Origin: an uncultured Clostridium sp. | Lineage (GTDB): Bacteria; Bacillota; Clostridia; Peptostreptococcales; Peptostreptococcaceae | DNA length: 64,000 nt | Assembly: GCA_964449895.1 (NCBI GenBank) | Contig: CAYVBY010000002.1 | Span: 41,119-105,118, forward strand | Direction of reading: 5' to 3' | In this document: piece by piece, positions 1 through 64,000 of the stretch | How positions within the stretch are numbered: position 1 is the stretch's first letter | Layout: every line of letters begins with the position of its first letter | Notes under the pieces: generated by a model | What the model was told of the DNA's origin: nothing | Database searches by the model: none | The model's input: the letters and a program-made list of their open reading frames with translations, nothing else | Program-made: the position numbers and the translations under genes

Positions 1-858
1 AACCATTTCAACTTTGTTAAATTGATGTTGTCTAACTAATCCTCTTGTATCTCTACCTGCAGAACCAGCTTCTGATCTAAAGCATGGAGTATATGCAGTG
101 TAGTTAAGTGGTAAATCTTCAAATGAAAGTATTTCATTTGCATGTATATTAGTTAAAGGTACTTCTGCAGTTGGTATTAAATAATATCCATTGTCTACTT
201 TGAACATATCTTCTTCAAATTTTGGTAATTGTCCAGTTCCTAAGAATGAATTTGCATTAGCCATAAATGGTGGTATAAATTCAGTATATCCTTGAACAGT
301 TGTATTTTCATCTAAGAAGAAATTGTATATTGATCTTTCTAATTTTGCACCTTTATTTTTGTATAAAGTAAATCTTGATCCTGTTATTTTAGCAGCTCTT
401 TCAAAATCTAATAAGTTTAAGTCTGTTCCTATATCCCAGTGAGCTTTGAAATCAAAATCAAATTTTCTAGGTTCTCCCCATTTTCTGATTTCTATATTAT
501 CTTCATCTGAATCACCTTGTGGAACTTGTGGATTTGGTACATTAGGTATTCTAAGTAATCTATATCTTAATTCATCTTGTACACTTTTTACTTTTTCATC
601 TACAGCTTTTATTTTATCAGATAATTCTTTTAATCTAGCTTTATCTTCTGTAACATCTTTTCCTTCTTTTATAAGTTGAGGTATTTTTTTAGATTCAGTA
701 TTCATTTCATTTTTCATTACTTCAACTTCTTTTAATAAATCTCTTCTTTGGTCATCTAGTGCTACAACAGCATCAAGGTCAAATTCACCTTCACCTCTTC
801 TGTCCATAGCTTTTTTAATATCATCTAAATTTTCTCTTATTCTTTTGATATCTAACAT
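1..858 (-). CDS. serS: Seryl-tRNA synthetase (5' part; runs off window start)
   Basis: Not in ORF track. Manual translation from ATG at 858 (RBS AGGAGG) gives [10 protein letters not shown]... and the class II SerRS motif [11 protein letters not shown]. Confidence 0.93.
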
Positions 859-949
859 TTTTTTCCTCCTAAGTATTTTATTATGTATAATTGCGCATTA
901 CTAAGGATATTACTCTTAGTCCCCAAATATATTTATATAATTTAAGTAT

Positions 950-978
950 ATTTTATTCATTTACAATTGTATTGTCAA
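950..978 (-). promoter_or_regulatory. SigA promoter of serS
   Basis: TTGACA (973-978), 17-nt spacer, TAAAAT (950-955) on minus strand. Confidence 0.65.
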
Positions 979-1230
979 TTTTTAATGAAAACTAATGTTT
1001 ATATATCAAAGCAAGCAATTTACGTCCTATATAAAATTATAACCAATCTTAGAAAAAATTCCATAGATAATTATAATATAAATTAATATTTTTTTATTTT
1101 ATTTCCATTTTTCTAAGTAACTATACATAAATTTTTAACAAAAAAAAGAAATGCCCAAATAAATTTGCATTTCCTCTTAATAAATTTACATTTTTAAAAA
1201 ATTTATCTTAAAATTTTTAAAGTAAATATT

Positions 1231-2700
1231 TTATAAAATTATAGTAATTATATTATTGCTACCTTCATTTATAATCTTTTGAAGAGTTTTTTGTATTTTA
1301 AATCTAATTTCTTCTGGCATAGTGTATAGTTTACTTTGTAACTGTTCTTTAACCAAATCATTTAGAGATTTACCAAACATATTAGACTCCCAAATTTCAC
1401 TAGGATTTTGCTCAAATTCATTTAAAAGATATTTGACCATTTCTTCTCCTTGATTTTGATTTCCTACTATTGGAGAAACTTCTGTTGAAATATCTGCTTT
1501 TATTATATGAAGAGATGGAGCATTTGCTTTTAATTTAACTCCATATTGTTTTCCCTGTTTTATTATTTCAGGCTCTTCTAAGCTCAATTCACTAAGTGAT
1601 GGAGCCACTACTCCATATCCAAAATTTTTAGCATCATTTAATGCTATTTCTATTTTGTCGTATTCTTTTTTTATTTTAGATAAAGTAGTAATAAGATTTA
1701 ATAATTGGCAATCTTCTTCAATTTTAAATCCACTTTTTTCTTCTAATACATCATAAAATAATTCCTGTTTAGTTCCTAAATTTATATTTATTATACCTTC
1801 TCCAAGTTCAACATTATCAACTGTAATACCTTCTAAAAATTCTAATTCCTCAAATCCTTTAACAACTTTATCTATATCTCTAATTTTATTTAAATCAGAT
1901 ATACATTTTCTAAGTGTAGAAATTATACTTTGTTTTACCCAATGTTCTTTTTCAAGACCTTCTACCCATTTAGAAATATTTATTCTTATTTCGGTTAATG
2001 GAAAATCATATAAAACTGTTTCTAGTATTTCTTCTATATTAGATTCATCCATTTGTTCAACATTCATTGAAACTATTGGTACTTCATATTTTTGTTCTAG
2101 TTCATGTCTAAGTAATATAGTATTTTCATCATTTGGAGTAAGACTATTTAAAACAACTACAAAAGGTTTTTTTATTTCTTTTAATTCCTCTATAACTCTT
2201 TCTTCTGCATCTAAATAGCTACTTCTTTCAATTCCTGTAACAGAACCATCTGTTATAACAACTATTCCTATTGTAGAATGTTCTCTTATAACTTTTTTAG
2301 TACCTATTTCTGCTGCATCTTCAAATGTCATAGCATCTTTTGACCAAGGTGTGGATACTAATCTTTGTTTTCCATTTTCTTCATGTCCTAAAGCCCCATC
2401 TACTATGTATCCAACACAATCAATCATTCTTATTTTTAAAGATACTGAATCCTTTAATTTTATATTCACCCCATCTGCTGGAACGAATTTAGGTTCAACA
2501 GTCATTATTGTTTTTCCAGAACCACTTTGAGGTATTTCATCTCTTGTTCTCTCTCTTTTAAAATCATTTTCTATATTTGGTAAAACTAATGTTTCCATAA
2601 ATTTTCTTATAAATGTTGATTTTCCTGTTCTTACAGGTCCCACAACACCTATATATATGTCTCCCTGAGTTCTTTTTGCTATATCCTCATAAATGTTCAT
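1231..2700 (-). CDS. spoIVA: Stage IV sporulation protein A (coat morphogenetic ATPase)
   Basis: N-terminus IYEDIAKRTQGDIYIGVVGPVRTGKSTFI; 489 aa. Confidence 0.97.
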   Translation of the reverse strand: MNIYEDIAKRTQGDIYIGVVGPVRTGKSTFIRKFMETLVLPNIENDFKRERTRDEIPQSGSGKTIMTVEPKFVPADGVNIKLKDSVSLKIRMIDCVGYIVDGALGHEENGKQRLVSTPWSKDAMTFEDAAEIGTKKVIREHSTIGIVVITDGSVTGIERSSYLDAEERVIEELKEIKKPFVVVLNSLTPNDENTILLRHELEQKYEVPIVSMNVEQMDESNIEEILETVLYDFPLTEIRINISKWVEGLEKEHWVKQSIISTLRKCISDLNKIRDIDKVVKGFEELEFLEGITVDNVELGEGIININLGTKQELFYDVLEEKSGFKIEEDCQLLNLITTLSKIKKEYDKIEIALNDAKNFGYGVVAPSLSELSLEEPEIIKQGKQYGVKLKANAPSLHIIKADISTEVSPIVGNQNQGEEMVKYLLNEFEQNPSEIWESNMFGKSLNDLVKEQLQSKLYTMPEEIRFKIQKTLQKIINEGSNNIITIIL

Positions 2701-2731
2701 ATTATTCCCTCCTGCATATATTTCTTATTAA

Positions 2732-2760
2732 ATTATATTTAGGAGTGTTTAATTTTATAA
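2732..2760 (-). promoter_or_regulatory. Putative SigE promoter of spoIVA
   Basis: TTATAAA-14 nt-AATATAAT resembles the SigE consensus; spoIVA is a known SigE gene. Confidence 0.5.
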
Positions 2761-2799
2761 CAAAAATTAGGCACAAGAAAATCTTTATTTAAATACAAT

Positions 2800-2840
2800 A
2801 AAAGCCCTACAGATTTAATTTTTAAAACTGTAGAGCTTTT
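2800..2840 (-). terminator. Rho-independent terminator after gpsA
   Basis: Inverted repeat aaagc(c)ctacag...ctgtag(a)gcttt flanked by A/T runs. Confidence 0.6.
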
Positions 2841-2848
2841 TATATAAA

Positions 2849-3874
2849 TTAATTATGTACAAAACCGTTGTTAACTACTTCTTCCATTTCATTTTTCTTT
2901 GTTCTAGTCATAAGAGCATTTACTACATCTTTAACATTTTTTCCTTCATAAAGTACAGAATATATTGCACTTGTAATCGGCAATTCTATGTTTAAGTCTT
3001 TTCCAACTTTATATGCAACTTCTGTAGCAACAATACCTTCTACAACCATTTTTACTTCGGCTAAAGTTTCTTCTAAACTCATACCTTTTCCTATAAGTAT
3101 TCCAGCTCTTCTATTTCTACTATGCATACTTGTACAAGTAACTATTAAATCACCAATTCCTGCTAAACCTGTAAAAGTTCTTACATCTGCACCCATAGCT
3201 ACTCCTAATCTTCCGATCTCTGTAATACCTCTTGTCATAAGTGCTGCTTTAGTATTGTCTCCATATCCTAGTCCATCACATACACCAGCTGCAAAAGCTA
3301 TAATGTTTTTTAAAGCTCCTCCTAGCTCAACTCCTACTACATCTGGATTAGTATATACTCTAAGCGTAGGATTCATAAATACCTCTTGTACAATTTCTGC
3401 AGCTTTTAAATTTTCAGATGCAGAAACTATAGTAGTAGGCATATATCTAGAAACTTCTTCTGCATGAGATGGTCCTGAAAGTACAACATAGTCATTATCT
3501 GGTAATTCTTGTTTGACTACTTCTGATAATCTAAGACCTGTTCCTTTTTCAAGCCCTTTAGCTACATCAACTATTATTTGTTCTTTTTTTATAAAAGGCT
3601 TTATTTGTTTACTTACACTTCTTACAGCTTGAGATGGAACTGCCAATACCACAATCTTACTGTCTTTTACTACACTTTCTAAATCTGTAGATACTTTAAT
3701 TGAATCAGGAAAAATAACACCTGGTAAAAAGTCTGGGTTTTCTCTCTTTTCATTAATTTGTCTTACTTGTTCTTCATTTCTTGACCACATTTCTACTTTA
3801 TATCCGTTTTTACAAAGGCTTAATGCAAGAGCACTTCCCCAACTACCTGCACCTATAACGCACATTTTATCCAT
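2849..3874 (-). CDS. gpsA: NAD(P)H-dependent glycerol-3-phosphate dehydrogenase
   Basis: GAGSWG Rossmann motif, GALKN, GDLIVTC, SRNR. Confidence 0.96.
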   Translation of the reverse strand: MDKMCVIGAGSWGSALALSLCKNGYKVEMWSRNEEQVRQINEKRENPDFLPGVIFPDSIKVSTDLESVVKDSKIVVLAVPSQAVRSVSKQIKPFIKKEQIIVDVAKGLEKGTGLRLSEVVKQELPDNDYVVLSGPSHAEEVSRYMPTTIVSASENLKAAEIVQEVFMNPTLRVYTNPDVVGVELGGALKNIIAFAAGVCDGLGYGDNTKAALMTRGITEIGRLGVAMGADVRTFTGLAGIGDLIVTCTSMHSRNRRAGILIGKGMSLEETLAEVKMVVEGIVATEVAYKVGKDLNIELPITSAIYSVLYEGKNVKDVVNALMTRTKKNEMEEVVNNGFVHN

Positions 3875-3897
3875 AATAACACCACCTAGTTATAAAA

Positions 3898-4509
3898 TTA
3901 TTGTTTTTTTTCACCGATTCTTCTTTCTGTTCCATTTAATAGACGTTTTATATTAGCTCTATGAGTATAAGTTACTGATACTGCTAAAAATAAAGCAACT
4001 AATAAACCTTTTATCTCATGATACATAAGATATACTACTATTGGAGATATAACAATACTTAATACAGAACCTAAAGAAACATATTTAGTTACTGCTACAA
4101 TTACTATAAAAACTGCAAAGCATGAAAGAGCTGCTATTGGATTTATTGCAAGCATTGATCCTAAAGATGTTGCAACACCTTTACCACCTTTAAAACCAAA
4201 AATTACTGGCCAGTTATGACCACTTACAACTGCTACTACTGCTAAATATGCACATGTAAGTTCATCTGTATGTGTATAATAAGCTAATATTCTAGCAAAA
4301 GAAACTGCCACTATTCCTTTTAGAACATCTCCTCCAAAAGCAACTGCTCCTGCTTTTTTTCCAAGAGTTCTTAGAACATTTGTAGAACCAGGATTTCCAG
4401 ATCCTTGTGTTCTTATGTCTACATTTCCCATTTTCTTTCCAACAATATAAGATGTTGAAATATTACCTAAAAGATAAGCAACCACTACTATAACTAAATA
4501 AATTAACAT
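3898..4509 (-). CDS. plsY: Glycerol-3-phosphate acyltransferase
   Basis: GSGNPGSTNVLR, GHNWP, FKGGKGVAT, HRANIKRL. Confidence 0.95.
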   Translation of the reverse strand: MLIYLVIVVVAYLLGNISTSYIVGKKMGNVDIRTQGSGNPGSTNVLRTLGKKAGAVAFGGDVLKGIVAVSFARILAYYTHTDELTCAYLAVVAVVSGHNWPVIFGFKGGKGVATSLGSMLAINPIAALSCFAVFIVIVAVTKYVSLGSVLSIVISPIVVYLMYHEIKGLLVALFLAVSVTYTHRANIKRLLNGTERRIGEKKQ

Positions 4510-4529
4510 GTTTTGCCCCCTACATATAA

Positions 4530-5858
4530 TTATTTTCTTTTATTTTTTTCTCTATATTCAAATTGTATTGAAGTTCCTTCAAAACCAAAGTTTTCTCTTA
4601 TTTTATTTTCAAGATATCTTTGATAAGAGAAATGAGTAAGCTTTTTGTCATTTATAAATAATGTAAATTTAGGTGGTTTAGTTCCAGTTTGTGAACCGTA
4701 GTAAATTTTTAATCTCTTACCTTTATCTGATGGTGGTTGATTTAACATAACAGCTTCACCTATAACATCATTTAATGCTGATGTAGTTACACGTTTTGAA
4801 TGTTCTGCTGCTATACGATCTACAGTTTCTAATACTTTATCCATTCTCTTATTAGTAAGTGCAGATACGAATAAAACTGGAGCATACATCATGAATGGGA
4901 ATTTTTCTCTTATTTCTTTAGTATAATTTCCTAAAGTTTTATTGTCTTTTTCAACTAAATCCCATTTATTTACTATAAATATGCATCCTTTACCTTCATC
5001 ATGAGCTATACCTGCAACTTTAGTATCTTGTTCTGTAACACCTTCTGTTGCATCTATAACTATTAAAACTACATCTGCTCTCTCAACAGCACTCATAGAT
5101 CTGATTACACTGAATTTTTCAACTCTCTCATATACTTTACTTTTTCTTCTTATACCTGCTGTATCTATTAATAAGTATTGTTGTCCGTCTTTTTCAAAAT
5201 ATGTATCTATTGCATCTCTTGTAGTTCCTGCAATTGGACTTACTATAACTCTATTTTCACCTAAAATATTATTTAAAATTGAACTTTTCCCTGCATTTGG
5301 CTTTCCAGTTATTGCAACTCTTATTATATCTTCGTCATATTCTGTATTTAATCCTTCTGGGAATTGTTCTACAACTTCATCTAATAAATCTCCTAGTCCC
5401 ATACTGTTTGCACTTGATATTGGATATGGAACACCTAGACCTAATTCATAAAAGTCATATACATTATCCATTTGTTTCATACTATCTATTTTGTTTACAG
5501 CTAATAAAACTGGTTTATTTGTTTTTCTAAGTATTTGTGCTACTTCTTTGTCTGCTGCTGTAAGTCCTGATTTTCCATCTACTACAAATATTATGATGTG
5601 TGCCATATCTACAGCAAGCATTGCTTGATTTCTCATTTGAGATAATATTATATCTCCATTATCTTTTTCTATACCACCAGTATCTATTAAAGTAAAATAT
5701 TTATTTAACCATTCTACTTCTGCAAATATTCTATCTCTTGTAACTCCTGGTGTATCTTCTACTATTGATATTCTTTGTCCTGCTAATTTGTTAAACAATG
5801 TTGATTTTCCTACATTTGGTCTACCAACTACTGCTACAATTGGTCTATTATCGCTCAT
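4530..5858 (-). CDS. der: Ribosome biogenesis GTPase Der
   Basis: Two G domains (GRPNVGKS, GKPNAGKS), DTxG and NKxD motifs, KH-like C-terminus. Confidence 0.97.
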   Translation of the reverse strand: MSDNRPIVAVVGRPNVGKSTLFNKLAGQRISIVEDTPGVTRDRIFAEVEWLNKYFTLIDTGGIEKDNGDIILSQMRNQAMLAVDMAHIIIFVVDGKSGLTAADKEVAQILRKTNKPVLLAVNKIDSMKQMDNVYDFYELGLGVPYPISSANSMGLGDLLDEVVEQFPEGLNTEYDEDIIRVAITGKPNAGKSSILNNILGENRVIVSPIAGTTRDAIDTYFEKDGQQYLLIDTAGIRRKSKVYERVEKFSVIRSMSAVERADVVLIVIDATEGVTEQDTKVAGIAHDEGKGCIFIVNKWDLVEKDNKTLGNYTKEIREKFPFMMYAPVLFVSALTNKRMDKVLETVDRIAAEHSKRVTTSALNDVIGEAVMLNQPPSDKGKRLKIYYGSQTGTKPPKFTLFINDKKLTHFSYQRYLENKIRENFGFEGTSIQFEYREKNKRK

Positions 5859-5859
5859 T

Positions 5860-7197
5860 TTATTCTCCCTTCTCTTTTATTATCTTGTCTACAAATTCTT
5901 TTCCTTCATTTTGACAAGGTATTATTTCAATATTTAATTTAGTTTTTAGTTCTTCCAATGTTATATTATCTAAAAATACATCCTCATCTGCTTTTAACAT
6001 AGATTTTGTTATGTATAAAGCTTTGCCTAATTCTTTATTGTCTAATTGTTTTATTATGTCTGTTGCAGTTATAAGACCAGATACTGTAATTGTATCGCCA
6101 AAATAATCATTTGTTATTTTATATACATTTATTTTTAAATTTTTGAATTTATCCATAATTTTATTAGACATAGCACATATAAAATCGTACGCTGAACTTC
6201 CTGTAGCTATTGATATTAGTTTATTAATAGCTGGATTTTCTTCAAGGCTATCTAAGTAATTTATAATTTCTGTGCCTTGTTTACAAATCATACCTACTCC
6301 GTCTTCAAATTGTAAAAATCCTTCATATTCATCATAATTTAATAACGGTCTTTTGGCAATTATATAAAACTCATCTGATAAAAAAGCAAATCTAGTGCCT
6401 AATTTTTCTAGATATATATCCTGTAATTTATGGACTTGATCTATAGTTTTATTTGATTTTTCATAATCAAATGTTTCAAGTTTTGTTAATTTTTCTCTAT
6501 ATTTTGTAATTCCTACTGGAACTATTGCCACACTATTTACATAAGGATATAATTGGGATAAATCATTTAATGTCCTATCTAACTCCTCTTCATCGTTATA
6601 TCCTGGACATAATACAATTTGACAGTTCATTTCTATACCAGCTTTTGCAAGTTTTCTCATAATTTCAATTAATTTGCCTGCATGCTTATTATTTATCATA
6701 CTCCTTCTAAGTTCAGGATTAGTAGTATGAACTGAAATATTTATAGGACTTATTCTATATCTAATTATATTTTCTATATCTTCATCACTCATATTTGTAA
6801 GCGTAACAAAATTTCCTTGTAAGAAAGAAAGTCTTGAATCATCATCTTTAAAATAAAGAGTTTCTCTCATTCCCTTTGGAAGTTGGTCTATAAAGCAAAA
6901 TATACATTTATTTCTACAGCTTTTTGCTTTATCTATTATAGGATTTGTAAATTCTATACCAAGCTCTTCATCAAAATCCTTTTCTATTTCATATATATAT
7001 ATTTCTCCATCTCTTTTTTGGATTTCTAATTCTATATATTCGTCACTTATTAAAAACTTATATTCTATAATATCATGAATTTTTTCATCGTTAACTGATA
7101 TTAATAAATCTCCTACTTCTATACCAATTTCTTCGGCAATGGAATCTTTATAAACTTTACTTACTACATTATTACTGTTTTTTATATTCACTTCCAT
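5860..7197 (-). CDS. DUF512 family PDZ / radical-SAM-like protein
   Basis: N-terminal PDZ-like segment, CRNKCIFC (CxxxCxxC), LYFKDDDSRLSFLQGNF. Confidence 0.85.
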   Translation of the reverse strand: MEVNIKNSNNVVSKVYKDSIAEEIGIEVGDLLISVNDEKIHDIIEYKFLISDEYIELEIQKRDGEIYIYEIEKDFDEELGIEFTNPIIDKAKSCRNKCIFCFIDQLPKGMRETLYFKDDDSRLSFLQGNFVTLTNMSDEDIENIIRYRISPINISVHTTNPELRRSMINNKHAGKLIEIMRKLAKAGIEMNCQIVLCPGYNDEEELDRTLNDLSQLYPYVNSVAIVPVGITKYREKLTKLETFDYEKSNKTIDQVHKLQDIYLEKLGTRFAFLSDEFYIIAKRPLLNYDEYEGFLQFEDGVGMICKQGTEIINYLDSLEENPAINKLISIATGSSAYDFICAMSNKIMDKFKNLKINVYKITNDYFGDTITVSGLITATDIIKQLDNKELGKALYITKSMLKADEDVFLDNITLEELKTKLNIEIIPCQNEGKEFVDKIIKEKGE

Positions 7198-7233
7198 AAA
7201 ATTCTCACCACTTTTCTAAAAATACATCACTTT

Positions 7234-7262
7234 ATAATATCGTATAATTTTAAGTTAGTCAA
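7234..7262 (-). promoter_or_regulatory. SigA promoter of the DUF512-der-plsY-gpsA operon
   Basis: TTGACT-17 nt-TATTAT. Confidence 0.6.
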
Positions 7263-7289
7263 ATACTGAAATTTTTATAAATTAAAATT

Positions 7290-7478
7290 TTAGTGTTTGA
7301 CTATTATTAAAGTTTCTTTAGATATTTGATGTACAACCCCATCTACACATTTTGCCATAAGCATTGCTTTATTTTGCATATCATCGTCATCCTTTGCATA
7401 AAATATTGGACACCCTCCCGCAGATGTCATATTTTTATCTGTAGTTATTACTGCTAAAGTAAAATCATTTATAAACAT
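7290..7478 (-). CDS. Small 'capping complex subunit for YIEGIA'-type protein
   Basis: 62 aa, GGCPIFY motif, C-terminal IIVKH; starts 1 nt after the YIEGIA stop with an RBS. Confidence 0.75.
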   Translation of the reverse strand: MFINDFTLAVITTDKNMTSAGGCPIFYAKDDDDMQNKAMLMAKCVDGVVHQISKETLIIVKH

Positions 7479-7479
7479 A

Positions 7480-8412
7480 TTATATACCTTCCTTTCTTCC
7501 TATTGTATAATTTTTTAAAGCTATATTTTTGCCCTTAGCACTTGATATTATAGGACATGATTTAATAGCCTCTATTACAGCTTTTTCATTTTTTTCGATA
7601 GGCAAATAGGCAATAACTATGCTTTCATTTTTAGGATTTCTCCTTGGTAGTGGAGTAAAAACAGGTTCATTTTTTTGTCTATAAATTCCTAATCTACTAT
7701 ATAAATTGTAAACTATTGTCTGCCTTTGACCTGGGTTTTGTATAATAGATGCATATATATAGTTATTATTTTTAGGTATTATTTCTATTCCTATTCCATG
7801 TTTTATAAATTTTTCTCTATCTTTTTTTAGTCCGACATTTGTTATTCCACTTAAATCTCCCACTTTTAGTATACTTTCATCTTCAAAAGAAATATCTACT
7901 ACTTTTACTTCTGCAATATCTCCAATATTTTGCCTTTTTATAAATTTTTTTAGAACGAAAGCCAAAATTAATCCAAATATAGAGCTTATAATCAACGCTA
8001 TATTTGAATTTACATTAAATTCTGAAGTAATTAAATAGTAAAATCCAACTGTCATAAATGAAGATACTACACACATATAATTTCTAACTTCATAAGTTTT
8101 TGCAATTTCTTCTATAAATGCATTTCCTCTTTTTACAAGTTGATGCTCTTCTAAGTCCATAAGAGTTTCTCTCCTGTTTTCTCTAACTTGTCTAAATTGC
8201 TCTCCAGCCAAAGATAAAAAAGTAATAGATGTATAAGATCTTTCAATTAAAGCTGGAACTAAAAGGGCCCCTAATGAAGAAGCAACTATTGCCAAAACTA
8301 TTTGTGAAATTAAAACATTTGGTTGTGTAGGATATTGCTTTTGCTCTAAATTTAGCATTATTAATCTGGTTAAAATTCCCACTATTATTCCTATAAAAAA
8401 TACTTTATCCAT
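7480..8412 (-). CDS. YIEGIA family membrane protein (paralog B)
   Basis: N-terminal TM helices, QYPTQP, QFRQVR, FIEEIAKTYEVRNY. Confidence 0.8.
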   Translation of the reverse strand: MDKVFFIGIIVGILTRLIMLNLEQKQYPTQPNVLISQIVLAIVASSLGALLVPALIERSYTSITFLSLAGEQFRQVRENRRETLMDLEEHQLVKRGNAFIEEIAKTYEVRNYMCVVSSFMTVGFYYLITSEFNVNSNIALIISSIFGLILAFVLKKFIKRQNIGDIAEVKVVDISFEDESILKVGDLSGITNVGLKKDREKFIKHGIGIEIIPKNNNYIYASIIQNPGQRQTIVYNLYSRLGIYRQKNEPVFTPLPRRNPKNESIVIAYLPIEKNEKAVIEAIKSCPIISSAKGKNIALKNYTIGRKEGI

Positions 8413-8457
8413 TTTTCACCTCTTAAGTATTACAAAAGCTAGTGAGCTTTGTTTTAT

Positions 8458-9381
8458 TTAATTAATATAATTACTTTGTTTTCCTTTGGCTGATTCTAAA
8501 ATAGGTGTACTTCCTGCCACCTTTTTTATTAAATCCATATCCATTAAAATAGGCATAAACACAACAATAACACTATTTTTATTTAAATTAGCTTTTGAGG
8601 TTGATACTATATCGTGTTCATCTACATCTTTATCTATCCCTGTATGAATAAATATATTATGTATTATTGCTTGCCTTTGTCCTAAGTCATTTATGATGCC
8701 AAAATCATGTTTATTTTTTGGAATAATTTCTAAAACAATACCTTTTTTTAGAAATTTTTGTTGAGTAGATTTTAATCCTATATTTGTTATAACAATATCG
8801 TCCACCTTCATTATGGGACCATCAAAATATAATTTATTTTCTTTTATAATTGCTATATCATTTATACTCTTTCTTATAAGAATTTTTCTAAAAAACAAAC
8901 CTGTAACTAAAGCTACTAATACTGCAAAACTTGAACAAATCCAAATATTTTCTCCATATCTTTTTGCAATTAAAATATAGATAACTGATGAAAGTAATGC
9001 GGTAAATAAGCTTATATAACTTCTAACTTCATAAGTAGAAGATATTTCTTCAATATATTCATTTCCTTTTGGTACCAATTCATCTTCATCTATATTTTTT
9101 AAACTTATTTTTTCTTGTTGAGATATACCTTGAAATTGTTGTATAGCAATTGCTAAAAAAGTAAGAGCTGCAAATTCTTTGTCCATAAGTGCTGGTAGTG
9201 CAATAGCTCCTAAAGAAGAAGTAAGTCCTGCTATTATAATTTGTTCGATATAATCTTGTGGTGTTGTGGGATACTGTCTATCTTTAATTCTCAAAACTAA
9301 AAATCTAGATAAAGTTCCAAGTATTACTGATATTATAAATGAATGCCTAAATAAAGTTTCGTTTAGTACACTTTCTGTCAT
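8458..9381 (-). CDS. YIEGIA family membrane protein (paralog A)
   Basis: QYPTTP, QQFQGI, YIEEISSTYEVRSY; colinear with paralog B. Confidence 0.8.
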   Translation of the reverse strand: MTESVLNETLFRHSFIISVILGTLSRFLVLRIKDRQYPTTPQDYIEQIIIAGLTSSLGAIALPALMDKEFAALTFLAIAIQQFQGISQQEKISLKNIDEDELVPKGNEYIEEISSTYEVRSYISLFTALLSSVIYILIAKRYGENIWICSSFAVLVALVTGLFFRKILIRKSINDIAIIKENKLYFDGPIMKVDDIVITNIGLKSTQQKFLKKGIVLEIIPKNKHDFGIINDLGQRQAIIHNIFIHTGIDKDVDEHDIVSTSKANLNKNSVIVVFMPILMDMDLIKKVAGSTPILESAKGKQSNYIN

Positions 9382-9489
9382 TATTAATTCTCCTTTGAAA
9401 ATAATTTATATGAACTTATTTTGTACAAAACAAAAAATCTTATGTAAATTTTCTATATATTATAGATTTATTTACATAAGATTTTATTT

Positions 9490-10782
9490 TTAATTAGATT
9501 CCATTGGAATAGTAATTATGAAATTGCTTCCAATTCCTAATATACTATTAACAGTTATATTTCCACCTAAAGATTTTACCATATGTTTAGTTATTGCAAG
9601 TCCAAGACCCGTTCCTCCAATATCTCTACTTCTAGCTTTATCAACTCGATAAAATCTTTCAAATATTCTATTTAAGTCTTCTTTAGATATTCCCATTCCT
9701 GTATCTTTAAATTCCATTACTATATTTTTTTTGTCATAATATTGACATACTTCTATTTTTCCATCTTCAGGAGTGTATTTAATCGCATTATCAATTAAGT
9801 TTAAGAAAATTTGTTTTACATTGTCTCTACAGCCTTGAATATATGCTTCTTTATCTTCAAAATTATAAGTTATTTTGATATTTTTAGATGTTGCCATATA
9901 ATCTGTAATTTCGTATACTTCTTTAAATACATCAAATAACTTTACATTTTCATAAGACAATTCCTGCCCATTTTCAATTGAAGAAAGCACAAGTATATCT
10001 TCAATTAATCCTTTTAGTCTATTTGCTTCTTTTTCTATTATATCTAAAAAATGATTTCTAGTATTTTTATCTATATCATCATTTATTTTTAATGTTTCAA
10101 CAAATCCTGTAATTGAAGTCAAAGGCGTTTTTAATTCATGGCTTACATTTGCCACAAAATCTCGTCTCATATTTTCAACTTTAGCTCCCTCTGTTATATC
10201 CTCAATATTTATAATAGATCCTATCTTTGAATGTTTTGAATCCTGCAAATATACAGGGTCTATTTTTATTCTATATACTACATGATTTAATTCTAAATCT
10301 ATTATTTCATTTTGTGTGCTCCCAACATATTTTTGAAGTATTTCTAATATTTCTTTATCTTTTATTGCAATTTTAAAGCTTAAACCTTCTAAGTTAGATT
10401 TTTCATCGACTTTTAAAATTTCTTTAGCTATATCATTTATAAGCATAATTTTACCCTTACCATCAATAGCCAAAATCCCATGAGACACACTTTTTACGAT
10501 GGAAGTCAATTGTAATTGTTTATATTTTGCTTCTTCAATAGTACTGTCCATTATATGTATCATATAGTTAAAGTTTTTTGATAGCTCTCCGAAATCACCT
10601 TTAACATATGTGTTTAATCTAGCATTAAATTCTTTATTGCTCACTTTTTTAGAGACCATTGTAAATTCCTTTAAATATCTTCTCAAAGTAACTGTATATC
10701 TTACAAGTAAAATAGCCAGTGCCATTGTAACGAGCATAATAAAAAAATATATTCCATTTGACTGTTGTAAACTTGCATCCAT
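9490..10782 (-). CDS. PhoR-like sensor histidine kinase (single TM, HAMP, PAS, HisKA, HATPase)
   Basis: DFVANVSHELKTPLT H-box, NLIDNAIKY, RARSRDIGGTGLGLAI. Start placed at ATG 10782 (RBS GAGG); the ORF track uses TTG 10839. Confidence 0.85.
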   Translation of the reverse strand: MDASLQQSNGIYFFIMLVTMALAILLVRYTVTLRRYLKEFTMVSKKVSNKEFNARLNTYVKGDFGELSKNFNYMIHIMDSTIEEAKYKQLQLTSIVKSVSHGILAIDGKGKIMLINDIAKEILKVDEKSNLEGLSFKIAIKDKEILEILQKYVGSTQNEIIDLELNHVVYRIKIDPVYLQDSKHSKIGSIINIEDITEGAKVENMRRDFVANVSHELKTPLTSITGFVETLKINDDIDKNTRNHFLDIIEKEANRLKGLIEDILVLSSIENGQELSYENVKLFDVFKEVYEITDYMATSKNIKITYNFEDKEAYIQGCRDNVKQIFLNLIDNAIKYTPEDGKIEVCQYYDKKNIVMEFKDTGMGISKEDLNRIFERFYRVDKARSRDIGGTGLGLAITKHMVKSLGGNITVNSILGIGSNFIITIPMESN

Positions 10783-10847
10783 AAATATTACCTCAATTTT
10801 TAAGTAGTTTTGTATATATTTTTCTCCATTCAATCCCAAATATACAT

Positions 10848-11531
10848 TTAATTAATTTTATATCCTATACCTCTAATTGTTTCTATATATTTTTCTCCAT
10901 CATTTTCAATTTTCTTTCTTAAATATCTGACATGAACATCAACTGTTCTTGTTTCACCAAAGTATTCATATCCCCAAACCTTATCTAATAAGAAATTTCT
11001 AGATAGCACTTTTCCTTTATTTTGAAGTAGTAATTTAAGTAAATCAAATTCTTTTATTGTAAGATCTATCTTTTGATCTTTTTTAGTAACTTCGTGTTTT
11101 ATTAAATCCATTTTTATATCTTTTACACTCAAAATTTCTTCAACTTTATTGACAGTTAAATTATATCTTCTAAGAACAGAATTTATTCTAGCTAATAATT
11201 CTTTTACCCCAAAAGGTTTTGTTATATAATCATCAGCCCCTTCATCTAGACCTCTAACTTTATCTCTTTCCATATTTTTAGCTGTAAGCATTATAATAGG
11301 TGTATCCTTCAATTCTTCATCATTTCTTATTTTTTTTAGTACATCCATACCACTTATATTAGGTAGCATCCAGTCTAAAAGAATTAAATTAGGTTTAAAT
11401 TCTTTAGCTTTGTGATAAGCTTCAAATCCATCTTGAGAATAATCAACATTATATCCATTAACCTCCAAATTAAACTTTAAAAGCTCTACAATATGCATTT
11501 CATCATCTACAACTAATATTCTATCGTCCAT
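10848..11531 (-). CDS. PhoP/OmpR family response regulator
   Basis: ILVVDDE, LLDWMLP, GADDYITKPF, TRTVDVHVRYLRKK; start at 11531 (RBS GGGGTGA). Confidence 0.9.
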   Translation of the reverse strand: MDDRILVVDDEMHIVELLKFNLEVNGYNVDYSQDGFEAYHKAKEFKPNLILLDWMLPNISGMDVLKKIRNDEELKDTPIIMLTAKNMERDKVRGLDEGADDYITKPFGVKELLARINSVLRRYNLTVNKVEEILSVKDIKMDLIKHEVTKKDQKIDLTIKEFDLLKLLLQNKGKVLSRNFLLDKVWGYEYFGETRTVDVHVRYLRKKIENDGEKYIETIRGIGYKIN

Positions 11532-11544
11532 AATCAATCACCCC

Positions 11545-12267
11545 TTATTTTATTTCAATGAAGGTTCCTATTCTTTTTTGTGTTTTATTATATTTTCTAT
11601 ATGAATAAAAAGTTTCACACTTACAACTTGTACAAATATCCATATTTAATATATTCGACTCTAACACTCCAAACTCTTCCAACATTTGTATATTAATTTT
11701 CCATAAATCTAAATAATATTTTTCATCCCTAATTTTATATATTTCATCATTTGCATTTTGTAAAATTTTTTTAAATTTATCTATTAAATCATAAGAAACC
11801 TCATAACAACAACTTCCTATCGACGGACCTATTATAGCAATTATATCTTTAGATTTTGTATTGTAATTTTGTTGCATTTTTTTTATAGTTTCTTGACAAA
11901 TTTTACCGTAAGTTCCTCTCCATCCTGCATGAACAACACCAATAGCTTTATTTACTATATCTACTAAAATAATTGGTACACAATCGGCTGTTAAAATTAA
12001 AAGAGGTACATTTTTTTCATTAGTTATAAGAGCATCTCCATCTATTATACTTCCTATATTATTTTTGTCTATTACATTTACTATATTAGAATGTATTTGT
12101 TTATTTTTGGTTAAATTTTTTAAATTAAATATATTTTTAAAGGTATTTTGTATGTCATCTAAATTTTTTGCATCTATATTATTTTTTGTTATAGCAATCT
12201 TTACAAATTCTAATTCTTTTTTATTTATTGTCAAATAATCTCCTCTGTCTACTATAAAATTAGCCAT
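11545..12267 (-). CDS. pgeF: PgeF/YlmD purine nucleoside phosphorylase-like peptidoglycan editing factor
   Basis: QIHS, DGDALIT, TADCVPI, HAGWRGT, IGPSIGSCCYEV, YSYR. Confidence 0.9.
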   Translation of the reverse strand: MANFIVDRGDYLTINKKELEFVKIAITKNNIDAKNLDDIQNTFKNIFNLKNLTKNKQIHSNIVNVIDKNNIGSIIDGDALITNEKNVPLLILTADCVPIILVDIVNKAIGVVHAGWRGTYGKICQETIKKMQQNYNTKSKDIIAIIGPSIGSCCYEVSYDLIDKFKKILQNANDEIYKIRDEKYYLDLWKINIQMLEEFGVLESNILNMDICTSCKCETFYSYRKYNKTQKRIGTFIEIK

Positions 12268-12268
12268 A

Positions 12269-12727
12269 CTAATCTCCTTTTTCCACTAAAATATTTTTTA
12301 GCTCACTCATAAAAGTATTTATATCTTTAAATTGTCTATAAACAGAAGCAAATCGAACATAAGATACTTCATCTATGTCTTTTAATCTATCCATTACCAT
12401 TTCACCAACTTGAGTAGAATCTATTTCTGTTATATAGTATTTATTAATTTCATTTTCTACATAAGAAACTATACTCTCTATTTGCTCCATTGAAACAGGT
12501 CTTTTTTCACAAGACTTAATTATTCCTCTTTTTATTTTTTCCCTATCAAATAGTTCCCTACTATTATCCTTTTTTATAACCATTACAGGTGTCATTTCAA
12601 TAATTTCATATGTTGTAAATCTCTTTTTACAAGCTTCACATTCTCTTCTTCTTCTAATAGATTTACTATCTATATGTCTAGAATCTACTACTTTAGATTC
12701 TTTGTAGTTACAATATGGACATTGCAT
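12269..12727 (-). CDS. nrdR: Transcriptional repressor NrdR
   Basis: CPYC...[19 protein letters not shown] cone, [13 protein letters not shown]. Confidence 0.96.
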
Positions 12728-12762
12728 GTTCTTCCTCCTTAGTTAAAATTTAAATCTTATAA

Positions 12763-13020
12763 TTAGATATTTTCTTCAAAATTCAAATTTGAACCTATGT
12801 TTACAATAATAGTATCACAACCTATTCTCAAAATGTCCTTCCAAAATACAGTATCAATTTCACTTCCTTTTGAAAAAAACCCTCTTCCATCTCCTATTAT
12901 TGAAAAAGACTTAATTGTTCCATTTTCGATGTCTAAATCTATATCTGTTATAAAACCCAATTTTTTCCCATTTTTTACATTTATAATTTCCTTTTCCATA
13001 ATATCTGATATTCTCATCAT
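12763..13020 (-). CDS. YlmC/YmxH family PRC-barrel sporulation protein
   Basis: 85 aa, KEIINVKNGKKLG, WKDILRIGCDTIIV; directly after sigG. Confidence 0.85.
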   Translation of the reverse strand: MMRISDIMEKEIINVKNGKKLGFITDIDLDIENGTIKSFSIIGDGRGFFSKGSEIDTVFWKDILRIGCDTIIVNIGSNLNFEENI

Positions 13021-13280
13021 AGTAAATCCCTCCTCAAGATAATTTTATTATCTATCTTTTGAAAAAATTCACTTTATAGTTTAGAAGGAAATCTTTCTTT
13101 TAAAAATTTCTAATTTATATTTATTTAAAATCTATACATCAAAATTATATTTATTCATAATTTCAAAATCAATATAATTTTATACGTATTTAAAAAATAA
13201 ATATATGTTAAATTTATTTATAATTATAGTTTATATAATATCTTTATATTTTATTTTACACATTATTTAAAAATAATCAA

Positions 13281-13317
13281 ATTTTTAAATGAATATAATT
13301 TCCTACGTGTTATAAAA
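13281..13317. repeat. Dispersed 37-nt intergenic repeat, copy 1
   Basis: atttttaaatgaatataatttcctacgtgttataaaa; 35/37 identical to 44659-44695 and 33/37 to 57702-57738. Confidence 0.8.
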
Positions 13318-13318
13318 T

Positions 13319-13361
13319 AAAACTGTCTTAAAAATTACTTAATAACTTTTAAGACAGTTTT
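13319..13361 (-). terminator. Rho-independent terminator after sigG
   Basis: Perfect 15-bp arms aaaactgtcttaaaa / ttttaagacagtttt. Confidence 0.8.
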
Positions 13362-13376
13362 GGGGGATAATTATTT

Positions 13377-14150
13377 TTAAATATATTTTCTCATATTTTT
13401 CAAAGCATTTTTTTCAATTCTAGACACTTGAGCTTGTGAAATACCTATTTCTTCTGCAACTTCTATTTGAGTTCTACCTTTGTAAAATCTCAAATCAAGT
13501 ACTAATTTTTCCCTCGAATTTAGTTTTTTTATAGCTTCTTTTAATGCAATTTCTTCTAACCAATTTTCATCTGTATCTTTTTTATCTTGAACCTGATCCA
13601 TTACAAATATTGCATCTCCATTATCTTGATATACTGGATCAAATAAAGATATTGGATCTTGTATTGCATCTAATGCCATTACAACTACTTCTACCTCCAT
13701 GTCTAGTTCTTTGGCAATTTCAGAAACAGTAGGTTCTTTAGAATTAGTTCTTATTAATCGTTCTCTAACTTGTAAAGCCTTATAGGCAGTATCTTTTAAA
13801 GAACGAGAAACTCTAATTGGATTATTATCTCTAAGATATCTTCTTATCTCTCCTATAATCATAGGAACTGCATAAGTAGAAAATCTTACATTTTGGCTCA
13901 AATCAAAATTATCAATAGCTTTTATAAGTCCAACACAGCCTATTTGAAATAAATCATCCACATTTTCGCCTCTATTATTGAATTTTTGTATTACGCTTAA
14001 AACTAATCTTAAATTGCCCTTTACAAATTGTTGCCTTGCTTCTTCATCTCCTTCTTTTATTTTAATAAGTAAATCTTTCATTTGATTAGCCTTAAGTACT
14101 GGAAGCTCTGATGTATTTACACCACAAATTTCAACCTTATTTATAATCAT
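13377..14150 (-). CDS. sigG: Forespore sigma factor G
   Basis: NKVEICGVNTSELP, GNLRLVLSVIQKF, AYKALQVRE, QAQVSRIEK. Confidence 0.97.
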   Translation of the reverse strand: MIINKVEICGVNTSELPVLKANQMKDLLIKIKEGDEEARQQFVKGNLRLVLSVIQKFNNRGENVDDLFQIGCVGLIKAIDNFDLSQNVRFSTYAVPMIIGEIRRYLRDNNPIRVSRSLKDTAYKALQVRERLIRTNSKEPTVSEIAKELDMEVEVVVMALDAIQDPISLFDPVYQDNGDAIFVMDQVQDKKDTDENWLEEIALKEAIKKLNSREKLVLDLRFYKGRTQIEVAEEIGISQAQVSRIEKNALKNMRKYI

Positions 14151-14187
14151 AAATTTCAGTCTCCTCTTAAAAGATTCTATATGTGAA

Positions 14188-14215
14188 ATTATTTACACAT
14201 CATATATTTTTATAC
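14188..14215 (-). promoter_or_regulatory. Putative SigF/SigG promoter of sigG
   Basis: GTATA-14 nt-GTAAATAAT in the sigE-sigG gap. Confidence 0.5.
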
Positions 14216-14238
14216 TTTTAATGAGAAGTTATTTATTT

Positions 14239-14973
14239 TTAGACAAATTTTTTCATTTCCTTTTTTAACCTAGAAATTATCTTTTTCTCCAATCTAGAAA
14301 TGTATGATTGAGATATTCCAAGGATGTTAGCTACTTCCTTTTGAGTTTTTTCCTTTCCCTTAGCAGTAAGTCCAAATCTTAATTCCATAATTTGCTTTTC
14401 TCTGTCTGATAATTTATCAAGAGCCATAAACAATAAATTTTTATCTATTTCTTCTTCTATAATTTTATAAATTTCATCATTATCCGTTCCAAGTACATCT
14501 GAAAGCAAAAGTTCATTTCCGTCTAAATCTACATTTAAGGGTTCTTCAAAAGATACTTCTGATTTTTTCTTATTATTTTTTCTAAGGCACATCAATATTT
14601 CATTTTCTATACATCTAGAAGCATATGTTGCTAATTTTATATTTCTATTTAAATTAAATGTATTTACAGCTTTTATAAGTCCTATTGTTCCTATAGATAT
14701 TAAATCCTCCATATCTATCCCTGTATTTTCAAATTTTCTAGATATATAAACTACTAATCTAAGATTTCTCTCTATTAAAACTGTTTTTATTGTTTCATCA
14801 TATTCAAGCTTTTCTAATAATTCTTTTTCTTCTTTAGATGTAAGTGGTGGAGGTAGTACATTTACACCACCCATATAATAAATACTATTTGGTTTAATTA
14901 AGTTTAGTTTATTTGCTATTTCAACAAATCTCATAAATAATCTTCTTTTTAAATCCTCTAATAGTAATATCAA
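14239..14973 (-). CDS. sigE: Mother-cell pro-sigma factor E
   Basis: Pro-sequence then [36 protein letters not shown]. Confidence 0.96.
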
Positions 14974-14989
14974 TTAAAAATCCTCCTTT

Positions 14990-15817
14990 TTAACATAATA
15001 TCCTTGGATTTAAAATAGCACTGTAATCCTTATCATTGAAATTAGATATTCCAAGGATAACATTCCCAATTTTTTTGTCATCCACCCTTATATAATCTGC
15101 TTTTATTCCAAGTATCATCCCTGGATTGTTATCTCCAACATGTTTATATGGTATTAATCTGACTCGAGATGAAATTTTTGGATTTAAATTTTCAGTTATA
15201 TATTGAATGTCTAACATATCCATTTTTTCAAAATTACAATCTTTAGGTAAAAAATTTTCCAAAAGCTTGGCTTTAATTATTACAACATCATTTTTACTAA
15301 TGGGATCTTGTAGAAAATTACCACTATCTAATAAAGCAGTACATTCTATACTATCATCTAGTATTCCTATACTTATATCCTTAGTAGTATCTTCAAGTCC
15401 CTTTAATAATTTAAAATCGTTTACTATTTTCTTTAATAATTTACAACTTATATAAGTACAAATTATTAAAAAAGATACAGTTATATGATCAATTCCTGTG
15501 AAATAAATAATAAAATAAGTGCTTCCTGATATGAATATATTTACTAGGTAAAAATTTAAGAGTATTTTTAGAAATTCTTTTTTAGTATTTAGGTTGAAAG
15601 ATATTAGAACTATTAAAATTATAAATAAGAATTTAAATGGTAATGTGAAAAAAATTTCCATATCTTCATAAATATATATTACGCTGTACATAGTCCCTAC
15701 TATTGCCCCAATTAATTGTCTATATTTTTTGGTGTAAACTTTCGTAATAGCAGTAGTACAGCTTATAATAATATAGTTAATTAGTAAGTTTTCAAAAATA
15801 TAACAATCTAAATACAA
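14990..15817 (-). CDS. spoIIGA: Pro-sigma-E processing aspartyl protease
   Basis: Five N-terminal TMs, LLDSGNFLQDP catalytic motif, RLIPYK; upstream of sigE. Confidence 0.92.
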   Translation of the reverse strand: MYLDCYIFENLLINYIIISCTTAITKVYTKKYRQLIGAIVGTMYSVIYIYEDMEIFFTLPFKFLFIILIVLISFNLNTKKEFLKILLNFYLVNIFISGSTYFIIYFTGIDHITVSFLIICTYISCKLLKKIVNDFKLLKGLEDTTKDISIGILDDSIECTALLDSGNFLQDPISKNDVVIIKAKLLENFLPKDCNFEKMDMLDIQYITENLNPKISSRVRLIPYKHVGDNNPGMILGIKADYIRVDDKKIGNVILGISNFNDKDYSAILNPRILC

Positions 15818-15870
15818 TAGATCATCTCCTTTTCTTACTATACATTAATGAAAATTTTTCTATTAAATAT

Positions 15871-15917
15871 ATTATAGACTACCTGACTTAAATATTTTGT
15901 CAATTTAAAGAGTCGAA
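15871..15917 (-). promoter_or_regulatory. Spo0A-dependent spoIIG-type promoter
   Basis: TTGACA (15898-15903) and TATAAT (15871-15876) with a 21-nt spacer; 0A-like boxes AGTCGAA (15911-15917) and TGTCAAT (15898-15904) on the plus strand. Confidence 0.65.
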
Positions 15918-15944
15918 TTTCAAATAATTTTTCCAAAAAAACAC

Positions 15945-15976
15945 AAAAAACTTTCGTTAATCACGAAAGTTTTTTT
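15945..15976 (-). terminator. Terminator after ftsZ
   Basis: aaaaaactttcgt / acgaaagtttttt inverted repeat. Confidence 0.75.
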
Positions 15977-15986
15977 GTATTGTAAA

Positions 15987-17153
15987 TTATTTTCTGTTTC
16001 TTAAAAAAATTGGTATTACTAAATCCTCGTCATCTACTCTATCATTATTAACAGTTGGAGTAGGTTTTAAAGGTTCAACTTTTATTTCTTCTTTTACTTG
16101 AACTTTTGGTTCAATATTTTGAGTTTGTTTATATTCTACTTGACTAGGTGGTATTTCAGTTTTTTTAATTGGTGTAGGTTCTATATATCCTCCTTGTGGA
16201 GCTTGTTCAAAACCTGTTGCTATTACAGTTATCATTATTTCTTCTTCTAAATCATCTCTAATAGATGCCCCAAATATTATGTTTGCTTCTGGGTCACATG
16301 ATTCAGTTATTAATTTAGAAGCCGCATCTACTTCAAATAGTGATAAACTTGGACCACCAGTTACATTAAGTAGTACTCCTGTTGCTCCTCTTATAGATGT
16401 TTCAAGAAGTGGTGATTGTATAGCTTCTTTAGCTGCTTCTATAGCTCTATTTTCTCCACTTGCATTACCTATACCCATATGAGCTAAGCCTCTTTCTTTC
16501 ATTATAGATGTAACATCGGCAAAGTCTAAGTTTATAAGTCCAGGTACTTTTATTAAGTCAGATATAGATTGTATACCTTGTTTTAATACATTATCAGCTA
16601 TAGAGAATGCATCTCTTATAGATGTATTTTTTTGAACGACTTGAAGTAATCTATCATTTGGTATTGTTATTAATGTATCTACATTTGCTTTTAAAGCTTC
16701 AATACCTGCATCTGCATTTTTCATTCTTACTTTACCTTCAAATCCAAAAGGTTTTGTTACAACACCTACTGTTAGTATTCCCTTTTGTTTTGCAAGTTGA
16801 GCTACTACTGGAGCTGCTCCAGTACCTGTTCCACCACCCATACCTGCAGTAACAAATACCATGTCAGTATCTTCTAATAATTCTTCTATTTGTTCTTTAC
16901 TTTCTTCAGCAGCTTTTCTTCCTACTTCTGGTTCAGCACCGGCACCTAACCCTCTAGTAAGTTTTTCGCCTATTTGAACTTGATGTTCTGCTTTTGAAGA
17001 TGTTAAGGCTTGTCTATCAGTATTAATAGCAATAAAATCAATTCCTTTGATTTGTTCATCGATCATTCTATTAACTGCATTATTTCCGCCACCACCAACG
17101 CCAAAAACTTTTATTTTAGCATTGTTATCAGTTTCTAAATCAAAACTAATCAT
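15987..17153 (-). CDS. ftsZ: Cell division protein FtsZ
   Basis: [22 protein letters not shown] tubulin signature, C-terminal IPIFLRNRK. Confidence 0.98.
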
Positions 17154-17404
17154 AGTTGTAAACCTCCCTCTGTTTAATTTACTAATATTCTTATATTTTA
17201 ATTATATCATTATAGTATGAAATATTTAATCTATATTTCTACAAAAGTTTATTTTATTGTTTTCTCGTCAAATAAACTTTAATTTTAACAATATTTTTTT
17301 AAGAAGAAACCAATTTTAAATATAACATCTATATTATATCATTTATTTTATTTTATTTGTAATTTTTTTATCTATATTTAGTATTTTATTTTAATAAAAT
17401 AAAC

Positions 17405-18142
17405 TTAATATGTATACAATATATATTTATCAAAAGTCATATCTACTTTTCCATAATGTATATTTTGACTTTCTAAATCTAATAAAACTTTTGCCAATTT
17501 TTCTGCATTTTTTTCTGTGTTTTTATTTCTTAAAATAACTGTTTCTATTTGTCCTTTAGTTTTCATATAAATATAATTTTCTTTGCAAAAGTTTATTTGA
17601 TGCATTTTTTTATCTAAATTTTGATTTTTCATATTATTTATAAGTAATATTAAATCTTCTTTATCTTTTTTTCTTTCATAATATATTTTTTCATTTTTAA
17701 TAGAAAATTTGATTTTAACTATCAAATCTTCTTTTTTAATATTTTCTTCTTTTATTTTATCTATATATTCTAAATTATTGTCAACATAACAATAATCATC
17801 TCCATTATTTAATACACAAAATATATCTTTTTCTTCAATTTTTATTTCTAAGGATTTTGGAAAAGATCTCTTTACAGATACTTTAGAAATATATGGACTC
17901 TTTTTGATATTTAACTCTATTTGTTTTATATCATAAGTAAATATATTTTTACCCAATACTATTTCAGACAAGTCTTTTATATAGGATTTATTTAGATTTT
18001 TGTTATTTATTATTTTTATATTATTTACAGAGAAAAAATCACTTTTTATAAATATCATTGCTCCAAAACAAACCATAAAAATAAATAGATATAAAGTAAC
18101 CAATCTACCTATTCTTATTTTTCTTTTAACCTTTTTTTTCAT
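17405..18142 (-). CDS. ftsQ: FtsQ/DivIB-like protein
   Basis: Basic N-terminus, one TM, POTRA-like segment (KVSVKRSFPKSLEIKIEE). Start corrected to ATG 18142 (RBS AGGAG). Confidence 0.8.
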   Translation of the reverse strand: MKKKVKRKIRIGRLVTLYLFIFMVCFGAMIFIKSDFFSVNNIKIINNKNLNKSYIKDLSEIVLGKNIFTYDIKQIELNIKKSPYISKVSVKRSFPKSLEIKIEEKDIFCVLNNGDDYCYVDNNLEYIDKIKEENIKKEDLIVKIKFSIKNEKIYYERKKDKEDLILLINNMKNQNLDKKMHQINFCKENYIYMKTKGQIETVILRNKNTEKNAEKLAKVLLDLESQNIHYGKVDMTFDKYILYTY

Positions 18143-18353
18143 AGAATCACTCCTGAAATTTAAATCGTTAATTTTAAATACTACATAGATGTCCTCATTT
18201 CCTACATTCAATTTTAATTTTTTTAAGCAATTTATTTCTAATTTGATGATTTTCCTTGTTATTTCGATAAAGTATGCTAAAAAAATAGCTCTAAGCATTT
18301 TTTTACTTAGAGCCACTATAATTTTTTATTATTAAGTTACTATATTTAAAAAT

Positions 18354-19472
18354 TTATTTTTTATTTAAATATTCATTATATGATTTCATAATTTCATCAT
18401 ATATTAAATCTATAGCTTCTGGTTTTCCAATTTTTTTAGAAGCATTTGCCATATCTATTAATAATTCTTTATTTCCAAGTAATTTAAATACAGCTTCATT
18501 TAAAGATTCTGGTGTTAAATCTTTTTCTAAAATTGCTATTCCAGCTCCTTTAGCTTCTATACTTTTCGCATTATACTCTTGATGATTCTCAGCTGTATAA
18601 GCCTTTGGAATTATTATTGAAGGTTTTCCAAGAGCAGTTATTTCTACTAGAGATGTAGCTCCAGCACTTCCTATTACTATATCACTTGCTGCAAGACCAT
18701 CAGCCATATTTTCTAAATAAGGCATCACCTTTTGGTATGGTTTAAGTTCTAAATCTTTTATACTTTCCATAAACTCTTCGTAATAAGCTTTACCTGTTGC
18801 AAATATAAATGCAACATCTTCTTTTACCATATTTTTTATTACAAGTTTCATAGCATTATTTATTTTTTTTGAACCACCACTACCTCCGTAGCATAGTACC
18901 ATTTTTTTATCTTCACTAATTCCTAAATTTTTTCTAGATATAAATTTTCTAGCTTGTAAAATTTCTTTTCTAACAGGATTTCCTGTAAGAACTAGTTTAT
19001 CTTGGCTTTTTTCAGGGAATCTCTTATGAGAATCTTCAAAGCTTGTAAGTACTTTTGTTGCTACTTTTGAAAGTATCTTGTTTGTAACTCCAGGAAAAGA
19101 GTTTTGTTCATGAACTATTGTTACTTTTTTGCTCATTGCAGCATTAAATAACACTGGACCACTTACATATCCTCCTGTTCCTATAACTATATCTGGTTTA
19201 AATTTTTTTACTATTCTTCTTGATTGTTCTAAACCTTTACATAATTTAAGTATTCTTTTTACATTATCAAAATCTATTTTTCTTTTAAATCCTTGAACTG
19301 TTACTGTTTTTAACTCAAAACCTGCCTTTGGAACTATTTCTGATTCAATACCTTTTTCAGTTCCAACAAATAAAATTTCACAATCAGGATTATTCTCTTT
19401 TATTTTATTTGCTATGGCTATAGCTGGATATACATGTCCTCCAGTTCCTCCGCCCGCTAATAATACCTTCAC
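18354..19472 (-). CDS. murG: UDP-GlcNAc:lipid I GlcNAc transferase
   Basis: GGGTGGHVYP, GTGGYVSGP, HEQN, GNPVR, GGSGG. Confidence 0.96.
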   Translation of the reverse strand: MKVLLAGGGTGGHVYPAIAIANKIKENNPDCEILFVGTEKGIESEIVPKAGFELKTVTVQGFKRKIDFDNVKRILKLCKGLEQSRRIVKKFKPDIVIGTGGYVSGPVLFNAAMSKKVTIVHEQNSFPGVTNKILSKVATKVLTSFEDSHKRFPEKSQDKLVLTGNPVRKEILQARKFISRKNLGISEDKKMVLCYGGSGGSKKINNAMKLVIKNMVKEDVAFIFATGKAYYEEFMESIKDLELKPYQKVMPYLENMADGLAASDIVIGSAGATSLVEITALGKPSIIIPKAYTAENHQEYNAKSIEAKGAGIAILEKDLTPESLNEAVFKLLGNKELLIDMANASKKIGKPEAIDLIYDEIMKSYNEYLNKK

Positions 19473-19486
19473 TTTATCATCTCCTG

Positions 19487-20623
19487 TTAATTAATTTTAA
19501 CTCTTTTTGAGATGTTCAACACAATTCCAATTTCTCCCATAAGCACCGTGAGCGATGTTCCTCCATAGCTTATAAAAGGAAGTGCTACTCCTGTAGCTGG
19601 CATAGAAGATGTGGCAACTGCAATATTAAAAGCAGCTTGTATACCTATTTGTGCTCCTATCCCGATTACTACCATACATGCAAACAAATCCTTTGTTTTT
19701 AATGCTATTTTTACACATCTATATACTAAAATTACAAATAACATTATAACTGTTATACATCCTATAAGACCTAATTCTTCACCTATTATAGCAAAGATAA
19801 AGTCATTTTGTGGCTCTGGTATGTAAAAATATTTTTGTCTACTTTTTCCAAGTCCTAGTCCAAAAAGTCCACCCGAACCAATGGCATATAGACTTTGTAT
19901 AACTTGGTATCCACTTCCAAGAGGATCCTGAAATGGATCTAAAAAAGAAGTGAATCGTTTTAATCTATAAGGCTCTGCTATTACTAAAACTATAAATAAG
20001 CCGATTCCTGTAATAAGCATTCCCATTACAAATTTCATATTCATTCCTGCTACAAACAACATGATAAATACAACTATTATAAGGGTTCCTGCTGTAGACA
20101 TATTTGGTTGTAACATTATTAATATAAAAAATATAGATGGAATTATTAAAATTGGTAAAACACCTTTTGTCAAAGATTTTATATTATCATATTTTTTCTC
20201 AATAACTTTTGCTGTAACTATTATTGTTACAAATTTTGCTATATCTGATGGTTGGAAGGTAGCTCCACCTATTCCAAGCCATCTTTTTGCTCCATTAGCC
20301 TCTATACCTAAAGGTGTTAAAACTAATATCAAGCATATAATTGTAAATATACAAAGTGGTAATGTATTTTTTTTCCAAACATTATAATTAATTTTAGACA
20401 TAAAAATCATTCCACAAAATCCCAATATAGCATATATTACATCTCTTTTTAAAAAGAAATATCCATCATTGTGTTTAAATGAAGCTTGAACATAACTTGC
20501 ACTAAACACCATAAGTATTCCAAATAACACTAAAGCAATCGTAGTGTAAAAAATTATTAAATCAAACTCAGTCTCTATCCCCTTTGTAATTTGTTTTTTA
20601 GATTTCAAATTTTCATTAGGCAT
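19487..20623 (-). CDS. spoVE: SEDS glycosyltransferase SpoVE/FtsW
   Basis: GAKRWL, QPSDIAK, GYQVIQS, PEPQNDFIFAIIGEELG, LPFISYGGTS. Start at 20623 (RBS GGAGG). Confidence 0.9.
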   Translation of the reverse strand: MPNENLKSKKQITKGIETEFDLIIFYTTIALVLFGILMVFSASYVQASFKHNDGYFFLKRDVIYAILGFCGMIFMSKINYNVWKKNTLPLCIFTIICLILVLTPLGIEANGAKRWLGIGGATFQPSDIAKFVTIIVTAKVIEKKYDNIKSLTKGVLPILIIPSIFFILIMLQPNMSTAGTLIIVVFIMLFVAGMNMKFVMGMLITGIGLFIVLVIAEPYRLKRFTSFLDPFQDPLGSGYQVIQSLYAIGSGGLFGLGLGKSRQKYFYIPEPQNDFIFAIIGEELGLIGCITVIMLFVILVYRCVKIALKTKDLFACMVVIGIGAQIGIQAAFNIAVATSSMPATGVALPFISYGGTSLTVLMGEIGIVLNISKRVKIN

Positions 20624-20672
20624 ACGAATGACTAACCTCCTCACAGCTATTAGCTTTGAAGAAGAGATTTAT

Positions 20673-22028
20673 TTATAAATTGTTTACATTATCTTTGAAG
20701 TCACGTCCTCTTACTTCAAAGCTTGTGTACATATCCCAACTTGCACATGCTGGAGAAAGTAAAACAACATCTCCATCTTTTGCAAGTTCATGAGAAACTT
20801 TTACAGCCTCTTTCATGTTTTGTACTCTTTTTATCAAATCAAATCCTTTAGATTTTGCACAAGCTTCTATTTTTGGTGCAGTTTCACCTAATAAAACTAA
20901 AGCTTTTACATTTTCTTTACAAATGTCTAAAAGTTCATCATAAGTACTATCCTTATCATATCCTCCAGCAATTAATATTATTGGATTTTCATAAGATGTA
21001 ACTGCTTTAATAGTTGAATCTGGATTAGTACCCTTTGAGTCATTTACATACATAACTCCATCAAGAGTTCTTACATATTCTAATCTATGTTCTACTGCTT
21101 TAAAAGTTTTTAGAACTTCTTTTATAACATCTAAATCTACACCTAAAACATAAGCTCCTAAAATAGCTGCCATACAGTTTTCTAGGTTATGTCCTCCAGG
21201 TAAACTTAATTCTTTTTTGTTTATAAGTTCTATTTCTTTGTCTATATTTATTACTATATTTCCTTCATCATTTACATATACTCCTTTTATATTTTTCTCT
21301 TTTCTAGAAAAATATAAAACTTGAGAATTACATTTATCGTTTAATTTTCTAACTGCTTCATCATCATAATTTAGTATTGTAAAATCAGTATTTGTTTGAT
21401 TTTTAAATATGTTAGCTTTTGCCATCATATAATTTTCCATAGTATGATGTCTATTTAAATGATCTGGTGAAAGATTAAGTATCATACTCACTTTAGGTTG
21501 AAAATCTACTATACTTTCAAGTTGAAAACTGCTAAGTTCTGTAACTAATACAGATTTTTCGTTAGCTATTCCAACAGTTTCTATAACTGGTTTTCCTATA
21601 TTACCAACTACATAAGTATCTTCTTTAGCAGCTTTAAAAATTTCTCCAACTAAAGATGTAGTTGTTGTTTTTCCATTTGTACCTGTTATACCTATAAATG
21701 TAGGATTATCTAGTAATCTATATGCTAATTCTATCTCTCCAATTACTTCTATATTGCTAGAATATAATTTTTTTATGAAAGGTAAATCAAGAGGTACTCC
21801 TGGAGATACTACTGCTAAATCTATATGCTCAACTTCCTCTGGATGATATCCAAGTATATAAGTTGCATTTTTTATATCTTTTAATTCTTCTAATATATCT
21901 GCTAATTTTTCTTTTGTTTTTATATCGTTAACTATTATATTAGCTTCTAATTTATCTAATAATTTGATAGTTGATATTCCAGTTTTTGCTAAACCTATAA
22001 GTAAAATATTCTTTCCCTTTAAATCCAT
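20673..22028 (-). CDS. murD: UDP-MurNAc-L-Ala:D-Glu ligase
   Basis: SPGVP, GITGTNGKTTTT, ELSSFQL, NDSKGTN, SPACASWD. Confidence 0.96.
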   Translation of the reverse strand: MDLKGKNILLIGLAKTGISTIKLLDKLEANIIVNDIKTKEKLADILEELKDIKNATYILGYHPEEVEHIDLAVVSPGVPLDLPFIKKLYSSNIEVIGEIELAYRLLDNPTFIGITGTNGKTTTTSLVGEIFKAAKEDTYVVGNIGKPVIETVGIANEKSVLVTELSSFQLESIVDFQPKVSMILNLSPDHLNRHHTMENYMMAKANIFKNQTNTDFTILNYDDEAVRKLNDKCNSQVLYFSRKEKNIKGVYVNDEGNIVINIDKEIELINKKELSLPGGHNLENCMAAILGAYVLGVDLDVIKEVLKTFKAVEHRLEYVRTLDGVMYVNDSKGTNPDSTIKAVTSYENPIILIAGGYDKDSTYDELLDICKENVKALVLLGETAPKIEACAKSKGFDLIKRVQNMKEAVKVSHELAKDGDVVLLSPACASWDMYTSFEVRGRDFKDNVNNL

Positions 22029-22047
22029 TTTTATTTACCCCCATCAC

Positions 22048-23013
22048 TTAAAATACTGCTAAAACACCTATCCAACATAAAACTACAGTTGTAATCCAAA
22101 ATATAAATACAACTCTTGTTTCTGGCCATCCACATTGTTCAAAATGGTGATGTAATGGTGCCATTTTAAATATTCTTTTTCCATGAGTTAATTTAAAGTA
22201 ACTTACTTGTATCATAACAGATAAAGCTTCTGCTAAATATATAAATCCTACTATTATTATAAGTAAAGGTGTATTAGTAAGAGTAGCAAATGCAACTACT
22301 GCTCCTCCTAAAGCCATAGACCCTGTATCACCCATAAATACTTTTGCAGGATATGAGTTGAATACTAAAAATCCTAAGCAAGCTCCAACTGTAGCTGCTG
22401 CAAGTACTGCAACATCAGAATTAGCCATTGATACTGCAAGTATCATAAAAAAGCTTGATACTATTAAAGTAACTCCTGATGCTAAACCATCAAGTCCATC
22501 TGTTAAGTTTACTGCATTTACAGTTCCTATTATAAATATCATCATAAATGGTATATAAAGTATTCCTAAGTTTATTACATAATCTGTAAATGGCACAACA
22601 AGTTGTGTAGCACTTGGTGATGCACTGTATTGATAATAAGCAATATATAAAGCAAGTGCAAATTGTAATATAATCTTTTGGTAAGCTTTAAGACCTAAAG
22701 ATCTTTTCATTTTGATTTTTATAAAATCGTCTAAAAATCCTACAAATCCAAATCCAACAATACAAATTAATCCTGCTACTAAATCTGAGCTTATTTTTGC
22801 TCTAGTAAGACCTGTAATTAATATTGCTATTATCATCATAACCCCACCCATTGTAGGTGTACCATTTTTAGCTAAATGTGATTGGGGACCTTCCTCTCTA
22901 ACTGTTTGACCAAATTTAAATCTAGCAAGCATTGGTATGAATATTGGTCCAAGTATCATAACTATTAAAAAACCAAACATTGCTGTATACGTAAGTTCTG
23001 TAATTCCTAACAT
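22048..23013 (-). CDS. mraY: Phospho-MurNAc-pentapeptide transferase
   Basis: KNGTPTMGG, NAVNLTDGLDGL, FMGDTGS, APLHHHFE. Confidence 0.97.
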   Translation of the reverse strand: MLGITELTYTAMFGFLIVMILGPIFIPMLARFKFGQTVREEGPQSHLAKNGTPTMGGVMMIIAILITGLTRAKISSDLVAGLICIVGFGFVGFLDDFIKIKMKRSLGLKAYQKIILQFALALYIAYYQYSASPSATQLVVPFTDYVINLGILYIPFMMIFIIGTVNAVNLTDGLDGLASGVTLIVSSFFMILAVSMANSDVAVLAAATVGACLGFLVFNSYPAKVFMGDTGSMALGGAVVAFATLTNTPLLIIIVGFIYLAEALSVMIQVSYFKLTHGKRIFKMAPLHHHFEQCGWPETRVVFIFWITTVVLCWIGVLAVF

Positions 23014-23302
23014 TATAAAAAACTCCTCTCCCTCTGTTGTAATTAAATCTTTTAACTAAATATTTTTCTTTTGAAATTATTAACTTCTTTTACTGTAAAT
23101 ATTCCTAACTTATACATTTTAAAACTAAAGTTTTCTTATGTAATAATTTTATAAAGTTCTCATCTTTAATTTTATATTGCTTATATCTCCAATCTTAATA
23201 ATTATATACCAAATTCATTTTTTTTTGAAGATATTTATATTATAAGTTATAAAATTAGAGGAGTTTTCAAATAATTTCCTTAAATAAGTTCAGCTGCTTT
23301 AT

Positions 23303-25282
23303 TTAATGTTTAAAATATAAAGATATACTAGAACCTTCATTTACTTCAATTCCAGGCTTTGGAAACATATCTACTACTAGAGATTTTGAGTCTATTTCTA
23401 TATCAGTATCCAAATTTGAAGTTAAATTATTTTCTTCTAATACTTTTGTAGCTTCTTTTATTGTCAAGTTTCTAACATCAGGAACCTTAACTTTTTTCTT
23501 TTCATTTTCTTTTTCTTCTTCTGTATAAGATTTTTTAACTCCTAAATATTCTAAACTTTGACTCATAACTTCTTTTATAATAGGTCCTGCTGTAGTTGAG
23601 CCAAAAGCTACTACATCTGTAGGTTCATCTACTATTGCAAGTACCACTATTTGTGGATCATCACAAGGAGCTACTCCAATAAAAGAACATATATATTTTC
23701 CTTGAGCATATTTTCCATCTATAACCTTTTGGGCTGTTCCTGTTTTTCCTCCCAATCTATATCCTGGTAAATATGCAATTTTTCCTCCACCTTCTGTTAC
23801 AACTGATTCCATAACTTCCCTCATTTTGGCTGATGTTTCTTTAGAAATTACTTGTCTTACTGTCTTAGTCTTTAATTCTTCGGTTATATTGCCTTCATTA
23901 TCTGTATAAGCTTTTACAATTCTCGGTTGCATAAGCTTTCCATCATTTACTATAGCAGATACTGCTGTAATTAACTGAATAGGTGTTACAGATATTGATT
24001 GACCAAATGAAATAGTTGCAAGTTCTACCGGACCTACATCCTTTTCTTTGTATAAAATACTGTTTGCCTCTCCCACCAAATCTATATTTGTTTTACTTGT
24101 TAATCCAAATCCGTCTATATAATCATATAACCTTTTGACGCCTAATCTTTTTCCTAGTTCAACAAATACTGGATTACATGAATTTTGAACACCTTGTTCA
24201 AATGTTTCACTACCATGTGGTCTATATGACCTCCAGCATTTTATTCTTTTACCTTCTACTGTAACACTTCCTGTACATGTAAAATGTTCACCTTTTTTTA
24301 TTACATTTTCTTCTACAGATGCAGCTGAAGTAATTAATTTAAAGGTAGAACCTGGTTCGTATGTATCACTTATAAGTGTATTTCTCCACATTTCATAATA
24401 TGCATTTATTTTTTTATCTTCTTCATACTCTTCTAATAACTCTTGAAAATAAGGGTATATTGCTTCAGTTGGCGTGTTTGGATTATAATCCGGCTTTGAA
24501 GTCATGGCAAGTATATCTCCTGTTTTTGGATCCATAGCTATAATTTTTACTCTCTTAGCATTATTTAATTCATAGGCCTTTTGAGCCGCTTTTTCTGCAT
24601 AACTTTGAATTACTTCATCTATTGTAAGAACTATTCCATTTCCCTGTGTTGCTTCATAATACTGTTCTATTCCTTGGTTTATTTCTCTTCCAGATGCATC
24701 AGTTCCTATAATTAATTTTCCTTCTTTCCCCTGAAGATATTTATCATATTTTAATTCTATGGCTGTTACACCTGTTCCATCAGATGATGTATGGCCTAAT
24801 ACATAGGATGCAAAATTACCATAAGGATAATATCTCTTAGGATCTTCAGCTATCCATATACCTGATATTGATAAATTTTGAATTTTATCTGCTATATCAT
24901 CATCTATCCATCGCTCAATTCTAACTAAGGCTGTATCTGTTTTAGAAACTAATTTTAAAATTTCTTCATAATCTTTATCTTCTATTATTTCTGATAATTT
25001 TTTAGCTGCTTCTTTTTTATCTTTTACTTCAACTGGCTTACACCAAATAGTATATTTAGTTGCACTAACCGCTAGTGGTTTCATATTTTTATCGTAAATT
25101 GTTCCCCTTTTTGCCTGTATGGGAATTTCTCTTGTTTGCTGCTCAGATGCCTTCGTACTTAACCACCCTCCTTTTACAAGCTGTAAATAACAGGTTCTTA
25201 TTATCAATCCTAAAAATAAGATGCATGCACAAATAAGAACTAATACTAATCTTTTTTTACTTTTAATTCTTATTTTTTTCAT
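23303..25282 (-). CDS. spoVD: Class B PBP SpoVD (dimerisation, transpeptidase, PASTA)
   Basis: RGTIYD, EPGSTFK (SxxK), SCN, KTGT, C-terminal PASTA (VPDVRNLT). Confidence 0.9.
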   Translation of the reverse strand: MKKIRIKSKKRLVLVLICACILFLGLIIRTCYLQLVKGGWLSTKASEQQTREIPIQAKRGTIYDKNMKPLAVSATKYTIWCKPVEVKDKKEAAKKLSEIIEDKDYEEILKLVSKTDTALVRIERWIDDDIADKIQNLSISGIWIAEDPKRYYPYGNFASYVLGHTSSDGTGVTAIELKYDKYLQGKEGKLIIGTDASGREINQGIEQYYEATQGNGIVLTIDEVIQSYAEKAAQKAYELNNAKRVKIIAMDPKTGDILAMTSKPDYNPNTPTEAIYPYFQELLEEYEEDKKINAYYEMWRNTLISDTYEPGSTFKLITSAASVEENVIKKGEHFTCTGSVTVEGKRIKCWRSYRPHGSETFEQGVQNSCNPVFVELGKRLGVKRLYDYIDGFGLTSKTNIDLVGEANSILYKEKDVGPVELATISFGQSISVTPIQLITAVSAIVNDGKLMQPRIVKAYTDNEGNITEELKTKTVRQVISKETSAKMREVMESVVTEGGGKIAYLPGYRLGGKTGTAQKVIDGKYAQGKYICSFIGVAPCDDPQIVVLAIVDEPTDVVAFGSTTAGPIIKEVMSQSLEYLGVKKSYTEEEKENEKKKVKVPDVRNLTIKEATKVLEENNLTSNLDTDIEIDSKSLVVDMFPKPGIEVNEGSSISLYFKH

Positions 25283-25305
25283 AATTATTCTCCTTATATT
25301 TAACT

Positions 25306-25626
25306 CTATCTAGAGATATATCTCTTTTGATATTCTGTAGGGTAAATCATATTTAATTTTGAACTTGCCTCTTCTTCTAACTTATTTAAGTCATTTTTTT
25401 GTAAATTTTTCACCTCCAATCCTTCCAACTTAATTTTTCTCTTTTTCAAGTCTTTTTCTAAGTAATATATATCGTATTTTAATTCAGTAGATACTTGATA
25501 TATACATAAATTTCCTACACCTATAGCTGCAATAAAAATAAATAAAACTATGGTTTTAATTATTCTCCCTTTATTACTATTCCTTTTCTTCTTTTTATAT
25601 TCTTTAAAACTCTTTACATTGTTCAT
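25306..25626 (-). CDS. ftsL: FtsL-like bitopic protein
   Basis: 106 aa, one TM, coiled coil, EEEASSKLNMIYP; immediately before spoVD. Confidence 0.7.
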   Translation of the reverse strand: MNNVKSFKEYKKKKRNSNKGRIIKTIVLFIFIAAIGVGNLCIYQVSTELKYDIYYLEKDLKKRKIKLEGLEVKNLQKNDLNKLEEEASSKLNMIYPTEYQKRYISR

Positions 25627-25783
25627 AATATCACCGCCTATTTTTTAGCTACCCTTTATAAAGAATTATTTATTTTTTATATTTCTTCCTTTAAAAAAAT
25701 ATCTAAAAAAATATACATTCTTCTACAAATCATTTTAAATTTTTATCTCAAAAATCATTATTTTTTTATTTGTGCAAAAAATA

Positions 25784-25835
25784 AAGCTTGCTTATGACAC
25801 AGTTTTGTTTTAACTGTTATCATAAAACAAGCTTG
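25784..25835 (-). terminator. Terminator after the ABC exporter operon
   Basis: aagcttg...ttatga-acag / ctgt-tcataa...caagctt imperfect hairpin. Confidence 0.55.
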
Positions 25836-25841
25836 TAATTT

Positions 25842-27779
25842 TTATTCTAATTCAAAAGCACCAGTATATAATTGATAGTATTTACCTTGTTTTTCAATAA
25901 GTTCGTCATGACTTCCACGCTCAATTATTCTTCCTTGGTCTAATACCATAATAACATCAGAGTTTTTTATAGTAGATAACCTGTGTGCTATTACAAATAC
26001 TGTTCTTCCTTGCATAAGTTTATCCATACCATCTTGAACTATTTTTTCTGTTCTAGTATCTATACTTGATGTTGCCTCATCTAATATTAATACTGGTGGA
26101 TCTGATATTGCAGTTCTTGCAATTGATAAAAGCTGTCTTTGACCTTGAGATAAGTTACTTCCGTCTCCTGTAAGAACTGTATTATATCCATCTTTTAAAT
26201 GCGAAATAAATCCATGTGCATTTGCAAGTTTTGCAGCTTCTATTACTTCTTCATCTGTCGCATCTAATTTACCATATCTTATATTTTCCATAACTGTTCC
26301 AGTAAATAAGTGAGTATCTTGAAGTACTATACCTAAAGATCTTCTAAGATCATCTTTTTTAATTTTATTTATATTGATTCCATCATATCTAATTTTTCCA
26401 TCTTGGATATCATAAAATCTATTTATTAAGTTTGTTATAGTAGTTTTACCAGCTCCTGTAGCACCTACAAATGCAACCTTTTGACCTGGTTTTGCATAAA
26501 GTTTTATATCATGTAGAACTATCTTTTCCTCATCATATCCAAAGTCTACTCCATCAAATACAACATCTCCTCTAAGCTTAGTATATGTTACTGTATTATC
26601 AGCCTTATGTGGATGTTTCCAAGCCCAAGTTCCTGTTCTTTTTTCAACTTCTTTAAGTTCTCCATCTTCTTCTACTGCATTTACTAAAGTTACATATCCA
26701 TCGTCTACTTCTGGATTTTCATCTATTAATTTAAATATTCTCTCTGCACCAGCAAGTGCCATAATTACAGAGTTAAACTGTTGAGAAACTTGAACTATCG
26801 GCATATTAAAGCTTCTAGTTAATTGTAAAAATGAAGCTAATGCTCCTATAGTTAAATTCCCTATTCCATTAATAGCTAAAATAGCTCCTATTGCTACTAC
26901 TAAAACATAATTTATATTTCCTATATTAGCCATTATAGGCATCATCATATTAGCTAGTCCATTAGCCTTATTTGCACTTTCAAATAATTTATCGTTTAAT
27001 TCTTCAAATTTTAATTTTGATTCTTCTTCATGACAAAATACTTTAACTACCTTTTGCCCTTCCATCATTTCTTCAATATATCCATTTATTTCACCAAGGT
27101 TTTTTTGTTGATTTATAAAATAAAATCCACTCTTTGAACCTATAACCTTCATAACTTTATACATTATAGCTACCATAATTACAATTAAAAAAGTAAGTAT
27201 TGGACTTAATACTATCATAGATATAAATGTAGCAGTTATAGTTATTACAGATGATATAAGGTTAGGTATACTTTGACTTATCATCTGTCTTAATGTATCT
27301 GTATCATTTGTATAAATACTCATAATATCTCCATGAGTATTTGTATCAAAGTATTTGATAGGAAGTTTTTCCATATGTTCAAATAAATCATCACGAATCT
27401 TCTTAAGTGTACCTTGAGATATATTTATCATAATTCTACTGTATAAATATGATAATATAGCTCCTGTATAAAAAATTACAGCCATTATACAAATAACCTT
27501 AAAAAGTGGTACAAAATCAGGATTTTTACTTCCAACTAGAGGTACTATATAGTCATCTATTAGACTCTTTAAAAATAAATTTCCTACAACAGAAACAATT
27601 GAACTTATAAGTAATGCAATTAAAACTATAAAAAAGGCTAATTTATATTGTTTAAATATATAACTCATTATTCTCTTTAAAGTTTTAATAGGATTTCCAC
27701 CTTTTGGTGGTTTTAGCATTACACCTTTTGGAGCCTTCATAGGTTTCTTATTTGCAAAATTTTTATTTGTCATCTTCAT
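25842..27779 (-). CDS. ABC exporter subunit (TMD-NBD), consensus NBD
   Basis: GATGAGKTT, LSQGQRQ, LILDEAT, IAHRLS. Confidence 0.93.
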   Translation of the reverse strand: MKMTNKNFANKKPMKAPKGVMLKPPKGGNPIKTLKRIMSYIFKQYKLAFFIVLIALLISSIVSVVGNLFLKSLIDDYIVPLVGSKNPDFVPLFKVICIMAVIFYTGAILSYLYSRIMINISQGTLKKIRDDLFEHMEKLPIKYFDTNTHGDIMSIYTNDTDTLRQMISQSIPNLISSVITITATFISMIVLSPILTFLIVIMVAIMYKVMKVIGSKSGFYFINQQKNLGEINGYIEEMMEGQKVVKVFCHEEESKLKFEELNDKLFESANKANGLANMMMPIMANIGNINYVLVVAIGAILAINGIGNLTIGALASFLQLTRSFNMPIVQVSQQFNSVIMALAGAERIFKLIDENPEVDDGYVTLVNAVEEDGELKEVEKRTGTWAWKHPHKADNTVTYTKLRGDVVFDGVDFGYDEEKIVLHDIKLYAKPGQKVAFVGATGAGKTTITNLINRFYDIQDGKIRYDGININKIKKDDLRRSLGIVLQDTHLFTGTVMENIRYGKLDATDEEVIEAAKLANAHGFISHLKDGYNTVLTGDGSNLSQGQRQLLSIARTAISDPPVLILDEATSSIDTRTEKIVQDGMDKLMQGRTVFVIAHRLSTIKNSDVIMVLDQGRIIERGSHDELIEKQGKYYQLYTGAFELE

Positions 27780-29499
27780 CAGCTCCTTTCATTTGTGATT
27801 CATAAACTTCTCTATAAATGCTATTATTTACTTTTAGTTCATCATGTGTTCCTATAGCATTTATTTTTCCATCATCTAAAACTATAATTTTATCACTATT
27901 TTCTATTGATGATATACGCTGAGCTATTATTATCTTAGTTGTTGAAGATATATCATTTTTTAAAGTATTTCTAATTATAGCATCAGTTTTTGTATCTACT
28001 GCACTTGTAGAATCATCTAAAATTAATATCTTTGGTTTTTTAAGTAGAGCTCTTGCTATACATAATCTTTGCTTTTGTCCTCCAGATACATTGTTTCCAC
28101 CTTGTTCTATATAAGTATCGTATCCATTTGGAAAAGTTTCAATAAATTCATGAGCACAAGCTTTTTTGCAAGCATCTATTATTTCTTCATCTGAAGCATA
28201 TTTATTACCCCATCTTAAATTTTCTTTTATAGTACCTGAAAATAATACATTTTTTTGTAAAACCATAGAAACTTCATTTCGAAGACTTTCAGTATCATAG
28301 TCTTTTACATCTACTCCTCCAACTTTTATACATCCACCTGTAACATCATAAAGTCTTGGAATTAATTGAACTAAAGTAGATTTTGCACTTCCTGTTCCTC
28401 CTAGGATACCTACAGTTTCTCCTGATTTTATTTCTAAATTTATATTTTCTAAGTTTAGTTTCTCTTTATCTTCCATATAAGAAAAATCTACATTCTCAAA
28501 TATTATTGATCCATCCTTTACTTCTTTTATAGGATTTTTACAATTTTTTATAGTACTTTCTTCTTCTAAAACTTCAATTATTCTTTCTCCAGAAGATTTT
28601 GACATTGTTAGCATAACAAATATCATAGACATCATCATTAAACTCATAAGTATTTGTGTAGCATAAGTAAATAAACTCATAAGTTGACCTGTAGTCATAG
28701 TATCTGAAACTATCATCTTAGCCCCTAACCAAGATATAAGAAGTATACATGTGTACATACTAAATTGCATTACAGGACTGTTTAATACTATTATTTTTTC
28801 TGCATCTATAAATTTGTTTTTTACATTGTCTGAAGCTTTTTTAAATTTATTTATTTCAAATTCTTCCCTTACAGCAGATTTTACAGTTCTAATTCCTATT
28901 AAATTTTCTTGAACACTCGCATTTAAAGCATCGTACTGTTTAAAAACACTCCTAAATCTAGGGTGTACTATTTTAATTATAAATGAAAGAACTGTTCCTA
29001 AAAAAATCATGGCAATAAAAAATACAAAAGATATCTGTTTATTTATTGAAATTGCCATTATAAGTGAAAATATAAGCATTAATGGTGCTCTTACACATGT
29101 TCTTATAATCATTTGATATGAATTTTGTATATTAGTTATATCAGTTGTAAGTCTTGTTATAAGACCTGCTGTTGAATATTTGTCTATATTTTCAAATGAA
29201 AACTCTTGAATATTTTTAAATATAGCACTTCTTAAGTTTCTTGCAAATCCAGCAGATGCATATGCTGCAAGTCTTGCTGCTAATGCACCACAAGCTAACG
29301 ATATAAAAGATACGACTAACATAAGTGTTCCTATTTTTATAATGTAGTTCATATCTCTATTATTTATACCATTATCAATTACTGCTGCCATTAGTAATGG
29401 TATAATAACATCACAAACAATTTCAATCAATATAAATAATGGCGCCATTATCGATGCTTTTTTAAATTCTCCAATATAGGATGATAACTTTTTTATCAT
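27763..29499 (-). CDS. ABC exporter subunit (TMD-NBD), degenerate NBD
   Basis: GGTGSAKST, VSGGQKQ, LILDDST (E to D), IAQR (H to Q); overlaps the partner gene. Confidence 0.93.
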   Translation of the reverse strand: MIKKLSSYIGEFKKASIMAPLFILIEIVCDVIIPLLMAAVIDNGINNRDMNYIIKIGTLMLVVSFISLACGALAARLAAYASAGFARNLRSAIFKNIQEFSFENIDKYSTAGLITRLTTDITNIQNSYQMIIRTCVRAPLMLIFSLIMAISINKQISFVFFIAMIFLGTVLSFIIKIVHPRFRSVFKQYDALNASVQENLIGIRTVKSAVREEFEINKFKKASDNVKNKFIDAEKIIVLNSPVMQFSMYTCILLISWLGAKMIVSDTMTTGQLMSLFTYATQILMSLMMMSMIFVMLTMSKSSGERIIEVLEEESTIKNCKNPIKEVKDGSIIFENVDFSYMEDKEKLNLENINLEIKSGETVGILGGTGSAKSTLVQLIPRLYDVTGGCIKVGGVDVKDYDTESLRNEVSMVLQKNVLFSGTIKENLRWGNKYASDEEIIDACKKACAHEFIETFPNGYDTYIEQGGNNVSGGQKQRLCIARALLKKPKILILDDSTSAVDTKTDAIIRNTLKNDISSTTKIIIAQRISSIENSDKIIVLDDGKINAIGTHDELKVNNSIYREVYESQMKGADEDDK

Positions 29500-29527
29500 T
29501 TCTTTCCTCCTTAATATTTAATAAATG

Positions 29528-29953
29528 TTAATTAAAATTATTTAAAATTTTAGTTAACAATATAGTAAGTTCTTCTTTTTCTTTATTAGAAAAACCTTCA
29601 AACATATTTAATTCCAAATTTTCCATATTTTTGCTTCCTTCTTCTATTAAACTTTGACTTTTTTCTGTAAGTTTTATAAATTTTGATCTTTTGTCATTTT
29701 CATTTATTTGTCTGTATATTAAATTTTTTTCTTCTAATCTCTTTAAAATACCTGTTACTGTAGGATTTTTTAATCTTAATTCAGCCTCTAAATCCCTCTG
29801 CGTAATAAGTAAATCCTTATTTTTATTTAAATATAAAATCACACTTAATTGTGAATGAGTTAAATTATATTTTTGTAGATATTTATTACAATGAGACTCA
29901 AAAGCTATATGTATTTTTTTAAACAAACAACCAAACATTAATTGTTGTTCCAT
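29528..29953 (-). CDS. MarR family transcriptional regulator
   Basis: 141 aa, LTHSQLSVI, PTVTGILKRLEEKNLI, DKRSKFIKLT. Confidence 0.92.
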   Translation of the reverse strand: MEQQLMFGCLFKKIHIAFESHCNKYLQKYNLTHSQLSVILYLNKNKDLLITQRDLEAELRLKNPTVTGILKRLEEKNLIYRQINENDKRSKFIKLTEKSQSLIEEGSKNMENLELNMFEGFSNKEKEELTILLTKILNNFN

Positions 29954-29969
29954 ATGTAATTTCCTCCTT

Positions 29970-30019
29970 AATTATATAGCTCGCTATATAATTTTATTAA
30001 TTTTTTTTATACTTGTCAA
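29970..30019 (-). promoter_or_regulatory. SigA promoter with overlapping MarR-type operator
   Basis: TTGACA (30014-30019)-17-TAAAAT (29991-29996); perfect 11-2-11 palindrome aattatatagc-tc-gctatataatt at 29970-29993. Confidence 0.75.
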
Positions 30020-30123
30020 TATAACTCTTATTTTAAAAAGATTATCATTTTCAATTATATAATAAAATAGAGAATTTAGAATTAACTAAATTCTCCATTT
30101 TTTATATTATAAAAAAATTATAT

Positions 30124-31512
30124 TTATTTTATTTCATCTTGTATTCCTGGAATTATAGGTAATTTATCAAACCCTACTTGTAAATCTTCATCTGTAGGAA
30201 TATAATCAGTCATTTTTCCTTCTGTATAAGCATTATATCCCTTCATATCAAAATATCCTGTTCCTGTTAATCCAAATAATATTATCTTTTCATCTCCAGT
30301 TTCTTTACATTTTAATGCCTCATCTATTGCAACTCTAATAGCATGTGATGATTCAGGTGCTGGAAGTATAGTTTCAACTTTAGCAAATAATGTAGCTGCC
30401 TCAAATACTTTAGTTTGCTTAACTGCAACAGCTTCCATATATCCATCGTGGTATAATTTAGATATTACTGGATTCATACCGTGATATCTAAGTCCTCCTG
30501 AATGACTTTTAGATGGTGTAAATTCACACCCTAAAGTATACATTTTAGCCATAGGAGTTATTTTACCTGTATCACAGAAATCATAAGCATATTTACCTCT
30601 TGTAAGAGATGGACAAGATTCTGGTTCTACTGCTATTATTCTAGGATTAGCCTTTCCTAATAACTTATCTTGCATATATGGAGCTATAAGTCCTCCTAAG
30701 TTAGATCCTCCACCTGCACATCCTATTACTATGTCTGGATATTCTTCTAATTTATCCATAGCAGCTTTAGCTTCTAAACCTATTATTGATTGATGTAAAA
30801 GTACTTGATTTAAAACAGATCCTAAAACATATTTATAACCATCCTTACTTACTGCTACTTCAACAGCTTCAGATATTGCAGTTCCTAAAGAACCTGGAGC
30901 ATCTGGATTTTGAGCTAATATTTTTCTACCTGCATTTGTTGTATTACTTGGCGATGGAGTTACATCTGCACCAAATACCTTCATTATATTTTTTCTATCA
31001 GGCTTTTGTTCATAAGATACTTTAACCATATACACATTTAGAGGTAATCCAAAATAAGAACAAGCTTCTGATAGAGCAGTTCCCCACTGTCCTGCACCTG
31101 TTTCAGTTGTAACACCTTTTAAACCCTCTTTTTTAGCGTAATACGCTTGTGCTATAGCTGAGTTTAACTTATGACTTCCCGAAGTGTTGTTGCCTTCAAA
31201 TTTATAGTATATTTTAGCTGGTGTTCCTAGAGCTTTTTCTAGATTATATGCTCTACAAAGTGGTGATGGTCTATATATTTTATACATTTCTCTAACTTCA
31301 TCTGGTATATCAACATATCTAGTTTTATTATCCATTTCTTGATGAGCTAATTCCTTACAAAATACAGGATATAAATCTTCTTCAACAGCTATTTTCATTG
31401 TAGCAGGATTTATCATAGGATCTGGTAATTCTTTCATATCAGCCCTTAGATTATACCATTGTTTTGGTATTTCTTCTTCACTTAAATATAATCTGTATGG
31501 TACTTTTTTCAT
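30124..31512 (-). CDS. trpB2: Stand-alone TrpB2 (tryptophan synthase beta-like PLP enzyme)
   Basis: IPKQWYNL, SGSHKLNSA (PLP Lys), ETGAGQWG, GGGSNLGG, GGLRYHG, APESSHA; start at 31512 after AGGAGG. Confidence 0.9.
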   Translation of the reverse strand: MKKVPYRLYLSEEEIPKQWYNLRADMKELPDPMINPATMKIAVEEDLYPVFCKELAHQEMDNKTRYVDIPDEVREMYKIYRPSPLCRAYNLEKALGTPAKIYYKFEGNNTSGSHKLNSAIAQAYYAKKEGLKGVTTETGAGQWGTALSEACSYFGLPLNVYMVKVSYEQKPDRKNIMKVFGADVTPSPSNTTNAGRKILAQNPDAPGSLGTAISEAVEVAVSKDGYKYVLGSVLNQVLLHQSIIGLEAKAAMDKLEEYPDIVIGCAGGGSNLGGLIAPYMQDKLLGKANPRIIAVEPESCPSLTRGKYAYDFCDTGKITPMAKMYTLGCEFTPSKSHSGGLRYHGMNPVISKLYHDGYMEAVAVKQTKVFEAATLFAKVETILPAPESSHAIRVAIDEALKCKETGDEKIILFGLTGTGYFDMKGYNAYTEGKMTDYIPTDEDLQVGFDKLPIIPGIQDEIK

Positions 31513-31551
31513 AAATATTCCTCCTATCATTTTTAAATTTATTTTTGTAAT

Positions 31552-31815
31552 AAAAAAAGACTTCTATCCCTATAATTTGGGACAAAAGTCATATCTTCTG
31601 CGGTACCACCCTAATTGGCTGTAAAAACCCTCTCATATCATGTACTATCATACATGCTCCTTTGATAACGGATGGAGTCTCCCGTCAGATACTACTAAGA
31701 TAACTTTTCGCTCTGCCCTCATAAGTCCATTCAATACAAGTTATTTGTCGCAATCCCACCATCTGCAACTCTCTGAAAAATAATTATTGTATCTACTACT
31801 CTTATTCATTGGTTT
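31552..31815 (-). ncRNA. T-box riboswitch, Trp specifier
   Basis: AATTAGGGTGGTACCGC (31600-31616), AGAGAG/GGUG stem-I motifs, specifier loop GAA-UGG-A (UGG at 31727-31729), terminator with U-run before the RBS. Confidence 0.9.
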
Positions 31816-31829
31816 GATTATTATTAATA

Positions 31830-31858
31830 ATAATATTTATATTTTTTTAATTTGTCAA
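31830..31858 (-). promoter_or_regulatory. SigA promoter of the T-box/trpB2 transcript
   Basis: TTGACA-17 nt-TATTAT immediately before the T-box. Confidence 0.7.
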
Positions 31859-31990
31859 CTATTTTTCTGAATTTTCTAATTATTATGCGATAATCTTTTC
31901 AAATATACATAGTTTAGCCTTATCTAATTTTATAAAATTTTTTAATTTATAAAAAAATGATTTATAATTAATTTATAAGGAGTGATTTGC

Positions 31991-33154
31991 ATGGATATAA
32001 AAAAACTATGTCTAGATATAGAAGACTTTATAATAAATATAAGACGAGATTTACACAAAACTCCTGAATTAGGCTTAAAAGAATTTAAAACTAAGGAAAA
32101 AATAAAAAAATATCTAGATGAAATAGGAATTGATTATATAGAACATAAAAATTCAACTGCAATAGTTGCAAATATAAATAATAATTTTGAAAAAACAGTA
32201 GCTTTAAGAGCTGATATAGATGGATTACCTATAGTTGAAGAAATAGATTCAGAGTATAAATCTGAAAATGAAAACACAATGCATGCTTGTGGACATGATG
32301 CACATACTGCAATGCTACTTGGTGCGTGCAAGGTTTTATATGAAAATAGACACCTCTTAAAAGTAAATGTAAAATTCTTCTTCCAACCTGGAGAAGAAAT
32401 AGGTGCTGGAAAATATATGATTGAAGAAGGCTGTCTTGAAAATCCAAAGGTCGATTTCATCTTTGGTCTTCATGTAGGCTCCCATATAAAAACAGGCTAT
32501 ATCGAAATAAAAAAAGGTACAGCAGCTGCATCTACAGATAGATTAATCCTAAAGATAATAGGCAAAAATGGTCATGGTGCTTATCCACATGAAGGAATCG
32601 ATGCCATAGTAATAGCATCTTACTTGGTGACAGCTCTTCAAAGCATAGTAAGCAGAAATACAGATCCCACAGATTCTGTCGTAATATCCTTTGGAAAAAT
32701 ACAAGGTGGAAGCAAAGGCAATATTATATGCAATGAAGTAAATTTAACAGGAACTCTTAGAACACTAAATGAAGAAACTAGAAAATCTACTAAAGAAAAA
32801 ATAAAGCTTATGTGCGAAAATATAAGTGCAGGATTTGGTGGAAAAGTAGAACTTGAAATAATACCTGGAATTCCAGCATTAGTAAATGATTCTAATTTAG
32901 TAGACTTGGTTATAAAAAATACATCAGAGCTTTTAGGTTCTGATAAAGTTTTAAATAAGGAAAAATCTCCTCTTGGAGCTGAAGATTTTTCCTGGTTTTT
33001 ACAAAAAGTACCAGGAGTATTTTTTAATTTAGGTTGTGGCAATGAAGAAAAGGGAACTACATATCCTATACATAATTCAAAATTTCAAATTGATGAAGAT
33101 TGTCTTGTAATAGGAACTATGATTCATGTAAAAAATGTATTATCATTAAAATAA
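31991..33154 (+). CDS. M20D family amidohydrolase
   Basis: RRDLHKTPELG, LRADIDGLP, MHACGHDAH, FQPGEE, GAEDFSW, HNSKF; start at 31991 after AGGAG. Confidence 0.88.
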   Translation: MDIKKLCLDIEDFIINIRRDLHKTPELGLKEFKTKEKIKKYLDEIGIDYIEHKNSTAIVANINNNFEKTVALRADIDGLPIVEEIDSEYKSENENTMHACGHDAHTAMLLGACKVLYENRHLLKVNVKFFFQPGEEIGAGKYMIEEGCLENPKVDFIFGLHVGSHIKTGYIEIKKGTAAASTDRLILKIIGKNGHGAYPHEGIDAIVIASYLVTALQSIVSRNTDPTDSVVISFGKIQGGSKGNIICNEVNLTGTLRTLNEETRKSTKEKIKLMCENISAGFGGKVELEIIPGIPALVNDSNLVDLVIKNTSELLGSDKVLNKEKSPLGAEDFSWFLQKVPGVFFNLGCGNEEKGTTYPIHNSKFQIDEDCLVIGTMIHVKNVLSLK

Positions 33155-33194
33155 AAGCTGTAATATTTATATATTGTAAAATTAGGAGGACACT

Positions 33195-33635
33195 ATGAAG
33201 AAATTACTACTTGCAAGCTTAATTTTTTTAACTGTATTTACCTTTGGATGTGGTAAAGACGATTCTTTAAATGACATGATAAAATTAAATAAAATAGATA
33301 TCTCCTCTTTAAGTAATTCAAAGATTAAAAAGATAACTGATGATAATAACTTAAAAGAAGGAGCTTACATTATAACTACAAAATCAAATACTTATTTATA
33401 TTTTTTAGGTATAGAAAATGAATTTACAGATATAAGTTGTAATTTAGAAGATAATATATTAAATATAAACTCTTCTTTAAATAAAAAAGATAATACTAAT
33501 GAATTATCTAAAAAAATGTTTGTTGTATATCAAAAGAACACTACTTCTTCAGACAAAAAAATTAATTATTTCGATACTATAAAGTTAACTATAAATGGCA
33601 AAGAATCAAACTTTAATTCCTATATTATTGAATAA
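33195..33635 (+). CDS. Uncharacterised lipoprotein
   Basis: Signal peptide with lipobox FTFG|C at Cys19; RBS AGGAGG. Confidence 0.75.
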   Translation: MKKLLLASLIFLTVFTFGCGKDDSLNDMIKLNKIDISSLSNSKIKKITDDNNLKEGAYIITTKSNTYLYFLGIENEFTDISCNLEDNILNINSSLNKKDNTNELSKKMFVVYQKNTTSSDKKINYFDTIKLTINGKESNFNSYIIE

Positions 33636-33671
33636 AATCACTTAAGCTCAAAACTTCTCATATAATAAAAC

Positions 33672-33725
33672 AAAAATCCTATACAGATGGTCTATTTTAC
33701 TAGACTAATCTGTATAGGATTTATT
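33672..33725. terminator. Bidirectional terminator between the lipoprotein and giant protein genes
   Basis: aaaatcctatacagat / atctgtataggatttt arms between convergent genes. Confidence 0.75.
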
Positions 33726-33793
33726 TTACTCTAACTTATATATTTTTCTACATCAAATTTAGATTTTAATAAAAATTATATATATTTATAATT

Positions 33794-36700
33794 TTACCAT
33801 TCTTCTTTCCAGCCTACATCATTTCCTAATAAATCAAAAACTGATATAGATCCATTTTTGTATGGAGAGTAAACTGTATATTCATTACCAGCTTTATCCT
33901 TATAAATTACATAAGATGCTGCTGTCATTTTTCTTTCAAATTGAGTTTTTGATATACCTACTATTGTTCCTAGATAAGTTACATAATTTTCTTTTTGGTT
34001 TACTTCGTAATTTACCTTACCTATACTTCTAGCAACCTTTGGTGTATTTAGTGTTAATGCTTCATCTTTAGCTAATAAATTAGCAGGTATAATTAAAGTA
34101 CCTTTTTCCACTATTTTATCACCATCATTATATAATTTAGTTCCAAATCTTATACCACTCTCATCATTAACTATTAATTTACCTTGTGCTCCTAGCATTT
34201 CAACATGAGCCCATTTAGCTTTATAAGTTATATTTTTAGTATACTTAGTACCTTTTTTATATTCAGTAGTTATATTATCAGTATCTTTATACCATCCAAC
34301 AAAAGTATATCCTTCTTTAACTGGTGCTTGAGGAGTAAAATCTAATGTTTCTCCTTTTTCTATTGTTTTTACTACTGGCTCTGTACCATTATCTGCATCA
34401 AATGTAATATCTAAAGCTTTTTCTTTTACTGTAATTGTGCAAACTGGTGCTGTTATTACTGCTTTACTATCACTTATAGTTAAGTCAGTATTTTTAGCTG
34501 AAATTGTATATGTTCCTACTTCGTCAAAGCTTATAGATGCTTTACCGTTTTTATCAGTTACTATATTTGTATCTTCTCCATCTATAGTTATTGTAGAACC
34601 TGATATACCTTTTGATTCTGGATTTAGGTATGCATCAGCACTATTAAATCCTAATAATTCTAAATCTACTTTTTCACCTTGTCTTACTGTAATTGAGCTA
34701 TCTTTAAAGTATGTATAGAACATTGGAATTTGATAATCTGTATACATTGTTACATTTACATCATCACCTGATCTAAGTTTGATATTATCTGCTGAAGAAC
34801 CCCAGATAATCTTTTGATCTTCTAGCCATTCTCCTGGGAATTTATTATTTACCATATATGATAATTGTGTTGTTTCTTCATTCCAGAATTTAGTAATATA
34901 TAAATCATTACCTTGAGCTGTACTATTATTTGGTATTCCATTAAATGCATCTACACCTTCTGAATATAACTTATGAGTTAATATAAATGCATTTAATAAT
35001 GTTGGACGCTCTGTTTTTGAATTATATACATCATCATATCCATATTCAGTTACATCAAAGTTTGTAACTTTGACTGGAACTCTTGACATAGCTATAGATT
35101 CATCTGATGATAATTTAAATTCTCCATCTTTACTTATTGTAACATATACTGTAACTCCAAGTTCTATTGATACTGAATTTACACCATCTTTTATTGTTAC
35201 AGTTCCTTTTTCTGTATCAAAACCGTCTTTTGAAACTGTGTAAGTGTAAACTCCACTAGTTGCTAAACTACTATAAAGTGCAGCATTTTTAACTACAGAA
35301 GCTGGTTTTACTATATTTCCTTTAGCATCTTTTAGTTCTATATTTACATCTTTTACATTAACATTTACAATTAAGTTGCAATTTTCTGGTGCAAGAACTG
35401 CATCATTATCTAAAGTTGTCCATGGTTTATATCCATTTTCAGCTGTAACATTTGCATTTAATAAGCTTGCTACATCTCCATTTGCATATTGTTCAGTTGT
35501 TTTACCAGTATTTTGTCCTTCTACATCTGCAGTAACATTTTGTATAGCAAGTTCTGCATAATCACTATTATAGTAATTGTTATTATATGTAGCCTTATAA
35601 TTTGTATACGCTATACCACCTGCTTTATATTTACTTGTAGAAGTTACTTTTCCACTATTTGAACAGTTTTCTACTTTTGCATTTGTAGATGCAGTATGAA
35701 CTATACCTCCTACTTGTTGTCCTTTTAGGTTAGCTGTATTGCTGCAATTTTCAATAGTAGCACTACTTATAGTACTTGCTATTGAAGCTACTGAAGCATT
35801 CTTTTTAGCTTTTTGTGTAATTTCTCCATTATTTTGACAGTTTTTAATAACTGCATTTTGACTTACTTGTCTAACTATACCTGCACCACCAGTTGGGTCA
35901 ACTATATTTCCATTGTTTACACAGTTAACTATTGTTCCTCCATTTAAATAACTAACTATACCACCTACTGTTGCATAAGAGCTTCCAAAATCCATATCTA
36001 TATTACTAACACAATTTTCTATTGTTCCATTTGTACAAGTGTTTATTATACCTCCACCTGTTTTATACATGTAACCACTTACTTTAAGATTTTTAAGTGT
36101 TCCATTAGTAATAGAATTAAATAAAACTCTGTTATAAAGTCCACTTATTGTATAATTTTGTCCATCAAATGTTCCTTGGAATGCTCCTATAGCAGTCCAA
36201 ACTTCAGGTTTACCATTTACAGTTATATTTCCTTCTTCATCCTTATTAAAGAACTCTGAACTATTTAATTCTATATCATTTCCTAATTTTATAGTTTTTC
36301 CTGCAAAATTATCTTTTGCTATAGAAATAGTATTTCCATTTGTTATTTTAACAAGACCTACTAATTGATCCTTTGTAGTTATTGTAAATTCAGTCTTATC
36401 AGTATTATACCAATCTACATCATATATTCTATTCATAGATAATGATATAGTATCTAAATCAGAATCTGTAACTGTAAATGTACAATCACTACCTGAAATA
36501 GTTTCAAATCCATCTGCAGCTGCAGTATAAGTATATGTTCCTGGAAGTAACTCATATGTAGACCAATCATCTGATAATGGAATTTGATATCCTTCACTAT
36601 TTTTAATTGTTACTTTTAATTTAGTTGTAGCATTTGAATCAAATGATACTTTATATCCAGATGTCATTTGAACATCAATTTCGACCTTAGTTGCTTCCTT

Positions 36701-39700
36701 TACTGGTTCAACAGTAAATTCTTTTATAACTGTTGGATATTTTTCAGATGAAGCATAATAGTAGTAATCTCCTGGAAGTAATGTATATGTACCATTTTCA
36801 TTAGCTGTAACTAATTTTTTATTGCTCTTTTGATATAATAATACACTTAAATCATCTACATTAGATTTAAAACTAACCTCTGTAGAAATATATGATAATG
36901 TAACATTTATAGTAGTAGCATTTCCATCATATGTTATTTCTTTAGTTTGAGGCTCATATCTATCAGCACTTACTGTATATGTATAAGTTTTGCCTGATTC
37001 TAATGAATTCTTGTAATAGCTATATACACCTTCTGTTATAGGTTTAATCACATTTCCTTCACTATCTTTAAGTTCTACTTTTGCATCACTTGGAGATAAT
37101 GTAAATGACATTCCTGCTATATTTTCTCCAAAAGTAGTTACTTTATTTTCATCTACTTTCCAATCTTTAAATTTATTATCTGCTGTTAAACCTTTGTTTA
37201 ATAATTTAGCAACATCTCCATTTTCAAATTCAGCTTTTGTTTTAGCAATACCTTCAGTAGTTGTACCTTGATTTTCACTCTTTTCTAAGAAGTAACAATT
37301 AGAAATTGTAACTGAACCTGATTTTTTAGCTATAATTTCATTTTTAGCATTTCCAATATTATAGCAGTTCATTATATTTGTTAAATAACTTTCTCCAACT
37401 ATACCACCTGAAGCTTCATTAGATGTTTTAACTTCACCTAAATTGTAGCAATTTCCTACAAAAGTTTTATATCTTTGATCTCTATATGTGTATCCAGCTA
37501 TACCACCTATTTGTTGTGAATTATCTGATGTTCCAGTTACTTGACCTTTATTATATGAATTAATTAAATAATAAGCTCTAAGTATATATCCAGTAATTCC
37601 ACCTATTTTTGATTCTCCTGATACATTACCTTCATTTATACAAGAATCTAAATAACCATTAAAAGATAAATTACCTACAATACCACCACAACAATCAGAA
37701 CCACTTATATTTCCTTTATTTATACAATTTGATACAATTGCATCTGAGTTTATAAATCCTGTAATTCCTCCTACTGTACCTTTACCAGTTATATTTGCTT
37801 CATTTATACAATTATTTATTACTGTTGAATTTATTGCATATCCAACAATACCACCGACATAAGTACTTTTAGCTGATACATTTCCCTTTACAGTCAAGTC
37901 GTATATTTTAGCCCCGTCAGCACATCCAAATAAACCAACATATTGTGAATTATCTGTTATATTAATATTTATATCTATGCTGTGATTATTACCATTAAAT
38001 GTACCTTGGAATTTTTTCTTATAACTTCCTATAGGTAAAAGTTCGCCAATTTTATCACTAACTTTTATATCATTTGCTAAAACAATAGTTTTATTTTTAA
38101 ATGTTTCTGTATATGAAGTTTGTCCATTTACTATAGCAGCAAGCCCTGCTAATTCTTTTTCATTAGTTATTTCAAAGCTATCCTTAGTAGAATCATACCA
38201 AGATATATCGTATTCAGCTCCAGTCAATGTAACTGTTAGCTCTAAATCAGTATCAACTAACTCAAATTCGCCACTTACTTCATCATAGCCACCTGCACTA
38301 GCTTTATAAGTATATTTACCTTTTTTAAGCTCATAAGTTTTTTCTGATTTTGGTTCTACTAATTCACCATTTTCTTTATATACTTTTATTTCTTGATTTC
38401 TAGTAGTTTCTGGTTTTACAACAAATTTAACATTAAATTTTTGTTCTAGTTTTACAGAAATTTCTTGGTCCTTAGAATCTACTGTAAATGTATCGTTTTT
38501 ATCATAGAATTTATTTTTTGATACTTCATAAGAGTAAGTACCATTTGTAAGATAGTAGCTTCCATCTTCATTAGCTGTTATTTTATTACCTTCGCTATCT
38601 TTTACTACTACTACTGCATCACTTGGATCTGTATTTATAGTAATTTTAAATAAAGCATTTAATTTTATGCTCTTATTAACATCAGCTTCTTTAATTTTAA
38701 CTGTACCAGTTTTATCCTCGTATCCTGTGCAAGTTATTTTATAAGTATATGTTCCTACTGAAAGCTTATATTTTCTGTCTGATACTTTATAATTTTTAGA
38801 AGCATTTTCTTTAATTTCATTTTTATCTGAATCATATAAAGTAAATACAGCTTTTGATGTATCTTGTCCTTCTCCAGTTATATCAAATGTAGCATTTGCT
38901 AATTTGAAAAGCTTAGTTTCTTTTCCTACTACATCCCATGAATAATATAAATTATTTTCAGTATTTACATTTTTATTTAATAAATCTGCTATTTTAGAAT
39001 TTGCAAAGTCATCTTCTGTATAAACATTTCCATACATATAGTAGCTATCTACAGCTTGAGTTCCTTCTTTTACTACTAATTTTGAACTCTTAACATAACA
39101 GTTTTTAACTGTTGCGTTGTTTGTAATAACTAAGTTGTTATCTGATAAGTTATATGAGTTTTCAACTCTACCATTATTATTATTTACTAATGAACCATTT
39201 CCTTCTATACATGCATTTACTACTATAGCTTTTTGACCTAAATTATTAAATAAGCTTCCATTTATATTTTTAACTGCATATCCAGCTCCATCAAAAGTAC
39301 CATTAAATGTACCTATTCCAGCCCATTCTTTGTCATTTAAATCTAAATCATGTGATAATACTATAGTTTTTCCAGCAAAATCATTTCCTTCTTTAGTTAA
39401 TTTTAAAAGACCTGCTAATTGATTATTATTAGATATTTTAAAGCTTGAATCAGATTCATTGTACCATGTAGTATCTGCTGATTCTCCATCCCATAAAGAT
39501 GATAATTTTGCTAATTTAACACCTATTGATTTATTAGCTCCGTCTATTGTGAATTCACCAGTTTTTGTAGCATATTCATCTTTTGATACTTCATAAGTAT
39601 AAGTACCATTTGGAACTGTGTATATGTTATCATCTGAAGTTAATATATTTCCTTCGCTATCTTTTACAATTAATTTAGCGTCACTTGGTGTTATACCAAA

Positions 39701-41236
39701 GCTAACTTCATATACTTTTGTAAATGAGAATTTTTCTTTATTATTTTTCCATCCCAAATATCCATTTTCAGAACTTACTTTTGAATTTAATAGTGAAGCT
39801 ATTGTTGCATAATTTTCTTCTGTAGGTTCAAAATATTGACAATCTGTTGCCTTAGCTCCTCCACAATATCCAAATACTTTTCCAATATAGCTATTTCCTG
39901 TTATCTCTCCAGTTGTAATACAATTTGATACAGTTCCTCCTGCGTTATAACGGTCACCACCGAATATTCCGCCACCTTGTTCTATACTAAATACATTACC
40001 ACTGTTATAGCAGTTATCTATATGGCCACCCCAGAAAAATCCAGTTATTCCTCCAGAATATTTATATGAATATCTTGCTCCTTCTTGTACATAGCTATTT
40101 TGAACGCCTTCAAATACTTTTACTTCTCCTGTATTATAGCAGTTTTTAATATATGCATTTTCAAGATATACAGCTCCAGTTATTCCTCCTGCATCCCAAA
40201 CAGCTTCAACATAACCTGTATTATAACAGTTTTGAACTACACAATTTTGAGTCCAACCAGTTATTCCTCCAGCATCATAGTGACCATAAATTTTTCCAGT
40301 ATTATAACAATCAGATATGCTACATTCAGAAGAAGTTTTACCACAACAAACTCCTGCTATACCTCCAGAACCTTTCATTGTGTCATAAACTGAATCTTTT
40401 CCCCAACAATTTATAGTTCCACTATTAGAACATTTTTTAATATTTCCTTCATTATATCCTACTATACCACCCATAAAATCTTCAGCATCTATAGTAGCTA
40501 CGTTAGTACATCTTTCTACTGTACCTGAGTTTTTAGCAACAATACCACCAACATATTTTCCTGTAGCATTTACAACTACTTCACTGTCTATGTCTTGTAC
40601 TTTACCTTCATTAAATACAACAAGCGTACCAACATAATTTTTACCAGTTACTTTTCCTGATAATTTCAACTTTTTAATTGTACCTTTGTTGTATCCAAAT
40701 ATTCCTTGATTATCGCTATCAGATACTATTTTAATTCCTTTAATTGTATTGTTTTGACCATTAAAAGTCCCTTCAAAAGGATTTTCTTTTGTACCAATAG
40801 ATTCAATATCTAATCCATTAAAATTGATATCCGATTCTAAAACAATAGTTTTTCCTTTAAAACTATCTTGTACTTTGTTTCCTCCAGCATCTTCTGCTGT
40901 ACCATTAACGATTCTAGATAATAATACCAAATCGTCTTCTGTAGAAATTACAAAGCTTGTTTTTTCAGAATCATACCAACCAACTTTAACTGAAGTTGAT
41001 TTTGTAGCTTCTTCTGCTTGTTCTTTTTCTGTAGATTGTTCTTTTTGAACATCCTCTGTAGTTTCTTCAGTTTTTTCTATATCTTCTTCTGAAACTTGTG
41101 TATTTTCTTGAACTTTTTCTATTTCACTTTGTTCTATAGCATCTGCAACTACCATAAATAATGATGTTGAAGACATTGTTATAGCCATACAGATTGCCAT
41201 AAATATAGCAGATATAGATTTAAACTTCTTGTTCAT
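33794..41236 (-). CDS. 2480-aa secreted modular surface protein (4 GLUG-type beta-helix modules, PEGA/Ig-like repeats, DUF4430-like domain, InlB B-repeat, unknown C-terminal domain)
   Basis: Sec signal ending ADA; four WY...GKTI.L..DI module heads; many GGI.G...NCYN.G.V repeats; GTYTY.VS..GY repeats; TFDADNG...P.KEGYTFVGWY. Confidence 0.8.
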   Translation of the reverse strand: MNKKFKSISAIFMAICMAITMSSTSLFMVVADAIEQSEIEKVQENTQVSEEDIEKTEETTEDVQKEQSTEKEQAEEATKSTSVKVGWYDSEKTSFVISTEDDLVLLSRIVNGTAEDAGGNKVQDSFKGKTIVLESDINFNGLDIESIGTKENPFEGTFNGQNNTIKGIKIVSDSDNQGIFGYNKGTIKKLKLSGKVTGKNYVGTLVVFNEGKVQDIDSEVVVNATGKYVGGIVAKNSGTVERCTNVATIDAEDFMGGIVGYNEGNIKKCSNSGTINCWGKDSVYDTMKGSGGIAGVCCGKTSSECSISDCYNTGKIYGHYDAGGITGWTQNCVVQNCYNTGYVEAVWDAGGITGAVYLENAYIKNCYNTGEVKVFEGVQNSYVQEGARYSYKYSGGITGFFWGGHIDNCYNSGNVFSIEQGGGIFGGDRYNAGGTVSNCITTGEITGNSYIGKVFGYCGGAKATDCQYFEPTEENYATIASLLNSKVSSENGYLGWKNNKEKFSFTKVYEVSFGITPSDAKLIVKDSEGNILTSDDNIYTVPNGTYTYEVSKDEYATKTGEFTIDGANKSIGVKLAKLSSLWDGESADTTWYNESDSSFKISNNNQLAGLLKLTKEGNDFAGKTIVLSHDLDLNDKEWAGIGTFNGTFDGAGYAVKNINGSLFNNLGQKAIVVNACIEGNGSLVNNNNGRVENSYNLSDNNLVITNNATVKNCYVKSSKLVVKEGTQAVDSYYMYGNVYTEDDFANSKIADLLNKNVNTENNLYYSWDVVGKETKLFKLANATFDITGEGQDTSKAVFTLYDSDKNEIKENASKNYKVSDRKYKLSVGTYTYKITCTGYEDKTGTVKIKEADVNKSIKLNALFKITINTDPSDAVVVVKDSEGNKITANEDGSYYLTNGTYSYEVSKNKFYDKNDTFTVDSKDQEISVKLEQKFNVKFVVKPETTRNQEIKVYKENGELVEPKSEKTYELKKGKYTYKASAGGYDEVSGEFELVDTDLELTVTLTGAEYDISWYDSTKDSFEITNEKELAGLAAIVNGQTSYTETFKNKTIVLANDIKVSDKIGELLPIGSYKKKFQGTFNGNNHSIDININITDNSQYVGLFGCADGAKIYDLTVKGNVSAKSTYVGGIVGYAINSTVINNCINEANITGKGTVGGITGFINSDAIVSNCINKGNISGSDCCGGIVGNLSFNGYLDSCINEGNVSGESKIGGITGYILRAYYLINSYNKGQVTGTSDNSQQIGGIAGYTYRDQRYKTFVGNCYNLGEVKTSNEASGGIVGESYLTNIMNCYNIGNAKNEIIAKKSGSVTISNCYFLEKSENQGTTTEGIAKTKAEFENGDVAKLLNKGLTADNKFKDWKVDENKVTTFGENIAGMSFTLSPSDAKVELKDSEGNVIKPITEGVYSYYKNSLESGKTYTYTVSADRYEPQTKEITYDGNATTINVTLSYISTEVSFKSNVDDLSVLLYQKSNKKLVTANENGTYTLLPGDYYYYASSEKYPTVIKEFTVEPVKEATKVEIDVQMTSGYKVSFDSNATTKLKVTIKNSEGYQIPLSDDWSTYELLPGTYTYTAAADGFETISGSDCTFTVTDSDLDTISLSMNRIYDVDWYNTDKTEFTITTKDQLVGLVKITNGNTISIAKDNFAGKTIKLGNDIELNSSEFFNKDEEGNITVNGKPEVWTAIGAFQGTFDGQNYTISGLYNRVLFNSITNGTLKNLKVSGYMYKTGGGIINTCTNGTIENCVSNIDMDFGSSYATVGGIVSYLNGGTIVNCVNNGNIVDPTGGAGIVRQVSQNAVIKNCQNNGEITQKAKKNASVASIASTISSATIENCSNTANLKGQQVGGIVHTASTNAKVENCSNSGKVTSTSKYKAGGIAYTNYKATYNNNYYNSDYAELAIQNVTADVEGQNTGKTTEQYANGDVASLLNANVTAENGYKPWTTLDNDAVLAPENCNLIVNVNVKDVNIELKDAKGNIVKPASVVKNAALYSSLATSGVYTYTVSKDGFDTEKGTVTIKDGVNSVSIELGVTVYVTISKDGEFKLSSDESIAMSRVPVKVTNFDVTEYGYDDVYNSKTERPTLLNAFILTHKLYSEGVDAFNGIPNNSTAQGNDLYITKFWNEETTQLSYMVNNKFPGEWLEDQKIIWGSSADNIKLRSGDDVNVTMYTDYQIPMFYTYFKDSSITVRQGEKVDLELLGFNSADAYLNPESKGISGSTITIDGEDTNIVTDKNGKASISFDEVGTYTISAKNTDLTISDSKAVITAPVCTITVKEKALDITFDADNGTEPVVKTIEKGETLDFTPQAPVKEGYTFVGWYKDTDNITTEYKKGTKYTKNITYKAKWAHVEMLGAQGKLIVNDESGIRFGTKLYNDGDKIVEKGTLIIPANLLAKDEALTLNTPKVARSIGKVNYEVNQKENYVTYLGTIVGISKTQFERKMTAASYVIYKDKAGNEYTVYSPYKNGSISVFDLLGNDVGWKEEW

Positions 41237-41471
41237 TACAGACTCCTCCTTTTATTATAATTTTTAAATATAAGAAAATATGAAATAAAATTAGATATAT
41301 TTTTCTAATTTATACTTATTTTCTACATATTTCTTTAAGACAATTATAAAATAAAAGGAATTTATAAAAAGTATGATTTTTGGGGTAATTATTTTGCCAC
41401 TACTATAATTACTACTAATTACAAAAGTATAATTTTAGAATATATATATCTTCTACTGATACTATTTTTAC

Positions 41472-41522
41472 AACAAAAAAAGATACAAAATAAATTTTAT
41501 TCTATCTTGTATCTTTTTTGTT
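41472..41522. terminator. Strong terminator-like hairpin about 200 nt downstream of the MATE gene
   Basis: aacaaaaaaagatacaa / ttgtatcttttttgtt. Confidence 0.7.
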
Positions 41523-41716
41523 ATGTTTTTTTACTCTTACAAAATAACTTAAATCAAAAAATTTGTATTTTGGGAAGGGTTATAGAGTAACTGTATGTAA
41601 GATTTTGTTTCACAAAGTTTCACTATATTTAAAATACAACAAATTTAACTATTTGCAAAGTAGGATTTTAGGAGTGATACCTTAAATACAAAATTAGTAA
41701 CTCTAAATTTATACTT

Positions 41717-43069
41717 TTAGTACCAATAAAGTTTCCACTTACCACTTAAATATCTCCATACAAAAAACACTGCTCTAACAATCCAATCTATTGTCATTGC
41801 TACCCATACACCAAATACACCCCATCCCATGTATTTTCCTATAATGTAGCTAAATCCTATTCTAAAAATCCACATTGACAATACACTTACAACCATGCAA
41901 AATTTAACATCATTACATGCTCTAAGACTATTAGGTATTAAGAAAGATAAAGGCCATATTAGCATAGCAACTACTCCATGGTAAATTATAATATCCCTAG
42001 CCATTTTATGTGTTTCATAAGATAAGTTGTATAAATTTAAAATTTGATTTAATGCTATAAAAATAAACACATTAGTAATTAACATTCCTATATAAGCAAA
42101 TTTCATCATTTTTTTAGTGTAATATTTTGTTTGATATTCATCATTTGCTCCAACGCATTGAGATACTACAGCAATATCAGCTTGACCAATAGCCATAGCT
42201 GGAACTATTTGAAAAAGTGCTAAGCTATTGCTAACTGCATTTGCTGCAATTGATGCTGTTCCAAAACCTGCCACTAAATTTAAAATTACTATCTTTCCAA
42301 GTTGAAACATACTATTTTCAAGTCCATTAGGTACTCCTATATATAAAATTCGCTTTATCATTTTCTTATTAAAATGAAAGTTAAACTTTTCAGATAAATG
42401 AATTTGTAAATCTTTATTTCTAATAATATAAATTGCTATTATAGCTGCTAAATATCTAGAAACTACAGTTGGAATAGCAGCACCCATAACACCCATTTTT
42501 AATCCATAAATCATAATTGCATTACCTAAAAAATTGACACCATTCATAAGTAAAGATATTTTCATAGTTATTTTAGAATTTCCCATAGCTCTAAATAATG
42601 CTGCTGCACCATTATATACTGCTATACCTGGAATTGATAAAAATACTATTAACAAATAAATGTTTGCATGATTTACAACAATAGGTTCTAATTGACCAAA
42701 AACTTTATATAATATAAAATTTTTCAAAATATAACCTAAAATCATAATTGCAACTGAACTTATAAGTAAAAATGATACTAATTGATCTGCAGCTTCACAT
42801 GATTTTTTTTCATTTTTTTGACCTAAAAACTGTCCTGCAACTACTGCACCACCTGTTCCTAAAGCTGTAAAAACTTGTATTATAAGTATCATTATTGTAT
42901 CAACTAAAGATACAGCTGATACTGCTGCTTCTCCTACACTTGCAACCATAATTGAATCTACAAGACCTACAACTATCAAAAGAACCTGTTCTACAATTAA
43001 AGGCATTATTAATTTTTTTAAATCCGAATTAGAAAATAAATAATTTATTTTCTCATTACTTGCTTGCAT
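41717..43069 (-). CDS. MATE family transporter
   Basis: About 12 TMs, VDSIMVASVGEAAVSAVSLVD, FRAMGNSK, IGVPNGLENSMFQLG; start placed at 43069. Confidence 0.88.
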   Translation of the reverse strand: MQASNEKINYLFSNSDLKKLIMPLIVEQVLLIVVGLVDSIMVASVGEAAVSAVSLVDTIMILIIQVFTALGTGGAVVAGQFLGQKNEKKSCEAADQLVSFLLISSVAIMILGYILKNFILYKVFGQLEPIVVNHANIYLLIVFLSIPGIAVYNGAAALFRAMGNSKITMKISLLMNGVNFLGNAIMIYGLKMGVMGAAIPTVVSRYLAAIIAIYIIRNKDLQIHLSEKFNFHFNKKMIKRILYIGVPNGLENSMFQLGKIVILNLVAGFGTASIAANAVSNSLALFQIVPAMAIGQADIAVVSQCVGANDEYQTKYYTKKMMKFAYIGMLITNVFIFIALNQILNLYNLSYETHKMARDIIIYHGVVAMLIWPLSFLIPNSLRACNDVKFCMVVSVLSMWIFRIGFSYIIGKYMGWGVFGVWVAMTIDWIVRAVFFVWRYLSGKWKLYWY

Positions 43070-43244
43070 TAAAACCACTTCTTTCATTACTAAATATTTA
43101 ACATAAATATAGAGATGCTTTAAATAAAACATCTCTTTTTATCATTTTTGTAAAATTAGAAGCTATCAATATTTAAAATATCAATAGCCACCTAATTTTA
43201 TTTATTAATTATATACCTCTTGTTATATTTTTACAACTAAAGTC

Positions 43245-44531
43245 TTATAAAGTTGCTTTTAAAGCTTGGTCTAAATCCCAAATTAAGTCATTTATATCTT
43301 CTATACCAACTGACATTCTTATCATATCTGGTTTAACTCCTGCTGCTATTTGCTCTTCCTCGTTAAGTTGAGCTTGAGTAGTACTTGCTGGATGTATAAC
43401 TAGTGATTTGGCATCAGCAACATTTGCAAGATGAGAGAATATTTGAAGGCTTTCTATAAACTTCTTACCAGCTTCAAGACCACCTTTTATACCAAATGTA
43501 AATATTGAACCAGCTCCATTAGGGAAATATTTTTGACCTAAATCGTAGTATTTATTGTCTTTAAGTCCTGGATAATTAACCCATGCTACTTGAGGGTGGT
43601 TGTTTAAAAATTCAACTATAGCTTTCGTATTGCTTACATGTCTTTCAACTCTAAGTGATAAAGTTTCAAGTCCTTGTAATAGCATAAATGCACTAAATGG
43701 ACTTAAACAAGCTCCTGAATCTCTAAGCCATTGTACTTTTAATTTAGTTGCATAAGCTGCTTTACCTACATCTTTTGCATAATTTAAACCATTGTATGAC
43801 ATATCTGGTTCAGTTAAACAAGGGAATTTTCCACTACCTATCCAGTCAAAATTACCACTATCTACAACTACTCCACCTAAAGTAGTACCATGACCACCTA
43901 TAAATTTAGTAGCTGAATGAACAACTATATCTACTCCATGTTCAAACACTTTTATTAAATAAGGAGTCCCAAAAGTATTGTCTATCATAAATGGAATTTT
44001 ATTTTCATGAGCAATATGTGCTATAGCTTCTAAATCTACTATATTCATACCTGGATTGCTTATAGTTTCTGCATATACTAATCTAGTTTTATCATTTATA
44101 GCAGCTCTAAAGCTTTCTGGATCATCAGGATCTACAAAATTAACTTTTACACCTAATTTTGGAAGCATATTTGAAAGTAAATTATATGTTCCTCCATATA
44201 AAGTTGGTGCTGCAACTATCTCATCACCTGCTTGTATTATATTAAGTATTGCTGCATTTATAGCACCCATTCCAGAAGAGAAAGCCACAGCTCCTACTCC
44301 ACCTTCAAGTAAAGCCATTCTATCTTCAAATACTTGTACTGTTGGATTTGATATTCTTGAATAAATATGTCCTTCTTCTTTTAGTGCAAATAAATCTGCT
44401 CCGTATTGAACACTTTCAAAACAATATGATGATGTTTGATATATTGGAACTGCTCTAGCTCCTGTAGCAGAGTCTGGTTCTTGTCCTCCATGAATTTGTA
44501 ATGTACTAAAGCCCAATTTTCTATCTTCCAT
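43245..44531 (-). CDS. metY: O-acetylhomoserine/O-acetylserine sulfhydrylase
   Basis: [27 protein letters not shown] (PLP Lys), [19 protein letters not shown]; start at 44531 (GGAGG); SAM-I upstream. Confidence 0.88.
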
Positions 44532-44638
44532 TTTACTACCTCCGAAATAATTACCTAAATTTTTATTAATCATTTAACTAAAGAAATCTTTATTTTAAAA
44601 TCCTTTTAAAAATGTATATTTATTTCAAACACATATAC

Positions 44639-44695
44639 GGAAATTATATTTATCAACAATTTTTAAATGAATATAATTTCCTATGTGTCATAAAA
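44639..44695. repeat. Dispersed intergenic repeat, copy 2 (full palindromic form)
   Basis: ggaaattatatt (44639-44650) is the reverse complement of aatataatttcc (44670-44681); right part 44659-44695 matches copy 1. Confidence 0.8.
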
Positions 44696-44725
44696 AAGCT
44701 CTTTTATCAAAAGATAAAAGAGCTT
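44694..44725 (-). terminator. SAM-I expression-platform terminator
   Basis: aagctcttttatc-aaaa-gataaaagagctt hairpin followed by a U-run on the minus strand. Confidence 0.8.
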
Positions 44726-44739
44726 AAATATCCCATTCT

Positions 44740-44843
44740 CTCTTATCTTTCTTATGTAAAAAACATAAGTAGGATTTAGCACCTATCTAATATAGGTTGC
44801 TGGACTTCACAGGGCCTATTCCCTCCATCTCTCTTGATAAGAT
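44740..44843 (-). ncRNA. SAM-I (S-box) riboswitch
   Basis: CTTATCAAGAGAGATGGAGGGA..GGCCC.GTGAAGTCCAGCAACC...GGTGCTAAATCC...GATAAG on the minus strand. Confidence 0.95.
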
Positions 44844-44917
44844 TTTTATTTAGTTAATATATCATTTATTATATACTTAAAATTTTGCTTACACAACAAA
44901 TATATATAAATTTATTT

Positions 44918-45853
44918 TTATTTTTTTTCTGCAACTCTTAATTTTGCACTTCTTGAACGAGGATTTACCTCAACTTCTTCTTTGCTTGGAAGTATTGGTT
45001 TTCTAGTTATAACTTTTACCTCAGAAACTTTATCACACTGACAAATTGGAAGTTCAGGTGGACATACACAGCTAAGTGATAAATGTTTAAATTCATTTTT
45101 TACTATTCTATCTTCTAAAGAATGGAAAGTTATTATACAAATCCTTCCACCTTTATTCATCATAGAAACAGCATCATCTATCATTTTATTTATAACTCCA
45201 AGCTCATTATTTACTTCTATACGTATAGCTTGAAATGTTCTTTTAGCTGGATGAGGTCCATCTATTCTAGCTTTTTTAGGGATTGCTTTTTTAATTATAT
45301 CAACAAGCTCTCCTGTTTTTTCTATTGGCTTTTCACTACGACCTTCTACTATGAATTTTGCAATTCTCTTAGCCCAATTATCTTCACCATAATCTTTTAT
45401 TATTTTGGCAAGTTGTTCTTCTGAGTAAGTATTTACTACATCATAAGCAGAAAATGGCTGTCTAATATCCATTCTCATATCTAAAGGTGCATCATGCATA
45501 TATGAAAAACCTCTATCTGCTTCGTCTAATTGGTGAGATGAAACGCCTAAATCTGCCAAAACACCATCTATTTTATAAACACCTATTTTTTCTAATTCTT
45601 CTTTTATGTTAGAAAAATTACTATGAATAAATCTAACTCTATCAGAATAATCAGCTAATCTTTCTTTAGCTGTTGCTATAGCATTTTTATCTTGGTCAAA
45701 TCCTATAAAAAGACCGTCTTTTGAAAGTTTTTTTACTATTTCTTTAGAGTGTCCTGCTCCTCCCATAGTACAGTCTACATACACTCCATCTTCTTTTATA
45801 TTTAAATTTTCTATACATTCATTTAAAAGTACAGATACATGATGAAATTCCAC
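44918..45853 (-). CDS. rsmH: 16S rRNA m4C1402 methyltransferase
   Basis: [57 protein letters not shown]. Confidence 0.97.
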
Positions 45854-45899
45854 TAAATTTTCTCTTCCTTTCTTTAAAACATACTATATAATCAATTTT

Positions 45900-46628
45900 T
45901 TATTTATTTTTTCTAGATAAAACATAATTAGAAATAATTCCAACAACTATAAATACAAGACTTATAACTTGTGCCATTTTAAGTGGTCCTAGCATAAGAG
46001 AATCTGTTCTCAGCCCCTCTATAAAAAATCTTCCTATAGAATATAAAATTACATAATTTATAAGAATTTTGCCCTCGTATTTTTGTTTTTTCCTAAATAA
46101 AAACAAAAATATAAATACTCCAACATTCCAAATAGATTCATATAAAAATGTAGGATGAACCTTTTGACCATCAATTAATATACCCCAAGGTAAATCAGTT
46201 GGACCTCCATGAGCTTCTTTATTTAGATAATTGCCCCATCTTCCAATTGCTTGAGCTAAAGGCAACCCTAAAACCACACAATCTGCTACTTTAAAGAAGT
46301 TTAATTTTTTTACTTTAGTATATATAAATCCTGCTAAAATACCAGCCAATAAACCTCCATGAATAGCCAATCCTCCACCTCTAAAATTTAAAATTTCAGA
46401 TAGATTTTGGCTGTAAAAAGACCAATTAAAAATCACATAATAGGCTCTAGCTCCTATTATTCCACATGGTATTGTTATCATTGCTAAATTTAAAATATCA
46501 TCTTCTTTTATATTAAGTCTTTTTGATTCTTTTAATGCAATAAAAGTAGCCGATAACATACCTATAGCTAATAGAATTCCATACCACATTATCTCAATTC
46601 CAAATAATGTGAATGCTACTCTATCCAT
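45900..46628 (-). CDS. lgt: Prolipoprotein diacylglyceryl transferase
   Basis: WYGIL, GGLAIHGG, QAIGRWGNY, HPTFLYES, EGLRTD. Confidence 0.95.
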   Translation of the reverse strand: MDRVAFTLFGIEIMWYGILLAIGMLSATFIALKESKRLNIKEDDILNLAMITIPCGIIGARAYYVIFNWSFYSQNLSEILNFRGGGLAIHGGLLAGILAGFIYTKVKKLNFFKVADCVVLGLPLAQAIGRWGNYLNKEAHGGPTDLPWGILIDGQKVHPTFLYESIWNVGVFIFLFLFRKKQKYEGKILINYVILYSIGRFFIEGLRTDSLMLGPLKMAQVISLVFIVVGIISNYVLSRKNK

Positions 46629-46639
46629 ATAAACACCTC

Positions 46640-47422
46640 TTATCTTCTAAATAATTTTTTTAAAAATCCTCTTTTTTCTGGTGATTTTTCAAGAGGTTCT
46701 TTTATAAGAATATCCTTATTATCTATAATACATTGAGCATTATTTATAAATAAATCATCAGCTAAATCTTTTGAGAATTTCTTTTCTATATATTCATAAG
46801 TTTCTTTAAGTAATGGGCGTCTTCTTCCAGAACCATGTGCATCACTTGAAACTAAATGTACCATATTTCTACTTATTAAAAGATTACAAAGCCTTTGAAG
46901 TTCTTTTCCATTTTTTCCCATGATGCTAGAACCATTAATCTGAATAATTGCACCAGTTTTTATACAATCATATATTATTTCTGGATCATCATGAACTTTG
47001 ATATATCTTTCCACATGAGCTAAAACAGGAATAAAGCCCTTTTGTTTTAATTCATACACAATATTACATAAGTTAGATGGAAAATTAGTTGGAGGAAACT
47101 CTATTAATATATATTTACTATTGTTTAGAGTATAAAAATCCAATTTTGAAATATTATCTATTAAATCATATGTAAAATAAATTTCATTTCCTATATATAT
47201 TTCTATATCTATTTCATTTTTATTTAATTCATTCTTAAATTCTTCATAAACCTTATTTAATTCTTGACCTTTCAAATATTTAAATTCAGGATGATAATGA
47301 GGTGTAGCAATAATCTTTTTTATTCCGTCTTCTTTAGCTATCATAGCCATCTCTATGGCTTCACCCATACATTTAGCTCCATCATCAACCTCTGGTAGTA
47401 TATGACAATGTAGATCTATCAT
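46640..47422 (-). CDS. CpsB/CapC/YwqE-type PHP-fold tyrosine phosphatase
   Basis: IDLHCHILP, ATPHY, GNEI, LAHVERY, SSDAH. Confidence 0.87.
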   Translation of the reverse strand: MIDLHCHILPEVDDGAKCMGEAIEMAMIAKEDGIKKIIATPHYHPEFKYLKGQELNKVYEEFKNELNKNEIDIEIYIGNEIYFTYDLIDNISKLDFYTLNNSKYILIEFPPTNFPSNLCNIVYELKQKGFIPVLAHVERYIKVHDDPEIIYDCIKTGAIIQINGSSIMGKNGKELQRLCNLLISRNMVHLVSSDAHGSGRRRPLLKETYEYIEKKFSKDLADDLFINNAQCIIDNKDILIKEPLEKSPEKRGFLKKLFRR

Positions 47423-47488
47423 ATAAGCTCCTCCTCTCTTTAAGTAAATTATGAAAATATCATTGTTATTATATCAAGTTATTTATAA

Positions 47489-47530
47489 AAATAAAAGTTG
47501 TAGAAATAAATTTACTACAACTTTTATTTT
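47489..47530 (-). terminator. Hairpin terminator after the M16 peptidase pair
   Basis: aaaataaaagttgtag / ctacaacttttatttt. Confidence 0.7.
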
Positions 47531-47588
47531 AGCTTATTAGAAATAATATCATTTATTAAAATTATAAATAAATATAATTTTTTTATGT

Positions 47589-48887
47589 TTATTTGATATC
47601 TTCAATAGGTTCTACAATTGATAAAACACAATTATCTTCCCTAAAATGTTCTTGTAATCTTTTTTCAACTTCTTCAAATGTCACTTCTTTTATTACATTT
47701 ACATAATCTAATAAATTTATATCTTTAAATTTGTAAAAAATAAAGTTATTTGCTATGAAAGTTATAGAATCAAAATATTTGATAAAGTTACCAATTGAAG
47801 CTTTTTTAATTCTTTCAAATATAGTTTTATCTAATCCTTCTTTTTTGTACTTGTCTAAATACTCAAATATAATCTTTTGGACTTCTCTAGGGTTTTTAGA
47901 TTCACCACTAATTGATGTATAGGCATAATCTACTTGTGATGTAAATCCTCCACCAAAGCTTCTATTTATTAATCCCTTCATATATAAATCTTCGTATAAT
48001 TCACTTCCACGTCTAAATAGCATCTCATTTAAAATATCAGTTATGGCTTCATATCTAAGAAGTTCTTTTCCACTTATATTTACTTTATCGTCTTTGAATC
48101 CTATAGAAAATATTGGTATAGAAATTGGAGCCTTAGCTATTATTTCCTTTTGTTTTATTTCCTTTGGTTCTTTTGGATATATTCTAGTAACACTATGATC
48201 CATTTTTTTCATGTCGTATTTATTATATTCTTTAACTTTTTCAAATAATTCTTCAACTTCTAAATCACCTATTACAAACAGAGCCATATTTCCTGGGTTA
48301 TAAAATGTATTGTAACATTTATAAAGTTCTTCTTTAGTTATTTTATATACACTATCTACAGTTCCAGCTATATCTACTCTTACAGGATGGTTTTGATACA
48401 TTGCTTTTATTGCATTAAATGAAACTGTCCATCCTGGATCATCATCATACATTTTTATTTCCTGAGCTATTATTCCTTTTTCCTTTTCCACATTTTCATC
48501 TGTAAAATATGGAGTTTGAACATAATCAATTAGATGTTCTAAACACTCATAAAAATTATCTGTTGTTGTAAATAAATAAGCTGTCGTTGTAAAATTGGTA
48601 AATGCATTTGCATCTGCACCCCATTTTGAAAATTTTTCAAAGGCATCTGTTTTATCTGGCTGTTCAAACATTTTATGCTCTAAAAAATGAGCTATTCCTT
48701 CGTTTACTTTTATTGGTTCTTTTTCTCCAATTGGAATAAATTCTAAATCATTTGAACCATAATCAGTTGCAAGCACTGCATACTTTTTAGTAAAACCCTT
48801 TTTAGGCATAAAATAAACATCTAGTCCATTTTCTAATTTATCATAATAAACTTCTTCTTTTAATAATTCATTGACTATTTTTTCCAT
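47589..48887 (-). CDS. M16 peptidase, active subunit (YmfH-like)
   Basis: GIAHFLEHKMF (HxxEH), NAFTNF, EKEKGIIAQEI. Confidence 0.9.
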   Translation of the reverse strand: MEKIVNELLKEEVYYDKLENGLDVYFMPKKGFTKKYAVLATDYGSNDLEFIPIGEKEPIKVNEGIAHFLEHKMFEQPDKTDAFEKFSKWGADANAFTNFTTTAYLFTTTDNFYECLEHLIDYVQTPYFTDENVEKEKGIIAQEIKMYDDDPGWTVSFNAIKAMYQNHPVRVDIAGTVDSVYKITKEELYKCYNTFYNPGNMALFVIGDLEVEELFEKVKEYNKYDMKKMDHSVTRIYPKEPKEIKQKEIIAKAPISIPIFSIGFKDDKVNISGKELLRYEAITDILNEMLFRRGSELYEDLYMKGLINRSFGGGFTSQVDYAYTSISGESKNPREVQKIIFEYLDKYKKEGLDKTIFERIKKASIGNFIKYFDSITFIANNFIFYKFKDINLLDYVNVIKEVTFEEVEKRLQEHFREDNCVLSIVEPIEDIK

Positions 48888-48897
48888 TTATGTCCTC

Positions 48898-50160
48898 CTA
48901 TTTACTTAAAAAGTATATAGTATCTAATTCTATATTTTGCACAGAGTTTACTATATCTTCTTTTGTAGATTCTATTATAGTATTTTTTATATCTTCTAAA
49001 GTATTTTTGCTATTTCCAATAAATTGTGAATAATAAAAGTTAGTAATTCTTCCTATATCATCATTCATTGAATTTAATGAATTGATAAAAGATATTTTCG
49101 CATTTGAAATTTCCTTTTCTGTTATATCTCCATCTTTTATCTTTTTAAGCTGTTCTTTTATAAGTTGTACTGTTTTATTGTAATTTTCAGCTTCTATTCC
49201 TGAACATATAAGCATTGTTGATTTTTGTTTTTCTATTGTTGAATAAATAGTATAACAAAGACTTTCTTTTTCTCTTACATTTATAAATAATTTACTATCA
49301 GCTCCTCCACCTAATATTCTGCATGCTAAAAGTAAACTATAGTATTTTTTTGTGTCTAAAAAATCAACATTACATCTATATCCCATAACAAGTTTTCCTT
49401 GAGCTATATCCATAGTCTCATGTACTTCCTTTACTTTTTTGATGTCTTTGTAATAGCTTTCTTTTGGAATGTCTATTATATCTTCTCTTTCAAAATTAAA
49501 ATTCCTTTTTATTATGTCTACTACTTCACCTTCATCAAATCCACCTTCTACAATTATTTCTATAGGTGATGTCTTTAATATATGTTTGTAATGATTATAT
49601 AAATCTATTCTATTTATAGAATCTAAATCCTCAATATATCCCCTTCCACTTATAGCATAAGGCTCGTCTTCAAACATAATTTGAGTTAGTCTTTTTAGTG
49701 AATATCTAGCCTTATCATTTATTATACCTTCTATAGAATCTTTTAGTATTTCTTTTTCTATACTTAAATATTCTTCACTAAATCCACCATCTATAACTAA
49801 AGGATTGTTTATTACTTCATTTAAAAGTTTTACACATTCTTCAAATATTTTTTCATCTATATACTTTTCATTTATTCCAAGTATATTAAAGGCTAGAACT
49901 TGGCTTTCTCCTTTTTTTGATATTCCTGCTCCTATATAAGCTCCATATAAATTTTCTTGTTTATCCGTCAATTGACCTAGCGTTTTGTATTTTTCACAGC
50001 CACTTTTTAGAAGTCCTGGAAGTAGAGCATTTTTTGTCACTTCATTTCTGTCTAAATTTCTTTGTATAAATACACTCACTAAATTTGTCTTAAATTTACT
50101 TTCTGGAATTAATGTTAAATTTACATTTTTCGCTATTTCTACTCTTTTTAAATTTTTCAT
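48898..50160 (-). CDS. M16 peptidase-like partner (YmfF-like, no HxxEH seen)
   Basis: SKLFINVREKESLCYTI, QGKLVMGY; tandem with the YmfH-like gene. Confidence 0.85.
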   Translation of the reverse strand: MKNLKRVEIAKNVNLTLIPESKFKTNLVSVFIQRNLDRNEVTKNALLPGLLKSGCEKYKTLGQLTDKQENLYGAYIGAGISKKGESQVLAFNILGINEKYIDEKIFEECVKLLNEVINNPLVIDGGFSEEYLSIEKEILKDSIEGIINDKARYSLKRLTQIMFEDEPYAISGRGYIEDLDSINRIDLYNHYKHILKTSPIEIIVEGGFDEGEVVDIIKRNFNFEREDIIDIPKESYYKDIKKVKEVHETMDIAQGKLVMGYRCNVDFLDTKKYYSLLLACRILGGGADSKLFINVREKESLCYTIYSTIEKQKSTMLICSGIEAENYNKTVQLIKEQLKKIKDGDITEKEISNAKISFINSLNSMNDDIGRITNFYYSQFIGNSKNTLEDIKNTIIESTKEDIVNSVQNIELDTIYFLSK

Positions 50161-50387
50161 TTAATAGCTCCTTTTCCTATATTTACTGTTCTATATAATA
50201 ATACCCTATCTTTATCGGATTTGCTAATTAATTTCATAATTCTTTATTATTATAGCTTTATTTTTATCATTATATACATTATCCTAATTGTTTACATATC
50301 TTAGGTTTTTGATGTATAATAAATGGGTATGCTTAAAATTTGTAAACTTAGAAATAATTAAATTAACATAAAGAGAGGTAGATTATA

Positions 50388-51485
50388 ATGAAATTAGGAA
50401 TAGTAGGTTTACCAAATGTAGGTAAAAGTACATTATTTAATGCAATAACTCAAGCTGGTGCAGAATCTGCAAACTATCCATTCTGTACAATAGAACCAAA
50501 TGTAGGTGTTGTTGCAGTACCAGATGAAAGATTAAACGTATTACAAAAATTACACAATGCAAAAAAAATAGTTCCAACTGCTATAGAATTCTGCGATATA
50601 GCAGGACTTGTTAGAGGAGCTTCAAAAGGTGAAGGTTTAGGAAATAAATTCTTATCTCACATAAGAGAAGTTGATGCAATCGTTCATGTTGTTAGATGTT
50701 TTGAAGATTCAAATGTTGTTCACGTTGACGGTTCAGTTGATCCACTTAGAGATATAGAAACTATAAACCTAGAATTAATATTATCTGATATGGAAATATT
50801 AGAAAGAAGAATAGTTAAAACTACTAAAGCTTTAAAAGCAGATAAATCGCTTGCTTCTGAATTAGAATTTTTACAATCTATAGCTAAAACTTTAGAAGAA
50901 AGTAAATGTGTAAGAACTATGGAATTTACAGAAGAAGAACAAGAATTTGTAAATACTTTAAACTTATTAACTTCTAAACCTGTTATATATGCTGCTAATG
51001 TTTCTGAAGATGACTTAGCTGATGAAGGTACTTCTAATGAATACGTAGCTAGAGTTAAAGAATTTGCTAAAACTGAAAATGCTGAAGTTGTAGTTGTTTG
51101 CGCTCAAATAGAAGCTGAAATATCTGAACTTGAATCAGAAGAAGAAAAACAAGAATTCTTAGAAACTCTTGGTCTTGAACAATCAGGTCTAGATAAATTA
51201 ATAAAATCTTCTTATACTCTATTAGGACTTATGTCTTTCTTAACTGCTGGTGAAATAGAAGTAAGAGCTTGGACTATAAAAATAGGAACAAAAGCTCCTC
51301 AAGCTGCTGGTAAAATACACAGTGATATAGAAAGAGGATTCATAAGAGCTGAAATAGTAAACTACGATGATTTAGTAGAATGCGGAAGTGTTGCAAATGC
51401 TAGAGAAAAAGGTCTTGTAAGACTTGAAGGTAAAGACTATATAATGCAAAACGGAGATGTAGTTAACTTTAGATTTAATGTATAA
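50388..51485 (+). CDS. ychF: Redox-regulated ATPase YchF
   Basis: GIVGLPNVGKSTLFNA, NYPFCTIEPN, DIAGLV, GKIHSDIERGFIRAE. Confidence 0.97.
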   Translation: MKLGIVGLPNVGKSTLFNAITQAGAESANYPFCTIEPNVGVVAVPDERLNVLQKLHNAKKIVPTAIEFCDIAGLVRGASKGEGLGNKFLSHIREVDAIVHVVRCFEDSNVVHVDGSVDPLRDIETINLELILSDMEILERRIVKTTKALKADKSLASELEFLQSIAKTLEESKCVRTMEFTEEEQEFVNTLNLLTSKPVIYAANVSEDDLADEGTSNEYVARVKEFAKTENAEVVVVCAQIEAEISELESEEEKQEFLETLGLEQSGLDKLIKSSYTLLGLMSFLTAGEIEVRAWTIKIGTKAPQAAGKIHSDIERGFIRAEIVNYDDLVECGSVANAREKGLVRLEGKDYIMQNGDVVNFRFNV

Positions 51486-51535
51486 AAATCATATATCGAT
51501 TTTTTTAAAGTTTAATATTAATTGTATATTCAGTT

Positions 51536-51579
51536 AAAAAAAAGCTTGTAAAATAGATTTTCTATTTTACAAGCTTTTT
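51536..51579. terminator. Bidirectional terminator between ychF and the Na/Pi cotransporter gene
   Basis: aaaaagcttgtaaaatag / ctattttacaagcttttt. Confidence 0.8.
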
Positions 51580-51684
51580 AATTTACAAAAGTTATAAAAT
51601 TAATTCAATGATATTATAATGTATATCAATTATTATGTCAAAAAACCTCCTCAATACTAATGAGGAGGTTTATATTAATCTTTT

Positions 51685-53292
51685 TTATGCATCATAAGAA
51701 TAATCTGATATATTTACTGCGTGGTCTGATACTCTTTCTAAGTTAGTTAATAAGTCTAGATATAAAATTCCTGCATCAACTGTACATCTACCTTCATTTA
51801 ATCTTTGTAGATGGTGATTTCTATATCCAGATTCTAATAAGTTTACTTGTTTTTCATTTTCGTGAACTCTATTTCTAGATTCTAAGTTAACTTCATCTAA
51901 ACATTCCATTGAATCTTTAAAATTCTTTAATGCCAAATCAAAAATTTCTTTAATTTCTTGTTTAGCATGATCAGAGAAAGATAAATTTTCACTTATTAAA
52001 GCAGTACCAAGTTCAGCTATATTTTCACCATGGTCTGATATTCTTTCTATATCGTTAACTGCACATATTAAATTAGTGATTTTTTTATGTTCAGCTTCAT
52101 TTAAAGACTCTTTTGATAACTTAATTAAGAAATTTAAAACTTCTCTTTGCATTTCATTTACTTTTTTCTCTGTTTCAAAAGTTTTATTTATATCATCTTG
52201 AGAATAACTAAGTGTTCCATTTACAGAATACTCTAAAGATTTAACTGCATTTTGAGCCATTTCTTTAACTTCTAAAACAGCATTACTTAATGCTATACCA
52301 GGTGTTTCTAACATTCTGTCGTCTATGTATTTTACTGTAGATTCATTTTCTTTTTCCTCTTCAGTAACTGGTATTAATTTTAAAACTAGTTTAACTATAT
52401 ATTTTGAAAATGGTAAAAGCACTATAACATTTACAACATTAAATAATGTATGTGCATTTGCTATTTGTCTAGCTACATTTGTTGGATCTATATAAGTTAC
52501 TAACATACTTATAGGTTTTGTGAATATAAATATAAATAAGATTGTACCTATTACATTAAAAGTTAAATGCATAAATGCTGCTCTTTTTGCATTTTTAGAT
52601 GCACCTAAACTTGATATTAAAGAAGTAACACAAGTACCTATATTATCACCATATAATATCGGTAATGCTGCACTTAATGGTAATATACCTTGTGATGCTA
52701 AAGCTATTAACATACCCATAGATGCACTTGATGATTGAACTATACCTGTAATTAAAAATCCTGCAAGTATACCTAATAATGGGTTATTTCCAACAAATAT
52801 AAGAGCATCTCTAAATTGTGGTAATTCAGCTAATGGATTTACTGCTTCTTTCATAAACTCCATTCCTGTAAATAACATACCAAAGCCTAATAATATTTCT
52901 GCATAACATTTTGTCTTTTGATTTCTTGCTGCTAAATATATAATTATCCCTAAACCTAATGCTATAGGAGCTATTTGCTCTAAATTAAATGACACTAATT
53001 GGGCAGTAACTGTTGTACCTATATTCGCCCCCATAATTAAACCTATCGCTTGAGATAGTGACATTAATCCTGCATTAACAAAACCAACTACCATTACTGT
53101 TGTAGCACTTGAACTTTGTATAATACCTGTTACTACAGTCCCTACTAAAACTCCCATTATTACATTACTAGTTAAAAATTCTATTATTTTCTTTAATTTT
53201 TCACCTGCACATTTTTGAAGTCCATCACCCATTATGTTCATACCATATAAGAACAGTCCAAGACCTCCAAGTAAACTAATTGCTATTGCCAC
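51685..53292 (-). CDS. Na/Pi cotransporter (NptA type) with C-terminal PhoU-like domains
   Basis: Repeated QSSS motifs, GANIGTT, GDNIGT, DIERISDH / NLERVSDH; GTG start. Confidence 0.9.
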   Translation of the reverse strand: MAIAISLLGGLGLFLYGMNIMGDGLQKCAGEKLKKIIEFLTSNVIMGVLVGTVVTGIIQSSSATTVMVVGFVNAGLMSLSQAIGLIMGANIGTTVTAQLVSFNLEQIAPIALGLGIIIYLAARNQKTKCYAEILLGFGMLFTGMEFMKEAVNPLAELPQFRDALIFVGNNPLLGILAGFLITGIVQSSSASMGMLIALASQGILPLSAALPILYGDNIGTCVTSLISSLGASKNAKRAAFMHLTFNVIGTILFIFIFTKPISMLVTYIDPTNVARQIANAHTLFNVVNVIVLLPFSKYIVKLVLKLIPVTEEEKENESTVKYIDDRMLETPGIALSNAVLEVKEMAQNAVKSLEYSVNGTLSYSQDDINKTFETEKKVNEMQREVLNFLIKLSKESLNEAEHKKITNLICAVNDIERISDHGENIAELGTALISENLSFSDHAKQEIKEIFDLALKNFKDSMECLDEVNLESRNRVHENEKQVNLLESGYRNHHLQRLNEGRCTVDAGILYLDLLTNLERVSDHAVNISDYSYDA

Positions 53293-53363
53293 GTTTTATT
53301 TCCTCCTTAAAATATAAATAATATTCAATCCTTATATATAATAACCTAAAAAATCATTTCTTT

Positions 53364-53402
53364 TGCTAAACGAAAGTTAAGTTAATGTTAAGATTTCGTT
53401 AA
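53364..53402 (-). promoter_or_regulatory. Pho-box-like tandem repeat
   Basis: TTAACG, TTAACA, TTAACT, TTAGCA at an exact 11-nt period, 72-110 nt upstream of the Na/Pi start. Confidence 0.65.
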
Positions 53403-53491
53403 GCTGTTTTATATATATAATTTATATTTATTTAAAATTTTAGGATTCTAATTTAAATACTTTTATATCAAATATATTGTCTTTTATTATA

Positions 53492-55471
53492 TTAATTTTC
53501 TTTAATTAATCCTTTTTTGTAGGCTAAGACTAACATTTTTAAATCATCTATTTCACCTTGTATTTTTTCACCTTCTAAAGTATCTCTTACATACATTCTT
53601 CTAGCTATATCTTCCACTACTACAGATGTAGATAATATATCACTTTCTTTTTTGATAGCATCTTCTGCTGAGCTAAATGGTTCGTGTGCAACAAGTTGAA
53701 GAGTATATGAGTTATATATTAAAGTATACCCTGCTATACCAGTTTTTCCTTGATAAGCTCTAGAAAAACCTCCATCTATAACTAGTATTTTTCCACCTGC
53801 TTTTATAGGACTTTCTCCTTTTTTGCTCTCTACAGGAACATGTCCTGTTATAATATGTGATTGATCATAATCAAGCCCAAATTCATTGAAAATTTTATTA
53901 CATACTTCTTCATTTTCTCTAAGTGTGTAATATGGATTTTTATTTTCTACATGAGTCTTCTTATCTGCTATAAAATATCTTTCATAAGTAGTCATATCGT
54001 CTTTTCCAAATAATGAAGAACATTTTCCTGTCCATAAATACCACATCATATCCATACCAAATTGTTTTTCTTGACCATCTTTATAGAAAAATCCTTTTCT
54101 AGCATAAGAATCCATTTGATCCATAAGCTCACGACCGCAGAATTCTTGACCTTTAATTTTCATTTTCATAAATTCGCCTTTTTCATCTAGAGGTATACAT
54201 CCATGAACTAATAAATTCTTATTATCTACTAAATATATACTTCCCTTAGAGAATAAAAAAGAAACATGTTTTTGTAATTTTTCACTGCCTTTAAAAGAAG
54301 CTACTAATTTTTCTACAAGTTCTTTTTCCTCTTTAGTCAATTTATATGGTGATTTTGGATCTATAGTTGGAAAACTTGTATCTTTTAATTTATAAACTTT
54401 TCCCTTTAATTCTATAGTACCTTCTTCATAATTTACCTTATCTAAAAGAAGTCTATGTTTCATATCAAATTCTGGATTTTTATTTATTACCTCTGCTTCT
54501 AATTTAAATTGTATAATACTAATTGCTTTATGCATTTTTGCTATAAGTGATTTTTCTTTTATTGAAACTTCACCTTCACCTACTTTAGGCATAAATTCAT
54601 TGCATAAATCATCTTTGTAAGCATCAAGGGCAAAAGTAGCTAAAGGAAGTAAATTTATTCCATATATATCTTCTAATATATCTAAATTTCCATATCTAGC
54701 AGATATTCTTATTGCATTTGCTATACATACCTTTTGTCCTGCTGCTGCTCCCATCCATAATATATCATGGTTACCCCATTGTATATCTACATTATAGTGA
54801 TTCATAAGTGTATCCATTATAATATCAGGTCTTGGCCCTCTATCATAAACATCACCTACAATATGTAATCTATCAACAACTAATTGTTGAATAACTTTTG
54901 ATAGAGCTATTATAAATTCTCTTGATCTATCAATTTCTATAATAGTTTCTATTATTTTCTTATAGTAACCTTCTTTATGATGACTATTTTCATCTGGATG
55001 TAATAATTCTTCTATTATGTATTTAAAATCTGCAGGAAGAAATTTTCTAACTTTAGATCTTGTATATTTACTAGCTGCATATCTACAAAGCTCTATAAGT
55101 CTATGAATCGTTATTCTATAAAAATCTTCTAAATCTTCTTCTTCTTTTACAAGCAAATCTAACTTTTGCTCTGGATAATAAACTATTGTAGCTAATTTTT
55201 TTCTTTCTGATTCAGATACTATATTCCCAAATAATTCCTCAATTTTTCTTTTTATAACTCCAGAACCATTTTTTAAAACATGTACAAATGGCTCGTATTC
55301 TCCATGTAAATCTGATAAAAAGTGTTCTGTACCTTTTGGAAGGCTAAGAACAGCTTCTAAATTTATTATTTCTGCACTGGCACTTGAAATACTTGGAAAT
55401 TGCTTTGATAATAAATTTAAATATTTAAGTTGATTTTCTAATTGCTCATCAGATATGTTTTTTATATTCAT
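53492..55471 (-). CDS. fbp: Fructose-1,6-bisphosphatase class III (Firmicutes type)
   Basis: [43 protein letters not shown]. Confidence 0.93.
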
Positions 55472-55822
55472 ATTAAAAATCCTCCTGATATTTTTTAATT
55501 TAATCTAGCCCTTCATATTGTAAAACTTTTCTACATAAATTATATCATACTCTTTATGTTTTTTTATTTTAATAATGTGTATTTTTTATCATTTATGATA
55601 TATTACTTATTTTTTTAGCTATTATTTTGATCTTTTTTATAAGAAAATAAATCCTTTTAATTTCAATTTATTTTCTTATAAAAAAAAACTTATTCGCATT
55701 GCATTCTATGTTTTTTTAATATACAATATATTTATAAGAATATTTCAAATTTTTAGATAATTTAGCATTCCCTATAATTTTAAATATATAATTAAACATT
55801 GTAATTAACATTGTTCATACGA

Positions 55823-55870
55823 AATAGCCATAAGTTATAGATCCCCTTCTAATATCCTTATGGCTATTTT
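55823..55870 (-). terminator. Terminator after the aminopeptidase P gene
   Basis: aaatagccataag / cttatggctattt. Confidence 0.65.
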
Positions 55871-55891
55871 GTTGAATTTTTTATTTAGTTA

Positions 55892-57682
55892 TTATATAGC
55901 TCTTGTATATTCTTTTAACCATTCTACTTCTTCAGCTTCTAAATAAGGTGATATTTTTTCAAAAACTTCTTTATGATAATTGTTTAAAAACTCTATTTCT
56001 GATTTTTCCATGTATTCTGGTTTTACTGCATCTAAATCAATAGGTGCAAAAGTTATAGTTTCAAATTCCATAAATTGATCTGAACCTATTTTTGCTCCTT
56101 TTTTGCATAAAGATTCATTTTCTATTCTTATACCATGTTGTCCTTCTATATATACACCTGGCTCTATAGTAGTTATCATGCCTTCTTCTAAAACTTCAGA
56201 ATCAGTTCTTTCAGGTACTATTTTCCATCTAAATCCATTTGGACCCTCATGAACATTTAATACAAATCCTATACCATGACCTGTACCACATTTGTAGTCT
56301 ATTCCCATATCCCATAGTGGACCTCTAGCTAATATATCTAAGTTTATTCCTCTACATCCATATAAGAATTTAGCTTTAGATAATCTTATTAATCCTCTAA
56401 GTACTGCTGTATAATGCATTTTTATTTCTTCACTTACAGGTCCTAATATAAATGTTCTAGTTATATCTGTAGTTCCTGTAAAGTATTGACCACCAGAGTC
56501 TACAAGTAGCATACCTTCTGGTTTTAATTCATAATCACTTTCTTCAGTTGCACTGTAGTGCATCATAGCAGCATGCTCTTTGTATGCTGATATAGTATTA
56601 AAACTTAAATCAAAACAAGACTCATCACTTCTTCTAAGTTTTTCCAATTTATCAGAAGCACTTATTTCTGTTATTTTTATTTTACCTATATTAGTTTTTA
56701 ACCAATACATAAATTTAGTCATAGCAACACCATCTTTTATATGGCATTGTCTTATGTTGTCTAATTCAATTTTATTTTTAACTGCTTTAAATTCAAAACT
56801 AGGATTTGATGTATTTATTACTTCTACTTCTGAAGGTATATTTTTATATATACTATAATTCACTTTATTTTCATCTAATAAAACTTTTTCATCAGTATTT
56901 ATTTCTTTTATGAAGCTATATAATTCAAAGTAATCTTTTATTTCTATTCCTATTTCAGCAAATAATGCTTTTATTTCATCATTTAATTTATTTTCATTTA
57001 TAAAATAATATACTTTATCTAAAGTTACTACTAAACTAGATAAAACTACAGGATTGTTTTCTATATCATTACCTCTTATGTTAAGTAACCAAGCTATATC
57101 ATCTAAAGAGTTCAATATATGCATTGTAGCATTTTTTTGTTTCATAACTTCTCTTACTCTAGCTAATTTATCACTTGCACTTTCTCCTGTATATTTAATA
57201 TCTAATAAGAATGCTTTTTCATCAACAATTTTTGGTCTATTTTCCCAAAGTTCATCTATTAAATCATATTCATAAACTATTTTAACATTTTTTTCAGTGT
57301 AGTTATTTTCATAACCTTGACCTTCTTTAGCACTTATAACTCTTCCATCAAAAGCTAAAGTATCTCCATCTTTTAAAACAGTGTTTAAATATTCATCAAC
57401 AGTTAAAACACCTTCTTCTCCCATTTTAAATAAATTTATTGTAGAACCTTTTAATTGTTCTTCTGCTTGTATAAAATATCTTCCATCAGTCCAAAGTCCA
57501 GCTTCATCTAAAGTTACAACTACTGTACCTGCAGATCCTGTAAATCCAGATATAAATTGTCTACATTTAAAATATTCTCCTACATACTCACTTTGATGAA
57601 AATCTGAAGAAGGTATTACATAAGCAAAAAAGCCCTTAGATTTCATTAATTCTCTCAATTTACTTAATCTTGTCTTTATCAT
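55892..57682 (-). CDS. Aminopeptidase P family (M24, creatinase-like N-terminal domains)
   Basis: HQSEY, WTDGRYF, DSGGQY..GTTDITRT, HGTGHGIG-like CGTGHGIG, VHEGP, EPG, GIRIEN. Confidence 0.9.
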   Translation of the reverse strand: MIKTRLSKLRELMKSKGFFAYVIPSSDFHQSEYVGEYFKCRQFISGFTGSAGTVVVTLDEAGLWTDGRYFIQAEEQLKGSTINLFKMGEEGVLTVDEYLNTVLKDGDTLAFDGRVISAKEGQGYENNYTEKNVKIVYEYDLIDELWENRPKIVDEKAFLLDIKYTGESASDKLARVREVMKQKNATMHILNSLDDIAWLLNIRGNDIENNPVVLSSLVVTLDKVYYFINENKLNDEIKALFAEIGIEIKDYFELYSFIKEINTDEKVLLDENKVNYSIYKNIPSEVEVINTSNPSFEFKAVKNKIELDNIRQCHIKDGVAMTKFMYWLKTNIGKIKITEISASDKLEKLRRSDESCFDLSFNTISAYKEHAAMMHYSATEESDYELKPEGMLLVDSGGQYFTGTTDITRTFILGPVSEEIKMHYTAVLRGLIRLSKAKFLYGCRGINLDILARGPLWDMGIDYKCGTGHGIGFVLNVHEGPNGFRWKIVPERTDSEVLEEGMITTIEPGVYIEGQHGIRIENESLCKKGAKIGSDQFMEFETITFAPIDLDAVKPEYMEKSEIEFLNNYHKEVFEKISPYLEAEEVEWLKEYTRAI

Positions 57683-57701
57683 TTTTGTTCCCCTTTGCTG
57701 T

Positions 57702-57738
57702 ATTTTTAAACGAATATAATTTCCTATATTTTATAAAA
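57702..57738. repeat. Dispersed intergenic repeat, copy 3
   Basis: atttttaaacgaatataatttcctatattttataaaa; 33/37 identical to copies 1 and 2. Confidence 0.75.
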
Positions 57739-57842
57739 ATATAATATCATTTTTTTAAATTTTTGTAATTAAGATTAGTATATCCAATGTAAAAATCAAT
57801 TAATTTATATAATCAATAATTCTTTTTAAAAAAATTCAAATA

Positions 57843-57885
57843 AAAAACTCTAGCCAAAACGGGGAATTTGAACTAGAGTTTTTTT
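57843..57885 (-). terminator. Terminator after the feo operon
   Basis: aaaaaactctag / ctagagtttttt. Confidence 0.7.
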
Positions 57886-57949
57886 AATCAATAAATTATT
57901 GATTAATTGCTATGCTTAATTTATTAGTAGTCTATGATTATTTTTTATT

Positions 57950-58111
57950 TTACTTATTTTCTATTTTGCTTGAAGGACAAGCATCTTGTGATGAACAGCT
58001 ACTGCAACCACAGCCACAACCACTTTTTCCTTCTTTTGATTTTTTAATAAAATTGCCAAGTGTGGCTACTACTATTAAAATAGCTACTACTGCAATTATA
58101 TAATTAATCAT
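57950..58111 (-). CDS. FeoB-associated Cys-rich membrane protein (53 aa)
   Basis: Not in ORF track. Manual translation MINYIIAVVAILIVVATLGNFIKKSKEGKSGCGCGCSSCSSQDACPSSKIENK; RBS AGGAG; follows feoB. Confidence 0.88.
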   Translation of the reverse strand: MINYIIAVVAILIVVATLGNFIKKSKEGKSGCGCGCSSCSSQDACPSSKIENK

Positions 58112-58133
58112 TATTTTTTCATCTCCTAATTAT

Positions 58134-60197
58134 CTAAAATATGATTCCACAAAGCATATATACTATTAATGCTACTATATATGCTACTACCATTTGGAAT
58201 GCTACTGTTATTCCAGTCCATTTCCAAGAACCCATTTCTCTTTTTATAGCACCTACTGCTGCAAAGCAAGGCATACATAATAAGTTAAATGTCATATAAG
58301 CAAATGCTGATGCTTTAGTAAATACTGCTGATATTCCTGGAAGTGCTGCAGCTCCTTCCATAGCTGCTTCTGCTATAGCATCTGTAGCTCCAAATAATAC
58401 ACCAAATGTAGAAACTATATTTTCTTTAGCTATCCATCCAGTTACTACACCTACTGCTGCTCTCCAATCTCCAAATCCAAGTGGTGTAAATATCCAAGCT
58501 ATCATATTACCAAGTGATGCAAGTATTGAATCTTCCATTTCACACATTCCACTGAAGTTGAAATTAGATAAGAACCATATAAGTATTGTTGATGCTAATA
58601 TTATTGTACCTGCTTTTATTGCAAATCCTTTAACTTTTTCCCATGCATGTATTAATACACTTTTAAAAGTTGGTATTCTATATTGAGGTAATTCCATTAT
58701 AAAGTTTGAAGTTTCACCTTTAAATAATGTCTTACTTAATATTAAAGCTGATACTACTGCTACTACTATACCTATCATGTATATAGAATATATTATTAAT
58801 GTTTGATTATATCCAGCAAATAAAGTAGCTGCAAACATTAAGTATATTGGTAATTTAGCTCCACAAGACATAAATGGAGTTATCATCATTGTAAGTTTTC
58901 TGTCTTTTTCACTTTCAAGTGTTCTAGATGCCATAAGTGCTGGTACTGAACAACCATATCCCATTAAAAGTGGTATAAAAGATTTTCCTGATAAACCAAA
59001 TTTTCTAAAGATTCTATCCATAACGAAAGCAACTCTCGCCATATATCCACTGTCTTCTAAGAATGACATTAATAAAAATAATACTAATATTTGTGGTAAG
59101 AATGATACAACTCCTCCTACCCCAGCAAGGATACCATCTCCAACAAGGCTCATTGCCCATTCAGCTGCACCCATTGATGATATAGCTCCCATTATAGTTT
59201 CTGTAAGCGGGCCATCCCAGAAATCACAAACTATACCTTGTAACCATACACCTACACCTAAAGGTCCTTCTCCAAAAGTTATTGCAAATAATGCATACAT
59301 AATTACTAAAAATGCTGGTATTGCCGCAAATCTATTAGTAAGAACCTTATCTATTTTATCTGATTTTGTTTCTTGTCTTTTTCCATTTATGTTAACTTTT
59401 TTTGTAACAGTTTTATTTACTACTTTAGATATAAATTTATATCTTTGATCTGCTATTTCAGCTTCTGTATCACCATTGAAATCTTCATTAGCTTTACTTA
59501 TTATTGAATTTATTTTTTCTTTTTTATTTTCAGGTAATTTTTCAATTACAACTTCATCTTCTTCAAGAATTTTTATAGCTTGCCATAATTCATAAGAGTT
59601 AGAAGTTTTAATTTGACCTTGATTATCATTCTCACTAATTAAGCAAACTAATTTTTCTATATAATTCTTAATTTGTGGAGAAAATACATCTAATTCACTG
59701 TATTTATTTGATGAGGCTATATTTTGAGCTTCTTTCATTAATTCGTCTATACCTTTTCCACTTCTCGCTACTATTGGAACTACTGGTACTCCTAATAATT
59801 GAGAAAGCTTTTTAACATCTATTTTTGTACCTGTTGCTTCAACTTCATCCATCATATTTAGAGCTATTACTGTAGGTATTTTAGTTTCTAATACTTGTAA
59901 AGTTAAATATAAATTTCTTTCTATATTAGTTCCATCTACTATATCTATTAAAACGTCTGGTTTTTCATCTACTATATAATCTCTTGCTACTATTTCTTCT
60001 GCTGAATATGGAGATAAAGAATATATCCCTGGTAAATCTATTATCTCTACTTCTTTATTTTTTTTGTATTTTCCTGTTTTTTGTTCAACTGTAACACCAG
60101 GCCAGTTACCAACATGTTGTTTTGAGCCAGTGATATCATTGAATAATGTTGTTTTCCCGCAGTTTGGATTACCTGCAAGTGCAATTCTTATACCCAT
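58134..60197 (-). CDS. feoB: Ferrous iron transporter B
   Basis: GNPNCGKTT, GNWPGVTVE, DLPGIYSL, LEDSGYMAR, GYGCSVPA, PFMSCGAKLP. Confidence 0.96.
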   Translation of the reverse strand: MGIRIALAGNPNCGKTTLFNDITGSKQHVGNWPGVTVEQKTGKYKKNKEVEIIDLPGIYSLSPYSAEEIVARDYIVDEKPDVLIDIVDGTNIERNLYLTLQVLETKIPTVIALNMMDEVEATGTKIDVKKLSQLLGVPVVPIVARSGKGIDELMKEAQNIASSNKYSELDVFSPQIKNYIEKLVCLISENDNQGQIKTSNSYELWQAIKILEEDEVVIEKLPENKKEKINSIISKANEDFNGDTEAEIADQRYKFISKVVNKTVTKKVNINGKRQETKSDKIDKVLTNRFAAIPAFLVIMYALFAITFGEGPLGVGVWLQGIVCDFWDGPLTETIMGAISSMGAAEWAMSLVGDGILAGVGGVVSFLPQILVLFLLMSFLEDSGYMARVAFVMDRIFRKFGLSGKSFIPLLMGYGCSVPALMASRTLESEKDRKLTMMITPFMSCGAKLPIYLMFAATLFAGYNQTLIIYSIYMIGIVVAVVSALILSKTLFKGETSNFIMELPQYRIPTFKSVLIHAWEKVKGFAIKAGTIILASTILIWFLSNFNFSGMCEMEDSILASLGNMIAWIFTPLGFGDWRAAVGVVTGWIAKENIVSTFGVLFGATDAIAEAAMEGAAALPGISAVFTKASAFAYMTFNLLCMPCFAAVGAIKREMGSWKWTGITVAFQMVVAYIVALIVYMLCGIIF

Positions 60198-60295
60198 TTG
60201 TTCTCTCCTTATTTCATCTTACTAAATATTTCATTCTCTAATAATTTATATTTTTCGTAAAATAATTAAATCAAGATTATACAAACTTTATCTAA

Positions 60296-60520
60296 TTATT
60301 TTAAATTTATATGTTCAGCTTCATCTTTTCTTAAGCTAAGTTCATAACCTCTTAAATTAATTTCTATTGGATCTCCTAAAGGTGCTACCTTTACAACTTC
60401 TACATCTACACCTGGAGTTATTCCCATATCCATTAATCTTTTTCTCACAGGTCCTTTTTTACCAAGATTTAGTACTACTCCACTTTCACCTGGTTTTAAA
60501 TCTTTTAACGTCTTAGTCAT
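60296..60520 (-). CDS. feoA: FeoA
   Basis: RLMDMGITPG, APLGDPI, LSLRKDEA. Confidence 0.93.
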   Translation of the reverse strand: MTKTLKDLKPGESGVVLNLGKKGPVRKRLMDMGITPGVDVEVVKVAPLGDPIEINLRGYELSLRKDEAEHINLK

Positions 60521-60535
60521 GCTATATCCTCCTAA

Positions 60536-60748
60536 TTACTGAACTATTATTTTATTAGCCATTCCTTTATTTAAAGCTATTTTTGAATCTTTTACTATTA
60601 AAATTAATCCACTACTATTTTCTGAAATAACTTCTATCTTTTCTCCAACTATAAATCCTAAATTTTGTAAATGTCTTTTAACATCTTCTTTAGCACGTAT
60701 TTCTCTTATTATCTTTTCTTCTCCTATATTTACCATAGTTAATGACAT
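60536..60748 (-). CDS. feoA: FeoA (second copy)
   Basis: HLQNLGFIVGEKI, IALNKGMANKIIV. Confidence 0.88.
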   Translation of the reverse strand: MSLTMVNIGEEKIIREIRAKEDVKRHLQNLGFIVGEKIEVISENSSGLILIVKDSKIALNKGMANKIIVQ

Positions 60749-60790
60749 GAAATCATCTCCTTTTATATAAAATCAATTATCTTTCATATT

Positions 60791-60870
60791 TGATATTAAT
60801 TATCATTCCTTACATTTATATAATATACATTTTTACTTTTTTTGTCAACAATAATTGATAATAATTATCA
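60791..60870. promoter_or_regulatory. Two Fur boxes flanking the feo promoter
   Basis: TGATAATAATTATCA (60856-60870, perfect 7-1-7) and TGATATTAATTATCA (60791-60805); minus-strand TTGACA (60843-60848)-17-TATTAT between them. Confidence 0.85.
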
Positions 60871-61028
60871 TAAAAATAACAATATTTTTTTTAAATATGA
60901 GAAATCTTAAAATTTAAAAAGTAAACCTAGTGACAAAATCTTTATTTTAAAAATAGCTTTAGATTTAAACTATCTTATTATATAATTGTGTATATAGGAA
61001 AATAGACACTATAGGGGGAATACAAAAA

Positions 61029-61406
61029 ATGCAAAATGGATTAAAAAATAGCAAAATGATGGGATTTACAGATATTAGAGGCTTAAACATTTTAGAAGAA
61101 GCCATAGCAAAATATCCTAATCCTAACTACAAAAATATAGATTTACAAAACAGTTTAGACCAATACGATTTATTTAGAAAAGAAGCTAATTTTGATGAAA
61201 TATATGGTAACTCAGATAGACAAATGGATTTAGACGATGGTAAAGTCCTTCATATATTTGAAGGTCGTAAATTTGAGCTTGCTTTATTTGATTCAAATGA
61301 TGTTGCAATAACTTCTGCTACTATATTCGGCGGAGGATTTAAAACTTTTAAAGACGGCGAACAATTAGAAGAATTATTTGTAGTTCAGGCTATCGAGCTT
61401 AAATAG
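61029..61406 (+). CDS. Hypothetical protein (125 aa)
   Basis: RBS AGGGGG, upstream TTTAGA-17-TATAAT promoter, 12-nt gap to the next gene; no family recognised. Confidence 0.7.
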   Translation: MQNGLKNSKMMGFTDIRGLNILEEAIAKYPNPNYKNIDLQNSLDQYDLFRKEANFDEIYGNSDRQMDLDDGKVLHIFEGRKFELALFDSNDVAITSATIFGGGFKTFKDGEQLEELFVVQAIELK

Positions 61407-61418
61407 GCTGGTGATTAT

Positions 61419-62207
61419 ATGTATAATATAATTGCCTTTGATTTAGATGGAACTATACTGAATTCTGAACCTATAAACTGGAAAAGTCTTCAAAAATGTT
61501 TAGATATTCACTATAATATACAGGTTTCTATGGAAGAACTTTTAAGTTTAACAGGTCAATCAGCTAAAGAGATATTTACACGCTATTGTATAGAAGATTA
61601 TAAAACAGCACAAGTAAAATGGATATATGAATTTGATCAAATATTAGATGAAGTTAAAATTTTTGATGGTATTTTTAATAGTTTTGATAAACTTAAAAAT
61701 TTAGGTGTAAAACTTGCTATAGTAACTTCTAGAAAAAGACATGAACTAGATAAATTAATGGCTAAGTTTAACTTGGAGCCTTATTTTGATTACACAGTAT
61801 CTATTGACGATACAGAAAATCCAAAACCATCTCCAGAACCACTTCAAAAACTTATGGAGCTTGCTAACTGCTCTCATAAAGAAATTTTATTTATAGGTGA
61901 TTCTATATCAGATATAGATTGTGCAAAGAATAATAATACTAAATTTGCTCTTGCATTATGGGGAGCAAATCCTTCACTTAAAAAACATTGTAAAATAATT
62001 TTAGAAAATCCTGATGACATATTCAAAACAGTTATAAACAAAAGTGTGTGTGGAAAAAATAAAATATACTTTAATGATCTTTTAAATGAAGCTAAAATAG
62101 GAACATTTAAAACATATGATGAATTAATCGATTATGTATCACCTAAAACAGAATGTTTTGATTGTTTTCCAAGTGCTTGGGAATTATTAAAATTACATAT
62201 CAATTAA
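61419..62207 (+). CDS. HAD-family phosphatase with C-terminal BFD-like Cys domain
   Basis: DLDGT, VTSR, KPSPEP, IGDSISD; C-terminal C211-x-K-x32-C246-x2-C249. Confidence 0.8.
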   Translation: MYNIIAFDLDGTILNSEPINWKSLQKCLDIHYNIQVSMEELLSLTGQSAKEIFTRYCIEDYKTAQVKWIYEFDQILDEVKIFDGIFNSFDKLKNLGVKLAIVTSRKRHELDKLMAKFNLEPYFDYTVSIDDTENPKPSPEPLQKLMELANCSHKEILFIGDSISDIDCAKNNNTKFALALWGANPSLKKHCKIILENPDDIFKTVINKSVCGKNKIYFNDLLNEAKIGTFKTYDELIDYVSPKTECFDCFPSAWELLKLHIN

Positions 62208-62228
62208 ATAATCTATTGAAAATTATAA

Positions 62229-62272
62229 AAACCCCAATGGTTGAAATTTTATCCAACTATTGGGGTTATATC
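62229..62272. terminator. Bidirectional terminator between the HAD gene and buk
   Basis: aaccccaat(g)gttg / caac(t)attggggtt. Confidence 0.7.
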
Positions 62273-62337
62273 TATTTAATAAACTTATTAAATAGCTTAC
62301 AATTATTAAATTTTCCAAATACTATAATAAATGCTTT

Positions 62338-63408
62338 TTATTTTTTAAATCTATTAAATTTCTCTTCACCTCTAATTACTCTAAGTATTCCTAAAGCTAA
62401 AGCCTCCATTTCATATGTTCCTGCTATTACAGAAACTGGCGCTAAGTAGCTAACTCTCTTAGAAACTTCATCTGTAAATCGCTTAGAATGAGCAATTCCA
62501 CCTGTCAGGATAATCTTATCTATTTTCCCTGAAACTACAGGTGCTAAAGATCCTATATCCTTTGAAATTTGCATTACCATAGTATCAAAAATTAATTTAG
62601 CATATTCATCATTTTGCTCTATTTTAGATTCTACATCTCTTATATCATTTGTTCCGAGATAAGCTAGGAGACCTCCCTTGCCTTTTAATTTTGATTGCAT
62701 CTCCTTTTCAGTGAATTTTCCACTGTAACAAAGCTTAACTAATGGTCTAACAGGAACTCCTCCTGAACGTTCTGGAGTTATTCCTCCTTCATCATCCCCT
62801 ACAAAATCAAGAATTTTTCCACCTTTAATTAGATTTGTAGTTATTCCTCCTCCAAGATGAGTTACTATATATGTAGTATCTTCAAGATTTACTTTATCTC
62901 TTTTAGCTTGTTCTATACTAACAGCTCTAGAATTTAATACATGTGTTAAAAAAGGTCTTTCTATTTCAGGTACTCCAGTTATTGTAAATATTTTATCTGG
63001 AATGCCACATCCACAAACAGCATCATATACATAGGAATTGACATTTTCTCCCGCCATCTTAGCTATTTCATATCCTATTACTGGAGCTAAATTTGCAGGG
63101 TGTGGAGCTGGTGAATTTAAAGATGCATTTTTAAATTCTTCATCTACCAAATATGCACCACTTTCTAATTGTCCAATAACACCTCCGCGAGTTGCTATTG
63201 CAGATAAATTTTTTATATCTATATTTATATCTTTTAAATAGTTTAATACTGCTTCTTTTCTAAAATCTAGTTGATCGTTTATAGATTTATATTTTGAAAG
63301 TTCTTCTGCACTGTGATTTAAAGTAAGTGTATTTATTTTCTTTTCTCCATCAAATACTGCCACCTTTGTAGAAGTAGATCCCGGATTTATTACTAATATT
63401 AATTCCAT
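62338..63408 (-). CDS. buk: Butyrate/branched-chain carboxylate kinase family (divergent)
   Basis: INPGSTSTKVAVF, ATRGG, HLGGG, PERSG, GKGGLLAYLGT, LTGGIAHS, GTYEMEAL. Confidence 0.85.
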   Translation of the reverse strand: MELILVINPGSTSTKVAVFDGEKKINTLTLNHSAEELSKYKSINDQLDFRKEAVLNYLKDINIDIKNLSAIATRGGVIGQLESGAYLVDEEFKNASLNSPAPHPANLAPVIGYEIAKMAGENVNSYVYDAVCGCGIPDKIFTITGVPEIERPFLTHVLNSRAVSIEQAKRDKVNLEDTTYIVTHLGGGITTNLIKGGKILDFVGDDEGGITPERSGGVPVRPLVKLCYSGKFTEKEMQSKLKGKGGLLAYLGTNDIRDVESKIEQNDEYAKLIFDTMVMQISKDIGSLAPVVSGKIDKIILTGGIAHSKRFTDEVSKRVSYLAPVSVIAGTYEMEALALGILRVIRGEEKFNRFKK

Positions 63409-63426
63409 AATATACCTCCTATAAAC

Positions 63427-64000
63427 CTATCTATTATTTAAAAGATTACAAATTCTTTTTAGACCTTCTTCTAATATAGCTCTAGGGCAAGCTAAATTAA
63501 GTCTTATAAATCCATTAGAATTTCTAACAAACATATCTCCACCTTCTAAAAGAACACCTGCATGATTTGCAAATAATAAAGGTAAATTTTCATCATCTTC
63601 TACATAAGCACCTACATTTACCCAACCTAGATAAGTAGCCTCTGATATTTGCATAACAGCCTTTGGAAGATGTTTAGCTAAATATTCTTTAGTAAATTTG
63701 AAATTTTCATCTAAATAATCTTTTAATTCACATAACCATTCATATCCATTTGTATAAGCTGCTTGTGCTGCCACAACACTTAGAGGATTTTCAGTAATAT
63801 AATGTCTTTCTTTATAGATAGATCTAATTTTATCATTTGGAATTATTATATTAGAAATCATAAATCCTGCAATATTAAATGTTTTAGTTGGAGCCATACA
63901 AGTTATGATTTTATCTGATTTTGGAAATAACTTAGCCATTGGAATATGTTTTTTGCCATTTCTAAGTAAATCACAATGTATTTCATCAGATATAATTATT
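63427..64000 (-). CDS. MalY/PatB family PLP C-S lyase (3' part; begins beyond window end)
   Basis: Extended manual translation IISDEIHCDL, APTKTFNIAG, YLGWVN, GFIRLNLACPR. Confidence 0.88.
   Translation of the reverse strand, partial: IIISDEIHCDLLRNGKKHIPMAKLFPKSDKIITCMAPTKTFNIAGFMISNIIIPNDKIRSIYKERHYITENPLSVVAAQAAYTNGYEWLCELKDYLDENFKFTKEYLAKHLPKAVMQISEATYLGWVNVGAYVEDDENLPLLFANHAGVLLEGGDMFVRNSNGFIRLNLACPRAILEEGLKRICNLLNNR

Follow-up and report, generated by a model that had tools for sequence, protein, structure and literature searches.

The window analysed here, a stretch of 64,000 nt, derives from the genome of an Intestinibacter species (2.40 Mb, 99.84% complete), for which the genus, assigned from SpoVD relatives, and the sources of its relatives suggest a gut habitat. 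On the minus strand, it carries a gene for a stand-alone TrpB-like PLP enzyme, tryptophan synthase beta type 2 (trpB2, 30124-31512, 462 aa), behind a T-box leader. The elements named in a preliminary description of this DNA, i.e., promoter, T-box, GAA-UGG-A specifier, and trpB2, were each recovered in place on that strand. The promoter is of the sigma-70 type (31830-31858, minus strand), with TTGACA at 31858-31853, a 17-nt spacer, and TATTAT at 31835-31830, giving 11 of 12 consensus matches; the T-box model begins approximately 12 nt further downstream. As a scan of this AT-rich DNA found promoter-like sites to be equally frequent in shuffled sequence, the promoter is graded as no more than consistent with function. 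A ribosome binding site, AGGAGG (31520-31525, minus strand), can be read directly from the sequence 7 nt upstream of the ATG at 31512; were an alternative, longer ORF starting at 31530 used, this site would fall inside the ORF.

The T-box leader (31575-31818, minus strand) is complete: it matches positions 1-219 of the 219 positions of the Rfam covariance model RF00230 at E = 3.6e-26, with a score of 120.7 bits where the gathering threshold is 93. It belongs to the transcriptional class and comprises Stem I, the Stem II/IIA-B region, Stem III, and an antiterminator. The specifier motif GAA-UGG-A (31726-31732, minus strand; GAA 31732-31730, UGG 31729-31727, A 31726) lies in the Stem I loop and fits the T-box pattern GAA-NNN-R, where the codon is followed by a purine. 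UGG is the tryptophan (Trp) codon and pairs with the CCA anticodon of tRNA-Trp. Further along, the conserved T-box sequence AAUUAGGGUGGUACCGCAG (31598-31616, minus strand) holds a UGGU bulge at 31608-31605, the predicted site of base pairing with the NCCA at the free 3' end of an uncharged tRNA. Among trpB2 leaders, the variable base of UGGN is a pyrimidine wherever it was scored (22 U and 21 C, with 3 leaders unscored); the discriminator of bacterial tRNA-Trp is G73, with which both U and C are able to pair. A tRNA-Trp gene was not found in the draft assembly, in which ARAGORN recognizes only 13 tRNA genes.

An intrinsic terminator follows at 31552-31590 (minus strand). Its stem, GACUUUUGUCCC / GGGAUAGAAGUC at 31590-31559, has 12 pairs, five of them G-C, around an 8-nt loop and runs into a U run, TTTTTTTATT. 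The 5' arm of the terminator is also the 3' arm of the antiterminator, making the two hairpins mutually exclusive, and the terminator is the stronger of the two with a fold energy of -18.1 kcal/mol vs -8.2 kcal/mol.

At the other end of the gene, a palindromic hairpin (30070-30095) begins 29 nt past the trpB2 stop. It is reported on the plus strand, and the minus strand also has a U-rich tract, so that it is probably a bidirectional terminator, leaving trpB2 as a single-gene unit. Efflux-system genes adjoin it, encoding a MarR regulator with two ABC exporters and a MATE transporter, and the downstream MarR gene has a promoter-like site of its own (30019-29991). Across 80 related loci, no conserved downstream operon partner of trpB2 was found. 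The divergent M20 amidohydrolase gene was rejected as a general partner, as it adjoins trpB2 in none of these 80 other loci, where the sole match was a 33%-identical paralogue in locus L087. Within the genus, six Intestinibacter genomes have both the M20 gene and trpB2, whereas the Intestinibacter genome G021 has neither.

The sequence assigns the enzyme to TrpB2 unambiguously. It passed the TrpB2 models NF009057 (689 bits, cut-off 366) and TIGR01415 (594.6 bits, cut-off 518.85) and failed the TrpB1 model TIGR00263 (154.8 bits vs a cut-off of 392). The closest solved structures are those of Sulfolobus TrpB2 (6HUL_B, 4QYS_B, and 6HTE_B; E = 8e-121, with a range of 1e-109 to 1e-121 over the Sulfolobus structures), and the GSHK lysine and the ETGAGQWG and GGGSN motifs are kept and align with solved TrpB2 structures as well as with TrpB1. 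Compared with TrpB1, the protein has an N-terminal extension and an internal insert, and its identity to the TrpB1 of Clostridium leptum is 31%. TrpB2 has no TrpA partner in this genome and is likely to be active by itself. Characteristic of this class would be an indole Km in the sub-micromolar range and preferential use of O-phospho-L-serine, and the use of O-phosphoserine by TrpB2 was reportedly described by Busch in 2014.

The preliminary description had observed that the window contains neither trpA nor any other trp gene. This was borne out, and it extends to the whole 2.40-Mb genome, in which trpB2 is the only trp gene. Pfam searches of the whole genome gave no match for TrpA (PF00290), IGPS/TrpC (PF00218), or the chorismate-binding TrpE (PF00425). 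Genome-wide phmmer searches with a validated TrpEGDCFBA set from C. leptum returned no TrpE, D, C, F, or A, as had been predicted, while the TrpB1 query recovered only TrpB2 itself. Tryptophanase is also absent from the genome, where the best Beta_elim_lyase match is a 341-aa threonine-aldolase-like protein, and no genome of the genus encodes a genuine TrpA. Lacking TrpA, C, D, E, and F, TrpB1, and tryptophanase, the organism is therefore predicted to be a Trp auxotroph, in which whatever indole TrpB2 consumes has to be of extracellular origin.

The genome contains 26 T-boxes, of which only three have a UGG specifier; these precede trpB2, trpS, and trpP, the last being a Trp transporter gene (PF17099, 168.7 bits). 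As the other two UGG T-boxes control trpS and trpP, trpB2 is placed in a Trp-supply regulon. Thus, the indole-salvage reading offered earlier gains support at the genomic level from a missing pathway, the lack of a tryptophanase, and the company that trpB2 keeps.

Taken together, we consider it quite probable that the locus is a single-gene Trp-salvage unit in an Intestinibacter that is incapable of de novo Trp synthesis. Transcription would begin near 31830 and run into the T-box leader. With charged tRNA-Trp, the terminator (31590-31559), being the stronger hairpin, would form, and transcription would halt ahead of trpB2. When Trp is scarce, uncharged tRNA-Trp is expected to contact the leader twice, by its CCA anticodon at the UGG specifier and by its 3' end at the UGGU bulge, and this binding would stabilise the antiterminator and allow RNA polymerase to proceed into trpB2. 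TrpB2 would then, without TrpA, condense free indole with L-serine or O-phospho-L-serine into L-tryptophan. The indole would be external, most plausibly released by indole-producing neighbours in the gut, and trpB2, trpS, and the transporter gene trpP constitute a three-member Trp T-box regulon.

Which of the two co-substrates the enzyme would use bears on this proposal, as the supply of O-phosphoserine is uncertain should TrpB2 strictly require it. Canonical SerC is absent (27.9 bits vs a cut-off of 443.6), and the only possible source of O-phosphoserine in the genome is a SerA-like dehydrogenase adjoining a class V aminotransferase. A small ParB/Srx-type serine kinase (PF02195) was found neither in the genome nor co-transcribed with trpB2; the only two PF02195 matches genome-wide are adjacent ParB_N-domain proteins of 265 aa and 281 aa, which are probably of the ParB/Noc type. 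A 146-aa ORF in the window (33195-33635) was rejected as such a kinase partner, having a lipoprotein signal peptide and no family match.

The T-box-trpB2 unit is kept in seven of nine Intestinibacter genomes, including that of I. bartlettii DSM 16795. TrpB2 protein identity across the genus is 94-96%, and in comparison with two I. bartlettii strains the protein is conserved to the same degree as RsmH (95%) and above its neighbours (52-91%). Leader DNA is 83-86% identical in the six other Intestinibacter genomes and intact in all seven carriers, synteny of the locus extends to I. bartlettii DSM 16795 and strain N19, and the GC3 of trpB2 is 11%. G021, a 99%-complete Intestinibacter genome, lacks trpB2, and the route is therefore dispensable within the genus; import by TrpP may be the main supply of Trp. 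Outside Intestinibacter, none of the other genera among 112 Peptostreptococcaceae genomes has the unit, leaving one positive genus of 26.

In the wider family, a homologous leader precedes 49 of the 80 closest TrpB2 genes, with GAAUGG at the specifier position in 47 of these. GAA-UGG is invariant in all 46 aligned trpB2 leaders, where the preceding stem positions are freely variable, and the three specifier columns vary among the other 25 T-boxes of the genome. The suggestion that the T-box is evidence of a contribution by TrpB2 to the Trp supply is thus strengthened, as this link now extends over 49 of 80 loci. The trpB2 leader constitutes a T-box lineage of its own with the sequence UGG(U/C)ACCGCA; this lineage accompanies trpB2 alone and is distinct from the leaders of the host's trpS and trpP. 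The TrpB2 protein nests among sequences from Oscillospirales and Ca. Fimenecus, and the protein tree crosses families and phyla. In Bacteroidota, none of seven loci has a T-box ahead of trpB2.

As a private leader lineage accompanies the gene and the protein tree crosses families and phyla, the Trp T-box and trpB2 could move as a unit, i.e., a self-contained, horizontally mobile indole-to-tryptophan cassette, a proposal we put forward only tentatively. Such a cassette would matter for auxotrophs, since about two thirds of the T-box-trpB2 genomes (32 of 49) lack TrpA; the corresponding figure is 14 of 31 for genomes where trpB2 has no T-box, both counts being taken over MAGs irrespective of completeness. 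The remaining 17 carriers possess TrpA, which shows that the unit is not confined to auxotrophs. Its role may just as well be to retrieve indole escaping from the endogenous pathway.

Indole acts on membranes and is plentiful in the gut, and TrpB2 might mainly lower its intracellular level, for detoxification or removal of a signal, with Trp as a by-product. The efflux genes beside trpB2, its dispensability within the genus, and the very high indole affinity of TrpB2 enzymes (Hettwer and Sterner 2002, as cited in PMC11535334) would all fit such a role. A gene for indole detoxification would, however, be expected to sense indole and not the charging of tRNA-Trp, whereas the UGG T-box is invariant in 46 of 46 aligned leaders and the signal is common to trpS and trpP. 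The efflux genes, moreover, have their own promoter and are unlinked to trpB2 in the other 80 loci, and we consider this explanation very unlikely.

A shade less probable still is that TrpB2 performs a different beta-replacement or a deamination of serine or phosphoserine, with the T-box tying some other process to Trp status. The cautious name of TIGR01415 ("TrpB-like PLP-dependent enzyme", a hypothetical equivalog) leaves room for this, as do the many nucleophiles accepted by the TrpB family, of which engineered variants are among the PDB matches, and the two candidate co-substrates, serine and O-phosphoserine. Yet all TrpB2 enzymes characterised to date form Trp from indole, the catalytic motifs are preserved, dozens of lineages share a regulatory signal that is specific for Trp, and no conserved neighbour points to another pathway. 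Just as improbable is that the cassette is a horizontally acquired remnant from another Clostridia lineage with a minor role while TrpP import covers the need for Trp: its restriction to one of 26 Peptostreptococcaceae genera, a leader lineage apart from the host's other Trp T-boxes, the nesting of its protein, and its absence from one genome of the genus agree with acquisition, but host-like GC3, synteny, 94-96% protein identity (among the best in the region), and leaders intact in every carrier argue for purifying selection on the cassette.

With the salvage unit as the preferred reading, the Intestinibacter locus is a clear but ordinary case of an arrangement that is common in gut Clostridia, and it reveals neither a new mechanism nor a new family. 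Its value is as a clean natural test of the role of TrpB2, which here is the sole trp gene left and shares its signal with trpP and trpS, and I. bartlettii DSM 16795, a type strain that can be cultured, has the same unit. Provided that the cassette is active, many of the gut Clostridia now classed as simple Trp auxotrophs would consume indole under certain conditions. TrpB2-only organisms may reduce luminal indole, and carriers together would form a Trp-starvation-gated sink for this compound, which is host-relevant through AhR signalling and as a precursor of indoxyl sulfate. One published reconstruction included only TrpAB-type salvage variants (PMC9026213). Given that 49 of 80 genes lie behind a UGG T-box, most of them in genomes without TrpA, genome-based predictions of auxotrophy and metabolic models of the gut should regard organisms with TrpB2 alone as capable of growth on indole.

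Indole salvage by TrpB2 is not a new idea: it is said to have been first proposed in 2002 and was followed by work on Thermococcus in 2014 and Bacteroides in 2024, and a T-box with a trpB-like gene was on record by 2008. Trp-specifier T-box leaders are known from trpS of Bacillus subtilis and the trp operon of Lactococcus lactis. They share the riboswitch family and the UGG logic with the Intestinibacter trpB2 leader, which forms a distinct sub-lineage. In Dehalococcoides, a T-box ahead of a "trpB-like" gene was recorded by Wels 2008 (PMC2494555).

The TrpB2 enzymes of Thermotoga maritima and Sulfolobus solfataricus (PDB 4QYS, 6HTE, and 6HUL) belong to the same protein family and have the same motifs. 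Both organisms are thermophiles that are prototrophic and have TrpA and TrpB1 in addition to TrpB2, whereas in Intestinibacter, a predicted mesophilic gut auxotroph, TrpB2 is the only trp enzyme and is under T-box control. Genetic evidence for indole salvage has been described for the TrpB2 of Thermococcus kodakarensis (Hiyama et al. 2014, FEBS J, as cited in PMC11085991). That enzyme likewise stands alone, but it comes from an archaeon that also has a complete trp operon, and its gene lacks a T-box.

Closer in habitat is the TrpB2 of Bacteroides thetaiotaomicron (BT_RS23500), identified by Coaux-Seq in 2024, from which an E. coli delta-trpA strain benefits only beside wild-type E. coli (PMC11535334). 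The authors credit this rescue to cross-fed, secreted indole (PMC11535334), which is gut cross-feeding of the kind that the preliminary description proposed for Intestinibacter. Bacteroidales TrpB2 proteins are 71-72% identical to that of Intestinibacter, but the Bacteroidota loci are without a T-box. Genital strains of Chlamydia trachomatis present a further parallel in their TrpBA-dependent indole rescue (PMC6635532), being auxotrophs in which the final step is all that is left of the pathway and which obtain indole from the neighbouring microbiota. In C. trachomatis, TrpA and canonical TrpB1, both controlled by the repressor TrpR, carry out this step, whereas in Intestinibacter it would fall to TrpB2 under a T-box.

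Every element of the preliminary description (promoter, T-box, GAA-UGG-A specifier and trpB2) is present exactly as it was described on the minus strand. A predicted promoter (TTGACA-17 nt-TATTAT, 31858-31830, identified by promoter scan) precedes a T-box leader (31818-31575) which matches the whole RF00230 model (120.7 bits, gathering score 93, E = 3.6e-26). The RF00230 alignment places the specifier loop GAA-UGG-A at 31732-31726 and the conserved T-box sequence AAUUAGGGUGGUACCGCAG at 31616-31598, and a hairpin scan identified an intrinsic terminator at 31590-31552, in which a U run comes after a 12-bp hairpin. Folding assigned one arm to both terminator and antiterminator. The terminator hairpin on its own folds at -18.1 kcal/mol and the antiterminator at -8.2 kcal/mol; the antiterminator would be expected to win only with tRNA, which is the usual T-box arrangement.

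A ribosome-binding site (AGGAGG, 31525-31520) lies 5' of the ATG at 31512, from which trpB2 encodes 462 aa. The product scores 689 bits with NF009057 (cut-off 366) and 594.6 bits with TIGR01415 (cut-off 518.85), both TrpB2 models, but does not pass the TrpB1 model (154.8 bits, cut-off 392). Its closest solved structures are the Sulfolobus TrpB2 chains 6HUL_B, 4QYS_B, and 6HTE_B (E = 1e-109 to 1e-121). The protein retains the PLP lysine (GSHK) and the ETGAGQWG and GGGSN motifs, has the TrpB2 insert, and is only 31% identical to canonical TrpB1. Downstream of the stop codon lies a palindromic hairpin (30095-30070, minus strand), and a separate promoter-like site precedes the MarR gene that comes next; trpB2 thus forms a single-gene unit.

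The source assembly (2.40 Mb, 38 contigs, 27.2% GC, rated 99.84% complete) encodes a SpoVD 84-87% identical to that of I. bartlettii and other Intestinibacter sequences and thus represents another species of the genus. The preliminary description had called for a genome search for trp genes, and this found no TrpA, C, D, E, or F. Whole-genome six-frame searches detected no TrpA (PF00290), IGPS (PF00218), or chorismate-binding enzyme (PF00425), each of which was found in 14/14 control genomes. The proteins of the C. leptum trpEGDCFBA operon, each checked against NCBIfam, were also used as phmmer queries against every ORF of 60 aa or longer: TrpE, D, C, and F gave no match, TrpA gave only noise (15 bits), and the sole match of TrpB1 was TrpB2. 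TrpG gave just two generic matches (63-66 bits), presumably other glutamine amidotransferases. Tryptophanase is likewise absent, as the best Beta_elim_lyase match, of 341 aa, resembles threonine aldolase. These absences make the organism a Trp auxotroph that lacks an internal indole source. Despite the completeness rating, ARAGORN found only 13 tRNA genes in the assembly, tRNA-Trp not among them; the tRNA/rRNA clusters were evidently left unassembled.

The genome contains 26 T-boxes, three with UGG at the specifier position. These precede trpB2, trpS (contig C7, 17523-17691, minus strand), and the gene for TrpP (contig C10, 30929-31175, plus strand), a 183-aa membrane protein (PF17099, 168.7 bits). 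The trpP and trpS leaders both read GAAUGGG, carry a UGGC bulge, and pair together in the leader tree, apart from the trpB2 leader. The signal of trpB2 is therefore common to Trp import and Trp charging, and the argument that the riboswitch is regulatory evidence for the role of TrpB2 holds. A function in indole detoxification would be compatible with the enzyme, but a Trp-specific switch does not fit it. The reading best supported by the sequence is that the unit would be a Trp-starvation switch coupled to indole salvage by TrpB2.

Among 112 Peptostreptococcaceae genomes of 26 genera, TrpB2 is confined to Intestinibacter, where it occurs in seven of nine genomes; none of the nine has a real TrpA. 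The gene order SpoVD-FtsL-ABC-ABC-MarR-TrpB2-M20-lipoprotein-MATE-MetY-RsmH is shared with I. bartlettii DSM 16795 and strain N19. TrpB2 could instead perform a different beta-replacement chemistry, but no conserved neighbour suggests one. That trpB2 is a functionless remnant of horizontal transfer is contradicted by its conservation, even though one 99%-complete Intestinibacter genome does without the gene, which is thus dispensable. Protein identity across the six other carriers is 94-96% and leader DNA identity 83-86%; against DSM 16795 and N19, TrpB2 (94%) is as conserved as RsmH (95%) and more so than its neighbours (52-91%), a pattern indicative of purifying selection. A GC3 of 11% shows trpB2 to be adapted to its host.

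The accessory block that includes trpB2 and separates rsmH from ftsL-spoVD (25627-44917) is conserved across Intestinibacter and is old in the genus, not a recent island. Divergent from trpB2 are genes for an M20 amidohydrolase (TIGR01891, CpsA-like) and a 146-aa lipoprotein (31991-33635, plus strand). Their orthologues adjoin trpB2 in the six other carriers and in 0 of 80 other trpB2 loci; the Intestinibacter genome without trpB2 also lacks the amidohydrolase, having just a 52%-identical paralogue. A gene for a 2480-aa surface protein (33794-41236, minus strand) is missing from the syntenic region of DSM 16795 and N19, in which the MATE gene directly follows the lipoprotein gene, and thus represents a species-specific insertion into the already interrupted rsmH-ftsL interval. 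The O-acetylhomoserine sulfhydrylase gene (metY) is preceded by a SAM (S-box) riboswitch (44740-44843, minus strand, 83.8 bits).

Clostridia and Bacteroidales of gut, rumen, and faecal origin account for most of the 80 closest TrpB2 homologues outside Intestinibacter (69-84% identity). With a profile made from the leader sequences, a homologous T-box was detected upstream of 49, and 47 of these have GAAUGG at the specifier position. GAA-UGG is invariant across an alignment of 46 leaders in which adjacent stem positions vary freely; the codon columns matching UGG vary among the host's other 25 T-boxes. Opposite the tRNA discriminator, 22 trpB2 leaders have U, 21 have C, and none has a purine, which fits the G73 discriminator of bacterial tRNA-Trp. 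All 46 trpB2 leaders fall into one exclusive clade, and the leader is therefore a lineage travelling with trpB2.

In the protein tree, the Intestinibacter clade (100/99 support) lies among Ca. Fimenecus, Eubacterium, and Oscillospirales sequences, and seven Bacteroidota TrpB2 (among loci L075-L091) form a clade nested in a Lachnospiraceae-rich group (98/95, 100/99 support). This mixing implies horizontal movement of trpB2 among gut anaerobes and indicates passage between phyla without the T-box. The closest TrpB2 outside the genus (83-84% identity; loci L027, L028, and L044, from Ca. Fimenecus and an Oscillospiraceae MAG) have no T-box detected within 900 nt upstream, so trpB2 must be under other regulation there; TrpA was not found in their genomes.

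TrpA is absent from 32/49 genomes with T-box-trpB2 and from 14/31 without the T-box, many being MAGs of unknown completeness. TrpA-less carriers include the isolates Anaerovorax sp. IOR16, Flavonifractor porci, and Pseudoflavonifractor sp. 524-17. As the unit is also carried by prototrophs, C. leptum and Agathobaculum butyriciproducens among them, it is a general Trp-supply device not limited to auxotrophs. The complete genome of Anaerotruncus colihominis DSM 17241 has T-box-trpB2 and only a partial TrpA match with two TGA stops, and looks like a lineage caught losing the canonical synthase while retaining TrpB2.

In the proposed mechanism, uncharged tRNA-Trp would stabilise the antiterminator, trpB2 would be transcribed, and TrpB2 would convert exogenous indole and serine or O-phosphoserine to Trp. 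High affinity of TrpB2 for indole (Hettwer and Sterner 2002, as cited in PMC11535334 and PMC11917138) and dependence on O-phosphoserine (Busch 2014, as cited in PMC11917138) have been described. Canonical SerC was not found in the source assembly (best 27.9 bits, cut-off 443.6), which leaves as sole candidate phosphoserine pathway a short, 314-aa SerA-like phosphoglycerate dehydrogenase and, encoded beside it, a class V aminotransferase of 371 aa (weak serC_3 match) on contig C14 (locus L123, 268-2391, minus strand). These two could make O-phosphoserine. A small "mini serine kinase" of the ParB/Srx type was not found in the genome either, the 146-aa ORF near trpB2 being a lipoprotein.

A salvage role for TrpB2 has, in the literature cited here, been proposed since 2002, with experimental support since 2014, including genetic evidence in T. 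kodakarensis (Hiyama 2014, as cited in PMC11085991). B. thetaiotaomicron TrpB2 aids growth of E. coli delta-trpA only beside wild-type E. coli, a benefit that its authors put down to cross-feeding of indole (PMC11535334). A T-box ahead of a "trpB-like" gene in Dehalococcoides was listed in 2008 (PMC2494555). The trpB2 locus contributes a particularly clear-cut example from a gut genus that can be cultured and, together with the comparative counts, indicates that TrpB2-only Clostridia are common. In a large gut amino-acid reconstruction, the indole-salvage variants are solely of the TrpAB type (PMC9026213), and TrpB2-only organisms were therefore probably counted there as plain auxotrophs.

Follow-up and report, generated by a model that had tools for sequence, protein, structure and literature searches.

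The window, by which we mean the whole stretch of 64,000 nucleotides that was analysed, encodes a 262-aa protein whose best overall explanation is a HAD-IA phosphatase carrying a fused BFD-type module, cluster-dependent or formerly so. Judging from sequence comparisons, we regard this explanation as probable. That the phosphatase is fused to a degenerate BFD-like domain, as had been predicted originally, appears likely from the motif and profile evidence given below. Known parts are combined here in a new domain architecture, HAD-BFD, of very narrow distribution.

Results

Organisation of the locus

The gene of the 262-aa protein follows a gene for an unrecognised 125-aa protein, ORF125. Both lie on the + strand in the same frame, and a Shine-Dalgarno sequence precedes each of them. 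The original prediction had placed two coupled ORFs at 61029-62207, and this is exactly where we find them, separated by a gap of 12 nt. The features of the locus are as follows.

57950-58111, opposite strand: FeoB-associated Cys-rich peptide, upstream of ORF125
58134-60197, opposite strand: feoB, upstream of ORF125
60296-60520, opposite strand: second feoA, upstream of ORF125
60536-60748, opposite strand: feoA, upstream of ORF125
60958-60986, + strand: predicted promoter of ORF125 (TTTAGA, 17 nt, TATAAT; consensus scan, 10/12 matches)
61013-61019, + strand: Shine-Dalgarno sequence AGGGGGA of ORF125, read from the sequence and kept in other loci
61029-61406, + strand: ORF125, an acidic, Cys-free orphan protein of 125 aa (ORF list)
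61419-62207, + strand: the 262-aa HAD gene, whole ORF (ORF list)
61419-62033, + strand: HAD-IA (C1-cap) phosphatase domain, residues 1-205, motifs I-IV intact (HAD_2 match)
62034-62204, + strand: C-terminal BFD-like domain, residues 206-262, with C211, K213, C246 and C249
62055-62057, + strand: codon AAA (Lys213), at the site of the second cluster-ligand Cys (codon table, nine loci)
62231-62266, no strand assigned: 13-bp hairpin between the convergent HAD and butyrate kinase genes (RNA fold)
62338-63408, convergent with the HAD gene: butyrate kinase, downstream
Downstream of the HAD gene, convergent: PatB-type C-S lyase

The hairpin at 62231-62266 folds with -22.5 kcal/mol (z -5.15), and none of 200 shuffled sequences was as stable. 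It is absent from the list of a simple terminator scan; from its fold and its position it is a probable two-way terminator. The HAD gene would be co-transcribed with ORF125 from the promoter of the latter.

A HAD-IA phosphatase domain

The original prediction described a complete HAD domain with motifs I-IV intact, and profile match and alignment agree on this. Residues 5-178 match Pfam HAD_2 (PF13419) with E 8e-42 and 143.7 bits against a cut-off of 23.8, and the protein also scores above the cut-off of TIGR01549 (HAD-SF-IA-v1; 45.4 versus 23.3). Catalytic motifs I (DxDxT), II (T/S), III (K) and IV (GDxxxD) are all present, and D8, D10, T12, T103/S104, K136, G160-D161 and D165 are invariant or nearly so across 20 aligned sequences. 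The AlphaFold model of the 262-aa protein is confident (pLDDT 94.9, pTM 0.89; 84-96 in the tail part) and places four helices between motifs I and II, giving a Rossmann-like core with a helical C1 cap. A Foldseek search with the full-length model returns HAD-IA phosphatases as best matches (2hdo, 2hsz, the phosphatase domain of MtlD and 3sd7; E 1e-15 to 1e-12). The 50 structure matches listed align to about 207-245 columns of the 262-aa query; all of them are HAD proteins, and none covers the 57-aa tail.

Taken together, these features suggest a catalytically competent small-molecule phosphatase of the HAD-IA class, of PpaX or phosphoglycolate-phosphatase type. The best NCBIfam match is PpaX with 115.9 bits, below its equivalog cut-off of 218, and PGP_bact (phosphoglycolate phosphatase) scores 76.2 bits, below its cut-off of 180. 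As the protein misses all NCBIfam equivalog cut-offs, its substrate cannot be assigned.

One ligand position varies and three do not

The motif of the Bfd/NifU-type [2Fe-2S] domain is C-X-C-X32-C-X2-C (PMC11133741). The window tail, of about 57 aa, reads C211-x-K213-x32-C246-x2-C249 and so holds three of the four BFD ligands. This spacing of Cys211, Lys213, Cys246 and Cys249 is precisely the one originally reported, and the AAA codon said to occupy the place of the second Cys is indeed found at 62055-62057. Orthologs with the tail form 13 clusters of 262-264 aa that are 62-97% identical, the window protein being additional to these. They differ at residue 213 as follows.

Residue 213 Cys: 7 clusters (P0005, P0006, P0007, P0010, P0011, P0012, P0013)
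Residue 213 Arg: 3 clusters (P0002, P0003, P0004)
Residue 213 Lys: 2 clusters (P0001, P0008) and the window protein
Residue 213 His: 1 cluster (P0009)

Orthologs with Cys213 carry the full C-x-C-x32-C-x2-C motif. C211, C246 and C249 show no variation in 12 of 12 tails, including the six that have no Cys213. Thus, of the residues whose conservation had been put forward as a check, the three Cys hold in every tail and Lys213 does not, since orthologs may have C, R, K or H there.

Cys213 forms are spread over all clades of the protein tree and include its deepest branch (P0013). One clade contains P0004 (R) as well as P0008 (K) with its sister P0007 (C); the other contains P0003 (R), P0009 (H), P0002 (R), the window protein with P0001 (K), and P0005 with P0006 (C). 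Because the K, R and H forms are scattered over the tree in this way, several independent replacements are needed, every one of them to a basic residue. At the nine loci where codon 213 was read it is TGT or TGC for Cys, CGC for Arg, CAT for His and AAA for Lys, and AAA arises in two separate clades. In the genetic code one base change turns TGY into CGY, and from Arg codons His or Lys can be reached. A codon path from Cys through Arg to Lys or His explains the three-base distance between AAA and TGY that the original prediction had pointed out. The nearest non-Lys relative of the window protein, P0002, has Arg213. Support for Lys213 itself comes from P0001, which is 97% identical, and from P0008, where AAA stands at the equivalent site.

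Nei-Gojobori estimates over nine genes put dN/dS at 0.15 in the tail and 0.19 in the HAD domain. The value for the tail indicates that it is maintained by purifying selection and is not decaying.

A question that these data bear on is whether the tail still depends on a cluster. It could instead be a cluster-less BFD-like relic that acts as a structural extension, in oligomerisation or as a buttress of the HAD core, with its three Cys retained to bind structural Zn or to form a disulfide, or through short divergence time alone. A relic would be in keeping with the repeated loss of one ligand, with the poor suitability of Lys and Arg for Fe-S ligation and with natural orthologs that dispense with the tail; the family is also young, all members being at least 62% identical, so that the invariance of three Cys is only modest evidence. 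However, the residue that replaces Cys213 is always K, R or H and never a random one, the remaining three Cys stay invariant in the very tails that have lost the fourth, and in dN/dS the tail is no higher than the enzyme domain. Weighing both sides, we consider a relic rather unlikely.

Relationship of the tail to BFD domains

The BFD family was recognised because the four-Cys orthologs match it; the window tail alone does not, and matches no Pfam family even at E<=10. Of 12 ortholog tails, the six that have Cys213, and no others, match PF04324 (Fer2_BFD), over model positions 2-48 of 50 and with E values of 4.8e-5 to 0.011 (16.5-24.1 bits). All ortholog tail matches fall under the gathering score of the family, which is 26 bits. 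No family other than PF04324 was matched in Pfam by any of the 12 scanned tails, and a whole-genome search with PF04324 picks out the HAD tail of a sister species (G002) at 22.5 bits. Since every tail score lies below the Pfam cut-off, the HAD-BFD architecture is invisible to standard annotation. Public records label the tail-bearing HAD proteins "HAD family hydrolase" only, and no paper that combines Fer2_BFD with haloacid dehalogenase came up in a literature search.

We aligned the tail profile with hhalign to a profile of 24 canonical BFD domains from the window genome and its relatives. The alignment spans 47 columns with all four Cys columns in register (E 5-6e-5, probability 64-67%). The real tails score 25.1, and 200 column shuffles of the profile reach a mean of 9.0 (sd 2.1) and a maximum of 19.4; given that 0 of 200 attain 25.1, the BFD likeness exceeds chance. 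The reversed tail profile scores 15.8. When Cys is masked to Ala the score is 16.2, about 3.5 sd above the shuffles. Tails with K, R or H alone score 18.5 over the same 47 columns (E 1.8e-3), and tails with Cys alone 28.1. The signal between tail and BFD profiles is real, but it leans heavily on the ligand columns.

The tail-only model (a 60-aa piece, pLDDT 85) has a short strand and then three helices (16-24, 31-38 and 48-59). Foldseek returned nine matches to it, the best with E 1.7 and none of them a Bfd chain, in a search that used a very small domain and had no positive control; the Bfd structures 4e6k, 6e6q, 6e6r and 6e6s are present in the PDB. The tail profile finds nothing among PDB sequences at E<=10. 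Against 1.84 billion representative proteins it recovers its own family only, plus two repeat proteins, P0099 and P0100, which we judged spurious as relatives of the tail. In P0099, a small tandem-repeat protein of 128 aa, CYEDLLDQVRSGKFTLYDEAIEF resembles helix 1-loop-helix 2 of the tail with a library-wide E of 1e-4; this likeness may be due to chance or to a shared helical motif.

The comparison by HHpred and Foldseek that the original prediction had proposed is thus positive in its profile-profile part, which aligns the four ligand columns, and returned no Bfd chain in its structural part. A degenerate BFD-like tail is borne out in sequence by the Cys213 orthologs and by hhalign, and the window tail itself has no Pfam match.

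Might the BFD likeness be convergent or fortuitous, the tail being an unrelated three-helix domain with a Cys-rich metal knuckle? Besides the tail-only Foldseek search without a Bfd match and Pfam scores that are all under the cut-off, the hhalign probability of only 64-67% and the drop from 25.1 to 16.2 once the Cys columns are masked would be in line with such a domain. It is disfavoured by PF04324 being the sole family matched, over nearly the whole model and in 6 of 6 four-Cys tails, by a spacing that is exactly C-x-C-x32-C-x2-C, by the K/R/H-only profile that aligns the same 47 columns, and by a Cys-masked score that still stands well above the shuffled controls. We therefore hold convergence or chance to be improbable and retain a BFD-type module as the preferred description of the tail.

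Tail-less orthologs and distribution

Two orthologs, P0014 and P0015, are 206 aa long and stop at the domain boundary. Up to residue 205, P0015 and the four-Cys ortholog P0010 are 87% identical; the DNA similarity ends there. Each tail-less HAD gene is followed by a terminator hairpin of its own. Because natural orthologs work without it, the tail would be a dispensable, accessory module.

Among nine genomes of the genus, the tail-bearing HAD gene is found in two and the tail-less one in two, and the gene is absent from three; one further genome has a 42%-identical HAD paralog elsewhere only, and one incomplete genome is without a match. Across 185,579 species genomes the tail was found in one other only, an Intestinibacter sp. 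MAG. The HAD-tail fusion is confined to a few Intestinibacter lineages.

The window genome (G000) also has five canonical PF04324 domains, of 38-68 bits, three belonging to ORFs of 61-95 aa and the other two to proteins of about 485 aa (C2:196342-196491, C4:11728-11886, C6:11534-11698, C9:34481-34630 and C15:39966-40130). Its small BFD-like proteins are possible donors of the tail.

At one tail-less locus (L002, 6736-7425) the next gene after the HAD gene, for a PatB-like aminotransferase, encodes a shortened product of 229 aa and has an internal deletion in its DNA relative to the window copy. This suggests a local rearrangement in a variable region.

ORF125 and its neighbours

ORF125 was originally called unrecognised, and it stays so: nothing in Pfam, NCBIfam, PHROGs or the PDB sequences matches it. 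Its 24-30 homologs (profile query included) are all at least 59% identical, and none has a Pfam domain. They show 40 invariant columns, a GGGFK motif, many charged residues and no Cys. Eight of the nine genomes of the genus, all 8 well-covered ones, have the gene, and none of the 103 other genomes of the family does; the profile query likewise brought up no relative outside the genus.

The claim that ORF125 has its own promoter is upheld, in that the site predicted at 60958-60986 is conserved in relatives. The block (TTTAGA or TTTCGA, 17 nt, TATAAT) is kept in nine other loci, whatever the upstream neighbour (L001, L002, L048, L051, L052, L058, L059 and L063 are among the loci compared). In most relatives two unannotated genes, for proteins of about 435 aa and 169 aa without Pfam domains, are divergent from ORF125 and form its conserved upstream neighbours (L001, 3576-5413; also L046, L048, L050-L052 and L058). 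These divergent genes are missing at the position upstream of ORF125 in the window.

The HAD gene lies 12 nt behind ORF125 in every locus that has it. ORF125 occurs without the HAD gene in G004, G006 and G007, and in G008 it precedes a different HAD, of Cof type. An obligate pairing of the two is ruled out by these cases. The conserved gene pair of the original prediction therefore holds in one direction, from HAD gene to ORF125, and fails in the other; the notion of a two-gene system is not supported in view of a partner that is genus-wide, three species that have it without the HAD gene, and HAD proteins that have no tail. ORF125 is an independent genus-specific orphan, behind which the HAD gene appears to have been placed in some lineages.

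The feo operon and its Fur-like boxes

Two Fur-like 7-1-7 boxes lie upstream of feoA, one at 60856-60870 (box 2), an exact match to TGATAATNATTATCA, and one at 60791-60805 with one mismatch. They flank the predicted feoA promoter (-35 at 60848-60843, -10 at 60825-60820). Given that the boxes bracket this promoter, the operon of feoA, feoA, feoB and the FeoB-associated peptide is probably Fur-repressed. The conserved ORF125 promoter, about 90 nt downstream of box 2, contains no Fur-like box. L001 has the same box pair beside feoA, with two unknown genes (169 and 435 aa) between feo and ORF125; in L002 a DUF3793 gene lies between them and the boxes remain with feoA. In L001-L003, where one or two genes intervene, no Fur-like box with up to two mismatches was found before ORF125. 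Because the boxes keep to feoA, Fur regulation of the ORF125-HAD pair was rejected. Box 2 is overlapped by a weaker promoter-like + strand site (60842-60871), so that Fur may have some influence on the pair in the window genome. The originally proposed link to feo and iron status thus finds no support: the adjacency to feoAAB in the window is, as far as gene order tells, a matter of genus synteny plus absence of intervening genes and not of a shared iron regulon.

That ORF125 and HAD-BFD form a two-gene unit tying iron status (feoAAB, Fur) to metabolite dephosphorylation is accordingly very doubtful, since the 12-nt spacing and shared promoter wherever both genes occur, the two boxes in the feoA-ORF125 intergenic region of the window, the promoter-like site over box 2 and the feoA neighbour of the most divergent ORF125 (P0094) are outweighed by an ORF125 that stands alone in three species and beside another HAD type in a fourth, by boxes that in L001, L002 and L003 stay with feoA, by an ORF125 promoter free of them, and by the lack of Cys in ORF125.

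Discussion

In the explanation that we prefer, a small BFD-type [2Fe-2S] ferredoxin module would have become fused to the C-terminus of a HAD phosphatase. The ancestral tail would have had the full C-x-C-x32-C-x2-C motif, most likely with a [2Fe-2S] cluster, and in the window genome and several other lineages the second ligand Cys would have been exchanged independently for Arg, Lys or His. The tail may pack against the HAD core and serve in stabilisation or docking, as a module that depends on a cluster and is labile to oxygen, redox state or iron. For the K, R and H alleles two options can be envisaged: the basic side chain may serve as a non-Cys fourth ligand, by analogy with other clusters, or it may join the two ligand loops without a complete cluster. 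Precedents for a non-Cys fourth ligand are biotin synthase, with three Cys and Arg, and mitoNEET, with three Cys and His. Counted against a BFD-type module here is that an electron carrier is of no obvious use to a non-redox hydrolase.

A bolder claim would be that this is the first HAD phosphatase gated, in activity or stability, by a BFD-type [2Fe-2S] cluster, with the natural Cys/Arg/Lys/His series tuning the lability of the cluster from one gut strain to its close relatives. We offer it as a tentative proposal. If it is true that a BFD domain sits on a non-redox hydrolase, this would point to a sensing or docking role for the fold, and the allelic series would allow non-Cys ligation in it to be studied without further preparation. 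The exchanges of Cys, Arg, Lys and His, the tail-less orthologs and the genomes lacking the gene provide natural controls among related strains. The significance is limited, as the family occurs in no more than a few Intestinibacter lineages that are uncultured or little studied.

How does the protein compare with known systems? Its enzyme part resembles the HAD-IA phosphatases of PpaX and Gph type (2HDO, 2HSZ, 3SD7) in motifs I-IV and in the four-helix C1 cap, with TM up to 0.85 on the target; unlike them, it falls under the equivalog cut-offs and has an extra C-terminal domain of 57 aa. The tail is like Bfd and other Fer2_BFD domains (PF04324; 4E6K, 6E6Q/R/S) in its length of about 50 aa, in the C-x-C-x32-C-x2-C of the four-Cys orthologs and in its predicted layout, in which a short strand precedes three helices and the Cys lie in the first loop and immediately ahead of the last helix. 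It differs from them in scoring below the family cut-off, in having Lys for ligand 2 in the window, and in being fused to a hydrolase, neither free-standing nor within a redox enzyme. The canonical BFD domains of the window genome score 38-68 bits and lie in or beside flavoenzymes, whereas the tails reach at most 24 bits; the short-loop spacing of the tail is that of the small, free-standing type found in this genome. The sites of biotin synthase and mitoNEET are similar in pairing three Cys with a fourth position that is Arg, His or Lys in the natural tail variants, but their folds are unrelated and ligation by a basic residue in the tail is putative. The known role of BFD-like domains is to carry electrons, whether on their own or as part of redox enzymes. 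In GlpA-type glycerol-3-phosphate dehydrogenase, NirB and NifU they are domains within redox enzymes, whereas the tail described here sits on a phosphatase.
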